36,311 bases of DNA from Candidatus Woesearchaeota archaeon (GTDB lineage Archaea; Nanobdellota; Nanobdellia; JAPDLS01; Haiyanarchaeaceae), in the NCBI GenBank assembly GCA_964386445.1, contig CAYLRC010000001.1, positions 1-36,311 on the forward strand, given 5' to 3'. Shown piece after piece: positions 1 through 36,311 of this stretch. A model generated the notes under the pieces. It worked only from the letters and a program-made list of their open reading frames with translations. It was not told where the DNA came from and did not search any database. Both the position numbers and the translations under genes were made by a program. The first letter of the stretch is position 1, and each line of letters starts with the position of its first letter.

Positions 1-202
1 TCATACCAGAAGAAATCAAGTAAGATGTGTTAATTACTACCCTAATCTGATAATCCTCGAGAGTATTAGGATTATCAGTATTATCGATGCAAATATCATG
101 GAAGTAGTGGAAAATGTAACCAAAGCAAGGACTCATAACAAAGGGGAACAGACTCATCAGGGTAGCGAAGATTAATGCAAGTTTTAATGCAAGTTTCTTC
201 AT
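1..202 (-). CDS. N-terminal fragment of a secreted/surface protein, DUF2341-like (3' end runs off the left edge)
   Basis: Not in the ORF track because no stop lies in the window. ATG at 202-200, open to base 1: MKKLALKLALIFATLMSLFPFVMSPCFGYIFHYFHDICIDNTDNPNTLEDYQIRVVINTSYLISSGM. Signal-peptide-like start, then the N..N.L.DYQ..V.I.T..LI..G pattern I associate with DUF2341 surface proteins. Confidence 0.45.
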   Translation of the reverse strand, partial: MKKLALKLALIFATLMSLFPFVMSPCFGYIFHYFHDICIDNTDNPNTLEDYQIRVVINTSYLISSGM

Positions 203-316
203 AACAAACTTAACTTAACCGTTTTCATATAAATTACTTACTAAATCTATTCGAACCCGACCAAATTCGAGTTTCTATGGAAAGTTATAAATTAGAAGCC
301 TTCATCTCTTAAATTT

Positions 317-793
317 ATGATAATAGCAGAACCTAAACTCAGAGCTTTAGTTCTGTGGCTATATGAGAAGAATGTACTTCCTGTACTCTTGGTCTCTATC
401 TGCCTCTACATTTCCTCAGATCTCCTCTATTACTCAGCCCTCTTGACCCAAGAAATGGCTGGGATAATGAAAGATGTAGCTTTCGCTCTGGTTGTCGGAG
501 CTTTCCTCTTTCTCCTTTGGAAGAAGTATGCCACGAAGTACTATATCCTTGAGTCTCACATTCACCTCAAAGATTTGGGTGGCTGGACTAGGATACCCTA
601 CGAGAAAATTGAGGATGTGAAGCTTCAAAAGGGTGCTTTGGAAGGACTACTCAAGATTGGTAAGATCGTCATAAAAACTCCTGAGGAAGAATATGTCTTG
701 GAGGGGGTTCACGATCCAGAGAGGGTATTTGATGAAATTGTGAGGAGAAAGTTAGAAGTAGAGGGTAGGATTGAGAAGGCTTTTAAGCTATAA
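317..793 (+). CDS. membrane protein with bacterial-type PH (bPH_2, YdbS/YdbT-like) domain
   Basis: ATG at 317. Two hydrophobic segments (VLPVLLVSICLYISSDLLYY, VAFALVVGAFLFLLW), then GGWTRIPYEKIEDVKLQKGALEGLLKIGKIVIKT, typical of bPH_2. TATA-like aaagttataaatta about 30 nt upstream. Confidence 0.6.
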   Translation: MIIAEPKLRALVLWLYEKNVLPVLLVSICLYISSDLLYYSALLTQEMAGIMKDVAFALVVGAFLFLLWKKYATKYYILESHIHLKDLGGWTRIPYEKIEDVKLQKGALEGLLKIGKIVIKTPEEEYVLEGVHDPERVFDEIVRRKLEVEGRIEKAFKL

Positions 794-1267
794 TCGCTTG
801 ATCCTCCTCTCCTTTGGGACCATATTCATAATCCTTCCTTCTCTATAAACGCCGCTCCCGAGAAAATCATCCCCACATTTTAAAATCACAGGACCTTCCG
901 AGACCTTAGAACTTTTAGGAAGCCTTTTTTCTAGGTCAAGACCCCTCATCCAAAGCTCCATTTCTTCTCTGGTTAATTCGATTACATTTTTAGTTGCTAG
1001 GCTTCCAATTAGCTGAGTACCTTCGATTGAGAGCCTAAGTTTTCTCTTAGATTCAAAAAATCCAAAATATAAACCAATTTTTTGTATTTTTAATCTTTTT
1101 AACTCAATTTTTCCAATTTCTTGAGTGCATATCCATATTTTCCCCTTCTTATCTTTAAAAAAGAGGTAATTTTTCGCTAGTTTATCGGTCTTTGCTCCGA
1201 ACCTTTCCTCCAATATCTGAAGAACTCTCCTCACCTCCTCGTCGCTCAATAGCTTTATTTCCCTCAA
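788..1267 (-). CDS. Nip7-like pre-PUA/PUA RNA-binding protein
   Basis: 159 aa with only a TTG start (1267-1265), 6 nt after and in frame with the TGA of the upstream methyltransferase. The C-terminus GPVILKCGDDFLGSGVYREGRIMNMVPKERRI resembles PUA domain ends of archaeal Nip7. Size and two-domain layout fit Nip7. Confidence 0.5.
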   Translation of the reverse strand: MREIKLLSDEEVRRVLQILEERFGAKTDKLAKNYLFFKDKKGKIWICTQEIGKIELKRLKIQKIGLYFGFFESKRKLRLSIEGTQLIGSLATKNVIELTREEMELWMRGLDLEKRLPKSSKVSEGPVILKCGDDFLGSGVYREGRIMNMVPKERRIKRL

Positions 1268-1273
1268 TTCAAT

Positions 1274-2197
1274 TCACCTTTTAACTATGCTTGCTATGAA
1301 AAATCCTTCTGTATCATTATCTTGAGGGTAGATCCTCACGCATCTCCTTACTTCGCTAGAAAATTTCTTACCCTCCCATTCCTCTACCCCCTTCCTTAAC
1401 CTTAATCCCCTTAAACTTACTTTCTCAACCTCAGCATTTTCATATTTCCTCAAGAGGAAATCTACAACTTCCTCATTTTCCTCCGGAGCTAAGGTACAGG
1501 TAGAGTAAACCAGTCTACCTCCTTCTTTAAGTCTCATGAAACCAGTTTCCACTAATTTCTTCTGTAGTCTGGACAATCCTTTAATCATCCTTAAATTCCA
1601 CATCCTCAACACATTATAGTTCTTCCTTATAGCTCCTTCAGCTGAGCAAGGAGCATCAACTAACACTTTATCGAACTCTAGATTTACATTCCTGAAAGCA
1701 TTTCCATTCATCATCGTAACCACACAGTTGCTTACTCCACACCTCTGTAAATTAGTTGTCAAGGCTTTTATCCTATCTATTCTAACGTCGTTTGCTATAA
1801 TTAGACCTGTATTTTTCATAAGCTGGGCAATCTGAGTTGTTTTGCTCCCCGGAGCAGCACAGAGATCTAAAACGAAATCGCCTTTCCTAGGCTTCAATAC
1901 TAGAGGAGGGATCATGCTAGCAGCTTCTTGGACGTAGAAATAGCCAAGAGCATGCTCAATAGTATTGCCGAGGGAAAAACCATCTTCTATAATCAACCCA
2001 TCTTCATACCACTCCAGCTCCTTAACCTTGTATCTCTGACTTAATCTTTCAACCAAATCTTCTTTACGGATTTTCAAAGTATTGACTCTAATAGTCGTTG
2101 GTAAGTATTTCTCACAAATTTCTAAAAAAACTTCTAATTCATCTCCCAAGAGCTTCCTCATCCTCTCTAAAAATTTCTCCTTAAATTGAGGCTTCAT
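1274..2197 (-). CDS. NOL1/NOP2/Sun-family RNA (cytosine-C5)-methyltransferase
   Basis: ATG at 2197. SAM motif DLCAAPGSKTTQIA, catalytic-Cys motifs VDAPCSAEG and LVYSTCTLAPEENE. 307 aa catalytic core with no fused PUA domain. Confidence 0.9.
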   Translation of the reverse strand: MKPQFKEKFLERMRKLLGDELEVFLEICEKYLPTTIRVNTLKIRKEDLVERLSQRYKVKELEWYEDGLIIEDGFSLGNTIEHALGYFYVQEAASMIPPLVLKPRKGDFVLDLCAAPGSKTTQIAQLMKNTGLIIANDVRIDRIKALTTNLQRCGVSNCVVTMMNGNAFRNVNLEFDKVLVDAPCSAEGAIRKNYNVLRMWNLRMIKGLSRLQKKLVETGFMRLKEGGRLVYSTCTLAPEENEEVVDFLLRKYENAEVEKVSLRGLRLRKGVEEWEGKKFSSEVRRCVRIYPQDNDTEGFFIASIVKR

Positions 2198-2303
2198 ACC
2201 CTTAAAATCTCAAGTAATGCTATCTAATAAAGCCTACTCAACCTCTAAGATGAAACCTCTTCTGAGAAATTTTTGGAAAAATTATTAAGGAAGTTCTAGG
2301 TTA

Positions 2304-3512
2304 ATGATTATTGAAATGGTATCGGTAGTGTTTTACTTCCATGCACATCAACCGTTTAGAGTGAAGAAATATAGGATCTTCGACATAGGTGTAAGTAGAG
2401 ATTATTTCGATGATGATTTGAATAAGAGGATCTTGGGGAGGGTTGTTAGGAAATGTTATAGACCGATGAATAAATTGCTCTTAGAGTTGATAAAGGATTA
2501 CAATCTCAAAGTTTCATTCTCAATTTCAGGAGTGTTAATAGAGCAGCTTGAGCTCTGGTATCCCGATGTGCTCGATCTCTTTGGCGAGCTAGTAGATACT
2601 GGTAATGTGGAGTTGCTAGCGGAAACTTACTATCATTCCTTAGCTTCTATCTTCTCGGAGAGAGAATTTAAAGAGCAAGTTAGGAAACATGTTAAAAAGT
2701 TGAGAGAAGTTTTTAACTACAAACCGAGGGCTTTCAGGAATACTGAGCTCGTTTATTCTAATGAAATAGCAAAGAATGTTAGGAAACTTGGGTTTAAGGT
2801 TATGTTAACAGAAGGGACTGAGAAGATCTTGGGGTGGAGGAGTCCAACCTATGTGTATAGAGCAAAGGGTGTAGATCTAAAATTGCTCCTGAGACATTAT
2901 AAGCTATCAGACGATATTGCATTCAGGTTCTCGAATCCAAATTGGGAGGAATTTCCACTTACAGCTGAGAAATATGCTACTTGGATCAGCTCCCACAACG
3001 GAAATGGCTACGTTGTCAACATCTTCATGGATTACGAAACTTTTGGTGAGCATCAATGGCCAGAGACTGGAATCTTTGAATTCTTCAGGAACTTGCCCAA
3101 GGAAATCTTAAAGCATCCTGATAATGATTTTGCAACTGTGAGTGAAGCAGCATCAAGATATGAAGCAGTTGATGAGATAGATGTGCCTTACATAATTTCT
3201 TGGGCTGATCTGGAGAGGGATTTGAGTGCTTGGCTTGGTGATTCCCTCCAACATGAAGCTGCTAAGAATCTTTATGAAATAGAGAAGGCTGTTAAGAGAT
3301 ATTATAAGAAATGTGGTGATGAACAAATCCTAGAAGCTTGGAGGAAGCTTACTACAGCAGATCATCTATACTACATGAGTTTGAAATATGATGCTGATGG
3401 AGACATACACAAATACTTTAGAGATCAAGCCTTCCCAACTCCATTCGATGCATTTGTAGCTTTCATGAACATCCTGCACGATCTTAAGATGAGAGTAGGA
3501 GTGAAGAAATAA
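2304..3512 (+). CDS. glycoside hydrolase family 57 (alpha-amylase-type)
   Basis: GH57 conserved regions are readable: FHAHQPF, GVLIEQLE, FRNTELVYS (nucleophile Glu region), FMDYETFGEHQW (acid/base Asp region), TTADHLYYM. An alternative ATG lies at 2316. Confidence 0.8.
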   Translation: MIIEMVSVVFYFHAHQPFRVKKYRIFDIGVSRDYFDDDLNKRILGRVVRKCYRPMNKLLLELIKDYNLKVSFSISGVLIEQLELWYPDVLDLFGELVDTGNVELLAETYYHSLASIFSEREFKEQVRKHVKKLREVFNYKPRAFRNTELVYSNEIAKNVRKLGFKVMLTEGTEKILGWRSPTYVYRAKGVDLKLLLRHYKLSDDIAFRFSNPNWEEFPLTAEKYATWISSHNGNGYVVNIFMDYETFGEHQWPETGIFEFFRNLPKEILKHPDNDFATVSEAASRYEAVDEIDVPYIISWADLERDLSAWLGDSLQHEAAKNLYEIEKAVKRYYKKCGDEQILEAWRKLTTADHLYYMSLKYDADGDIHKYFRDQAFPTPFDAFVAFMNILHDLKMRVGVKK

Positions 3513-3528
3513 GAACTTAAACTGACTT

Positions 3529-4713
3529 CTAGGCTGCTAGACTCCTATAAACATTTAAGATCTTCTTAGCGCTTTTCTCCCAACTTAGGAAACCCATCTC
3601 TTCCTTCGCTACTTCAACCATCTTCTCAGCGAGCTTTGGATATCTGAGCAATGCTATTATTTTATTCGCCATCTCTTCAGTATCCCAGAAATCAACCTTG
3701 AAGACATTTCTCAAGACCTCTGCAACTCCAGATTGCTTAGATATTATTACTGGTTTATTGTGGTAAAGTGCTTCTAGAGGAGTTATCCCAAATGGTTCCG
3801 AGAGGGAGGGGAGTACGTACACATCAGCTAGCTCATAGAGGAGATCGACTTCCTTATCGGAGAGATAGCCAGTAAATATTACATGATCAGCAATTCCTAA
3901 ATCACTACTTAACTTAACCAATTGGGGCATCATTTCCCCATATCCGCCAACCACAAACAAAACATCTTTCTCAAAATCCAATACTCTTTTCGCAGCTCTC
4001 AAGAACCAATCTGGACCTTTAAACAAGGTGAGCCTCCCCAAGTAAAGCACGATCTTGTAATTCTCCTTCAACTTCTTATACTCAACTCCTCTTATCTTTT
4101 CCCTAAAGCTCACAGCATTATAAACAACTTCTATCTTATCCTCTGGAATTCCATAGAAATTCGTTATTATGTCTTTAATTCGCTTGCTCACCGCAATTAT
4201 TTTATCCGCATTCTCAAATCCAAATTTCTCAATTTGATAATCCAATAAATTCTTATAGAGATTCCCACCACATCTATCAAAGGATGTTGAGTGAACATGC
4301 AAGATGAGGGGTTTCCTAAATCTCCTTTTAAGCTCAACCCCTGCTGGGAAAGTCATCCAATCATGGCAATGAATGAGGTCAAAATCCTCTAGCTCAGCAA
4401 TCTTGCAAACAAGCTCCCTGTATTTGCCGAGGTTTTCAGCTGTAAAGGAAAAGAAGACTTTAACATCCGAATCCAAAAATTTAATGTAGGGATAAAGCCT
4501 AACATCGAGTTCATAGAACTTAACTCTATCCTTTGGAAAATCTCTCGAGATTAGTTCATAAAATCTTGGCTTCAGGTTCTCAGGAATTTTTGGGAGAATG
4601 TAAATGATATTTACTCCTAACTTACCGAGCTCTTTCGTTAGATGATAGCAGGCAACCCCCAACCCACCGCTCTTAAGCGGGGGGAATTCCCACGCTAGCA
4701 TCAAGACTTTCAT
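3529..4713 (-). CDS. glycogen synthase-like glycosyltransferase (GT-B fold, GT4/GT5)
   Basis: The ORF track starts at TTG 4722. The first ATG (4713) gives MKVLMLAWEFPPLKSGGLGVACYHL, the classic N-terminus of archaeal glycogen synthases. E-x7-E region PSLSEPFGITPLEALYHNKPVI. Convergent with the GH57 gene. Confidence 0.8.
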   Translation of the reverse strand: MKVLMLAWEFPPLKSGGLGVACYHLTKELGKLGVNIIYILPKIPENLKPRFYELISRDFPKDRVKFYELDVRLYPYIKFLDSDVKVFFSFTAENLGKYRELVCKIAELEDFDLIHCHDWMTFPAGVELKRRFRKPLILHVHSTSFDRCGGNLYKNLLDYQIEKFGFENADKIIAVSKRIKDIITNFYGIPEDKIEVVYNAVSFREKIRGVEYKKLKENYKIVLYLGRLTLFKGPDWFLRAAKRVLDFEKDVLFVVGGYGEMMPQLVKLSSDLGIADHVIFTGYLSDKEVDLLYELADVYVLPSLSEPFGITPLEALYHNKPVIISKQSGVAEVLRNVFKVDFWDTEEMANKIIALLRYPKLAEKMVEVAKEEMGFLSWEKSAKKILNVYRSLAA

Positions 4714-4774
4714 TTCAAACAATTTTCTTTAAAAGGAAGTATATTTTATATTTTTTGAACTCACTGGGGAGAAA

Positions 4775-4951
4775 TTACTCTTTCTTCTTCCTCTCTTTGG
4801 TCCATTTGAGCTTTTTCGGCTTCCTCCCGAGCTTCAACATGTTCCTCTCGCATTTAGAAGAACAGAAATAGAATATCTTCCCATCGTTCCTAACGAACAT
4901 TATCCCAGTTCCAGGAGGTATTTCCTTATTGCAGAATGAGCATTTCTTCAT
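4775..4951 (-). CDS. rpl24e: 50S ribosomal protein L24e (eL24)
   Basis: Missing from the ORF track (58 aa). My translation is [58 protein letters not shown], an eL24 zinc-knuckle sequence. The ATG overlaps the S28e TGA as ATGA (4948-4951). This completes the conserved L7Ae-S28e-L24e operon. Confidence 0.9.
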
Positions 4952-5235
4952 CTACGTCCACCACTCAATGGATGAGCCTCAAGCTCAGTATCCTTAAGCA
5001 TTAGTATATCGCCTATCCTCACAGGTCCTTTTACATTCCTCCTAAGCACCTTCCCTTCATCTTTTCCCCTCAATATCTTGCACCTAACTTGCGTTACTTC
5101 ACCACGGACTCCAGTCCTTCCAATTATCTCCACAACTTCTGCTGGGGTAGCCTCTGCAAAGACAGCATCCTCACTAACTTTGAGTTGTTCTTCAGCTTTA
5201 GCCTCCTTAATTTTTTGTCTCTTCCTCCCACCCAC
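4948..5235 (-). CDS. rps28e: 30S ribosomal protein S28e (eS28) with N-terminal charged extension
   Basis: Core [54 protein letters not shown] is canonical eS28. The only usable in-frame start upstream of the core is GTG 5235, preceded by GTGAT 5 nt upstream. It adds about 26 residues ([25 protein letters not shown]). Confidence 0.85.
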
Positions 5236-5246
5236 TCAAGATCACT

Positions 5247-5801
5247 CTATTCTTCTTTCTCCTCCTTCTCTTCCTTGGCTTTCTCTTCTTCCTTACTTTC
5301 CTTCTCCTCTTCTTCCTTTGTCTTCCCTTCCTCCTTCTTCTCTTCCTTTACTTCTTTAACCTCTTCCTTCTTCTCCTCAACCTTCTCCTCAACTTCCTCT
5401 ACTTTTTCTTCCTTCTCTTCCTTAGCCTTTGCTCCCTCAATGAGTTTCTTTACTTTCTCAATTATTTCCTCCATCAATGCCTTGCCCTCTCCTGGATCAA
5501 TTATGCAAGCACTTGCAGCAGCAACCTCTATTCCAGCGGCAGCACCAAGGTCTGCTTTACTTGGCACATAGGTATAAGGTATTCCTTTCTCCTCGCAGAG
5601 TGGAGGTAAATGCATTACTATTTCTGGGGGTACGACATCCTCAGCTATTGCAACGAGTTTTGCTTGCCCTTTCTCAACTGCTTTCGTTGTTTCATTAGTT
5701 CCCTTCTTTATCTTTCCTGTATTCCTAGCTACCTCAAAAAGTTGATAAGTTTTCTCGACTAATTCATTAGGGACTTCAAACTTCACATATGGAGCTGGCA
5801 T
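5247..5801 (-). CDS. rpl7ae: 50S ribosomal protein L7Ae (K-turn binding) with 63-aa K/E-rich C-terminal tail
   Basis: ATG 5801 preceded by GGAGGTGA (5815-5808). [54 protein letters not shown] is canonical L7Ae. The canonical domain ends near residue 121 and is followed by [17 protein letters not shown]...EEKEEKEE. Confidence 0.9.
5250..5438 (-). repeat. low-complexity, nearly homopurine (coding strand) tract encoding the L7Ae K/E tail
   Basis: The plus strand is almost pure C/T for about 190 nt (tcttctttctcctccttctcttcc...). This explains the spurious S/F/L-rich antisense ORFs 5078..5359 and 5089..5571. Confidence 0.85.
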
Positions 5802-5880
5802 GCTTTTTCACCTCCTTCTACTTTCATTATTCATTGGCATAATTCTAAGAAATATACTTACTTAAAAACTTTACCTAATC

Positions 5881-6528
5881 TCAAATCTCAATTATCTTCC
5901 CTTTCCTCCCAACATTAATTATCCTACTTTTCCCAATTTTGTCCTCTTTCCCAAAAGTCTCATGAATATGACCGCATAAAACCAAATCTGGCTTCAACTT
6001 CTCAATCACCCTCCTAATACCCTTGCTCCCAGTATGAAATCCTATGTTGTCGAGCTTAGTCCCATAAGGAGGGGTATGGGTTACCAGTACTTTTTTCCTC
6101 GTGTCCTTTATTCCCTCATAGGCCTTCATTAGTATCTTCTCTATTTCTGATTCATCAAACTGAAAAATGCCTATGTTGCTCAAGCCAGCCCCGAAGAAGC
6201 CAACATCCCCAATCTTGATTGAGTACCCATGCAAATTGTAAGTACCTGGAGAATAAACCTTGGCAAGGAAATCAATAGTCGCAACCGTCTCATGATTCCC
6301 AGGTATTATTATGACTTTTTTCTTCTTCTCTTTAAATGGACCAATCAATCCTTCTAAGCTAAGCTCAGCAAAAGTCAAATCACCACATAAGACAACAACG
6401 TCAACTTTCTTCTTAGCCGCCTTCTCGGCCAATTTCTTAACTAGTTCCCTATCTCCATGAATATCAGAGGCTGCTAAAATCCTAAGTTTCTTGATCCTTC
6501 TCCTCTGTTTTCCCTTCCCCTTCCTCAT
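5881..6528 (-). CDS. calcineurin-like metallophosphoesterase (MJ0936/YfcE-like)
   Basis: Motifs ILAASDIHGD, VLCGDLT, IIPGNHE, VTHTPPYG, LCGHIHE. The ATG overlaps the GluRS stop as ATGA (6525-6528). Basic N-terminal leader MRKGKGKQRRRIKK. Confidence 0.8.
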   Translation of the reverse strand: MRKGKGKQRRRIKKLRILAASDIHGDRELVKKLAEKAAKKKVDVVVLCGDLTFAELSLEGLIGPFKEKKKKVIIIPGNHETVATIDFLAKVYSPGTYNLHGYSIKIGDVGFFGAGLSNIGIFQFDESEIEKILMKAYEGIKDTRKKVLVTHTPPYGTKLDNIGFHTGSKGIRRVIEKLKPDLVLCGHIHETFGKEDKIGKSRIINVGRKGKIIEI

Positions 6529-8246
6529 TTGTGGGCAAAAATAAAAAGCAGCTTATCCTTTTCCTTTTTATCTAATCTCATGAAACCAAATCTCTCAGCT
6601 TGAATTATGTCTCCTTCCTTTAATTTCATCGAGTCCCTCTCAATTAATCCCTCAACTTCTCTCAAACTATCTTCATTCAATTTCCCGTTGATGAAAAGTA
6701 AGTCTGGAATTAAGACCTTGGCTTTAAGATGATCTTCAGTAACCCATTGGATTTTCGGAACTTCCTTGAGTAGTTCTTCACTAACGAACTCTGAAATTAC
6801 TTTCTTTCCCGAGATAGTCTTCACTTTTACGTTATACAAATTCTTCAACCTAACTATCTTTCCCTCTTCAAACAACTTCAAATCATCCCTACTCACAAAA
6901 AACTTTCCAGAAGTTTCAACTTCCCTAAAGCCAAGATCCTCAGTTGGGTGATATCTTAACTTCACTCTCTTCTTCGGAGCCCCTTCTACCTCTAGTTCTA
7001 TTGGATTCGGAACAAAGAAATACCTCCTCACTATCGGATCGAGCACCTTCCTATTGATCGAGTAAAGCATTTCCCACTCAAATTCGTGATAAGCCTTTGT
7101 TATCCCAACCTGGACAGTGAATTGTCTTATCGCCTCAGCTGTTACCCCTCTCCTCTTGATCGCATCTATCGTAGCAAGCCTTGGATCGTCCCATCCCTTT
7201 ACAACTCCCTTCTCAATTAGTTCCCTAATTTTCCTCTTTTGGATTGGAGTCCCCTTAAAATTGAACCTCATGTACTGAATTATTATTGGGTTCTTCATCC
7301 CAAATAAGCTCCTTATGTAGTTCTGAAGCTCAGTCCTCATCTCCCCGAATTCTGCACTCCTCAAGACATGAGTAATCCCACAAAAGTAATCCTCTAATGC
7401 AACAGCAAAGTCATAAGTAGGCCAAACCCTATACCTATCGCTAACAATTGGATGGGGGTGCTCAATTACCCTAAAAATCACTGGATCCCTCATACAAAAG
7501 TTCTTGCTCTGCATATCACCCTTCAACCTCAAAGTGACTTCGCCTTCTCTATAATATCCTTCCAACATCCTCCTCCAATCCTCCAAATTTTCCTCAACTT
7601 CTTTATTCCTATGCTCGCATTCCTTCCCACTCTTCCTAAGTTCTCTAATCTTCTCAACCTTACAAGAGCAAACATAAGCAAAGTTCCTAAGGATGAGCTT
7701 TTCAGCATACTTGTAGTAGTTCTCCAAATTCTGAGATTCATATTTCTCGAAATCCCAATTTATGCCAAGCCATCTATAACCATTTCTAAAATTTTCGTAA
7801 AATTCCTTCTTCACTTTCCTTGGATTAGTATCTTCGAATCTCAACCAAACTTTACCATCATACATTCTAGCATAGAGGTAATTTATAATCCCACTCATCC
7901 CATGACCTATATGCATGTAGCCACTTGGTTCAGGAGGTAACCTTGTAACAACTTTTCCCTTCTCAGCATTTGGTAGAGGTGGTAACTCCTTCCTAGCTTC
8001 AATTACTTTCTCGACTAGGAGCTCTGGAGCTATCTCTTCCAACTTTTTCCTCTGCTCCTCTAAACTCATAGAATTAACTTCCTTGACTATTTCTCTTACT
8101 TTCTCCTTAACCTCCTCGATCCTCTCTTTGAGATCCGGTCTTTGACCAAGGACTTTAGAAATTACTGCCTTCTCAAGTGCCCTCCCTTCGTGATCCACAG
8201 CATTCTTCAAGCTCCATTTCAAGATGAGTTCCTCAAGCTCTTCCAT
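6525..8246 (-). CDS. gltX: glutamyl-tRNA synthetase, archaeal type
   Basis: 573 aa with the class I HIGH motif in PSGYMHIGHGMSGIINY. RFEDTNP and WPTYDFAVALEDY are typical of archaeal/eukaryal GluRS. Confidence 0.9.
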   Translation of the reverse strand: MEELEELILKWSLKNAVDHEGRALEKAVISKVLGQRPDLKERIEEVKEKVREIVKEVNSMSLEEQRKKLEEIAPELLVEKVIEARKELPPLPNAEKGKVVTRLPPEPSGYMHIGHGMSGIINYLYARMYDGKVWLRFEDTNPRKVKKEFYENFRNGYRWLGINWDFEKYESQNLENYYKYAEKLILRNFAYVCSCKVEKIRELRKSGKECEHRNKEVEENLEDWRRMLEGYYREGEVTLRLKGDMQSKNFCMRDPVIFRVIEHPHPIVSDRYRVWPTYDFAVALEDYFCGITHVLRSAEFGEMRTELQNYIRSLFGMKNPIIIQYMRFNFKGTPIQKRKIRELIEKGVVKGWDDPRLATIDAIKRRGVTAEAIRQFTVQVGITKAYHEFEWEMLYSINRKVLDPIVRRYFFVPNPIELEVEGAPKKRVKLRYHPTEDLGFREVETSGKFFVSRDDLKLFEEGKIVRLKNLYNVKVKTISGKKVISEFVSEELLKEVPKIQWVTEDHLKAKVLIPDLLFINGKLNEDSLREVEGLIERDSMKLKEGDIIQAERFGFMRLDKKEKDKLLFIFAHK

Positions 8247-8297
8247 AATTCCAGAAAAACAATCATAATTTATTAAAATTCGCTCATCCTTCCACTC

Positions 8298-9197
8298 TTA
8301 CCTCGTTACAATCTTGGAATAGATCTTCGTTTCTAAAGCTACTGGGTAGGCAATTAATTTCCATAACGCAACTCCTTCGTTCCTCACGAGGGTTTCTTTC
8401 ATAGGATTTAATATGAAATGAAACCTCTTAACGAATTTCTCAAGTGTGTTCTGAGGCTCCACTTCACCTTTAACCAACTTCCTAACTAGCTCGTTTATCC
8501 TTTCGTAGTTAACTGATATTTTATCCTTAAACCATTTCAGCACTGGGGTTACAGCTCTATACCCTTGGGTTACTAATATGGGGCTCTCCCTCTCTCTCAA
8601 ATTTTTCAAGATTTCCTCGAGACTCTCACCCTTCACAATGGTACAGGCTATCCCAACCATGTCTAACGAATGGGCGTCACTCCCAGCTACCATACCTTTT
8701 CCAAGTTCCTTTGCTAGTTTCTCAGTCTCTGGAGTAAGAGAGAAAATAAATGGATTGTAAACTTCCAGACAATCTATTTTATCGAATTTCCTTAACTGAC
8801 TCCTCTTGAATGGGTTATAAGTACTGAGTGGGTGAGCAGCAACAACTAAAGTATCATCTTCCCTAGCCTTATCGAGAACTTCTTCGATTCTCTCTCCCCT
8901 TTTAAATTTCAAATTTTCCACATCCTCATTATAGAGAAGCAGGTGAACGATAGAGTTCGAGGGGAGAGCCACATCTAGTTCTATCCCTGGGATTAGGAGA
9001 AACTCTGGAAACTTCTTCTCAACGAACCTTTGAGCCCTCCTAAAACCTTTGGTTGTATTGTGATCGGTTATTGCAGTACCATCATAACCCTCCCTTATGC
9101 ACTCGAGGATCATATCTTCTGGGGAGCAAAGGCCATCCCACTTTAATCTATCACCTTGGGAATAAAAGGTATGGAGATGTAGTTCAAGTACTTTCAT
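8298..9197 (-). CDS. PHP-domain phosphoesterase, TrpH/YciV (COG0613)-like
   Basis: Motifs LHLHTFYSQGD, AITDHNTTKG, IPGIELDV, VAAHPLS, LEVYNPF and AGSDAHS follow the PHP/TrpH-YciV metal-ligand pattern. The ATG overlaps the RNase J TGA (ATGA at 9194-9197). Confidence 0.7.
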   Translation of the reverse strand: MKVLELHLHTFYSQGDRLKWDGLCSPEDMILECIREGYDGTAITDHNTTKGFRRAQRFVEKKFPEFLLIPGIELDVALPSNSIVHLLLYNEDVENLKFKRGERIEEVLDKAREDDTLVVAAHPLSTYNPFKRSQLRKFDKIDCLEVYNPFIFSLTPETEKLAKELGKGMVAGSDAHSLDMVGIACTIVKGESLEEILKNLRERESPILVTQGYRAVTPVLKWFKDKISVNYERINELVRKLVKGEVEPQNTLEKFVKRFHFILNPMKETLVRNEGVALWKLIAYPVALETKIYSKIVTR

Positions 9198-10522
9198 TTG
9201 ATCACCAATTTTTGAGAATTTTGTAGGATGTGAGCACTCTTTCCAAGCTCGTAATCCAATTCATTAGCTAGCTCTATAGCTTTAGCAATCTTTTGAAGCG
9301 TCCCATGAGTTGGCAGATAGTGTTGGGGCCTTAACATTTGAAGTAGCGCTCTATGATCTTCTTTGTACGCATGTCCGGAAACATGCACATCTTTGAAAAT
9401 CCTGACTTTCTTATTCCTCAACCTTCTCTCGAGTTCAGACCTATTAGCTTGGTTTATTGGTGAAGGTATGACCTCTGAGCAGAAAACCACTATATCGTTT
9501 TCCCTTAATTTTAATGGTGTTTCATCGGAAGCAATTCTAACCAAAACGGAATTTGGTTCTCCCTGGTTCCCAGTGCATATCAAAGCATACTTACCCCTGT
9601 CCTTATTTATCTTCTTCAATACTTTATTCACTTCATTTCTATAACCAAGGACTTTATTCTCCTTAGAGAAGTTGACTAGCCTTACTCTTTCAGCGCATTC
9701 TACATAATTTGCTAAGCTCCTCCCAGCTAGAATTGGTTCCCTCCCAATCCTTCGAACGAGCTCTATCATCGTCTTTATCCTAGCTATATGACTTGAGAAA
9801 GTAGTTAAGATTATTAGGTTTCCCTTACTCTCAACCCAAAATAAAATATCTTTCAACATCTCTCGAACTAAACTTTCTGAATGGGTCCTACTTTCCCTAT
9901 CTATCCTAGTTGAATCCGAAATCAATAGCTTAACCCCTTCTTTTCCAAATTTCTTGAGCTTCTCGTAATCTGTTCTCTTTCCAAGAGCTGGATATTCGTC
10001 GAACTTGAAGTCATTTGCATAAATAACCCTACCGTCTTTAGTTTCTATGCAAACGATTACTGTTTGGGGTGTAGAATGTGTAGCATAAATGAAATGGACT
10101 TTAATACCATCCCCAAGATCATAACTTGAACCTGGATTCAATCTTATTAGCTTATCATACCCACTCCCCCTATCCTCAAAAAGCTTCTTAATTACCTCAA
10201 TTGTAAAAGGGGTAGCGATCACAGGAACGTTATACTTGGGAGCTATCATTGGAATTGCACCACAGTGATCTAGGTGAGCGTGAGTACAAATCAATGCTTT
10301 AACTTCGTTCCCATACTTCTTGAAGAACTCCCTATCATCTGGAATTGCCTCCATTTCCCAAAGTTTTTCAGTTGATAACTCCGAAATATTTCCATTCTCA
10401 TACTCGATGACTTTCTCAAGCCATAGGCCAGCATCTAGAATTACAGTTCCTCCTCTCGTCCTCAAAGCACTCATATTCCTTCCTATTTCAGAATACCCAC
10501 CAATGGCAAATACTTCAATCAT
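9194..10522 (-). CDS. rnj: archaeal RNase J (metallo-beta-lactamase / beta-CASP 5'-3' exoribonuclease)
   Basis: 442 aa. CTHAHLDHCGAIP (HxHxDH), beta-CASP motifs LISDSTR, DVHVSGHAYKEDH and YLPTHG. Size and lack of KH domains fit aRNase J rather than aCPSF1. Confidence 0.85.
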   Translation of the reverse strand: MIEVFAIGGYSEIGRNMSALRTRGGTVILDAGLWLEKVIEYENGNISELSTEKLWEMEAIPDDREFFKKYGNEVKALICTHAHLDHCGAIPMIAPKYNVPVIATPFTIEVIKKLFEDRGSGYDKLIRLNPGSSYDLGDGIKVHFIYATHSTPQTVIVCIETKDGRVIYANDFKFDEYPALGKRTDYEKLKKFGKEGVKLLISDSTRIDRESRTHSESLVREMLKDILFWVESKGNLIILTTFSSHIARIKTMIELVRRIGREPILAGRSLANYVECAERVRLVNFSKENKVLGYRNEVNKVLKKINKDRGKYALICTGNQGEPNSVLVRIASDETPLKLRENDIVVFCSEVIPSPINQANRSELERRLRNKKVRIFKDVHVSGHAYKEDHRALLQMLRPQHYLPTHGTLQKIAKAIELANELDYELGKSAHILQNSQKLVIK

Positions 10523-11166
10523 ACTACTATCTCTTCCTCAGCTATTAAGTTATTATCTCTAAAGAGCTTTGCTTCCCCACTCCAATGAGCATCATATATC
10601 GAGAAATCTTCATAACCACTAAATTTCCCGTTCTTCTCCGTCTCTAGAAGGACTTCATGTAAAGGCATGGGTGGGGAACTAATGAAGAGGGAGGACTTGG
10701 AAAAATCAACTATTTTGAAATATAAGATTAATTTTACATTCTTGGATCGGCTTTCATTTACCAATCTCTCCATCTCGTCTATGTCTGAAGTATCGAATCT
10801 CAAGGAAAGTACATCCCTCAACCTCTCGTTGAATTTAGGACGCCAAATAGGAAGGGTAAAATTCCATGCTGATTTATCCGATATTAGATCTAGCTCAATT
10901 TTATCATATACTTCCCCTCCTCCAACATTTTTTGGTAAGACTACTTCAAGCTTGAAGAAGCCTCTAACTCTCGAGAACTTAATCCCAACTTCTTCATCTG
11001 TTAAAAGCGCCTTATTCTCACCAACCTCTTCTAAGGAAAGAGTTGTTTGATTTTGAACTAGTCCTACACTTTCATTAGTTGGTGGAGAGTAATAAACATA
11101 GGAGAAGAATGCTCCAGCTAGCACTAAAGCTATTAGAAGGGCTAAAAAATAATCTTTGAGTTCCAT
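10519..11166 (-). CDS. hypothetical N-terminally membrane-anchored protein (first gene of the RNase J operon)
   Basis: ATG 11166 and a single N-terminal TM (YFLALLIALVLAGAFFSYVYY). The remainder is hydrophilic with no motif I recognise. Its stop overlaps the RNase J ATG (ATGA at 10519-10522). Confidence 0.5.
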   Translation of the reverse strand: MELKDYFLALLIALVLAGAFFSYVYYSPPTNESVGLVQNQTTLSLEEVGENKALLTDEEVGIKFSRVRGFFKLEVVLPKNVGGGEVYDKIELDLISDKSAWNFTLPIWRPKFNERLRDVLSLRFDTSDIDEMERLVNESRSKNVKLILYFKIVDFSKSSLFISSPPMPLHEVLLETEKNGKFSGYEDFSIYDAHWSGEAKLFRDNNLIAEEEIVV

Positions 11167-11210
11167 GTCTCCTTAAAAGTTTATAAGGTATTTATTTTTT
11201 TCTATGAGTA

Positions 11211-11450
11211 ATGGAAAGAAAACCGATCCACAAGTTAATCCGCATCTTCCATAAGGAGAGGGAAAAACTAAATGAAATTGTAGTGGTGATAAGGCATAGG
11301 GTAGGAAAAGAAGAGGTTTTAAAGGAGATAGATGGTTCCTCCATACTTTACGTTAAGAAAGATGGTTTTTATTTCAATGAGGATAAAAACGAGAAGGAGA
11401 TGACTTTCATCCCAAGTCATAGGATGGTGGAGGTAAGGAAAAAATGTTAG
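11211..11450 (+). CDS. small UPF0248 / DUF504 (MJ1316-domain)-like protein
   Basis: 79 aa. IHKLIRIFH ... EIVVVIRHR ... MTFIPSHRMVEV follows the UPF0248 pattern (L..I.W, y.i.y.R, IP.HRI.eI). It overlaps the tgtA ATG by 7 nt. Confidence 0.5.
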   Translation: MERKPIHKLIRIFHKEREKLNEIVVVIRHRVGKEEVLKEIDGSSILYVKKDGFYFNEDKNEKEMTFIPSHRMVEVRKKC

Positions 11451-13192
11451 AAGTCAAGTACCACGATGGCCTAGCTAGATTAGGGATACTGCACACGAGG
11501 CATGGTAAAGTTAAGCTACCAGTCTTCTGTCCAGTTGTGAATCCAAACAAACTTGTAGTTAAGCCAGAAGAAATTCACAAGAAATTCAAAGCGGAACTAA
11601 TAATGACAAATAGCTACATAATCTACAAGAACAAGGAACTGAGAGAGGTTGCTAGAGAGAAAGGAGTTCATAATTTACTGAATTTTCCCAAGGCAATTAT
11701 GGTTGATAACGGAGGTTATCAAATTCACATCTACAAAAATGTTGAAATATCCCCTTCTGAGATCTTCAAATTTCAGGAGGAAATAAAACCAGATATAGGC
11801 ATAGTTCTCGATTATCCAACTTCCTCTTCGATGAGTAAGGAAGAAGCCCTTGAGACAGTCGAAGTAACCTTGAGGAATGCTAGGGAAGGGGTAAGGATGA
11901 GAAAGAGGAGAGGGATAATTTGGTCTGCTCCAATTCAAGGAGGAAGATATTTTGACTTGATTAAAAAATGTGCTAGAGAGCTTAGTAAATTACCCTATGT
12001 TATGCATTCTTTAGGAGAGCCCGTTCAATTCCTAAACAATTACGAATTTAAGCTTGTTGCTGAGATGATCTATAATGCTAAGGCCAACCTACCAATAAAT
12101 AGAGCTTTCCATTTATTTGGAGCCGGCTTACCATCTTTTATGCCTTTAGCCGCATTGCTCGGATGTGACATTTTCGATAGTGCTTCCTATGCACTCTTTG
12201 CTAGAGATGATAGATACATGACTGAATTTGGAACCCTTAGATTGGATGAAATTGAAGAATTTCCATGCGAATGTGAAGTTTGCAGTAAGTATAGTGTTGA
12301 AGAAGTGAGGGAAATGTTGAAATGGGAGAGGGAGAGATTTCTAGCCTTGCATAATCTCTACGTCCTCTTCAAGACGATGAGAGAAATTAGAGTAGCGATA
12401 AGGGAAAATAGGCTCTTCGAGCTCTGTGCTATGAGGTGTAGGAGTCATCCAAAATTGCTAGAGGCCTTTATTTTCTCCTTAAAGAGGTTTAGGAAGCTCT
12501 TTGAGAAATTCGATCCAATAAGGAAGAGGAGGGGGCTTTTCTACACAGGAAAGGAGACATTCCTAAGACCAGAAGTTGTCAGGGCGAAGAAAAGGGTGAA
12601 GGAGATTTTTGGGAAGGAAGAAGTTCCTAGGGAGCTTGATCAAAGTTATCCTTTCTTCCAATCCCTTTCCATAGAAGGGAAGGATTTATTCAAATTTGAA
12701 AGAAAGAGGAAGGTTTCGGATCTCCAAAGATTGAGGAAAATTGCAGATTATCAATTCGGCAAGGGTATAGGCAAGCTCCTTTTCCCAAGAAATGTCGAGA
12801 TTATAAAGAGCCCGAGGACTCAAAGGATAAGACAAATCTTTCTCAATAAGAAATTGGTGGCAACATTCAGATGTGATGATGGATTACTATGCTTGAGGAT
12901 AGAGGGAGCTAAGAGGATTTTGAAGAAGTTGAAGGGGAAGAAGGTGTTCTTGAAGAAGAACCCAGAGTTTGAGGAACTTGTTAGGAAGGGGAGGGATGTT
13001 TTCACAAACTTCATAGAGAAGGTGGAAGGTGAGATCATCCCTAGGGAAGAGGTCATAGTCCTAAGTTCTGATTCTGAGCTCCTTGGAGTTGGTGAAGCAG
13101 TCTTAAGTTCTGAAGAAATGAGGTTACTCAAAAGGGGAGTTGCAGTTAAGGTGAGAGAAGGAGCTTATCGCTCGAAGACTATGGAAGCATAG
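11444..13192 (+). CDS. tgtA: archaeosine tRNA-guanine transglycosylase (ArcTGT) with C-terminal PUA region
   Basis: 582 aa. N-terminus MLEVKYHDGLARLGILHTRHGKVKLPVF, catalytic VLDYPT, zinc site CECEVCSKY...LHNLY, and a long C-terminal extension ending GVAVKVREG (PUA-like). Confidence 0.9.
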   Translation: MLEVKYHDGLARLGILHTRHGKVKLPVFCPVVNPNKLVVKPEEIHKKFKAELIMTNSYIIYKNKELREVAREKGVHNLLNFPKAIMVDNGGYQIHIYKNVEISPSEIFKFQEEIKPDIGIVLDYPTSSSMSKEEALETVEVTLRNAREGVRMRKRRGIIWSAPIQGGRYFDLIKKCARELSKLPYVMHSLGEPVQFLNNYEFKLVAEMIYNAKANLPINRAFHLFGAGLPSFMPLAALLGCDIFDSASYALFARDDRYMTEFGTLRLDEIEEFPCECEVCSKYSVEEVREMLKWERERFLALHNLYVLFKTMREIRVAIRENRLFELCAMRCRSHPKLLEAFIFSLKRFRKLFEKFDPIRKRRGLFYTGKETFLRPEVVRAKKRVKEIFGKEEVPRELDQSYPFFQSLSIEGKDLFKFERKRKVSDLQRLRKIADYQFGKGIGKLLFPRNVEIIKSPRTQRIRQIFLNKKLVATFRCDDGLLCLRIEGAKRILKKLKGKKVFLKKNPEFEELVRKGRDVFTNFIEKVEGEIIPREEVIVLSSDSELLGVGEAVLSSEEMRLLKRGVAVKVREGAYRSKTMEA

Positions 13193-14028
13193 CCAACAGC
13201 GTTGCTATAATCTTTCACTACATCTCCGCTCGTATAGTATTTCAATAGTTTACCCTTAGCCCCAAATTTCTTCATGAGGATGAGGAGTACGGTTATTGGA
13301 AGCCAACCACATATTGTTCTTCCTTCCCCATATACTTTCTTAAAGAATTCCTCGAACTCCAAATTTAGGATTAGGTCTATCATCTCCCTATCTAATTTAT
13401 ACAAGTTTTCCTTTACCTCGCTTAAAAATGGTAGATATCCATACATTGGGCCGTAGTGGGTGAAATCTGAGCTAGCGAGAACGACGAAACTCCTTAAATC
13501 CTTCAAGACTTCCCAAAAATTCTCCGCTGTCTCTATGCACTCATCTAAATTTAGATCTCTAAAGATAACAGGACAAAATTTGAAATCTGGTTGGATGAAT
13601 TGAATAAATGGGAGTTGAACTTCTATGCTGTGTTCGTAAGCATGAGCTACCTCATCAACCTCTGCTATTCCTTTCTCAACAATTTTCCTAACGAACTCCT
13701 TATCAATTTTACATACACCTAAAGGAGTCTCCCAATCTATGGCTGAGGTAGCTACTCTCTTCCCCATCCCATGATGGTTTGTACCGAGGATTAGGAAAAG
13801 GTCCACCCTACCCACTTTACTTATTTCATAGTAAGCATGTGAAGCGCAAGGTCCGGAAAATACGTAGCCAGCGTGAGGAACAATAGCTCCCAAAATTTTC
13901 TTCTTCCCTCTACTTTTTCCTGGTAATTTCCCGACACCAAAATCGGATAAGAAGCATTCCTCTATTTCCTTCAATAACCCATCTTTTTCCGCATTATAAA
14001 ATTGTCCAGCAACTACAGGCTTCCTCAT
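13165..14028 (-). CDS. MEMO1-family protein (AmmeMemoRadiSam system protein B-like)
   Basis: PVVAGQFYNAEKDGLLKEIEECF, IVPHAGYVFSGPCASHAYY, GTNHHG and SSDFTHYGP are hallmark MEMO motifs. Its 3' end overlaps the tgtA 3' end by 28 nt (convergent). Confidence 0.8.
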   Translation of the reverse strand: MRKPVVAGQFYNAEKDGLLKEIEECFLSDFGVGKLPGKSRGKKKILGAIVPHAGYVFSGPCASHAYYEISKVGRVDLFLILGTNHHGMGKRVATSAIDWETPLGVCKIDKEFVRKIVEKGIAEVDEVAHAYEHSIEVQLPFIQFIQPDFKFCPVIFRDLNLDECIETAENFWEVLKDLRSFVVLASSDFTHYGPMYGYLPFLSEVKENLYKLDREMIDLILNLEFEEFFKKVYGEGRTICGWLPITVLLILMKKFGAKGKLLKYYTSGDVVKDYSNAVGYASIVFER

Positions 14029-14036
14029 ATCTTAAA

Positions 14037-14636
14037 TTACATGAAGTCTTTTACCTCATACTTAAAATCTTCATCCTTCTTTATTGCTCCTTTCAGCTTT
14101 AAAAACTCTCTAGCGAGGAGCCAGAAAATCAAAGCTAAGGATTTCCTAGATTTGTTATTACATGGAATTATGAGATCTATATTCGAAGGTGTTGTATTAG
14201 CATCGCAAAGAGCAATAATTGGTATATTAACTTTCAAAGCATCTTGCAAAGCTACCCTATCAATCCATGGATCACATATAAGTATTACTTTAGGTTCCAT
14301 GTAAACCTCTTCGTGACTTGGATTCGTTAAGGTACCTGGCAAATATCTCCCAGTTATCGTCTTTATTCCCGTAACCTCTGAAAATTTCTCTAATGGATTC
14401 TTACAAGTATCCCTCCTACCAACTACTAGGATTTCATTTGGAGAAAATTGAGCTAAAAACTTGGCAGCAATTCTTAACCTCTCATCAATTTTCCTTATGT
14501 CTAAGATGCTTAAACCATCATTTCTTATCCTAAATATGAATTCCTTCATGAATTTTGTCCTATATCTCCCACTTACATGAACTCCCGCAGCTAAATATTT
14601 TTCCCTAGAGATCAAGAGTTCATTTCCCCCTTTCAC
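14037..14636 (-). CDS. rps2: 30S ribosomal protein S2 (uS2)
   Basis: LISREKYLAAGVHVSGRYRTKFMKEFIFRIRNDGLSILDIRKIDERLRIAAKFL matches the archaeal uS2 N-terminus. GTG start at 14636 (start uncertain). The conserved archaeal eno-rps2 neighbourhood supports the call. Confidence 0.85.
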   Translation of the reverse strand: MKGGNELLISREKYLAAGVHVSGRYRTKFMKEFIFRIRNDGLSILDIRKIDERLRIAAKFLAQFSPNEILVVGRRDTCKNPLEKFSEVTGIKTITGRYLPGTLTNPSHEEVYMEPKVILICDPWIDRVALQDALKVNIPIIALCDANTTPSNIDLIIPCNNKSRKSLALIFWLLAREFLKLKGAIKKDEDFKYEVKDFM

Positions 14637-15774
14637 TTTTCATCTCCTCCTCTATTTTCATGAGCCTTTTCAGTTTGAGTACCCTTTCCCTTGTCACCAC
14701 GCTTATCTTGTACATCTCGCATCCAACGGAGAGATCTGCAAATATTTTTTCTGGAGTCTCCAAAGATCTATGAGAGAAAGTTCTCAAGAATTTAAATTTT
14801 TTTGCTTCCTTCATGAACTGCAGAGTTTCTAGGAGGGAATAGCATTGATTTGGCTTTACTATACAAGAATTTACAGCTCCATTTTTCCTAGCGATCCTTA
14901 ACCTCTCAACATTTGTTGAAAGCAAATCATCTCCACAAATCAACACCTTCCCACCAAAGAACTTCCTCAGCTTTGCAAAACTCTCAAAATCCTCTTGTTG
15001 GAATGGATCTTCAACATACTTTAAATCATATTCCTCTATTAAGAACTTCATATATTTGAGTTGACTATCCTTATCTAAGTATCCCCTCCCGTACTTATAC
15101 TTCCCTCTCTCCCAAAAGGAAGAGGCAGCAACATCCAATCCCAAGTTTATCTTAACTCCAAGCTTATAGCTCAGCTTCTGTACAACATTGCAAAGGAGGT
15201 TTAGTACTTCCTCATTACTCAATTTGGTTATTAATCCTCCTTCCAAACCGATCCTGAATGGGTAGCCATGTTTCTTCAAGCTCCTCAAAGCTTCTTTGTA
15301 TACAAGTTTATTCACCTCTACGTTTTTCTTCACACTTAGCCCTTCTGGGAATACGAGGAATTCTTGAAATTCCGGACATTTCCTCAACCCGACAGAGTGC
15401 TTCCCTCCCCCAAAAATCTTCGAAATTATAATTGGAAGCTTCTCCCCAAGTTCGAGCAGTCTCCATGGTTGGACTTTCTTCTCTTTGGCGAGGGCTTTTA
15501 AGATAGCTAGAGAAAGTGGTAAACACTTGGTTTTCTTCTCAATTGAGAAAATATCTTCAACCTTTGAGAATTCTCTCCCTTCAAGTTCCTTCCCAAGTTT
15601 CCTTAACTTCCTAATTTCTTTCTTGAAATCAAATTTATATTCAAATTTACTTTTGCTAGTTCCGGAAGGAACTGATGCTTTAAATTTTCCAACACTTGTA
15701 AAAATTGTAACTTGGATAAATTTCCTACCAATCGAATTTACTCCTTTCTCAACCCTTAACTTGAAGAATTTCAA
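14620..15774 (-). CDS. eno: enolase, short and divergent
   Basis: TTG start 2 nt after the rrp42 stop, with no in-frame ATG nearby. Readable enolase landmarks: SVPSGTSKSKFEY (for SGASTG..EA), GGGKHS, PEFQEFLVFP, GLEGGL, LDVAAS, YVEDPF, CGDDLLSTN, VKPNQ, SHRSLET and YKIS..RERVLKLKRLMKIEEE. 384 aa against a usual length of about 430. Confidence 0.75.
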   Translation of the reverse strand: MKFFKLRVEKGVNSIGRKFIQVTIFTSVGKFKASVPSGTSKSKFEYKFDFKKEIRKLRKLGKELEGREFSKVEDIFSIEKKTKCLPLSLAILKALAKEKKVQPWRLLELGEKLPIIISKIFGGGKHSVGLRKCPEFQEFLVFPEGLSVKKNVEVNKLVYKEALRSLKKHGYPFRIGLEGGLITKLSNEEVLNLLCNVVQKLSYKLGVKINLGLDVAASSFWERGKYKYGRGYLDKDSQLKYMKFLIEEYDLKYVEDPFQQEDFESFAKLRKFFGGKVLICGDDLLSTNVERLRIARKNGAVNSCIVKPNQCYSLLETLQFMKEAKKFKFLRTFSHRSLETPEKIFADLSVGCEMYKISVVTRERVLKLKRLMKIEEEMKSERGK

Positions 15775-15776
15775 TT

Positions 15777-16550
15777 CTACACCTTCTTAAAGAGTTGTCT
15801 AAGTTCTCTACCTTTCCTTATAGCCATTTCGACGCATTTCGAGATTTCATCCTCTCTTAAGCCAGTATTCTTCCCCAGTTTCTGGAGAGCATTTACCTTC
15901 CCACCACTGGTCGTTGTTACACTTAGCCCAACATCCATTGCAACTTCTTCTCTCAAGCAGGGATCAATCAAAAATCTATTCCCAATCTTCGCGAATGTAC
16001 AACAAATTGGGAGTTTCCTTATCGGTAGCTTCTCATTCGTTAGCTCCCCATACACAATTTTCTCATCTTCAACTTTTGGGAACCTTGCATTAAGCAGAGC
16101 CCCCAAAGCTGCTAATGCACTTGCATCTATTAAATTACCATCGTGATTCAAAACATAAATATCAACGTAAATCAACCACACCTTTTCTCCTTCCTTAATA
16201 CATAACTTACTAAGGTCAATCGCATTACTTTCCCTAATACCTCTATCTACTACCCTAGCAACTTCTATTGCCTCCCCACTTGGTGGGCCTGGCTCAAATT
16301 CTGGAGAAGCGATTGGGGCAAATTCCGTATTTACAATAAAAGCACCTTCGTCAGGTCTATCTGGATATGGTTCACCAAATTCCATCTTCACCCCAGCAAT
16401 TACTTTAGTTTCTCCTAAGGAAACGAGGGCAGAGCCGTCAGCATTCTTGGAAACATTGAACTTTATTCTAACAGGTCTATATTGGAAAAATTTCCTACCG
16501 TCGATCCTCATACCCTTATTTATCAAGTCCACAATGTACTTATACGTCAT
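15777..16550 (-). CDS. rrp42: exosome complex subunit Rrp42
   Basis: The ORF track starts at GTG 16559. ATG 16550 lies 5 nt downstream of a perfect GGAGGTGA (16563-16556), so I use it. RIDGRKFFQYRPVRIKFNVSKNADGSALVSLGETKVIAGVK and EFEPGPPSGEAIEVARVVDRGIRES are typical Rrp42. Confidence 0.85.
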   Translation of the reverse strand: MTYKYIVDLINKGMRIDGRKFFQYRPVRIKFNVSKNADGSALVSLGETKVIAGVKMEFGEPYPDRPDEGAFIVNTEFAPIASPEFEPGPPSGEAIEVARVVDRGIRESNAIDLSKLCIKEGEKVWLIYVDIYVLNHDGNLIDASALAALGALLNARFPKVEDEKIVYGELTNEKLPIRKLPICCTFAKIGNRFLIDPCLREEVAMDVGLSVTTTSGGKVNALQKLGKNTGLREDEISKCVEMAIRKGRELRQLFKKV

Positions 16551-17919
16551 TGATCTCACCTCCAGCTATTTTTTCAGCAAGTTCTATGGCTTTTTCATAA
16601 ATCTTCTTATTTAAGAAGCCATTTTGAAACTTCAGATCTAATTTTTCCCTATCTACAATCCTCCTCCCTTCCGAATTTTCAACTACATCTATCTCCAGAT
16701 CAATGTATCTTGAAAATCTTGGGGAAACTTCAATCGGTGTGTTTATTGAGAAATATCTTCCCTTAAGCTTCCCTTCAGCATTATAATACTCGTGAAGGAT
16801 GAACCACCCTCCTTCCCTGAATTTCGTAATAGCAAAATCTCCAGCCTCAGTTCTCAAATTTAGTCCATCATAACTCCCTCTATATCTTATAGTCCTCTTC
16901 AATTTGATCAGATCTTTCGAAAATTCCTCAACCTGCCCCTTTATAGTTATGTTCCTACCATTCAACTTTTTATGAACAACAAAATAGTTTGATCCAACCT
17001 TTGGAAAATTTTTCTCCAAGGTCTTTGAGATACTCTCTTCTAAGACTTTCTGGTCTACTTTCCCTATTAAAGAGTCTGCCATATCCACGAGCTCCATATA
17101 CTCAAATGATTTCAGTTTATGATGTCCTGGAATAGTAGGTAGTACTTGGGCTCTTATTTCATCTAGCTTCCTCTTAGCTTCTGGTCCAAAATCTATGAAA
17201 TACATTACCAACCCTCTCTCTATCTGCCCAGGAGAATCCGATTCCTCAAATTTCCTCCTAATTTCCTCTTCTTTTGCAAATAACCTTTCCATCTCCTTCC
17301 TTAGCTCCTCGTCGCTCTTCCCTTGAGCTAGCGCCTTCCATAGAACACCATATCCCCTCAACTTAGCCTCTTTACTTAAATTCATCAATCTTTCTATTTC
17401 CTTCTCGTCTTTCAAATGCTTACTCACTTTAGTGAAGCCATTTTTTATCAACACAAGGTTATCGCCAAATATCCTAAGTTGAGTTGAAAGGAGATAGAAC
17501 TCCCTAGAGACTCCTTTAGTTTGAACTAGGATCTTCTCACCCTCCCTAAGATAGCCCCAATAGTTCTGTAAAGAAAGTAATCCTTGTTTGCCATTGCCTA
17601 AATCAACGATTATATTCTTACTTCTCTGATCAAACCTCCTTATTTTTCCCCTATAAATAGTCCCTATCTCAATCTTCCTCACGAAAACATCATCAAAACT
17701 TTCTTTTAAGATCTTCACCACTTCTTCACAACCACAGCCATTTATGGTTACACCATTCAAGTCTTCCTTATCGTAGATGAGAATATCCGCACTCTTCCCA
17801 ACTTCGTCAAGATTAAATCTATCGAGAATAGGATCTGATGGATCGGCTATCTCAAAATTCTTATCTCTAAGCAACTTAGTGAGTGCAGTAGCATAAATCC
17901 CTCGGATTTTCACTTTCAT
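16540..17919 (-). CDS. fau-1: FAU-1 / RNase E/G-like RNA-binding protein with C-terminal DUF402-like region
   Basis: 459 aa. The N-terminus MKVKIRGIYATALTKLL, the internal KLDEIRAQVLPTIPGHHKLK and the C-terminal YFSINTPIEVSPRFSRYIDLEIDVV match my memory of Pyrococcus/Thermococcus FAU-1. ATGA overlap with the rrp41 stop. Confidence 0.7.
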   Translation of the reverse strand: MKVKIRGIYATALTKLLRDKNFEIADPSDPILDRFNLDEVGKSADILIYDKEDLNGVTINGCGCEEVVKILKESFDDVFVRKIEIGTIYRGKIRRFDQRSKNIIVDLGNGKQGLLSLQNYWGYLREGEKILVQTKGVSREFYLLSTQLRIFGDNLVLIKNGFTKVSKHLKDEKEIERLMNLSKEAKLRGYGVLWKALAQGKSDEELRKEMERLFAKEEEIRRKFEESDSPGQIERGLVMYFIDFGPEAKRKLDEIRAQVLPTIPGHHKLKSFEYMELVDMADSLIGKVDQKVLEESISKTLEKNFPKVGSNYFVVHKKLNGRNITIKGQVEEFSKDLIKLKRTIRYRGSYDGLNLRTEAGDFAITKFREGGWFILHEYYNAEGKLKGRYFSINTPIEVSPRFSRYIDLEIDVVENSEGRRIVDREKLDLKFQNGFLNKKIYEKAIELAEKIAGGEINDV

Positions 17920-18599
17920 ATTCTCACATATTTCTTCTTTAAGGCTTTCTTCTGGATTTCATAGATTTGAAGACAACCTTTTATCCCTAATTTAATAATT
18001 TCCCTCAACTCTTCGGCCGTTACTTCTCCATCCAATTGAATTAAAGTTATCCATTTTTTATTTGGCATGTATGCAATAGGAACATCAGTACATGGTTCTG
18101 TATCCTCCTCTTCTTTAGTTAAGTCTAGTACAATTTGATCCTTCACCTTCCCAGCTGCAACAGCACTTACCAAATCTCTCATTGGGATACCAGCATCAGC
18201 AAGGGCCATGGATGCTGCGCAAATACTAGCGCATCTAGTTCCAGCATCAGCTTCCAGAACATAGGTGTAGACATCTATTGCAGTTCTTGGAAACTCCTCA
18301 ATGAATATCGTCGGCTCAAGGGCTCTTTTAATGGCTGTGCTCAGTTCTATCTCTCTCCTTCCAGGGCTCGGAGACTTCCTCTCAGGTACGGAGAAAGTCG
18401 TCATGTTGTAATAGCATCGGAGTACGCTCTTCTCAGGATCTTGCAAATGTTTTGGATGCAGTTCCCTTGGACCATAGACTGCAGCTACTACAGCTGTGTT
18501 CCCTATTTTGAAGTAAGCTGATCCATCAGCACTACTTATTACCCCAACTTTCGCTTCTATCTTCCTAAGCTCATCATTCTTCCTACCGTCGCTCCTCAT
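17916..18599 (-). CDS. rrp41: exosome complex exonuclease Rrp41 (RNase PH-like catalytic subunit)
   Basis: [46 protein letters not shown] and LEADAGTRCASICAASMALADAGIPMRDLVSAVAAGK are canonical Rrp41/RNase PH motifs. Confidence 0.9.
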   Translation of the reverse strand: MRSDGRKNDELRKIEAKVGVISSADGSAYFKIGNTAVVAAVYGPRELHPKHLQDPEKSVLRCYYNMTTFSVPERKSPSPGRREIELSTAIKRALEPTIFIEEFPRTAIDVYTYVLEADAGTRCASICAASMALADAGIPMRDLVSAVAAGKVKDQIVLDLTKEEEDTEPCTDVPIAYMPNKKWITLIQLDGEVTAEELREIIKLGIKGCLQIYEIQKKALKKKYVRI

Positions 18600-19282
18600 T
18601 TCAAAACACCTTCCAACATCTCCTTAACTTTCTTGGTTAGTCCAGAAACATGTGATTCCCTCTCAATCATCAAAATCGCTTTCGTAGCTTTTATTTCTCC
18701 TGTTAGCGTGCCCTTAATCCAGATCCAACCATTCTGTCCAACTATTATATTGCACTTCGTATACTCTTTAATCATATTTATCATGCTCCCCTTCTTTCCT
18801 ATTACCCTAGGAACTTTATAGGGAGTTATCTTAATTATTTTCCCTCCCTCAAGCTTCTTTGGTGTTATGTTCTTAACGCTTAGTTGAATCATCTTCGATT
18901 TCGGAACGTTTATTACCCTAGCTAGGATCAAGTCATTTACATCCAAGAACTTGCTTAGATCGACTTTCAACAAATCTACGAATTCGCTCAAGGTTTCACC
19001 CACTGGTAAATTAGCCATGTAAGGAGCTCCTATATCGACGAGCCAACCTGAGAAGCCTATATCAACTATCCTCCCTATAACTAAATCGTTCTTGTTTGGA
19101 ATATAAACCCCAGCAAGAGGAATAACTTTTATCAAATTCCCCTCGATCTCAAGTAAACCTACCCTACTAGCATAAATTTTCTTACCTTCCCTATAAACTC
19201 CCCCTACAGTTTCGAAATCTCCCTCTCCAATCAATTCCCCAGGAATTACTATCTCCTTACTTTTCAAGAAAAGTTTACCCAT
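18596..19282 (-). CDS. rrp4: exosome complex RNA-binding subunit Rrp4 (S1 + KH)
   Basis: VIPGELIG, the S1-like [28 protein letters not shown] and the KH-like [33 protein letters not shown]. Position between SBDS and rrp41. Confidence 0.85.
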
Positions 19283-19973
19283 TATTAATCACCTTAGCAT
19301 CAGCACTTCCATGAGTCAACTTACTTATCTTCCCAAGTACATCCGATTGCATCCCAGCCGGTACTTGGATTATGAAATGTAGAGAGCCATCGTCCCTCCA
19401 CTCTGCTTTTAAAACCTCTCCAAGTCTTTGAAGTTGAGCATACACTTTAGGGCCAAATTCTACAGAGACCCTACCCTCAATTTTAACTTGCTCAAATTTA
19501 ATGGGAATAACCATCCTCAAGGCTTCCACAACATCTTTCAATTGCTCCTCAGCACTCTTAAATGGGTCTATCTTCACTTTAGCCTCCTCGAGAGCGAGTT
19601 CAATTCTCTTCTCAGGAATCGGCTTATTCGTCCTAGCATCAATAGCATTAGTAGTTATCAAGTTAATTATTTTCCTCAACTTCTCTTCCTGTAACTTCTT
19701 CCTGTACTCAGCTGTAAGCTGTACTTCTCCCTCAATTAGGATTTTCTTAGCAACCTCAAATGGGTCGTCTGTTCCAAAGACTTCCTTCAAATTTCCCGCC
19801 CTCTCTCCCTTCCTAGCATCTTTGTATATCTCGGGAATTGCTAGCACATCCCTTATATCAACTTTAGAAGGGTCTTTCCTAAACTCAATAGCTTTCTCAC
19901 AATCAACTAGAATTTCAAAATTCCTATCCCCTTTTCTAACTCTAGCAATTACAGCTTTATCAATCGAAGTCAT
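19275..19973 (-). CDS. SBDS/Sdo1-family ribosome maturation protein
   Basis: [29 protein letters not shown]...[20 protein letters not shown]...[28 protein letters not shown] is the SBDS FYSH-domain signature. The ATG directly abuts the psmA TAG. Confidence 0.85.
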
Positions 19974-20696
19974 CTACCTCACGAAATTCTCTACTTCTTC
20001 CCTCCTAAACTTTCTAAACTTTTTAGTATCAACAGGTATTACAGCTATTTCTATCCTCTCCTTCTTGAACTTATTACCAAGCGCTGTTTTAATCGCTTTT
20101 ATCCCAAGCTTTATAGCATCTTCAATCTTCAGCTTTTCATTATAATTATCCTCGAGGACCTTAATTGCTATTTCAGCATTCTCACCAACTGCAGTAGCTT
20201 TATACTCATAAAATATTCCGCTCGGCTCAGTTAGGAAGAGCTTTGGTTCTCCATCAACCCCTCCAATTAGTAAGCTCACACCAAATGGTCTAGTTCCGGC
20301 GTATTGAGTATAGTACTGTTTTACGTTGCAAATTTCCTTAACTACATCTATTACCCTTATTGGTTCATCGTAAATCAACCTGTGTCTTTGAGCTTCCTCT
20401 TGAGCCCTCTCAACGAGGACCCTACCATCTGATATCAAACCACTCATCGTCGCTCCTATATGCTCATCTATCTGGAAGATCTTCTCAACGCTCTCAGGAA
20501 CGACCAACTTTTCAAAAATCCTTTTATCAGCAATTAGAACCACGCCGTCCTTGGCTACTATTCCAATAGTTATTGCCCCTTGCTCTACAGTCTTCCTAGC
20601 ATATTCTACTTGAAGCAATCTCCCATCTGGTGAGAAGATTGTTATAGCCCTATCATACCCCAACAATTCTGATGGCAAAGCAGGCGTTATGACCAC
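19974..20696 (-). CDS. psmA: proteasome subunit alpha
   Basis: GYDRAITIFSPDGRLLQVEYARKTVEQGAITIGI is the invariant alpha-subunit N-terminus. GTG start at 20696 with AAGGAG upstream (start uncertain by a few codons). Confidence 0.9.
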   Translation of the reverse strand: MVITPALPSELLGYDRAITIFSPDGRLLQVEYARKTVEQGAITIGIVAKDGVVLIADKRIFEKLVVPESVEKIFQIDEHIGATMSGLISDGRVLVERAQEEAQRHRLIYDEPIRVIDVVKEICNVKQYYTQYAGTRPFGVSLLIGGVDGEPKLFLTEPSGIFYEYKATAVGENAEIAIKVLEDNYNEKLKIEDAIKLGIKAIKTALGNKFKKERIEIAVIPVDTKKFRKFRREEVENFVR

Positions 20697-21010
20697 CCCT
20701 TCTCCTTAAGCACCTTTCTCAACTTCTTCAAACTACCACTTACATAAATAACCGCTAGATTAATAAATTTATTGTTCACCTCCCTCATTAGGCTTAGGCA
20801 AACCTTGAGTTCATCTACAAATCTATGGCTTACCCTAAAGATTACAAATTTGTTAGTTGCTTGGATAACCCTTAGTTTAGCTTTGCCGAAATCCTTCTCA
20901 CCAAGGAAATTCAGAAATTCCTTCTTTAAAGATCTCAGCACTTCATTTATCTCTACTTCCCCGGGACTCAATACCTCTACCAACACATATCTCTTCTTTT
21001 CCCTAATCAT
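20687..21010 (-). CDS. rnp2: RNase P protein component 2 (Pop5 homologue)
   Basis: 107 aa. The KKRYVLVEV start is typical of Pop5. It holds the conserved position between Rpp30 and psmA in the archaeal exosome superoperon. ATGA overlap with the upstream gene. Confidence 0.7.
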   Translation of the reverse strand: MIREKKRYVLVEVLSPGEVEINEVLRSLKKEFLNFLGEKDFGKAKLRVIQATNKFVIFRVSHRFVDELKVCLSLMREVNNKFINLAVIYVSGSLKKLRKVLKEKGWS

Positions 21011-21642
21011 TCTACAACTACCCCCGGCATTATATATTTACCCTTCTCTTTTGCTTCCTCACGCCTAATTATCTCCCTCTGAGCAAAGTAAAATGGTTTC
21101 TTATACTCTCTTATGCCTAGAAACTTAGAGAAGGCTAGTAGGTTACTCAATGCCCTTAGCTCATAGAAATTCGTAGCCCCGCTCCCTATAATTATTGGCA
21201 TTCCCTTCTTCTGAGCTATCTCACAACTTTTTGAGAGCTTAGCAAGGATCTTACTCCTCCTATTACCTTTACTTTTCAAAATCAAGTTAAAATCAACTAG
21301 GAGCGATACTTTAGTTAGCGAGGCGAATCTGGCAATCACATCATTTATTTTAACTACATTCACCGCATCAACTAAAGCCCTCTGACAGGCAACTTTGGTT
21401 AGTGAATAATTTTTACTTTTTAGTACTATGAAATTTCCATGACTTCTCTTCAATTTATTCTTCAATTCCTTTAAAGAATTTGCAACTAGCTCAACACCTT
21501 TAAGTACCCTAAACTTATCCGGAAGGTTTCTCGGGAGCTTCCTGAAGAAACATGCTCCAACAAAGCCATGCTTCTTTAAAAAAACAACAGCTTTATCAAC
21601 TTCTTCCTCATCTCCGATCTTCACAAAAAAATCGTAGTACAT
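21007..21642 (-). CDS. rnp3: RNase P protein component 3 (Rpp30 homologue)
   Basis: 211 aa with an MYYDF start. The size and its position as first gene of the superoperon fit Rpp30. The call rests mainly on context. Confidence 0.65.
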   Translation of the reverse strand: MYYDFFVKIGDEEEVDKAVVFLKKHGFVGACFFRKLPRNLPDKFRVLKGVELVANSLKELKNKLKRSHGNFIVLKSKNYSLTKVACQRALVDAVNVVKINDVIARFASLTKVSLLVDFNLILKSKGNRRSKILAKLSKSCEIAQKKGMPIIIGSGATNFYELRALSNLLAFSKFLGIREYKKPFYFAQREIIRREEAKEKGKYIMPGVVVE

Positions 21643-21697
21643 AGTGATTCCTAAACTATCGGATTTTTTAAGTTTTCAGAAGCGCAATTTTGGAATT

Positions 21698-21713
21698 AGG
21701 AAAAATTTTATAT
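21698..21713 (+). promoter_or_regulatory. BRE/TATA-like promoter element for tRNA-Phe
   Basis: aggaaaaaTTTTATAT. The TATA centre is about 27-28 nt upstream of tRNA base 1 (21737), the spacing expected for archaeal TBP/TFB promoters. Confidence 0.5.
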
Positions 21714-21736
21714 GAGGTCCGTGAAGTCTATAATGA

Positions 21737-21810
21737 GGGGCCGTAGCGCAGCCCGGGAGCGCGAGCGGCTGAAGACCGCTGTGTCCGGGGTTCAAATCCC
21801 CGCGGCCCCA
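21737..21810 (+). tRNA. tRNA-Phe (anticodon GAA), no intron, CCA not encoded
   Basis: Folded by hand. Acceptor GGGGCCG/CGGCCCC, D arm GCGC-AGCCCGGGA-GCGC, anticodon arm AGCGG-CTGAAGA-CCGCT, variable loop GTGTC, T arm CGGGG-TTCAAAT-CCCCG, discriminator A. Every stem pair is Watson-Crick. Confidence 0.9.
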
Positions 21811-21881
21811 GTTCTAGTTTCTCAGACTAAGCTCTACAAGTAAGAGTAAAGTTTATTTTTCTTCCCAAATTACTGATTTTC

Positions 21882-22652
21882 ATGACTAGGATAATAACAA
21901 TAGCAAGTGGTAAAGGTGGTGTGGGTAAAACAACAGTAACTGTAAACTTATCCTATGCTCTATATAAATTGAGGAGGGATGTGACGATAATTGATGCTAA
22001 CCTAACATCCCCAAACATTTACTTACATATGAATATCCCCATAACCCCAACAACTTTGCACGATGCTTTGAAGGGTAAGATATCGATAAAGGAAGCTGTA
22101 TACTTACACTACTCTGGGGTCAAAGTTGTTCCTGCAAGCATAGCTCTCCAAGATCTTAAACTAAGAGAAAAGGAGAGATTATCGAATTTAATAGTCGAGT
22201 TGATTGGAACCTCGGAATTCATAATAATCGATGCTGCCCCAGGACTAACTGCTGATACCATCGATGCTTTGGAAGCATGTAATGAATTGTTCGTCGTTAC
22301 AAATCCAGAACTTCCAGCTACTGTTGAAGCTTTGAGAGTAATAGAATTCACTAAGAGAATTGGGATCAAACATATAGGAGTGGTTCTAAATAAGTATGCT
22401 AGGAAAAAATGGGAATTGAAGCCAAAGTATATCCAAAATTTCTTGGAAACACCAATAAAGGCGATAATCCCAGAGGATGATAATGTGAAAAAAGCGATTG
22501 CTAAAAGGATACCTGTAGTCGAATCTTATCCAAATTCTCCAGCAGCAAAGGCATTCATTAGGTTTGCGGAAAAACTTTTAGGGATGAAGAGAGTAAGGGT
22601 TAAAAAGGAAAGTGCGATAACAAAAATCTTGAAATTCTTAGGGCTTAAGTAG
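21882..22652 (+). CDS. minD: MinD/ParA-family P-loop ATPase (archaeal MinD-like)
   Basis: Deviant Walker A IASGKGGVGKTTVTVNLS, Walker B-like FIIIDAAPG, and a short amphipathic C-terminal tail KESAITKILKFLGLK. Confidence 0.8.
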   Translation: MTRIITIASGKGGVGKTTVTVNLSYALYKLRRDVTIIDANLTSPNIYLHMNIPITPTTLHDALKGKISIKEAVYLHYSGVKVVPASIALQDLKLREKERLSNLIVELIGTSEFIIIDAAPGLTADTIDALEACNELFVVTNPELPATVEALRVIEFTKRIGIKHIGVVLNKYARKKWELKPKYIQNFLETPIKAIIPEDDNVKKAIAKRIPVVESYPNSPAAKAFIRFAEKLLGMKRVRVKKESAITKILKFLGLK

Positions 22653-22656
22653 AAAC

Positions 22657-23343
22657 TTAAACTGAGCCTAGATCCTTCAAATTTTTTGGTAGGAATTCCT
22701 TGCTAAACTTATGTGCCATCCTTATCGGTTCTGGAATCCTATTTACAGAACACTCTAACACAATCCTAATAGCATCCTCAAGGGTTATCAAATTCCCTAC
22801 AGAAACATAGACTGGTTTAGCATTTTTAGTGTTCTTAACTGCAGCCCCTACAATCTCCTCACCCAAGAATATTTCCTTATGCTCTCCATATTTTTTAGGT
22901 AGTTCCCTAAGCTCCCCACAAAGCAATTCTTTGGCAAACCCTATCGTCGGCTTTTGTAAGGTAACTCCTATGTGAGTAGCTAATCCACACTTCCTCGGAT
23001 GCAGCTTACCGTTTCCATCGACAATTATCACATCAAATTTCTCCTCCAAGCTCTTTATAGCCTTTATCATTATAGCCCCTTCTCTAAAACCTAAAAACCC
23101 GGGAATGTAAGGGAACTTCACGATTTCTATCACAACCTTCTTCTCGATGATTTCGAATTCTTTAGCATCTAAGATTACAGCACAACAATTCGCCACATTC
23201 TCAAAGAAATGAACATCAACCCCGCAAATCTTAGATACTTTCTTAACTCTCTTCTCCTTAACCCTCTTCGCTACTTCCTCCTGAATTTTCTCCAAGTCAC
23301 TTAAACTTATAGAAAAATTTCTCAAATTCCTTGATTCTTCCAT
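22657..23343 (-). CDS. nfi: endonuclease V
   Basis: CGVDVHF, KFPYIPGFLGFREG and VDGNGKLHPRKCGLATHIGV are EndoV motifs. The ORF track starts at TTG 23349 and the first ATG is 23343. A TTG at 23295, 1 nt after the upstream stop, is an equally plausible start (MEKIQEEVAKRV...). Confidence 0.85.
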   Translation of the reverse strand: MEESRNLRNFSISLSDLEKIQEEVAKRVKEKRVKKVSKICGVDVHFFENVANCCAVILDAKEFEIIEKKVVIEIVKFPYIPGFLGFREGAIMIKAIKSLEEKFDVIIVDGNGKLHPRKCGLATHIGVTLQKPTIGFAKELLCGELRELPKKYGEHKEIFLGEEIVGAAVKNTKNAKPVYVSVGNLITLEDAIRIVLECSVNRIPEPIRMAHKFSKEFLPKNLKDLGSV

Positions 23344-23599
23344 TTTCAATTTTTATACCATCCTTCTTTAATAATTTAATCTTCCTCCGGATCCCAAGAC
23401 TATAGCCTCCAATTTTACCATCACTCCTCACTACCCTATAGCATGGAATCTTCTCCGGATCTTGATTCCTTTTTAAAATTTGGCCAACAACTCTTGCTAA
23501 TTTCTTATTCCCTAGAGCTCTAGCTATTTCCCCATAGGTACTTACTTTTCCCCTCGGGATTTTCTTGACCAATTCGTAAACCCTTTGTTCTATCTCCAT
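23297..23599 (-). CDS. single-domain MGMT/Ogt-like DNA-binding protein (alkyltransferase C-terminal domain only, PCYR site)
   Basis: 100 aa. VYELVKKIPRGKVSTYGEIARALG ... IPCYRVVRSDGKIGGYSLG ... KIKLLKKDGI is the AGT helix-turn-helix/active-site domain. The motif reads PCYR rather than PCHR, and there is no N-terminal Ogt domain. Confidence 0.75.
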   Translation of the reverse strand: MEIEQRVYELVKKIPRGKVSTYGEIARALGNKKLARVVGQILKRNQDPEKIPCYRVVRSDGKIGGYSLGIRRKIKLLKKDGIKIENGRIKEFEKFFYKFK

Positions 23600-23683
23600 C
23601 TCGGGACCCCTTATATCCTCATCGAGCTCTACACTTAAAATTTTCTCAAAAGATTTTTTAACAACTCAAGCATATGAAGTTTC

Positions 23684-25465
23684 ATGCTAAGAGCTCCGAT
23701 AGTAACTGTACTTGGCCATATAGATGCTGGAAAAACTACGTTACTCGATAAAATTAGAGGTACTGCCGTCGCTCAAAAAGAGCTAGGAGGGATAACCCAA
23801 CATATTGGAGCTACTGAAATCCCAATCGAAGTTGTGGAGAAGATATGTAGGGAGATAACGAAGAGCTTTAAGGTTGAGATAAAGATCACGAGCCTGCTTT
23901 TCATTGATACTCCTGGACATGAGGCATTCACAAATTTAAGGAAACGTGGGGGTAGTATCGCGGATATAGCGATAATTGTTGTCGATGTAAATGAAGGAAT
24001 TCAAAAGCAAACAATAGAAGCTTTAGAGATAGTTAGAAGTTTTAAGGTTCCATTCTTTATAGCCTTAACCAAGATAGATACAATTCACGGTTGGAAAAAT
24101 AACAATACTGTATGCTTTTCCAAAAGTTTTGAAAAGCAAAGTGATTTCACCAAGATAGAATTTGAGAAAAAGCTTTCCCAAGTCATAACTCAACTCTCTA
24201 ATCTTGGGCTGAGGGCTGAACTTTTCTCGAGAGTTAAGGATTATGAGAAAGTGATCCCCATAGTTCCGTGTTCTGGAGTTACGGGGGAAGGAATCGGGGA
24301 GTTACTACTCTTGATCGTTGGTTACGCTCAGAAATTCCTCAAAGATAAACTCGAACTCGATCTTGAGGGAAGGGCCGAAGGAAACATCCTTGAAGTTAAG
24401 GAGGAAAAAGGTCTTGGCAAGACTCTAAATGTTATTCTCTATAGAGGTAAGTTAAGGAGGGGAGATCTAATTGTAGTTGGAGGTGTAAAGGGGCCAGTGG
24501 TGACCAAGGTTAAAGCGATACTTAGACCAGTTCCTTTAAGGGATATGAGGGAGAAGTGTAAGTTCTATGAGGTTGAGGAAGTTGCCTCCGCATGTGGGAT
24601 TAAGATAACAGCCAGTAATCTAGAAAATGTAGTTGCTGGTATGCCCCTAATGAGCTGTAAGGAATCGGAAGTTGAGGAAGTAAAGGAGTTGATTAGGAAA
24701 GAAGTAGGAGAAGTTATGATTAACCTTGAGCAGGAGGGTGTAATAGTTAAGGCTGATACATTAGGAACTTTAGAGGCAATTTTGAAAATCCTTAGGGAGA
24801 AAGGAATTAGGGTAAAAAAGGCAGAGATAGGAAATTTAAATAGGAATGATGTTGTGGAAGCCAGTGAGCTAAGGAAGAAAGATCCATTCCTTGGAGTTAT
24901 TTTTCTCTTCAATGTTAAGGCTCCAAAAGATTTGACTGCCTTAGCTGAGAATTACGGGGTTAAGATATTTGAAAGTAAGGTAATTTACAAACTAGTTGAG
25001 GATTATGAAGAGTGGAAGGAGAGAGTTGTTGAGGAGGAGAGGAAGAAGATATTGCAAAAATTAACAACCCCAAGTAAGATTAGAATACTACCTGGCTATG
25101 TATTTAGGCAAAGCAAGCCAGCTGTGGTTGGCGTAGAGGTCCTTGCCGGAAAGATAAGGAGTGGTTATAGGTTAATGAAAGAGAGTGGAAAACCAATTGG
25201 TGTAATCAAGGGAATTGAGCATATGGGAGAACCACTTGAGGAGGCGGGGGAGGGTGAGAAAGTAGCAGTCTCAATTGATGGTGCCGTCATTGGAAGGAAT
25301 GTGAAGGAGGGGGAGGTTTTACTTTCTGATATGGATGAAAGGGAATACTTAACTCTAGAGGAGAAGAATCTCCTGAAATTCCTTAAGGATTCTGAACTTC
25401 AAGTCCTTGAAGAGATCTTAAAGATCAAGAGGAAGAAGAATCCTTTGTGGGGTTTCAGGGCGTGA
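23684..25465 (+). CDS. infB: translation initiation factor aIF5B (IF-2 homologue)
   Basis: 593 aa. RAPIVTVLGHIDAGKTTLLDKIRGT, FIDTPGHEAF and ALTKIDT GTPase motifs, with the size typical of aIF5B. Confidence 0.9.
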   Translation: MLRAPIVTVLGHIDAGKTTLLDKIRGTAVAQKELGGITQHIGATEIPIEVVEKICREITKSFKVEIKITSLLFIDTPGHEAFTNLRKRGGSIADIAIIVVDVNEGIQKQTIEALEIVRSFKVPFFIALTKIDTIHGWKNNNTVCFSKSFEKQSDFTKIEFEKKLSQVITQLSNLGLRAELFSRVKDYEKVIPIVPCSGVTGEGIGELLLLIVGYAQKFLKDKLELDLEGRAEGNILEVKEEKGLGKTLNVILYRGKLRRGDLIVVGGVKGPVVTKVKAILRPVPLRDMREKCKFYEVEEVASACGIKITASNLENVVAGMPLMSCKESEVEEVKELIRKEVGEVMINLEQEGVIVKADTLGTLEAILKILREKGIRVKKAEIGNLNRNDVVEASELRKKDPFLGVIFLFNVKAPKDLTALAENYGVKIFESKVIYKLVEDYEEWKERVVEEERKKILQKLTTPSKIRILPGYVFRQSKPAVVGVEVLAGKIRSGYRLMKESGKPIGVIKGIEHMGEPLEEAGEGEKVAVSIDGAVIGRNVKEGEVLLSDMDEREYLTLEEKNLLKFLKDSELQVLEEILKIKRKKNPLWGFRA

Positions 25466-25561
25466 AAGTAGAGTGCGTTATTTTGTACTTAAGGAACTTA
25501 ACGACAGAAAATCTCAGAAAAATTTTTAACAATTCTTGCTTTCTAGTTTAGAGGTGATTAG

Positions 25562-25963
25562 ATGAAAATTGTGATAAATGATCCAAAAAGTGGGAGGAGC
25601 TATCAAAAAGAACTTAGTAAGGAAGAGGAAGCAGTACTTTATGGGAAGAAAATAGGCGACAAGGTTTACGGAGAAGCAATAGGGCTAGAGGGATATGAAC
25701 TAGAAATAACGGGAGGGACGGATAAAGATGGATTTCCAATGATAAAGAGTCTAGAGGGAACACGAAGGGCAAGGCCATTACTTTCCGGACCTCCAGGATT
25801 CCATCCTAAAGAGAAAGGAGAAAGAAGGAGAAAGACTGTTCGAGGAAATACAATAGCTGAAGACATAGCCCAGGTAAATATGAAAGTGATTAAGCATGGA
25901 GCAAAAGCTTTAGAGGAGATCTTCAAGAAAGGTGAAAGTGTTGGAGAAAGCAAAGGAGAATAA
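25562..25963 (+). CDS. rps6e: 30S ribosomal protein S6e (eS6)
   Basis: MKIVINDPKSGRSYQKEL ... ITGGTDKDGFPM ... RRRKTVRGN is canonical archaeal eS6. GAGGTGA sits 5 nt upstream of the ATG. Confidence 0.9.
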   Translation: MKIVINDPKSGRSYQKELSKEEEAVLYGKKIGDKVYGEAIGLEGYELEITGGTDKDGFPMIKSLEGTRRARPLLSGPPGFHPKEKGERRRKTVRGNTIAEDIAQVNMKVIKHGAKALEEIFKKGESVGESKGE

Positions 25964-27197
25964 GGGGAATGAAGAGAGGAAGCAAGCTGAGATTACGATA
26001 GGGACATGTGGCCACACTGGTTCTGGAAAAACAACTTTATTATATTCTCTAACAGGAAAACTTACTTTGGAACATAGTGAGGAATTGAAGAGAGGAATTA
26101 CTATTAGGTTAGGTTATGCGAATGCTGAATTTAGGAAATGTCCGAATTGTAAGGAACCCGAAGCTTATACAACTTCGAAAATTTGTAAGATCTGCGGAAG
26201 TAAAACGGAATTGCTGAGAATTGTGAGCTTTGTCGATTCACCAGGTCACGAAACTCTAATGGCTACCATGCTCTCCGGAGCAGCTTTGATGGACGGTGCA
26301 CTTTTATTAGTGGCTGCTAACGAAGGAATTCAGCCCCAAACTAGGGAGCACTTGATGGCTCTTCAAATAATTGGTGTGGATCAAATTGTCATAGTTCAGA
26401 ACAAGTTGGATGTTGTTAGCAAGGAAGAAGCATTGAAGAATTTCCAAGAGATAAAAGAATTTGTTAAGGGTAGTGTAGCTGAGAACGCTCCAATTGTTCC
26501 TGTTTGTGCTTTACAGGGAGTAAATTTCGATCTACTAATTCAAGAGATAGAGAGATGTATTAAGACGCCTAAGCGAGATGAGAAGAAAGATCCAATCATG
26601 CTCATAGCTAGGAGTTTCGATGTTAATAAACCTGGGAAGGACCCAAGGGAGCTGAATGGTGGTGTAATAGGAGGAGCAATAAAGCAGGGTGTTTTGAAAG
26701 TTGGAGATGAGATTAAGATCCTTCCAGGAATAAAAGTAGAGGAACATGGGAAGGAGTTTTATAAGCCGTTGATAACAGAAGTGGTTAGGATACACACTGG
26801 TATAGATTTCGTAGAAGTTGCAAAGCCTGGTGGGAATATCGGAATAGAGACAAAGCTAGATCCATTCCTAACTAAAGGAGACAGATTAAGTGGAAATGTT
26901 GTCTGCCTGGCTGATAAGGAATTGCCGACTTTTAATGAACTCAAATTAGACTTCCACCAACTTGAGAGGGTTGTTGGAACTAAGAAGGAAATGAAGGTCG
27001 AACCCCTAAAAGTGAATGAGGTCGTAGTGATAAATGCTTGGACAGCGAAGAGCATAGGGACAATTAAAAGCATTCATGACAATAAAATCACTATTTCCCT
27101 AAAAATACCTGTATGCATCCTTAAAGGGGAGAGAGTAGCTATTTCTAGGAGAATTGAAAATAGGTGGAGATTAATAGGATATGGTATAGTTCTCTAG
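25932..27197 (+). CDS. translation initiation factor aIF2 gamma subunit
   Basis: GTPase motifs GHTGSGKTT (atypical G1), RGITI, VDSPGHE and QNKLD. Zinc knuckle CPNCKEPEAYTTSKICKICGS. Non-ATG start: GTG 25932 or 25938, or TTG 25941, all inside the rps6e 3' end. Confidence 0.85.
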   Translation: MKVLEKAKENKGNEERKQAEITIGTCGHTGSGKTTLLYSLTGKLTLEHSEELKRGITIRLGYANAEFRKCPNCKEPEAYTTSKICKICGSKTELLRIVSFVDSPGHETLMATMLSGAALMDGALLLVAANEGIQPQTREHLMALQIIGVDQIVIVQNKLDVVSKEEALKNFQEIKEFVKGSVAENAPIVPVCALQGVNFDLLIQEIERCIKTPKRDEKKDPIMLIARSFDVNKPGKDPRELNGGVIGGAIKQGVLKVGDEIKILPGIKVEEHGKEFYKPLITEVVRIHTGIDFVEVAKPGGNIGIETKLDPFLTKGDRLSGNVVCLADKELPTFNELKLDFHQLERVVGTKKEMKVEPLKVNEVVVINAWTAKSIGTIKSIHDNKITISLKIPVCILKGERVAISRRIENRWRLIGYGIVL

Positions 27198-27568
27198 TCT
27201 TTCCTTTCAGATGGGACTAGAAAATTGAATACTGCTGCTGCTAACAAAGCTAGGATTCCATTCCAAGAGGGGAGTAAGTATCCTCCTGCAAATGCCAATA
27301 TTACTGCTGCCGCTCCTAAGAAACCACTAACAGCTGCTCCACTCAAGATAGCTAAAATGGGAGAGGCAATAGAGAATGCTGAGACGAGGACGGATAAAAA
27401 TAAAGGTAGATGTGGGTTTACACTCTCCAAAAAGGGAAAGAATTGAGCTAGTATTGATTGACTTGGGCTCATGCCAAGCTTTGCAAGCATTCCACCTATG
27501 AAAGTTAGGATTATCAATTTACTTAATGTCTCCCTCCCCAACCTCTTTTCTTTCTTATCCTCTTTCAT
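27194..27568 (-). CDS. small integral membrane protein, unknown function
   Basis: The ORF track starts at TTG 27583. ATG 27568 sits in a TAAGATG junction with the pelota stop, identical to the ArsR-like/pelota junction. Three to four hydrophobic segments rich in A/G/L. Confidence 0.5.
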   Translation of the reverse strand: MKEDKKEKRLGRETLSKLIILTFIGGMLAKLGMSPSQSILAQFFPFLESVNPHLPLFLSVLVSAFSIASPILAILSGAAVSGFLGAAAVILAFAGGYLLPSWNGILALLAAAVFNFLVPSERKD

Positions 27569-27569
27569 C

Positions 27570-28610
27570 TTACTTGTAATCAAATCTTAAGATTGCGACA
27601 ATCCCGCCAAGTGAGTCGATTTTAATTCCTGGTTCCTCTTTCGAGTTTAAGATATAAATCTTAGCTCTCGACTTCTCTGCTTGCCTCAAGATAGGTTCAA
27701 CGATTTCTCTCTTTTCTTCAAGGAGCTTATCGGTAACTAAAAGTTCCTCAACCGCTCCATAGCTGAGGGCTTCCCTAACCTCCTCTAACCCATAGGTACA
27801 TTTCTTCCCCTTTGCTAAGTTCTCGAGGAATTTCTCAACAACTTTCATCTCTTCCCTCAACCTATTGTCCCTCACTACCCTATCAACATACCCCCTCCTC
27901 AATATTTCATTAATTCCACTTCTTCCTGTGGTTGAAACTTTCCCAAGAACTATCTTATCCTTAATTTCCTTCGGTAGATTTTCCTCTAAGTCCTTATTGA
28001 AAATTCCAACACTACAACATATTGCTCCCTCAACACCTTTCTTCTTCATCAACTCAACTATTTTCCTAGCTAATTCCTTGAAGAACTTCTTCCTAATGCT
28101 CTCATACTCTTTTGCATCCTTCGGAGGAGTAGCCATTGAGAAGCTGCCTAGATGCTCTAATCCGAAGTTCCTCAGGAGAGCGAAATCTGCCTCACCAAAA
28201 CTAAAGACACAAAGCAAAAGTTTGGGTTTCTTCGAAATTTCTTGGGCCCTCAGAATTTCCTTAACTTGATAATCCAACCATCTTTCCTTGTAAATCTTCA
28301 ACCTACTCCCAATTTTGACCTCGATGGTATGGTAGCTCCCCAAAGGGACAAACTCCTCCTTAGAACTTTCTAAGATCCTTCCAAGGATCCTCAATCTATC
28401 ATTCTGCAATTTTACCTTCTCAACCCTTATCTTCATTCTTACTCTCTTAACTTTTCCTTCCTGCTCGCTACTCTTCTTTAGCTTCCTCCTCGTTAGTGCC
28501 TCAACCTCATCACCCTCATCTAAAACTCTCTTAAGGGTGAGCAGATCTTCTAGGAAATCGACTTTAAGATAAGCTATCCCCTTCTTCTTGGAGAAGGCTA
28601 AAATCCTCAT
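27570..28610 (-). CDS. pelA: Pelota (aDom34) ribosome-rescue factor
   Basis: 346 aa. MRILAFSKKKGIAYLKVDFLEDLLTLKRVLDEGDEV is a typical Pelota N-terminus. The C-terminal eRF1-like part includes GLEEVREALSYGAVEELLV. Confidence 0.85.
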   Translation of the reverse strand: MRILAFSKKKGIAYLKVDFLEDLLTLKRVLDEGDEVEALTRRKLKKSSEQEGKVKRVRMKIRVEKVKLQNDRLRILGRILESSKEEFVPLGSYHTIEVKIGSRLKIYKERWLDYQVKEILRAQEISKKPKLLLCVFSFGEADFALLRNFGLEHLGSFSMATPPKDAKEYESIRKKFFKELARKIVELMKKKGVEGAICCSVGIFNKDLEENLPKEIKDKIVLGKVSTTGRSGINEILRRGYVDRVVRDNRLREEMKVVEKFLENLAKGKKCTYGLEEVREALSYGAVEELLVTDKLLEEKREIVEPILRQAEKSRAKIYILNSKEEPGIKIDSLGGIVAILRFDYK

Positions 28611-28611
28611 C

Positions 28612-29562
28612 TTAGCTCAGTAATTTAACTGAATCTATCTTACCATCCCCATCAGCATCATAGCCACGGATCACAACTGCCCAATTCTTTTCTCCCCTAT
28701 AATCCTTGAATACCTTTTCAGGAAAATTCGTTACTCCAATCACACAGGCTTTCGTTCCTATAAAGCGCAGGCCAGCTAGGACTACTATGCTCTTTCCCCT
28801 CTTCCAAGGATTTTCAATTTTAGCAATTACCCCATCTTTATCATCATCGTAGACATTACCAGCTTCATCCCTTATACCAAGCCAATAATTTCTTTCATCG
28901 AATTTAATTGGTAGATATTTGTTCACTTCAGAGGTTATAAGATTCGTTGCCGGCCCTCCGATGAGTATTAAGTTATTCCCTTCTTCCTTCTCAGCCTTAA
29001 CGTCTACATCCAGCTTTATTACAAAATCCTTCCAACTATTGCATAACTTAGAGAGGAACATAGCTAGATGAGCTGCGTAGTGACCATCTCTAGCATATCT
29101 ACCATAGGGTCCATGAGGTTCGGGGGAGCCGACAACTAAATAGCCATTGAAAACACCATCTTTAATGAACTCCGCAAAGAACCTGCGAGCAGCTTCTGGA
29201 ACTGCCCCTCTTAAGGGATAGGGGAATGCTACTTCTCCAAAATCGAGTTCTATCCCGAATGCTGGAAAGGAGGTCTTGTAATAAACAGCTACCCCTCCTC
29301 TCTTCCTTTCCTCTTTCTCAACCTCTATCAAACCACTCTTTCTCAGTTGATTAATATGATAGTAAATTATCTGCTCGTGCAAATTTAAACGATTGGCAAT
29401 TTGACTTGGATACATAGGGTTTGTTGAAAGCAGTTTCAGGATTTTCCACCTAATAGGGTTGAGCACTGCTTTAAGTTTCGAAGGATCACTAAAAATAACG
29501 ATGTCCTTCATCCTAAATCCATCCTTAGTTTCGTATACAAGTTTCTTCTCCTTGGCACTCAT
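28612..29562 (-). CDS. ArsR-type winged-helix protein with about 200-aa C-terminal domain of unknown function
   Basis: NPIRWKILKLLSTNPMYPSQIANRLNLHEQIIYYHINQLRKSGLIEVEKE is an ArsR/SmtB-like wHTH. I do not recognise the C-terminal half, which ends with the DxDxDG-type loop YDADGDGKIDSV. Confidence 0.6.
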   Translation of the reverse strand: MSAKEKKLVYETKDGFRMKDIVIFSDPSKLKAVLNPIRWKILKLLSTNPMYPSQIANRLNLHEQIIYYHINQLRKSGLIEVEKEERKRGGVAVYYKTSFPAFGIELDFGEVAFPYPLRGAVPEAARRFFAEFIKDGVFNGYLVVGSPEPHGPYGRYARDGHYAAHLAMFLSKLCNSWKDFVIKLDVDVKAEKEEGNNLILIGGPATNLITSEVNKYLPIKFDERNYWLGIRDEAGNVYDDDKDGVIAKIENPWKRGKSIVVLAGLRFIGTKACVIGVTNFPEKVFKDYRGEKNWAVVIRGYDADGDGKIDSVKLLS

Positions 29563-29763
29563 TTTGAGAGCTTGGTTATTAATGTTTTAAAAATCTTTTT
29601 AATATTATAAATCAAATCATAACAATCTCCCTTCTTAAGTCTTTCTTTTTCCCTTAGAGAGTTTATTTTTCCAAATTTGGATCACTTTACTAAAAAACCA
29701 TTTTTAGGATTTGAAATTAGTTGTTGAGAGGTCTTTTTAAATCATTGAAGATGATTCTTAGAC

Positions 29764-29907
29764 ATGAGAGCTAGGCAAAAAGTGAGCATGAAGATCACTT
29801 GCCCGGAATGTGGCTCCCCAAGGGTTAAGCTTTGGAAGAATGAAATAATCTGCCTCGATTGCGGTACTGTCATCGAAGAACTATTCGATTGGGAGGAGGA
29901 AGAGTAG
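29764..29907 (+). CDS. TFIIB-type zinc-ribbon mini-protein (47 aa, or 39 aa from ATG 29788)
   Basis: Not in the ORF track. MRARQKVSMKITCPECGSPRVKLWKNEIICLDCGTVIEELFDWEEEE. The CPECGS...C..CG.VIEE spacing copies the N-terminal Zn ribbon of archaeal TFB. Its TAG lies 2 nt before the glmS GTG. Confidence 0.5.
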   Translation: MRARQKVSMKITCPECGSPRVKLWKNEIICLDCGTVIEELFDWEEEE

Positions 29908-29909
29908 AA

Positions 29910-31664
29910 GTGTGCGGTATCATTGGATACATCGGAAGTAGGAATGGGACTGAACTCGTCTTCGATGGTCTGAAACGTTTAGAGTATAGAGGTTATGATT
30001 CTGCAGGAATCGCTTTGGTGAAGGATGGGAAGCTCCTAGTAAAGAAGGATGTTGGGAAGCTAGCGGAAGTTCATGAGAGGTTGAATTTATCAACTCCTCC
30101 TTCTGGATTAGTCATTGGTCATCTAAGGTGGGCTACTCATGGAAAAGTCACGAGGGAGAATGCTCACCCCCATATCGATTGTCTTGGAGAGATAGCTGTA
30201 GTCCATAATGGAATCATCGAAAATGCTTTGGAATTGAGGAAGTTCTTGGAAGGGAGAGGGCATAAATTTAGGAGTGGGACAGACACGGAAGTTGTTGCTC
30301 ATTTGATAGAAGAATTTAGCAAGGGTTTAAATTTTGAGGAAGCATGCAAACAAGCCTTCTCGAAGCTTAAAGGGAGTTTCGCTATCCTCGCAATTAGTCC
30401 AAGAGAGGAAAAAATCATTGGTATTAGGAAGGACTCACCTCTAGTGATAGGAATTAATGACAACGAGATATTTGCTGCAAGCGATATCTATGCTCTCCTC
30501 CCTTACACAAAAAACTTCATCTTCCTCCAGAATTATGATGTTGCAATCCTCAAAAAGCATGGATTCAAAATCGAAAATCTAATCGACGGAGTAAATGTTC
30601 GGAGGCCAATTGAAAAGGTAGACATAGAAGTAAGCGAGGATGAAAAAGGTAATTATCATCACTACATGATCAAGGAAATTTTAGAACAGGCGGATGTTTT
30701 CGAAAGAGCAGTGTCTGGAAATGAGGAGAAGATTAATGAATTAGCGAATTTAATTAAGCGAGCGAAGAAAATTTTCCTCGTGGCTGCTGGGACTTCTTAT
30801 CACGCTTCCCTAGCTGCTAGTTATTTACTCGCGAAGGCTGGGATCCTCTCTAAGTCTATCATTGCCTCTGAGTTCAAAAATTTCGAACAATTGATAGACA
30901 AGGATACTCTTGTAATTGCTGTCTCTCAATCTGGAGAGACTGCAGATGTACTGGATGCAGTTAGGATAGCGAAGAGGAGGGGAGCTAAGATATTTTCTAT
31001 AGTTAATGTATATGGGTCCAGTCTAACTAGGGAAAGCCACGATTTTTTGTTGATGAATGCCGGATTCGAAATAGGGGTTGCTGCAACAAAAACGTATATA
31101 GCTCAATTAGCAATCTTCCTCAAACTTTACTCAAAATTAGCTGGAAAGAATTTTAATCCAAAGATCATAAAATCCAAAATCCTTGAGCTTCTTGGGAGAA
31201 GTAGGAGGGAATTCATAAGCAAAATCGCCGAGAAACTGAAAGATGTGGAGCATATTTTTCTCATTGGGAGAGGTTTACAATATGTTACTGCTCTTGAAGC
31301 TGCTCTAAAGATAAAAGAAGTTAGTTATATTCATGCCGAAGCATTTGCTGGTGGGGAATTAAAACATGGGACGATAGCTTTGATAGAGGAAGGTACTCCT
31401 TGCATAGTTTTCGTCTCTAAAGAAAACGAGAAGGAAATCATTTCAAACGCCATGGAAATAAAATCGAGAGGGGGTTACATTATAGGAATTTCTTCAAAAA
31501 GACATGAAGTTTTCGATCTCTGGGTAAAGGTTCCTGAGTGCGATGCCGAGAGCTTGATACTACAAATAATACCAATCCAGATTTTGGCTTATCAGCTTGC
31601 TGTTTTGAGGGGCTACGACCCAGATTACCCTAGATCGCTTGCCAAAGCGGTGAGTGTCAAGTAA
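29910..31664 (+). CDS. glmS: glutamine--fructose-6-phosphate aminotransferase (isomerising)
   Basis: Ntn amidotransferases need Cys as the first mature residue. GTG 29910 gives M-CGIIGYIGS, with GGAGGAGGAAGAG upstream. The ORF-track TTG 29859 start adds 17 residues that overlap the Zn-ribbon ORF. Two SIS domains; the C-terminus is DYPRSLAKAVSVK. Confidence 0.9.
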   Translation: MCGIIGYIGSRNGTELVFDGLKRLEYRGYDSAGIALVKDGKLLVKKDVGKLAEVHERLNLSTPPSGLVIGHLRWATHGKVTRENAHPHIDCLGEIAVVHNGIIENALELRKFLEGRGHKFRSGTDTEVVAHLIEEFSKGLNFEEACKQAFSKLKGSFAILAISPREEKIIGIRKDSPLVIGINDNEIFAASDIYALLPYTKNFIFLQNYDVAILKKHGFKIENLIDGVNVRRPIEKVDIEVSEDEKGNYHHYMIKEILEQADVFERAVSGNEEKINELANLIKRAKKIFLVAAGTSYHASLAASYLLAKAGILSKSIIASEFKNFEQLIDKDTLVIAVSQSGETADVLDAVRIAKRRGAKIFSIVNVYGSSLTRESHDFLLMNAGFEIGVAATKTYIAQLAIFLKLYSKLAGKNFNPKIIKSKILELLGRSRREFISKIAEKLKDVEHIFLIGRGLQYVTALEAALKIKEVSYIHAEAFAGGELKHGTIALIEEGTPCIVFVSKENEKEIISNAMEIKSRGGYIIGISSKRHEVFDLWVKVPECDAESLILQIIPIQILAYQLAVLRGYDPDYPRSLAKAVSVK

Positions 31665-31685
31665 ATTTTGGGAGCGTTAGATACC

Positions 31686-32126
31686 TTAGGACTCATTTCT
31701 CAACTTGTGTTCTTGAGTTCTCCTTTGGTCGAAAATATGAATCACCCTATAGCCAAGTTTGGTTAGGTAGTTAGCAATATATTTCCTATGACATTTCCAC
31801 CAAAGCAGTTCCGTACACATTATCGCAGCTTTCTTCCTCCCAATGATTTTAAGCAGTTCTCTAACAGCCTTCGAAAATTCCTCACTCTTGGAGAAAGCAA
31901 GGTATCCTCCCTTTCTAAAACCTCCAAGTCTCGGGAAGTGAACATATTCTATGTTATGTTCTTTAAGTCTCTTCTCCAAGTTTTCTTTATTAAACCAAGG
32001 TACTTTCTTGCTTGTCGGAAATCTCCTAACATCAACTACTAATTGAATTCTAAAAAATTTCAAAATGTTTAAGAACTCCTCGATGCTCCTAGTACTGTGG
32101 CCTATTGTGTAAATCTCTTTCCTCAT
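31686..32126 (-). CDS. DUF488-family protein
   Basis: IYTIGHSTRSIEEFLNILKFFRIQLVVDVRRFPTSKKVPWFNKENLEKRLKEHNIEYVHFPRLGG is the DUF488 signature. The ATG overlaps the lemA TAA (TAATG). Confidence 0.7.
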   Translation of the reverse strand: MRKEIYTIGHSTRSIEEFLNILKFFRIQLVVDVRRFPTSKKVPWFNKENLEKRLKEHNIEYVHFPRLGGFRKGGYLAFSKSEEFSKAVRELLKIIGRKKAAIMCTELLWWKCHRKYIANYLTKLGYRVIHIFDQRRTQEHKLRNES

Positions 32127-32692
32127 TACTCAAATTTTATTTCGACGTCCTTCTTCTCCTCTTCAGCAACTTTGAAAAGCTCCATTGGCTTGAGCTTCAT
32201 GAGCTTGGCCACTATCAAATCTGGTATCGATTGTAATCTTATATTGTAGGAAGTCACGCAATCGTTGTAGAACTCCCTCCTATCAGCTAGCTCATTCTCA
32301 AGTCCAGAAATCCTTTCCTGTAATTGAAGAAAATTCTCATTCGCTCTAAGCTTTGGATAATTTTCAGCAACTGCGAAGAGCTCCTTGATTGCTCTTGATA
32401 TTTCATTAGCAATTTTCGTTTGCTCATCTCGAGTACTTGCTTTCATCCACTGACTCCTGAGTTCTGTGAGCTTTTCGAGAATGCCTCTCTCATATTTCAT
32501 GTAAGCTTTGCAAACCTCAATTAGCTTCCCGAGCTCATCGTGTCTCTGTTTTAGGATTACATCTATGTTAGCCCATGCTCTGTCGATATCCCTCCTGAGT
32601 CTGATGAAATTATTGTAAATTATTACGAAAATTGCGATGAGAGCAATTATAACCAAAGAAACTCCAATTCCAAGCAGTAACCAAATACTCAT
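32126..32692 (-). CDS. lemA: LemA-family membrane protein
   Basis: N-terminal TM, then YNNFIRLRRDIDRAWANIDVILKQRHDELGKLIE ... ENYPKLRANENFLQLQERISGLENELADRREFYNDCVTSYN, the canonical LemA pattern. TATA-like ttttataaag about 26 nt upstream of the ATG. Confidence 0.85.
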   Translation of the reverse strand: MSIWLLLGIGVSLVIIALIAIFVIIYNNFIRLRRDIDRAWANIDVILKQRHDELGKLIEVCKAYMKYERGILEKLTELRSQWMKASTRDEQTKIANEISRAIKELFAVAENYPKLRANENFLQLQERISGLENELADRREFYNDCVTSYNIRLQSIPDLIVAKLMKLKPMELFKVAEEEKKDVEIKFE

Positions 32693-32732
32693 GAGAGAAG
32701 ATAATTTTCAGAACTTTATAAAATTTTCCGGT

Positions 32733-33629
32733 TTAAGGAGAGAAAGAGGAAATTATGAGGTAAATAGAAATGCTCAAGAGGGTAATACCCACTATTAAGA
32801 AAGTTACGGATTCTAATAGAAGCTTTCTAAGGAATTTTCTTTCCTTCTCCGTTGAGATTATAAATGGTCTTCCCTTCCTTTTTTGGATCATCAAATCTTC
32901 ATACCCAAATTTAGCCGTTGCCTCCTCTTTATATGGATTGTCACCAACCCATCCTAGGATATATATGGAAGAGCCCACTGGCAAGCATTCCTCTACAACC
33001 TTGAATTTCTTCCTAAAGAGGAAAGAACCTTGACTTATCCCTAAGCTCTTAAGCAATTCAGAAATTTCTTGAGGAGGAGATGGTGGAATTAAGGAGAAGG
33101 GAGATTGGTAAGAGTAACTTATCGGTAAATTAAATTTAGCTCCCTTCGGATCTACGAGAACAGTACCAGTATTATCCTCAATGTAAAAAGGTCTATAAGA
33201 GGATACTTCCTCAACTTTTTTCCAACCACTACTTTTGCCTGAGCTCTTCCATTCGTATACCTCACACTTATAATATACACATCTCTTTTTGGAAAGTGGT
33301 GCCATTAACTCTTCTTTGAAAGGCACTACCCTACCACTCACCTCGGCTAGGCCAATAGCTAAAGATCTTATCCTTGAAGTCGGTAAGCTCTGAATTACCT
33401 TATACTCTTTAATTTCGTCCAGACCCGCATAGAAAAACAGGAGGCCAAATATCCCTAAGAATATGACAAGAGGTAAACTCTCGATTAAACTTCCAGAATA
33501 TTCTCTCCCAACTTCAGAACTTGCCACCCATGCAAGTAGTACGGCACTTCCAATAAGGCCTGCGATGAAAAAGGTGAGGTCCTTAGTTTGAGTTTTTTCT
33601 TTGAGGTTCAAAACATCAAATATTTTCAT
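32733..33629 (-). CDS. GIDE-domain (MUL1-like) membrane protein
   Basis: Two N-terminal TMs and one C-terminal TM. The central part LAEVSGRVVPFKEELMAPLSKKRCVYYKCEVYEW...YRPFYIEDNTGTVLVDPKGA matches the GIDE pattern that commonly neighbours LemA. Confidence 0.6.
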   Translation of the reverse strand: MKIFDVLNLKEKTQTKDLTFFIAGLIGSAVLLAWVASSEVGREYSGSLIESLPLVIFLGIFGLLFFYAGLDEIKEYKVIQSLPTSRIRSLAIGLAEVSGRVVPFKEELMAPLSKKRCVYYKCEVYEWKSSGKSSGWKKVEEVSSYRPFYIEDNTGTVLVDPKGAKFNLPISYSYQSPFSLIPPSPPQEISELLKSLGISQGSFLFRKKFKVVEECLPVGSSIYILGWVGDNPYKEEATAKFGYEDLMIQKRKGRPFIISTEKERKFLRKLLLESVTFLIVGITLLSISIYLIISSFSP

Positions 33630-33704
33630 ACAAGAAAATATCAGCCACTGTAGAGATTTAAACTTTCTGACAAAAATCTTGATCTAATTTCGCTGCAAGG
33701 AGTT

Positions 33705-35114
33705 TCAGTCTTCGAAGGTCGAATTAATATCGTTTCCTACGAACTGTTGAGTTTCGTTTACGAGAGTTTCGTTCACTAGAGTTTCATTTGTTATTGTACT
33801 GTTCGTTAATTCTCTCAACTCTTCTTCTAAAACATCACTAATTTCATAACTCTCGCTACCTGTATCTGCACTTATTGAATTGGTGGAATTCTCATAGCCC
33901 GTGTCCCTTTGTTCTCCCATACTAGAATTCTTGTTGTTGCATGAACCTACTATCTTCAGTAATGCTGTGAGATTTACTAATTGACTTTCCACTGTTTCCC
34001 CATTTACTGTTACCCTAGCAACATTCTCATAAATGCGAGGGAAAAGTTCTAGCTCAGAATCGTTTAAGCTACTCCCAATTAGCGCATACTTCAAGTGAAG
34101 TGTTATATAAAGCTCTCCGGAGCTTAAGATTTCATTTTCCTTCAACTCTAAACTTAAGGTTTTATTATCAAAGGTCCACTCAAATTTTGAAGTGACTTCG
34201 CTACCGTTCAGGTAAACGTGGAGCGGATTACCTGTGTTAGGAGGCCATCTCACAAAATCTCCCGTGTCTTTGATCTCTCCAGAAATCTCATCAACTAGGT
34301 TAAGAGCCGTAGCTTCAGGAAGATTCTTAATCTTGATATTAATATAGAACCCTCCCGGATTCGTCGAAATGATCTCACTTGACTTGTTTTGAATAACCAA
34401 ACTAAAATTAGAAATTTCGTTGAAATCTGTATCCGACCACCATTTAACAATTTCTATTGGGTTTGTCTCTTCCCACTCTGTCGCCTTAAAAGTATTGTTA
34501 GGGCTAATTTCAGAATCCAAGAAGAAAGCACCACCAACTACAGTGCTTTGGAGAAGTAAAGCTGATGAGAAAACTAAGATCAATATGGAGCTTAGTAGAT
34601 TTTTCCTAGATTTTTTCCTTCGCCTTTTTTTCTTTGTCTTGCTTCCTTTCCAATATGTAAGGATGTTCCTTACTTCCCCATAGATTACTATCATTCCGGG
34701 GATCAATACAAGGAAGATGAACCCATATTTGCTCCTAGCGTAATGAACGAAATAGCCAACAAGTGGTATAGTAAAAGAGACTTTCCCTATTATGTCATCT
34801 GGTTTTACAACCCAATGATCTGGATCCTCATTAGCATCACCTTTAGTTATGAGCCCTCCTTCAGTGATATTCACAACTCTATGCGTAACCGGAATATTTC
34901 TGTCTCTGTCCCTAAATGCAATAACATCGTTTACTTCTACTTCCTCAAAATCTGTTGGGCTGACTATTACCAAATCTCCCATATTTATCGTTGGAGACAT
35001 ACTTCCCCCGAGGACGACTAAGAAGCGTTCTGATCCCACCTTTGAGATGAGAACTACAACTAAAGAAAAGATCAATATGCTCACAAACACAACTTCACTT
35101 TTCTTTATTTTCAC
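33705..35114 (-). CDS. archaeal/ER-type (S26B, SipW/Sec11-like) signal peptidase fused to a second signal peptide and a sequon-rich extracellular domain
   Basis: GTG start 35114, with an in-frame TAA immediately upstream. Peptidase motifs GGSMSPT, PVTHRVV and KGDANEDPD lie between two TMs. These are followed by KTKKKRRRKKSRK, a third TM, GGAFFLDSEISPNNTFKA and a C-terminal module of about 260 residues with 14 N-x-S/T sequons. Confidence 0.75.
   Translation of the reverse strand: MKIKKSEVVFVSILIFSLVVVLISKVGSERFLVVLGGSMSPTINMGDLVIVSPTDFEEVEVNDVIAFRDRDRNIPVTHRVVNITEGGLITKGDANEDPDHWVVKPDDIIGKVSFTIPLVGYFVHYARSKYGFIFLVLIPGMIVIYGEVRNILTYWKGSKTKKKRRRKKSRKNLLSSILILVFSSALLLQSTVVGGAFFLDSEISPNNTFKATEWEETNPIEIVKWWSDTDFNEISNFSLVIQNKSSEIISTNPGGFYINIKIKNLPEATALNLVDEISGEIKDTGDFVRWPPNTGNPLHVYLNGSEVTSKFEWTFDNKTLSLELKENEILSSGELYITLHLKYALIGSSLNDSELELFPRIYENVARVTVNGETVESQLVNLTALLKIVGSCNNKNSSMGEQRDTGYENSTNSISADTGSESYEISDVLEEELRELTNSTITNETLVNETLVNETQQFVGNDINSTFED
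33749..33793 (-). repeat. 3 x 15-nt imperfect tandem repeat encoding NETLV-NETLV-NETQ
   Basis: Plus-strand units are gagtttcgtttacga / gagtttcgttcacta / gagtttcatttgtta. Each encodes an N-glycosylation sequon near the C-terminus of the peptidase fusion. Confidence 0.8.
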
Positions 35115-35152
35115 TTATATCATCATTTCTTAGTTCCTTCATTCTTCAATTC

Positions 35153-35168
35153 AAAAAATAATAAAAAA
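35153..35168 (-). terminator. oligo-T tract (TTTTTTATTATTTTTT on the minus strand), possible archaeal terminator after the TasA-like gene
   Basis: It lies 43-58 nt downstream of the TasA-like stop and upstream of the peptidase start. Archaeal RNA polymerase terminates at oligo-T runs. I saw no convincing hairpin. Confidence 0.35.
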
Positions 35169-35210
35169 CGAAAGGATTCTTGGGAGTTTTTAGTCTATTT
35201 AGTTCAATTC

Positions 35211-35942
35211 CTATTGCCAAGGACTTGGATTGTTTTTACTTTGTACTACTTCCATGATTATACTACCAACTAGGGAATCGGATTGGATGATGTTTCCAGC
35301 ATCTGTTGGTACTCTCCATTCAACACCCAAGTAGTAAGTTGTGGAAGCTTGCAATTCCACAGGAAGTTCTATCCCACCATCATCGATTATGTCGCTCAAG
35401 GACTTGTTAGCAACAATTGGTTCCTCAATACCATTTAATATGTTATCTCCTTCCTCTCGATCTGCCTCACAGCTTCCCTCTCCTCCTGTACACTGCCATC
35501 CTTCATAACTTCCCTCATCCATCCAAACCGTAAAGAGCAGGTAGTCTATTAGTTCTCCTTCTCCAGTTCCTGGAGAGCCACAGGTTGTATCTACCTCGCT
35601 CTCTGGCTCGGTGCAATTGTTCTCGTAATTAACGACATCGAACCTCAACCTTCCCCACGCATTGTTACCGTAGACATGCCAACTGATGGTTGCTTCTCCC
35701 CAGTCACCTGGTTTTATATCACACTCCCAAAAGAAGACTCCTCCATTATCACCCAAGTCCCTTAGAGTCCAACCACAACCTGGTGCTGGACACTCGAAAT
35801 CGATCTTCAAATCGATACTTCCCGCTGTAAATGTATTACCAGTACTAGTCTCAGTATCGCTAAAAAAGGCAAAGGTTGCTCCACTAACTAGAGCAACTAC
35901 TATGCCAGTCACTATTAGGGAAATTAAAATCTCTGATCTCAT
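35211..35942 (-). CDS. TasA/camelysin-class secreted protein with SipW-cognate-type signal peptide
   Basis: MRSEILISLIVTGIVVALVSGATFAFFSDTETSTGNTFTAGSIDLKI follows the h-region + G.TFA.FSD.E.S..N.F.AG..D consensus of SipW substrates. The C-terminal QSDSLVGSIIMEVVQ resembles the TasA-family ending. The protein is acidic with seven Cys. Confidence 0.7.
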   Translation of the reverse strand: MRSEILISLIVTGIVVALVSGATFAFFSDTETSTGNTFTAGSIDLKIDFECPAPGCGWTLRDLGDNGGVFFWECDIKPGDWGEATISWHVYGNNAWGRLRFDVVNYENNCTEPESEVDTTCGSPGTGEGELIDYLLFTVWMDEGSYEGWQCTGGEGSCEADREEGDNILNGIEEPIVANKSLSDIIDDGGIELPVELQASTTYYLGVEWRVPTDAGNIIQSDSLVGSIIMEVVQSKNNPSPWQ

Positions 35943-35966
35943 CCTTGTCCACCCCTCTCAGATCGC

Positions 35967-36311
35967 TTACTCTGCAAGTTGAGAGCACAGAAAGTTCGGG
36001 TTGTTTCTTTCTTGTACTGCGTAAAATTCGATATCCCCAGTCAAACTATCTGTTTGAGCTTCGTTACCAACTGATGAACCATCGCAAGTTATTTCTCCAG
36101 TTTCTTGGTTTATGTTCATGGTACCAAAACACCAAACTTTACCAATGTAATAAGTAGTACTTCCAAAAAGTGGGTCTTCGTCAGCTCCTCCTACATTGTT
36201 CTCTTGGGAATCAGCAAGCGTATAAATCCTTCCATCTAGAATTTCACTCGCATATCCTTCCATTAATGGTATGTCACACTCTGGCTGATAGACGTTGTCT
36301 CCTGGACATGC
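35967..36311 (-). CDS. second TasA-like paralogue, C-terminal part (5' end beyond the right edge)
   Basis: The frame stays open upstream of the ORF-track Met to base 36311 (ACPGDNVYQPECDIPLMEGY...). It shares STTYYIGKVW / STTYYLGVEW and QTDSLTGDIEFYAVQERNNP / QSDSLVGSIIMEVVQSKNNP with the 243-aa neighbour. Confidence 0.6.
   Translation of the reverse strand, partial: ACPGDNVYQPECDIPLMEGYASEILDGRIYTLADSQENNVGGADEDPLFGSTTYYIGKVWCFGTMNINQETGEITCDGSSVGNEAQTDSLTGDIEFYAVQERNNPNFLCSQLAE

What the first reader, a model, noticed from the sequence alone, without database searches (positions are those of the whole stretch)
33705..35114. Signal peptidase fused in frame to what looks like its own substrate (SipW-like core + second SipW-cognate signal peptide + glycoprotein-like domain)
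The 469-aa ORF is two modules in one frame. Residues 1-150 form the S26B (SipW/Sec11-type) signal peptidase core. It has an N-terminal anchor (VVFVSILIFSLVVVLISKV), GGSMSPT (Ser nucleophile region), THRV (His), KGDAN, and a second TM (GFIFLVLIPGMIVIYGEV). Residues 157-212 then read like a complete signal peptide of the class SipW cleaves. The n-region is KTKKKRRRKKSRK, the h-region is NLLSSILILVFSSALLLQSTVV, and the motif is GGAFFLDSEISPNNTFKA. That motif aligns with SGATFAFFSDTETSTGNTFTA at the N-terminus of the adjacent 243-aa protein. Positive-inside topology puts both the catalytic domain and the putative cleavage site on the outer membrane face. Cis or trans self-processing that releases a domain of about 270 aa is therefore geometrically possible. 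The C-terminal module has 14 N-x-S/T sequons and ends in an NETLV repeat, so it is probably an exposed glycoprotein. I know of no described peptidase-substrate fusion of this type.
Basis: partly seen in the sequence, partly recalled or inferred. Interest (0 to 1): 0.85.

Follow-up and report, generated by a model that had tools for sequence, protein, structure and literature searches.

The report
Signal peptidase fused to fibre-subunit substrate
An archaeal membrane protease that trims export signals is made as one chain with what looks like one of its own substrates, probably a minor starter or tip subunit of a TasA-like surface fibre; this peptidase-substrate fusion recurs in many uncultured archaea and bacteria, and I found no paper that describes it.

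Summary
ORF 33705..35114(-) is one continuous 469-aa frame.

- **Peptidase.** Residues 8-149 are an archaeal/SipW-type signal peptidase I (TIGR02228, 116 bits). The catalytic residues Ser38, His78 and the Asp of the GDAN box are conserved.
- **Internal signal peptide.** After TM2 comes a loop with 13 Lys/Arg, a third hydrophobic helix and the sequence GGA|FFLDSEISPNNTFKA. A profile built from 75 free-standing TasA-like N-termini finds this site at residues 178-211. The curated TIGR04088 model does not hit this protein, but it hits the same position in three homologues.
- **Conservation.** At least 25 homologues from independent assemblies keep the fusion, so it is not a frameshift artefact.
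- **Cleavage signature.** The site keeps the signal peptidase I pattern: small residues at -3 and -1, a free -2, and Phe at +2.
- **Variable cargo.** The domains after the site differ between relatives: Ig-like, CBM96, LamG/TafC-like, LTD and DUF11.
- **Split version.** One candidate-phyla-radiation (CPR) bacterial locus has the same two parts as adjacent overlapping genes.
- **C-terminal domain.** It models as an Ig-like adhesin or pilin-stalk fold, not as TasA.
- **Upstream genes.** They encode TasA-superfamily subunits.

Best reading: a SipW-type peptidase fused to a minor subunit that works like TapA or TafC. Cleavage after Ala196 would release it to start or cap the fibre. Cleavage and fibre incorporation are inferred, not shown.

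The parts
33705..35114 (-). Whole fused gene: 469 aa, GTG start, TGA stop at 33705-33707
   Evidence: The exact protein is on record from two contigs, the NCBI one being this window's own 36,311-bp contig.
35037..35093 (-). TM1, the N-terminal anchor of the peptidase (residues 8-26)
   Evidence: AF2 helix 5-26. K2/K4/K5 precede it, consistent with an N-in orientation.
34731..35036 (-). Catalytic domain of the S26B (SipW/Sec11-type) signal peptidase I, residues 27-128. Ser38 codon at 35001-35003; His78 codon at 34881-34883; the KGDAN box holds D93.
   Evidence: TIGR02228 116.1 bits, Peptidase_S26 26.1 bits. H78, G92, D93 and D99 are invariant and S38 is >=90% conserved. Foldseek hits human SEC11A/C, 7p2p_A and 7p2q_A.
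34671..34727 (-). TM2 (residues 130-148, YGFIFLVLIPGMIVIYGEV), returning the chain to the cytoplasm
   Evidence: AF2 helix 129-157. G131 and P139 are invariant and G140 is >=90% conserved.
34599..34670 (-). Cytoplasmic Lys/Arg-rich loop, which is the n-region of the internal signal peptide (residues 149-172)
   Evidence: 13 K/R and 0 D/E in residues 148-176. Fused homologues have a median of 8 K/R against 1 D/E in the 25 residues before the h-region.
34527..34598 (-). TM3, the h-region (L173-L188) plus c-region (Q189-A196) of the internal signal peptide. The predicted signal peptidase I site lies after Ala196 (G194 at -3, A196 at -1).
   Evidence: AF2 helix 171-191. The custom profile of free-standing TasA-like signal peptides matches 178-211. 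-3/-1 statistics are.
34479..34526 (-). Donor-strand-like motif FFLDSEISPNNTFKAT (residues 197-212). It would be the N-terminus of the released module.
   Evidence: F198, D200 and E202 are invariant and A211 is >=90% conserved in 25 homologues. It aligns with FFSDTETSTGNTFTAG of the neighbouring pilin. In TasA, residues 28-38 form the donor strand (PMC9674648).
33945..34457 (-). Conserved all-beta Ig-like domain (residues 220-390; KWWSDT...TNPGGFYINI...LTALLK)
   Evidence: AF2 pLDDT of about 85-95. Foldseek matches Ig-like domains of Gram-positive adhesins and pilins at E about 2e-6. Only 30 relatives were found among 1.84 billion representatives.
33708..33944 (-). Disordered Asn/Ser/Thr/Glu-rich tail (residues 391-469) with 7 sequons and the NETLV repeat (15-nt repeat at 33749-33789)
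   Evidence: pLDDT below 35. Sequons; tandem repeat. The tail varies between close relatives.
35211..35942 (-). Upstream gene for a 243-aa TasA-superfamily subunit with a SipW-type signal peptide (...SGATFA|FFSDTETSTGNTFTAG)
   Evidence: TIGR04088 37.2 bits, PF12389 33.4 bits. AF2 pLDDT 82. The top Foldseek hit is the TasA fibre 8aur_A at 2.6e-5; AbpA 7ueg and thread 7pnb are also hit.
35967..36311 (-). 3' part of a second TasA-like gene, cut by the end of the contig
   Evidence: The translation ends ...TDSLTGDIEFYAVQERNNPNFLC. This is the same C-terminal pattern as the 264-292-aa TasA-like paralogues of L001 and L006.
35152..35168 (-). T-rich run in the 96-nt spacer between the pilin gene and the fused gene. 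It could be a partial archaeal terminator.
   Evidence: Sequence read directly. The function is inferred only.

Best explanation
The gene encodes a three-pass membrane polyprotein.

**N-terminal part (residues 1-148).** This is a dedicated SipW-type signal peptidase I: TM1, the outside catalytic domain, then TM2.

**Junction.**
- The Lys/Arg loop (149-172) sits in the cytoplasm and acts as the n-region.
- TM3 (173-196) forms the h- and c-regions of an internal signal peptide of the SipW-cognate class.

**C-terminal part (residues 197-469).** This lies outside the cell. It consists of a 16-residue segment homologous to the N-terminal donor strand of TasA-family subunits, an Ig-like beta-sandwich domain, and a disordered tail that is probably N-glycosylated.

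**Proposed steps, all inferred.**
1. The peptidase cuts after Ala196, either in its own chain or in a neighbouring copy.
2. The freed N-terminal strand inserts into the acceptor groove of a TasA-like major subunit encoded just upstream. This starts or caps a donor-strand-exchange fibre, as TapA does for TasA in Bacillus and as the tip protein TafC is modelled to do in haloarchaeal Tafi.
3. The remaining core, which keeps the cut-off signal peptide as TM3, then processes the major subunits.

**Consequence.** The fusion fixes a one-to-one ratio of enzyme to minor subunit and places both at the same membrane site.

**Shown:** domain identities, conservation of the junction, synteny, and the fold predictions. 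**Inferred:** cleavage, donor-strand insertion and the fibre role.
For: 1. **The peptidase looks active.** It scores above the TIGR02228 cutoff with intact Ser/His/Asp residues.
2. **The junction looks like a signal peptide.** It has the n-h-c layout, and a profile of free-standing TasA-like signal peptides finds it. TIGR04088 reaches its cutoff at the same internal position in P0025 and P0003, and P0008 is just below.
3. **The site keeps the cleavage signature.** In 29 non-identical fused sequences from different lineages, -3 is T/S/G in 28 and V in the other, -1 is A/S/T in 25, -2 is free, and +2 is Phe in 26. The 74 free-standing substrates show the same pattern, and it matches TasA's TWA|AFND site. 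Phe at P2' is the feature that makes TasA need SipW rather than LepB (PMC10269814 abstract).
4. **The cargo is modular.** The same junction precedes an Ig-like domain here, CBM96/DNRLRE in P0021 and P0027, DUF11 in P0029, LTD in P0037 and P0046, and a LamG domain that matches the TafC tip protein in P0099 at 4.9e-8.
5. **A split version exists.** In the CPR (candidate phyla radiation) bacterial locus L008, a 180-aa peptidase gene overlaps by 14 nt the start of a 787-aa gene. That protein begins with a long signal peptide followed by TFA|SFNDTESSLENSFTAG and an LTD domain.
6. **Synteny is conserved.** One to three TasA-like genes precede the fused peptidase in the window and in L001/L002 and L004. 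The neighbour's model best matches the TasA fibre.
7. **The same Ig-like domain occurs on a fibre subunit.** In P0031 it is attached to the C-terminus of a TasA-like subunit.
8. **The module has TapA's layout.** TapA has a SipW-cleaved signal peptide (1-43), a donor strand (44-57), an Ig fold (71-190) and a dispensable tail. TapA and SipW are both of low abundance, and their genes overlap (PMC10151520).
Against: - No experimental data exist for any member of this family.
- TIGR04088 itself does not hit this protein, and the TapA model scores only 12.9 bits (E 0.062).
- AF2 gives low confidence (pLDDT below 50) for residues 158-176 and 182-217. It gives no confident placement of the site near the active centre.
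- One clade (P0019-P0024) has Leu at -1, which is atypical for signal peptidase I.
- The uncharged span before the site is slightly longer than in free-standing substrates, with a median of 24.5 against 21 residues. A stable TM3 anchor therefore cannot be excluded.
- The window protein has no C-terminal anchor. If it is cleaved, nothing obvious keeps it on the cell.
- I could not model donor-strand insertion of the module into the neighbouring subunit, because no multimer prediction was available.
Confidence: 0.55

Rival explanations
1. The junction is not cleaved. TM3 is a permanent third membrane helix. The C-terminal Ig-like domain then stays attached to the peptidase in one of two roles. 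It could be an accessory or substrate-handling domain, comparable to the second extracellular domain of TafD, to DUF5305 fusions, or to eukaryotic SPC22/23. Or it could be a membrane anchor whose tethered donor strand holds the proximal end of the fibre.
For: - TafD has four predicted TM helices and a second extracellular domain of unknown function (PMC11821415).
- DUF5305 accessory modules are sometimes fused to signal peptidase I (preprint 10.64898/2026.01.04.697558).
- The window protein has no other anchor.
- The uncharged span before the site is a little longer than in free substrates.
- One clade has Leu at -1.
Against: - The -3/-1/+2 cleavage signature is conserved across very distant fused proteins while -2 varies freely.
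- Very different cargo domains follow the same junction. That does not fit a conserved accessory role.
- In the split version the cargo has an ordinary N-terminal signal peptide.
- The haloarchaeal TafD-like homologues in my set have no such motif after TM2.
- No SPC22/23 chain appeared among the 50 listed Foldseek hits.
Confidence: 0.28
2. The module is cleaved and released but is not a fibre component. The motif serves only as a recognition element for the dedicated peptidase, and the product is an independent secreted or surface glycoprotein such as an adhesin.
For: - The C-terminal domain is a complete Ig-like fold, modelled confidently without any partner strand.
- More distant relatives of this domain sit in large surface proteins with C-terminal membrane anchors and no SipW-type motif.
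Against: - The conserved part of the motif lies mostly after the cleavage site (F198, D200, E202, A211). It coincides with the donor strand of TasA-family subunits.
- The gene is always found directly after TasA-like genes.
- P0031 joins the same domain to a TasA-like subunit.
Confidence: 0.12
3. The fusion is an assembly or sequencing artefact: a missed stop or a frameshift joining two genes.
For: A 1-nt indel polymorphism does exist at the extreme 3' end, giving the 469-aa and 490-aa variants. One CPR homologue (P0036, L006) appears broken just after the motif.
Against: At least 25 homologues of 35-98% identity from independent assemblies in ENA, JGI, NCBI and Logan read through the junction in one frame.
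Confidence: 0.01

Closest known systems
Bacillus subtilis tapA-sipW-tasA system (SipW peptidase, TapA nucleator/anchor, TasA fibre)
   Same: - It has a dedicated Sec11/SipW-type signal peptidase I encoded next to TasA-superfamily subunits.
- Its substrates carry a small-x-small|aromatic-F-[N/S]-D site followed by a donor strand.
- Its minor subunit, TapA, has a signal peptide, a donor strand, an Ig fold and a dispensable tail.
- TapA and SipW are both of low abundance, and their genes overlap (PMC10151520, PMC9674648).
   Different: - Here the peptidase and the TapA-like module are one polypeptide, so the signal peptide is internal.
- The gene order is pilins, then peptidase, then minor module. 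In Bacillus it is tapA-sipW-tasA.
- The window protein fails the SipW equivalog cutoff (105.7 against 190 bits) and the TapA model (12.9 against 80 bits).
- The host is an uncultured archaeon, whose closest relative in NCBI is labelled Nanoarchaeota.
Haloarchaeal Tafi locus (TafD peptidase, TafC tip, TafE/TafA pilins, TafF anchor, TafG/DUF5305)
   Same: - It has a dedicated signal peptidase I with extra membrane helices and a second extracellular domain.
- Its fibre assembles by donor-strand exchange, with a tip protein that donates a strand.
- A LamG/TafC-like domain is the fused cargo in the distant homologue P0099.
   Different: - TafD has four TM helices, and no SipW-type cleavage motif was seen after TM2 in the haloarchaeal homologues I examined.
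- TafC is a separate, Tat-exported protein.
- No DUF5305 protein was seen next to the window gene.
Signal peptidase I fused to the DUF5305 accessory module (for example Anaerolinea thermophila E8MZY1)
   Same: It is a signal peptidase I of a TasA-like fibre locus extended by an extra extracellular beta-sandwich module after further membrane spans.
   Different: That fusion is interpreted as enzyme plus accessory subunit, with no cleavage site described. Here the junction carries a conserved substrate-type cleavage motif, and the cargo varies between relatives.
Internal signal peptides cleaved by signal peptidase in viral polyproteins such as those of flaviviruses (from my own knowledge)
   Same: An internal hydrophobic segment re-initiates translocation and is cut on the outer or lumenal side, splitting one chain into two membrane or secreted products.
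   Different: There the peptidase belongs to the host and is not part of the polyprotein. Here the enzyme would be one of the two products.

Membership tests
Archaeal/Sec11-type signal peptidase I (S26B; TIGR02228) | Profile score above the curated cutoff | tested here: met
   116.1 bits against a cutoff of 51.85, residues 8-149. Pfam Peptidase_S26 scores 26.1 against 22.9.
Archaeal/Sec11-type signal peptidase I (S26B; TIGR02228) | Catalytic Ser and His (not Ser/Lys) plus conserved Asp residues in the GDAN box | tested here: met
   S38 is >=90% conserved (GGSMSP). H78 (THR), D93 and D99 are invariant in 25 homologues.
Archaeal/Sec11-type signal peptidase I (S26B; TIGR02228) | N-terminal membrane anchor with the catalytic domain on the outer face; SipW-type second TM | tested here: met
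   AF2 helices at 5-26 and 129-157. Basic residues lie before TM1 and after TM2. The topology is inferred from the positive-inside rule.
Archaeal/Sec11-type signal peptidase I (S26B; TIGR02228) | Proteolytic activity on signal peptides | not testable with these tools
   This needs biochemistry or genetics.
Bacillus SipW equivalog (NF046067) | Score above the equivalog cutoff of 190 bits | tested here: not met
   105.7 bits. The protein is related to SipW but is not an ortholog by NCBI's criterion.
SipW-cognate signal peptide (TIGR04088) | Profile score of at least 19 bits | tested here: not met
   There was no hit at E<=10 on residues 155-225. The score is at or above the cutoff at the equivalent internal site of homologues P0025 (23.1) and P0003 (19.0), with P0008 at 18.7. 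A custom profile scores 16.1 bits on residues 178-211.
SipW-cognate signal peptide (TIGR04088) | n-h-c layout, with small residues at -3 and -1, followed by aromatic-F-x-D-x-E...N-x-F-x-A | tested here: met
   The sequence is K156-K171 / L173-L188 / QSTVVGGA | FFLDSEISPNNTFKA.
SipW-cognate signal peptide (TIGR04088) | Located at the N-terminus of the precursor | tested here: not met
   It is internal, beginning at residue 156 after a complete peptidase.
SipW-cognate signal peptide (TIGR04088) | Encoded with a SipW-type peptidase | tested here: met
   They lie in the same polypeptide. TasA-like genes are adjacent.
TapA (TIGR04087) | Profile score above 80 bits | tested here: not met
   12.9 bits, E 0.062, covering only the signal-peptide and strand region. 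The module resembles TapA in layout but is not a family member.
TasA/camelysin (Peptidase_M73, PF12389): C-terminal module of the fused protein | Pfam match or a TasA-like jelly-roll fold | tested here: not met
   There is no Pfam hit in residues 150-469. The 50 listed Foldseek hits are Ig-like adhesin or pilin domains, not TasA.
TasA/camelysin (Peptidase_M73, PF12389): neighbouring 243-aa protein | Pfam match and a TasA-like fold | tested here: met
   PF12389 scores 33.4 against 22.5. More than 1300 homologues were found, some named TasA or M73 family. The top Foldseek hit is 8aur_A, the TasA fibre, at 2.6e-5.
TafD-type peptidase (haloarchaeal Tafi) | Four TM helices with a second extracellular domain between TM3 and TM4 | tested here: inconclusive
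   The window protein has three helices and no C-terminal TM. Homologues P0003, P0008 and P0025 end in a hydrophobic segment plus a basic tail. TafD itself was not compared directly.

The most novel reading that the evidence does not exclude
The protein is an obligately self-processing membrane polyprotein. The peptidase cuts its own chain once at an internal signal peptide and keeps that peptide as a permanent third helix. In doing so it releases exactly one fibre-starting subunit per enzyme molecule. Peptidase maturation, the stoichiometry and the site of fibre assembly would then be coupled in a single gene. The same principle would be reused with different adhesin cargos in DPANN archaea, CPR bacteria, and lineages that appear from sequence composition to include Actinobacteria. 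That taxonomy was not checked.
Probability: 0.25. Interest if true: 0.8.

Novelty: new variant of a known kind. Interest (0 to 1): 0.62.

Why it matters
- **Enzyme and substrate in one chain.** Dedicated signal peptidases next to TasA-like fibre genes are known, but how these chaperone-free fibres are started and placed on the cell is still open. A natural fusion of the peptidase to a minor subunit carrying a donor strand points to a physical and stoichiometric coupling between processing and fibre initiation.
- **Internal signal peptide.** It would give a clear prokaryotic example of an internal signal peptide cleaved by signal peptidase I.
- **A simple test.** The hypothesis can be tested by expressing one gene, mutating Ser38 or Ala196, and mapping the N-termini.
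- **Annotation.** Many proteins labelled only "signal peptidase I" in uncultured archaea and bacteria carry a hidden second product.

Tried and rejected
1. **TIGR04088 and TIGR04087 on the excised segment.** There was no TIGR04088 hit and only a weak TapA hit. I therefore did not file the segment under either family.
2. **Word-indexed protein search with residues 176-401.** It returned nothing although close homologues exist. This looks like a tool limitation, and one search was wasted.
3. **Sequence search of the neighbour against the PDB.** Only chance-level hits came back. Fold comparison was needed instead.
4. **TasA-like fold for the C-terminal module.** Rejected, because Foldseek gives Ig-like adhesin or pilin-stalk domains.
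5. **Docking of the cleavage site into the active site.** The full-length AF2 model was too uncertain in residues 158-217 to tell. No multimer prediction was available, so donor-strand insertion could not be modelled.
6. **Scan of GTDB species genomes for the KWWSDT/NPGGF patterns.** It found a single locus, so I obtained no taxonomic survey and could not count other S26 genes in a complete genome.
7. **Length of the uncharged span as a cleaved-versus-anchor discriminator.** It was not decisive: 24.5 against 21 residues.
8. **P0036 as a "minimal cargo" case.** Rejected, because the next ORF overlaps and encodes the middle of an LTD domain. The locus is probably frameshifted.
Full report
**1. 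Observation**

The ORF 33705..35114 on the minus strand is real: 469 codons, a GTG start directly after an in-frame TAA, and no internal stop.

*Peptidase core.* Residues 8-149 match the archaeal signal peptidase I model TIGR02228 (E 1.3e-33, 116.1 bits, cutoff 51.85) and Pfam Peptidase_S26. The Bacillus SipW equivalog model scores 105.7 bits, below its 190-bit cutoff. In an alignment of 25 fused homologues, His78, Gly92, Asp93 and Asp99 are invariant and Ser38 is kept in at least 90%. Nothing suggests an inactive enzyme.

*Membrane layout.* An AlphaFold2 (AF2) model built on that alignment has helices at 5-26, 129-157 and 171-191. It also has a confidently folded all-beta domain at 220-390 (pLDDT about 85-95) and a disordered tail from 391. 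Residues 148-176 hold 13 Lys/Arg and no acidic residue. By the positive-inside rule, both the catalytic domain and everything after the third helix lie outside the cell.

*Smaller details.* There are 15 sequons, 14 of them in the C-terminal module. The NETLV repeat is a 15-nt tandem repeat of 2.7 copies at 33749-33789.

**2. Is the junction a signal peptide of the SipW-cognate class?**

With corrected numbering the junction reads:
- n-region: K156-K171
- h-region: L173-L188
- c-region: QSTVVGGA, ending at Ala196
- motif: FFLDSEISPNNTFKAT

The curated TIGR04088 model does not hit this segment, even at E<=10. The only related signal is a weak TapA hit (TIGR04087, 12.9 bits, E 0.062).

The comparative evidence is much stronger:
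- TIGR04088 hits the equivalent internal position in homologues P0025 (23.1 bits) and P0003 (19.0 bits, at the 19-bit cutoff). P0008 falls just short at 18.7 bits.
- I built a 40-column profile from the N-termini of 75 free-standing TasA-like proteins. It finds residues 178-211 of the window protein with 16.1 bits (E 4.9e-5 in a 134-sequence set). It also finds the same place in almost all fused homologues, up to 32 bits.
- In 29 non-identical fused junctions, position -3 is T18/S6/G4/V1. Position -2 is unconstrained (G, S, E, N, L, Q, V). Position -1 is A20/S4/T1/L4. Position +1 is Y/F and +2 is F in 26. D at +4 and E at +6 are invariant.
- The 74 free-standing proteins show the same pattern (-3 T71, -1 A73).

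This is the classical signal peptidase I signature. It lines up with the known TasA site TWA|AFND (PMC9674648). Phe at P2' is the feature reported to make TasA depend on SipW rather than LepB (PMC10269814 abstract).

**3. Not an artefact, and not confined to this organism**

The whole-protein search returned 109 relatives. The first 27 are 35-98% identical and 378-812 aa long. They come from ENA, JGI, NCBI and Logan assemblies, and they carry peptidase, TM2, basic loop, TM3 and motif in one frame. The nearest named one is RLG16450.1, "signal peptidase I [Nanoarchaeota archaeon]".

The rest of the window is archaeal housekeeping: aIF2-gamma, aIF5B, a Pelota-like ORF (from its sequence), archaeosine TGT and RNase J.

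The same junction is followed by unrelated cargo in other members:
- CBM96/DNRLRE in P0021 and P0027
- DUF11 in P0029
- a lamin-tail domain (LTD) in P0037 and P0046
- another domain in P0025
- a LamG region in P0099 that matches the TafC tip-protein model at 4.9e-8

Looser versions of the motif appear after TM2 in further distant homologues, such as P0103, P0106 and P0107. I did not test these further.

**4. Genomic context**

Immediately upstream on the same strand lies a 243-aa protein with TIGR04088 (37.2 bits) and Peptidase_M73. It has more than 1300 homologues, several named TasA or M73 family or "SipW-like signal peptide". Its AF2 model (pLDDT 82) best matches the TasA fibre 8aur_A (E 2.6e-5). 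AbpA (7ueg), the Sulfolobus thread (7pnb) and CanA also appear in the list.

A second TasA-like gene is cut by the contig end.

The order of TasA-like gene(s) followed by the fused peptidase recurs:
- In L001/L002, two TasA-like genes precede the 703-aa fused protein.
- In L004, three TasA-like genes precede the 702-aa fused protein.

In the CPR (candidate phyla radiation) bacterial locus L008 the arrangement is split. A plain 180-aa peptidase gene overlaps by 14 nt the start of a 787-aa gene. That product begins with a long basic n-region, an h-region and TFA|SFNDTESSLENSFTAG, followed by an LTD domain. The downstream frame is closed 23 codons upstream of its start, so the split looks genuine.

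**5. The C-terminal module**

Foldseek places residues 220-390 among the Ig-like domains of Gram-positive surface adhesins and pilins, at E about 2e-6. Examples are Sgo0707, antigen I/II C-domains, PrgB, BcpA, EbpB and TTHA1873. None of the 50 listed hits is TasA.

An exhaustive phmmer search of 1.84 billion representatives found only 30 relatives:
- The close ones are fused peptidases or fragments.
- The distant ones carry the domain inside large surface proteins, some with a C-terminal membrane anchor.
- One, P0117, is a small secreted protein with an ordinary signal peptide.

In P0031 the same domain follows a TasA-like subunit. That ties the domain to this kind of fibre.

The conserved residues of the motif (F198, D200, E202, A211) lie after the predicted cut. 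They correspond to the segment that forms the donor strand in TasA (residues 28-38) and, by similarity, in TapA (PMC9674648, PMC10151520).

TapA has the same layout as the fused module. It has a SipW-cleaved signal peptide (1-43), an essential N-terminal strand (44-57), an Ig fold (71-190) and a dispensable tail. TapA and SipW are both present at low levels, and their genes overlap.

**6. Mechanism**

I consider it most likely (about 0.55) that the peptidase cuts after Ala196, in cis or in trans. The product would be a glycoprotein of about 273 aa. Its new N-terminus would insert into a TasA-like subunit and start or cap the fibre. The core would keep TM3 and go on to process the major subunits.

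Several observations fit a low-abundance minor component but prove nothing: the weak GTG start, the T-rich run in the 96-nt spacer after the pilin gene, and the greater divergence of the fused strand compared with the major subunits' strands.

The main rival (about 0.28) is that TM3 is never cut. The Ig-like domain would then be an accessory domain or a membrane anchor, as suggested for TafD's second domain or for DUF5305 fusions.
- For the rival: this protein lacks any other anchor, the uncharged span is slightly longer than in free substrates, and one clade has Leu at -1.
- Against the rival: the cleavage signature is conserved, the cargo is exchangeable, and a split version exists.

A third reading is that the module is released but is not part of the fibre (about 0.12). 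An artefact is excluded for practical purposes.

**7. Comparison with the literature**

The papers I could search describe four related things:
- dedicated signal peptidases next to TasA, AbpX or Tafi genes
- TafD with extra helices and a second domain of unclear function
- DUF5305 accessory modules sometimes fused to the peptidase
- separate tip and minor subunits (PMC9245690, PMC11821415, PMC12337348, preprint 10.64898/2026.01.04.697558)

None describes a peptidase fused through a substrate-type internal signal peptide to a module carrying a donor strand. Searches for TIGR04088-type terms, and for DPANN plus TasA plus signal peptidase, found nothing relevant. The library is incomplete, so "undescribed" is provisional.

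**8. Verdict**

The fused module is a minor fibre subunit that works like TapA or TafC, not a TasA-like domain. And the curated signal-peptide model does not reach threshold on this particular sequence.

This is a new variant of a known kind of system, and it recurs across uncultured archaea and bacteria. Cleavage and the fibre role are untested.

Noticed in passing
window 33705-33730 (3' end of the fused gene) compared with P0001/P0257: Near-identical relatives come in two forms, 469 aa and 490 aa. Reading the window DNA one frame over after ...NDINST gives the longer tail (SKTETPCSEIRSRFLSESLNLY...). The two forms therefore differ by a 1-nt indel just before the stop. Each form is seen in at least two assemblies.
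   Followed up: partly
window 32126-32692(-) and 32733-33629(-): A LemA-family protein (1.4e-48) and a membrane protein with a GIDE-like domain (8e-14) lie directly downstream of the fused gene on the same strand. I did not examine whether they are co-transcribed or functionally linked.
   Followed up: no
P0049 and P0058 (homologues): These are signal peptidase I homologues that carry a sortase domain (PF04203) in the same protein. This is another fusion of two surface-protein processing enzymes.
   Followed up: no
P0003, P0008, P0025: Some fused homologues end in a hydrophobic segment followed by a basic tail (for example VSFISIGFLSKRKNELLK). After cleavage their module would stay anchored in the membrane by its C-terminus. 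The window protein lacks this.
   Followed up: partly
P0031: This 385-aa protein joins a TasA-like subunit, whose signal-peptide motif is degenerate (GGTYA|KLTTT), to the same KWWSDT Ig-like domain that is fused to the peptidase in the window.
   Followed up: partly
L005 (locus of P0025), 3156-9647: The fused peptidase and its TasA-like neighbour sit next to a resolvase, a PriX-like primase subunit, RHH proteins and many small ORFs. This part of the contig may be a mobile element.
   Followed up: no
L006 8001-9171 (Candidatus Chisholmbacteria, P0036): The peptidase-TM3-motif ORF stops about 20 residues after the motif. The next ORF overlaps it and encodes the middle of an LTD domain, so this is probably a frameshifted fused gene. 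A sortase gene lies nearby.
   Followed up: partly
window 35152-35168 and 35114: A T-rich run follows the pilin gene, and the fused gene uses a GTG start preceded by a tiny ATG-ATG-ATA-TAA frame. Both could keep expression of the fused gene low relative to the pilin.
   Followed up: no
window 28612-29562(-): This 316-aa protein combines an ArsR-type HTH domain with an S-layer-like outer domain (PF05124).
   Followed up: no
(tool behaviour): The word-indexed protein search with residues 176-401 returned no hits, although the full-length search and the exhaustive search both find 92-98% identical proteins covering that region.
   Followed up: no

What the first reader, a model, noticed from the sequence alone, without database searches (positions are those of the whole stretch)
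33705..36311. TasA/SipW-type surface-fibre locus in an archaeon: two Cys-rich TasA-like paralogues plus a dedicated peptidase
Three consecutive minus-strand genes look like a secretion and assembly cassette. The first is a partial TasA-like paralogue (35967-36311) and the second a complete 243-aa TasA-like protein with a textbook SipW-cognate signal peptide. The third is the SipW-like peptidase fusion. The two paralogues share STTYY(L/I)G and Q(S/T)DSL.G.I....VQ..NNP blocks. Both are acidic and Cys-rich (7 Cys in 243 aa, and 5 in the visible 114 aa), which suggests disulfide-stabilised extracellular subunits. TasA forms donor-strand-exchanged biofilm fibres in Bacillus, and TasA-like subunits build archaeal bundling pili in Pyrobaculum. 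A euryarchaeal version with multiple paralogues and a fused peptidase would be a distinct architecture. An oligo-T tract between the 243-aa gene and the peptidase suggests the subunit gene is expressed in excess.
Basis: partly seen in the sequence, partly recalled or inferred. Interest (0 to 1): 0.7.

Follow-up and report, generated by a model that had tools for sequence, protein, structure and literature searches.

The report
TasA-like fibre cassette, DPANN archaeon
A small symbiotic-type (DPANN) archaeon carries an ordinary-looking "TasA plus dedicated signal peptidase" surface-fibre gene set whose nearest relatives sit in ultra-small CPR bacteria, with one unusual twist: the peptidase is fused to a protein that carries the peptidase's own cleavage and donor-strand motif.

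Summary
Three co-directional minus-strand genes are present:
- the 3' part of a TasA-like paralogue (35967-36311)
- a complete 243-aa TasA-like protein (35211-35942)
- a 469-aa signal-peptidase fusion (33705-35114)

The 243-aa protein passes the SipW-cognate signal model. It aligns full-length with genuine TasA/CalY proteins (hhalign 97.4%), and its best PDB fold match is the TasA fibre. Similarity of the core alone is weak. The peptidase domain is an intact archaeal/SipW-type SPase I.

- The host is a DPANN archaeon (Nanoarchaeota/Aenigmarchaeota labels), not a euryarchaeon.
- "Several TasA-like paralogues plus an SPase" is a very common cassette in CPR/Patescibacteria. The window's subunits nest among CPR sequences at 58-63% identity.
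- Dedicated SPases with an extra outside domain are already described (TafD).

One thing appears unreported. After a third membrane helix, the fusion carries a conserved second copy of the cleavage/donor-strand motif (GGA|FFLDSE...). A confident Ig-like beta-sandwich follows it. In related loci the same pair occurs either fused or as adjacent genes. I read this part as a TapA-like initiator or tip released by its own peptidase.

Fibre assembly and self-cleavage are inferred, not shown.

The parts
35967..36311 (-). C-terminal 114 aa of the upstream TasA-like paralogue; the gene runs off the window end. It is 266 aa in sister contig L088.
   Evidence: ORF. Hit to the family HMM E 9.9e-13. BLASTP to the 243-aa protein E 3e-07. 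The full-length L088 version carries the SipW-cognate signal, TIGR04088 44.5 bits.
35943..35966 (-). 24-nt spacer between the two subunit genes, with a GAGGGGTGG ribosome-binding-like element. Co-transcription of the two subunit genes is inferred.
   Evidence: Read from the sequence. The same short spacer with GAGGTG is present in L088 and L081.
35211..35942 (-). Complete 243-aa TasA-like subunit precursor: acidic (pI 4.05), 7 Cys.
   Evidence: TIGR04088 37.2 bits; PF12389 33.4 bits, covering residues 8-48 only. 1305 homologues. hhalign against the TasA/CalY family 97.4%, E 9.5e-12, 208 columns. AF2 beta-sandwich model with pLDDT 75.6. Top PDB fold hit is 8aur_A, the TasA fibre, E 3.1e-05.
35868..35942 (-). 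Signal peptide of the 243-aa subunit (residues 1-25). Predicted SPase cleavage is T23-F-A25 | F26.
   Evidence: Hydrophobic segment 5-23. A25 is invariant and T23 nearly invariant. It aligns with TasA T25-W-A27|A28; mature TasA in PDB 8AUR starts at A28.
35799..35867 (-). Predicted mature N-terminus and donor strand (residues 26-48, FFSDTETSTGNTFTAGSIDLKID).
   Evidence: This is the most conserved block of the family. Residues 18-43 are below pLDDT 50 in the monomer model. The equivalent TasA segment is the donor strand (PMC10151520, PMC9674648). Aromatic at +2 and acidic at +4, as in AbpX and TasA.
35153..35168 (-). Double oligo-T tract (T6-A-TT-A-T6) between the subunit gene and the peptidase gene. 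It is a candidate archaeal terminator or attenuator, or alternatively a TATA-like promoter element.
   Evidence: Sequence. A tract at the same position is conserved in the divergent locus L081/L083. Its function was not tested.
33705..35114 (-). 469-aa fusion ORF: signal peptidase I domain, internal signal-peptide-like segment, and secreted Ig-like domain.
   Evidence: ORF. 24 fusion homologues aligned. The fused architecture recurs in archaeal and CPR loci.
34659..35114 (-). SipW/archaeal-type signal peptidase I domain (residues 1-152), with TM1 at 8-26 and TM2 at 130-148. Catalytic motifs GSM (S38), THR (H78) and GDAN (D93) are intact.
   Evidence: TIGR02228 116.1 bits (cut-off 51.85). Bacillus SipW equivalog 105.7 bits (cut-off 190, not reached). 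Motifs and TM segments. The catalytic residues are invariant or nearly so.
34527..34643 (-). Lys/Arg-rich loop (residues 158-171) plus TM3 (177-195), ending G194-G-A196. This is an internal signal-peptide-like n/h/c region.
   Evidence: The topology follows from the positive-inside rule (inference). The -1 residue is small (A or S) in all 13 distinct motif-bearing fusions found by the scan. In the 24-sequence alignment A2 it is Leu in 5 sequences and Thr in 1.
34473..34526 (-). Internal SipW-cognate/donor-strand-like motif FFLDSEISPNNTFKATEW (residues 197-214).
   Evidence: F198, D200 and E202 are invariant in 24 homologues, consensus AYFSDxExxxGxFxAW. In homologue P0123 the same site scores 19.0 bits on TIGR04088, exactly the cut-off. 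Below pLDDT 50 in the model. There is no background occurrence of the motif.
33939..34469 (-). Ig-like beta-sandwich domain (about residues 216-392), predicted extracellular and rich in N-glycosylation sequons.
   Evidence: AF2 pLDDT above 90 over this span. Foldseek hits are TTHA1873, PrgB Ig-like domains, AgI/II C-domains and Gram-positive pilins, E about 1e-06. Only 31 relatives among 1.84 billion representatives, nearly all placed behind an SPase domain. 8 NxS/T sequons.
33708..33938 (-). Acidic, disordered, sequon-rich tail (residues 393-469) with NETLV repeats and no membrane anchor.
   Evidence: pLDDT below 40. 24.6% D+E and 6 sequons. No TM segment.

Best explanation
The locus is a TasA-superfamily surface-fibre cassette in a DPANN archaeon.

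1. The two subunit genes (266 aa and 243 aa) are probably co-transcribed. A conserved oligo-T tract then separates them from the peptidase gene, which would keep the peptidase at lower abundance (inferred).
2. The subunits are exported by Sec. Their signal peptides are removed after T-x-A25 by the SipW-like SPase I domain encoded next door (inferred by homology).
3. This exposes the strongly conserved N-terminus FFSDTETSTGNTFTAGSIDL.
4. The mature proteins are acidic beta-sandwiches, probably stabilised by three disulfides. By analogy with TasA, AbpA, AbpX and Tafi, they polymerise outside the cell by inserting that N-terminal strand into the next subunit (donor-strand exchange), possibly helped by Ca2+ (inferred).
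5. The peptidase gene is a polyprotein. Its parts run in this order:
   - a two-TM SPase domain
   - a Lys/Arg-rich cytoplasmic loop and a third TM helix that mimic a signal peptide
   - a second copy of the cleavage/donor-strand motif (GGA196|FFLDSE...)
   - a complete Ig-like domain with a glycosylated acidic tail
6. I propose that the SPase cuts its own C-terminal half free, in cis or in trans. This would yield a TapA-like minor subunit that donates its strand to a major subunit, to start, cap or tip the fibre, in 1:1 stoichiometry with the enzyme.

Shown here: gene content, motifs, family membership of the signal and of the peptidase, fold class, conservation of the fusion, and the link to CPR bacteria. 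Inferred: cleavage sites, polymerisation, self-processing, disulfides, regulation and biological role (attachment or matrix).
For: - Signal and peptidase. TIGR04088 scores 37.2 bits (cut-off 19). TIGR02228 scores 116.1 bits (cut-off 51.85). Catalytic S38/H78/D93 motifs are intact.
- TasA homology. hhalign of the family profile against 40 named TasA/CalY proteins gives 97.4%, E 9.5e-12, over 208 columns. It aligns DIKPGD with NLKPGD and QtDSl..i..EVvQ with QGDSi..F..EAtQ.
- Fold. The best PDB fold match of the AF2 model is the TasA fibre 8aur_A (E 3.1e-05). Other donor-strand pilins (CfaB, CS17, CanA) also appear in the list.
- Donor strand. The predicted donor strand is disordered in the monomer model, as reported for AbpX. 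The cleavage register matches mature TasA A28.
- Cysteines. The pairs 51/56, 110/121 (58 and 57 of 61 sequences) and 151/158 co-occur across homologues.
- Cassette conservation. A paralogue + subunit + fusion arrangement is conserved in L081, L086 and L088.
- Internal motif. It is invariant at F198/D200/E202 in 24 fusions. A small -1 residue is kept in 13 of 13 distinct fusions.
- Split versus fused genes. At least 11 standalone SPases in related loci are directly followed or overlapped by a motif-bearing 300-770 aa ORF.
- C-terminal domain. It is a complete Ig-like sandwich with pLDDT above 90, the same logic as TapA, which has an N-terminal donor segment plus a complete Ig fold (PMC10151520).
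- Precedent for processing. TafD genetics show that a dedicated SPase processes a TasA-superfamily pilin in archaea (PMC11821415).
- Expression in a cultured relative. Going by gene order, the TasA-like gene next to sipW is among the five most expressed secreted genes of unknown function in a cultured patescibacterium that parasitises archaea.
Against: - With the signal and donor-strand region removed, profile-profile similarity to TasA drops to probability 5% (P 0.0075), though in the same register.
- A profile search of PDB sequences found nothing.
- Pfam PF12389 matches residues 8-48 only.
- Foldseek TM-scores to TasA are 0.38-0.40, below the usual 0.5.
- The Bacillus TasA and SipW equivalog models are far below cut-off (13.6 versus 450; 105.7 versus 190).
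- No multimer prediction could be run, so donor-strand complementation is untested.
- Five fusion homologues have Leu and one has Thr at the putative -1 position. That argues against cleavage at that exact bond in those proteins.
- TapA is not among the top 50 fold matches of the C-terminal domain.
- The T-rich tract could equally be a TATA-like promoter element.
- There is no expression, proteomic or imaging data for this organism.
Confidence: 0.62

Rival explanations
1. The fusion is not cleaved. TM3 would be a permanent membrane anchor. The donor-strand-like motif, held at the membrane surface, would plug the groove of the cell-proximal subunit. The peptidase fusion would then serve as the membrane anchor of the fibre, or its C-terminal domain would be a substrate-docking or accessory module as proposed for TafD and DUF5305 proteins.
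For: Five of 24 fusion homologues have Leu and one has Thr at the putative -1 position. TafD has an extra outside domain of unknown function, and DUF5305 accessory proteins are sometimes fused to SPase I. The window protein has no other membrane anchor, so keeping TM3 would give a way to hold the fibre on the cell.
Against: The -1 residue is small in the window protein and in 13 of 13 distinct fusions found in the loci. The same partner exists as a separate gene with an ordinary N-terminal signal peptide in at least 11 loci. The n/h/c organisation of residues 158-196 is that of a cleavable signal peptide. Pfam finds no DUF5305 in the C-terminal part. Haloarchaeal SPase extensions lack the motif.
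Confidence: 0.2
2. The TasA-like proteins are secreted but do not polymerise. They would act as monomeric surface or matrix proteins such as adhesins or Ca2+-binding proteins. The conserved N-terminus would then serve only as a recognition element for the dedicated peptidase.
For: Core similarity to TasA is weak. TM-scores are 0.38-0.40. Many family members in CPR carry large inserted or appended domains typical of adhesins. No assembly test was possible.
Against: Conservation extends about 20 residues beyond the cleavage site, further than SPase recognition needs. That segment is unstructured in the monomer model, as in proven donor-strand polymers. All experimentally studied members of the superfamily (TasA, AbpA, AbpX, CanA, threads, Tafi) form filaments.
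Confidence: 0.13
3. The 243-aa protein is a camelysin-type (MEROPS M73) secreted metalloprotease, as some database names say.
For: It hits PF12389 Peptidase_M73, and NCBI names a 63%-identical homologue 'M73 family metallopeptidase'.
Against: The Pfam match covers only the signal and N-terminal region. There is no HExxH or other zinc-binding motif and only one invariant His (H89), against many invariant Asp/Glu. TasA itself is regarded as a non-proteolytic relative of camelysin (PMC9245690).
Confidence: 0.05

Closest known systems
Bacillus subtilis tapA-sipW-tasA operon (TasA fibres; PDB 8AUR, 5OF1)
   Same: - An N-terminal signal with T-x-A|aromatic-F-x-D and a conserved donor-strand block.
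- A beta-sandwich subunit.
- A dedicated ER/archaeal-type SPase I encoded in the same cassette.
- A minor partner carrying the same motif plus a complete Ig-like fold (TapA).
- A major subunit expected in excess over the peptidase and the partner.
   Different: - The subunits are only remotely related in the core (hhalign 97.4% full length but 5% without the N-terminus).
- They are Cys-rich and very acidic.
- There are two paralogous subunits.
- The gene order is reversed.
- The TapA-like partner is fused behind the peptidase and is not detectably homologous to TapA.
- The host is an archaeon.
CPR/Patescibacteria TasA-like cassettes (TIGR04088-type proteins plus a roughly 180-aa SPase; for example Ca. 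Microsyncoccus archaeolyticus PMX.50_00002-00005)
   Same: - The same subfamily, with 58-63% identity to the window's 243-aa subunit.
- The same conserved Cys pairs.
- One to five paralogues followed by the SPase and then a motif-bearing large protein.
- Fused SPase-motif versions also occur (L018, L032, L049, L054 and others).
   Different: - These hosts are bacteria.
- The SPase is mostly standalone.
- The window's particular Ig-like C-terminal domain was found only in a small archaeal group (31 representatives in 1.84 billion proteins).
Archaeal TasA-superfamily filaments: AbpA bundling pili (Pyrobaculum), AbpX (Pyrodictium), Tafi (Haloarcula), Saci_0406 threads, CanA cannulae
   Same: - Secreted beta-sandwich subunits that polymerise by donor-strand complementation.
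- A dedicated SPase I is often in the locus; TafD is genetically required.
- Like AbpX: pI about 4, about 15-18% Asp/Glu, aromatic at +2 and acidic at +4 of the mature protein.
   Different: - At sequence level the window proteins are closer to bacterial TasA/CPR proteins than to these.
- The SPase has 3 TM segments, against 10 for AbpX-type and 4 for TafD.
- Export is by Sec, not Tat.
- There is no DUF5305 accessory gene.
- No structure or filament has been observed for this subfamily.

Membership tests
TasA/CalY family (Pfam PF12389 Peptidase_M73; TasA superfamily) | SipW-cognate N-terminal signal with the conserved A|(F/Y)F(S/N)D.E....N.F.AG..DL block (TIGR04088) | tested here: met
   37.2 bits against a cut-off of 19 for the 243-aa protein. 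44.5 bits for the full upstream paralogue in L088. The block is invariant or nearly so in 61 homologues.
TasA/CalY family (Pfam PF12389 Peptidase_M73; TasA superfamily) | Family HMM match above the gathering threshold over the mature domain | tested here: inconclusive
   PF12389 scores 33.4 bits (cut-off 22.5) but covers only residues 8-48, profile positions 9-48 of 196. A profile search against PDB sequences gave no hit.
TasA/CalY family (Pfam PF12389 Peptidase_M73; TasA superfamily) | Profile-profile homology to bona fide TasA/CalY proteins | tested here: met
   hhalign A1 against A4 (40 named TasA/CalY proteins): 97.4%, E 9.5e-12, 208 columns from the signal to the last strand. Caveat: with the N-terminal 47 residues removed, probability is 5% and P 0.0075, in the same register.
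TasA/CalY family (Pfam PF12389 Peptidase_M73; TasA superfamily) | Jelly-roll/beta-sandwich fold resembling TasA | tested here: inconclusive
   The AF2 model (pLDDT 75.6) is a beta-sandwich. The TasA fibre 8aur_A is the top PDB hit (E 3.1e-05, probability 1.00), but TM-scores are 0.38 and 0.40.
TasA/CalY family (Pfam PF12389 Peptidase_M73; TasA superfamily) | Orthology to B. subtilis TasA (NCBIfam equivalog NF046066) | tested here: not met
   13.6 bits against a cut-off of 450. It is a superfamily member, not a TasA orthologue.
TasA/CalY family (Pfam PF12389 Peptidase_M73; TasA superfamily) | Assembly into fibres by donor-strand exchange | not testable with these tools
   No multimer prediction was available and model coordinates cannot be inspected. 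The only indirect support is a disordered, highly conserved N-terminal strand.
SipW / archaeal-type signal peptidase I | SPase I family model plus Ser/His(/Asp) catalytic residues | tested here: met
   TIGR02228 sigpep_I_arch scores 116.1 bits (cut-off 51.85). GSM (S38), THR (H78) and GDAN (D93) are conserved.
SipW / archaeal-type signal peptidase I | Bacillus SipW equivalog (NF046067) | tested here: not met
   105.7 bits against a cut-off of 190. It is SipW-like, not a SipW orthologue.
AbpX-like calcium-responsive clade of the TasA superfamily | pI about 4, about 15% Asp/Glu, aromatic at +2 and acidic at +4 of the mature donor strand | tested here: met
   pI 4.05 and 18.3% D+E in the mature protein. 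The predicted mature N-terminus is F-F-S-D, compared with the description.
AbpX-like calcium-responsive clade of the TasA superfamily | Associated SPase I with ten TM helices; sequence clustering with AbpX | tested here: not met
   The SPase here has 3 hydrophobic segments. Similarity to the AbpX sequence was not tested because no sequence was at hand. No AbpX entry appeared in the fold-search list.
TapA-like initiator (for residues 197-469 of the fusion) | SipW-type signal, N-terminal donor segment and a complete Ig-like fold | tested here: met
   Internal n/h/c segment and motif. Confident complete beta-sandwich with a disordered N-terminal motif. The TapA description comes from PMC10151520.
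TapA-like initiator (for residues 197-469 of the fusion) | Homology to TapA | tested here: not met
   No Pfam or NCBIfam hit. TapA is not among the top 50 Foldseek hits. The resemblance is functional analogy only.
SPase I accessory module DUF5305 (PF17231) / TafD-type extended SPase | DUF5305 domain, or a TafD-like second outside domain | tested here: not met
   No PF17231 hit at E up to 10. Haloarchaeal extended SPases P0163 and P0164 lack the internal motif. TafD itself could not be compared. The general idea of a dedicated SPase with an extra extracellular domain is shared.

The most novel reading that the evidence does not exclude
The peptidase gene encodes a self-processing polyprotein in which a signal peptidase is translationally fused to one of its own substrates. 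The enzyme would cut after an internal signal-peptide-like helix. That would release, one-for-one, a donor-strand-bearing Ig-domain protein that primes or tips a TasA-like fibre. The same cassette, in fused and split forms, has moved between CPR bacteria and DPANN archaea. That would make it a shared attachment organelle of the two ultra-small episymbiont radiations.
Probability: 0.3. Interest if true: 0.65.

Novelty: new variant of a known kind. Interest (0 to 1): 0.45.

Why it matters
DPANN archaea and CPR bacteria live attached to other cells, yet how they attach is largely unknown. This cassette is very common in CPR (329 confirmed loci among GTDB species representatives). It is highly expressed in one cultured archaeon-parasitising patescibacterium. 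Here it appears in a DPANN archaeon with 58-63% identical subunits.

If the proteins form donor-strand-exchanged fibres, they are a candidate attachment or matrix structure shared across the two domains by gene transfer. The peptidase-substrate fusion, if self-cleaving, would be a compact way to couple processing enzyme and fibre initiator. It would also be a simple system for studying SipW-type specificity.

If none of this holds, the locus is still a correctly identified but ordinary member of the TasA superfamily.

Tried and rejected
- **PDB sequence search.** A search with the family profile returned nothing, even at E up to 10.
- **hhalign against a single TasA sequence.** It aligned only the signal and donor region, at 87%. 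A 40-sequence TasA/CalY profile was needed.
- **hhalign without the N-terminus.** Not significant: probability 5%.
- **Family scans of the fusion's C-terminal part.** Pfam and NCBIfam gave no hit. DUF5305 and TapA identity were therefore rejected.
- **PF27237 (AF_1625_C).** It is flagged in longer homologues. It is absent from my Pfam copy, and it is not recorded for the close 466-aa homologues, so it probably lies in their extra C-terminal regions. This was not resolved.
- **Extending the window.** The 7.4-kb contig L086 was also truncated, showing 178 aa of the paralogue. The 17.4-kb contig L088 solved it.
- **Downstream partner of the closest CPR relative.** It could not be seen, because all copies of that contig end about 0.7 kb after the gene.
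- **Metalloprotease reading.** Rejected: no zinc motif, and the Pfam match is N-terminal only.
- **JGI name.** 'Ribosomally synthesized peptide with SipW-like signal' was rejected as a legacy name unsuited to a 218-aa folded domain.
- **Class III (type IV pilin) signal.** Rejected, because the conserved motif follows the hydrophobic segment rather than preceding it.
- **Bacterial promoter/terminator scanner.** Not used, because it does not model archaeal signals.

Full report
**1. Observation**

The three minus-strand ORFs are as described:
- 35967-36311, 114 aa visible, open at the window end
- 35211-35942, 243 aa
- 33705-35114, 469 aa, GTG start

The two subunit genes are 24 nt apart, with a GAGGGGTGG element before the ATG. 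The 243-aa gene and the peptidase gene are 96 nt apart, and the double oligo-T tract sits at 35153-35168. The paralogues share their C-terminal block (BLASTP E 3e-07).

Cys counts (7 and 5), acidity (about 17% D+E, pI 4.05) and Cys enrichment (2.9% and 4.4% against 1.17% background) were all confirmed.

A sister contig about 92-93% identical at protein level (L088, 17.4 kb) supplies the missing part. There the upstream paralogue is 266 aa and begins MNTRILTSLVIIGLVSIVLGMGTYA|YFSDTETSTGNTFTAGSIDLKID. It scores 44.5 bits on TIGR04088. In L088 an 86-aa ArsR-type HTH gene precedes the cassette.

**2. Host**

The window encodes aIF-2, aIF-2 gamma, archaeal GluRS, archaeosine tRNA-guanine transglycosylase and Pelota, so it is archaeal. 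Its aIF-2 and GluRS fall in 90%-identity clusters with proteins named 'Nanoarchaeota archaeon' and 'Candidatus Aenigmarchaeota archaeon'. The 92%-identical peptidase P0122 is also named Nanoarchaeota. The host is therefore a DPANN archaeon, not a euryarchaeon.

**3. The subunits**

- The 243-aa protein passes TIGR04088 (37.2 bits against 19) and formally passes PF12389. The Pfam match covers only residues 8-48.
- It has 1305 homologues at E up to 1e-3.
- In an alignment of 61 of them, the invariant or near-invariant positions fall in three groups: the block A25-D48, a DIKPGD element, and the last strand Q220-Q234.
- A profile of this family finds nothing in PDB by sequence.
- Against a profile of 40 named TasA/CalY proteins it gives 97.4% probability, E 9.5e-12, over 208 columns. 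I first confirmed my recalled B. subtilis TasA query as identical to PDB 8AUR over residues 28-261.
- Most of that signal comes from the N-terminus. Without it, the same register is recovered but at probability 5% and P 0.0075.
- The AF2 model (pLDDT 75.6) is a beta-sandwich. Residues 18-43, which hold the predicted donor strand, are unstructured.
- Its best PDB fold match is the TasA fibre (E 3.1e-05, TM 0.38/0.40). Other donor-strand pilins appear lower in the list.
- The cleavage register T-F-A25|F-F-S-D matches TasA T-W-A27|A-F-N-D.
- Aromatic at +2, acidic at +4, pI about 4 and high Asp/Glu content also match the description of the Ca2+-dependent AbpX clade.
- Cys pairs 51/56, 110/121 and 151/158 co-occur across homologues. 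That fits three disulfides, but geometry could not be checked.

**4. The peptidase fusion**

Residues 1-152 form an archaeal/SipW-type SPase I (TIGR02228, 116 bits) with intact GSM, THR and GDAN motifs and two TM helices.

A Lys/Arg-rich loop (158-171) and a third hydrophobic helix (177-195) follow. That helix ends G-G-A196. Next comes FFLDSEISPNNTFKATEW.

In 24 fusion homologues this site reads AYFSDxExxxGxFxAW, with F198, D200 and E202 invariant. In P0123 the site reaches the TIGR04088 cut-off. The motif has no background occurrence outside cassettes in 537,000 residues.

The segment therefore has the organisation of a signal peptide plus a TasA-type mature N-terminus, embedded inside the peptidase ORF.

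Residues about 216-392 fold as a confident Ig-like beta-sandwich (pLDDT above 90). The motif itself and the acidic, sequon-rich tail are disordered. The closest folds are TTHA1873, PrgB and AgI/II Ig-like domains, and Gram-positive pilins. TasA, TapA and DUF5305 are not among them.

The domain is rare. Only 31 representatives were found among 1.84 billion proteins, nearly all about 190 residues into an SPase fusion.

**5. Context in other genomes**

A GTDB scan confirmed 329 loci. The 80 fetched are overwhelmingly CPR/Patescibacteria, plus a few Aenigmatarchaeota, one Hadarchaeota and one unclassified archaeon.

An HMM scan of all loci gave these results:
- The standard cassette is one to five TasA-like paralogues followed by a standalone SPase of about 180 aa.
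- 17 of 77 SPase ORFs (13 distinct) carry the internal motif behind an extra helix. They occur in both CPR and archaeal loci, always with Ala or Ser at -1.
- At least 11 standalone SPases are directly followed or overlapped by a 300-770 aa ORF whose N-terminus carries the motif.

The same pair being fused in some genomes and adjacent in others argues that the C-terminal half is a substrate-type protein in its own right.

In a neighbour-joining tree of 155 family ORFs, the window's 243-aa group nests inside a CPR clade. Its nearest non-self neighbours are L001 and L084, at 63% identity; L084 carries a bacterial-type TIM. The 266-aa paralogue's nearest neighbours are also CPR. Other DPANN sequences are more distant. 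This suggests cross-domain exchange. The caveats are that the tree is neighbour-joining, midpoint-rooted and relies on MAG labels.

The archaeal contig L081 (116 kb, with proteasome, RNase P and L15e genes) keeps the order paralogue, 243-aa subunit, fusion. It also keeps an oligo-T tract at the same intergenic position, although the rest of the spacer is unrelated.

**6. Literature**

- PF12389 proteins are already reported as widespread in archaea and in Patescibacteria, with a patchy distribution suggesting transfer (PMC9245690).
- The TasA superfamily now includes TasA, AbpA, AbpX, CanA, threads and Tafi. All are donor-strand polymers and often have an SPase I in the locus. DUF5305 accessory proteins are sometimes fused to SPase I (bioRxiv 10.64898/2026.01.04.697558).
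- TafD, the Tafi peptidase, is genetically required for pilin processing. It has a C-terminal outside domain of unknown function (PMC11821415).
- TapA donates its N-terminus to TasA to start filaments. It has a complete Ig fold and is made at low levels with SipW (PMC10151520).
- In Ca. Microsyncoccus archaeolyticus PMX.50, gene order in L012 identifies PMX.50_00003 as the TasA-like gene next to sipW (PMX.50_00004). That gene is listed among the five most highly expressed secreted genes of unknown function (PMC10936435).
- I found no paper describing the motif-bearing SPase fusion or the cassette in DPANN. The searches were limited.

**7. Interpretation**

The best-supported reading is a TasA-superfamily fibre cassette with a dedicated peptidase. 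The likely steps are Sec export, cleavage after A25, and polymerisation of acidic, disulfide-stabilised subunits through the conserved N-terminal strand. The peptidase fusion would release, or alternatively anchor, a TapA-like Ig-domain partner that carries the same strand.

Family assignment of the signal and the peptidase, the fold class, and the conservation of the fusion are shown. Cleavage, assembly, self-processing, regulation by the T-tract and a role in attachment are inferred.

The rivals are an uncleaved anchor or accessory domain, non-polymerising secreted proteins, and a camelysin-type protease. They are listed separately with their tests.

**8. Verdict**

The finding is real and correctly classified in outline, but less unusual than proposed. 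It is a DPANN member of a cassette that is commonplace in CPR bacteria and belongs to a well-studied superfamily. Two features go beyond what I found described:
- the conserved peptidase-substrate fusion with an internal cleavage/donor-strand motif
- the close CPR-DPANN relationship of the subunits

Novelty: new variant of a known kind. Interest: 0.45.

Noticed in passing
window 31686-33629 (-): Directly downstream of the cassette lie a GIDE-domain membrane protein (32733-33629, PF12483, E 8e-14), a LemA protein (32126-32692, E 1.4e-48) and a DUF488 protein (31686-32126). This trio keeps its place in the close relatives L086-L088 but is absent from the divergent cassette locus L081. It is probably a separate LemA/GIDE module, not part of the fibre system.
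   Followed up: partly
L088 7825-8085 (+), sister contig of the window: An 86-aa ArsR/HTH_20-type regulator sits about 250 nt upstream of the 266-aa paralogue. L081 has a different upstream neighbourhood. It is a possible local regulator; the corresponding region lies beyond the window end.
   Followed up: no
L012 1992-6654 (Ca. Microsyncoccus archaeolyticus PMX.50): By gene order, PMX.50_00003 is the TasA-like gene next to sipW (PMX.50_00004). The source paper reports PMX.50_00003 as a 'galactose-binding domain fold' and lists it among the five most expressed secreted genes of unknown function in this patescibacterium, which parasitises methanogens. The paper did not link it to TasA.
   Followed up: partly
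L009, L019, L028, L072, L077 (CPR loci): CPR cassettes hold up to five TasA-like paralogues of 250-900 aa. Large insertions sit between the conserved N-terminal block and the C-terminal strands, which suggests a modular family of fibre subunits or adhesins.
   Followed up: no
cluster members of the 243-aa protein: A 90%-cluster member, HDN73755.1, is labelled 'Archaeoglobus sp.', while the housekeeping genes of the same population are labelled Nanoarchaeota or Aenigmarchaeota. This is probably a binning error, and it could mislead taxonomic surveys of TasA-like proteins.
   Followed up: no
homologues P0123 and P0128 of the fusion (alignment A2, columns about 1000-1026): These two fusion homologues end in a short hydrophobic segment followed by a Lys-rich tail (for example ...VSFISIGFLSKRKNELLK), i.e. 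a possible C-terminal membrane anchor. The window protein lacks this. The released domain may therefore be cell-anchored in some lineages and free in others.
   Followed up: no
window 14620-15774 (-) and 16540-17919 (-): The enolase-like ORF scores below the family cut-off and aligns only from profile position 109 (206 bits against 300). A 459-aa ORF has only a weak RNase E/G-type match. These may be divergent or shortened housekeeping genes typical of reduced genomes, or the start codons may be mis-set.
   Followed up: no
P0148 and P0149: Two metagenomic proteins share 57% identity with about 30% of the fusion but carry unrelated Pfam domains (4Fe-4S ferredoxin; DUF11). They may be assembly chimeras or further domain shuffling of the peptidase or the Ig-like module.
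   Followed up: no
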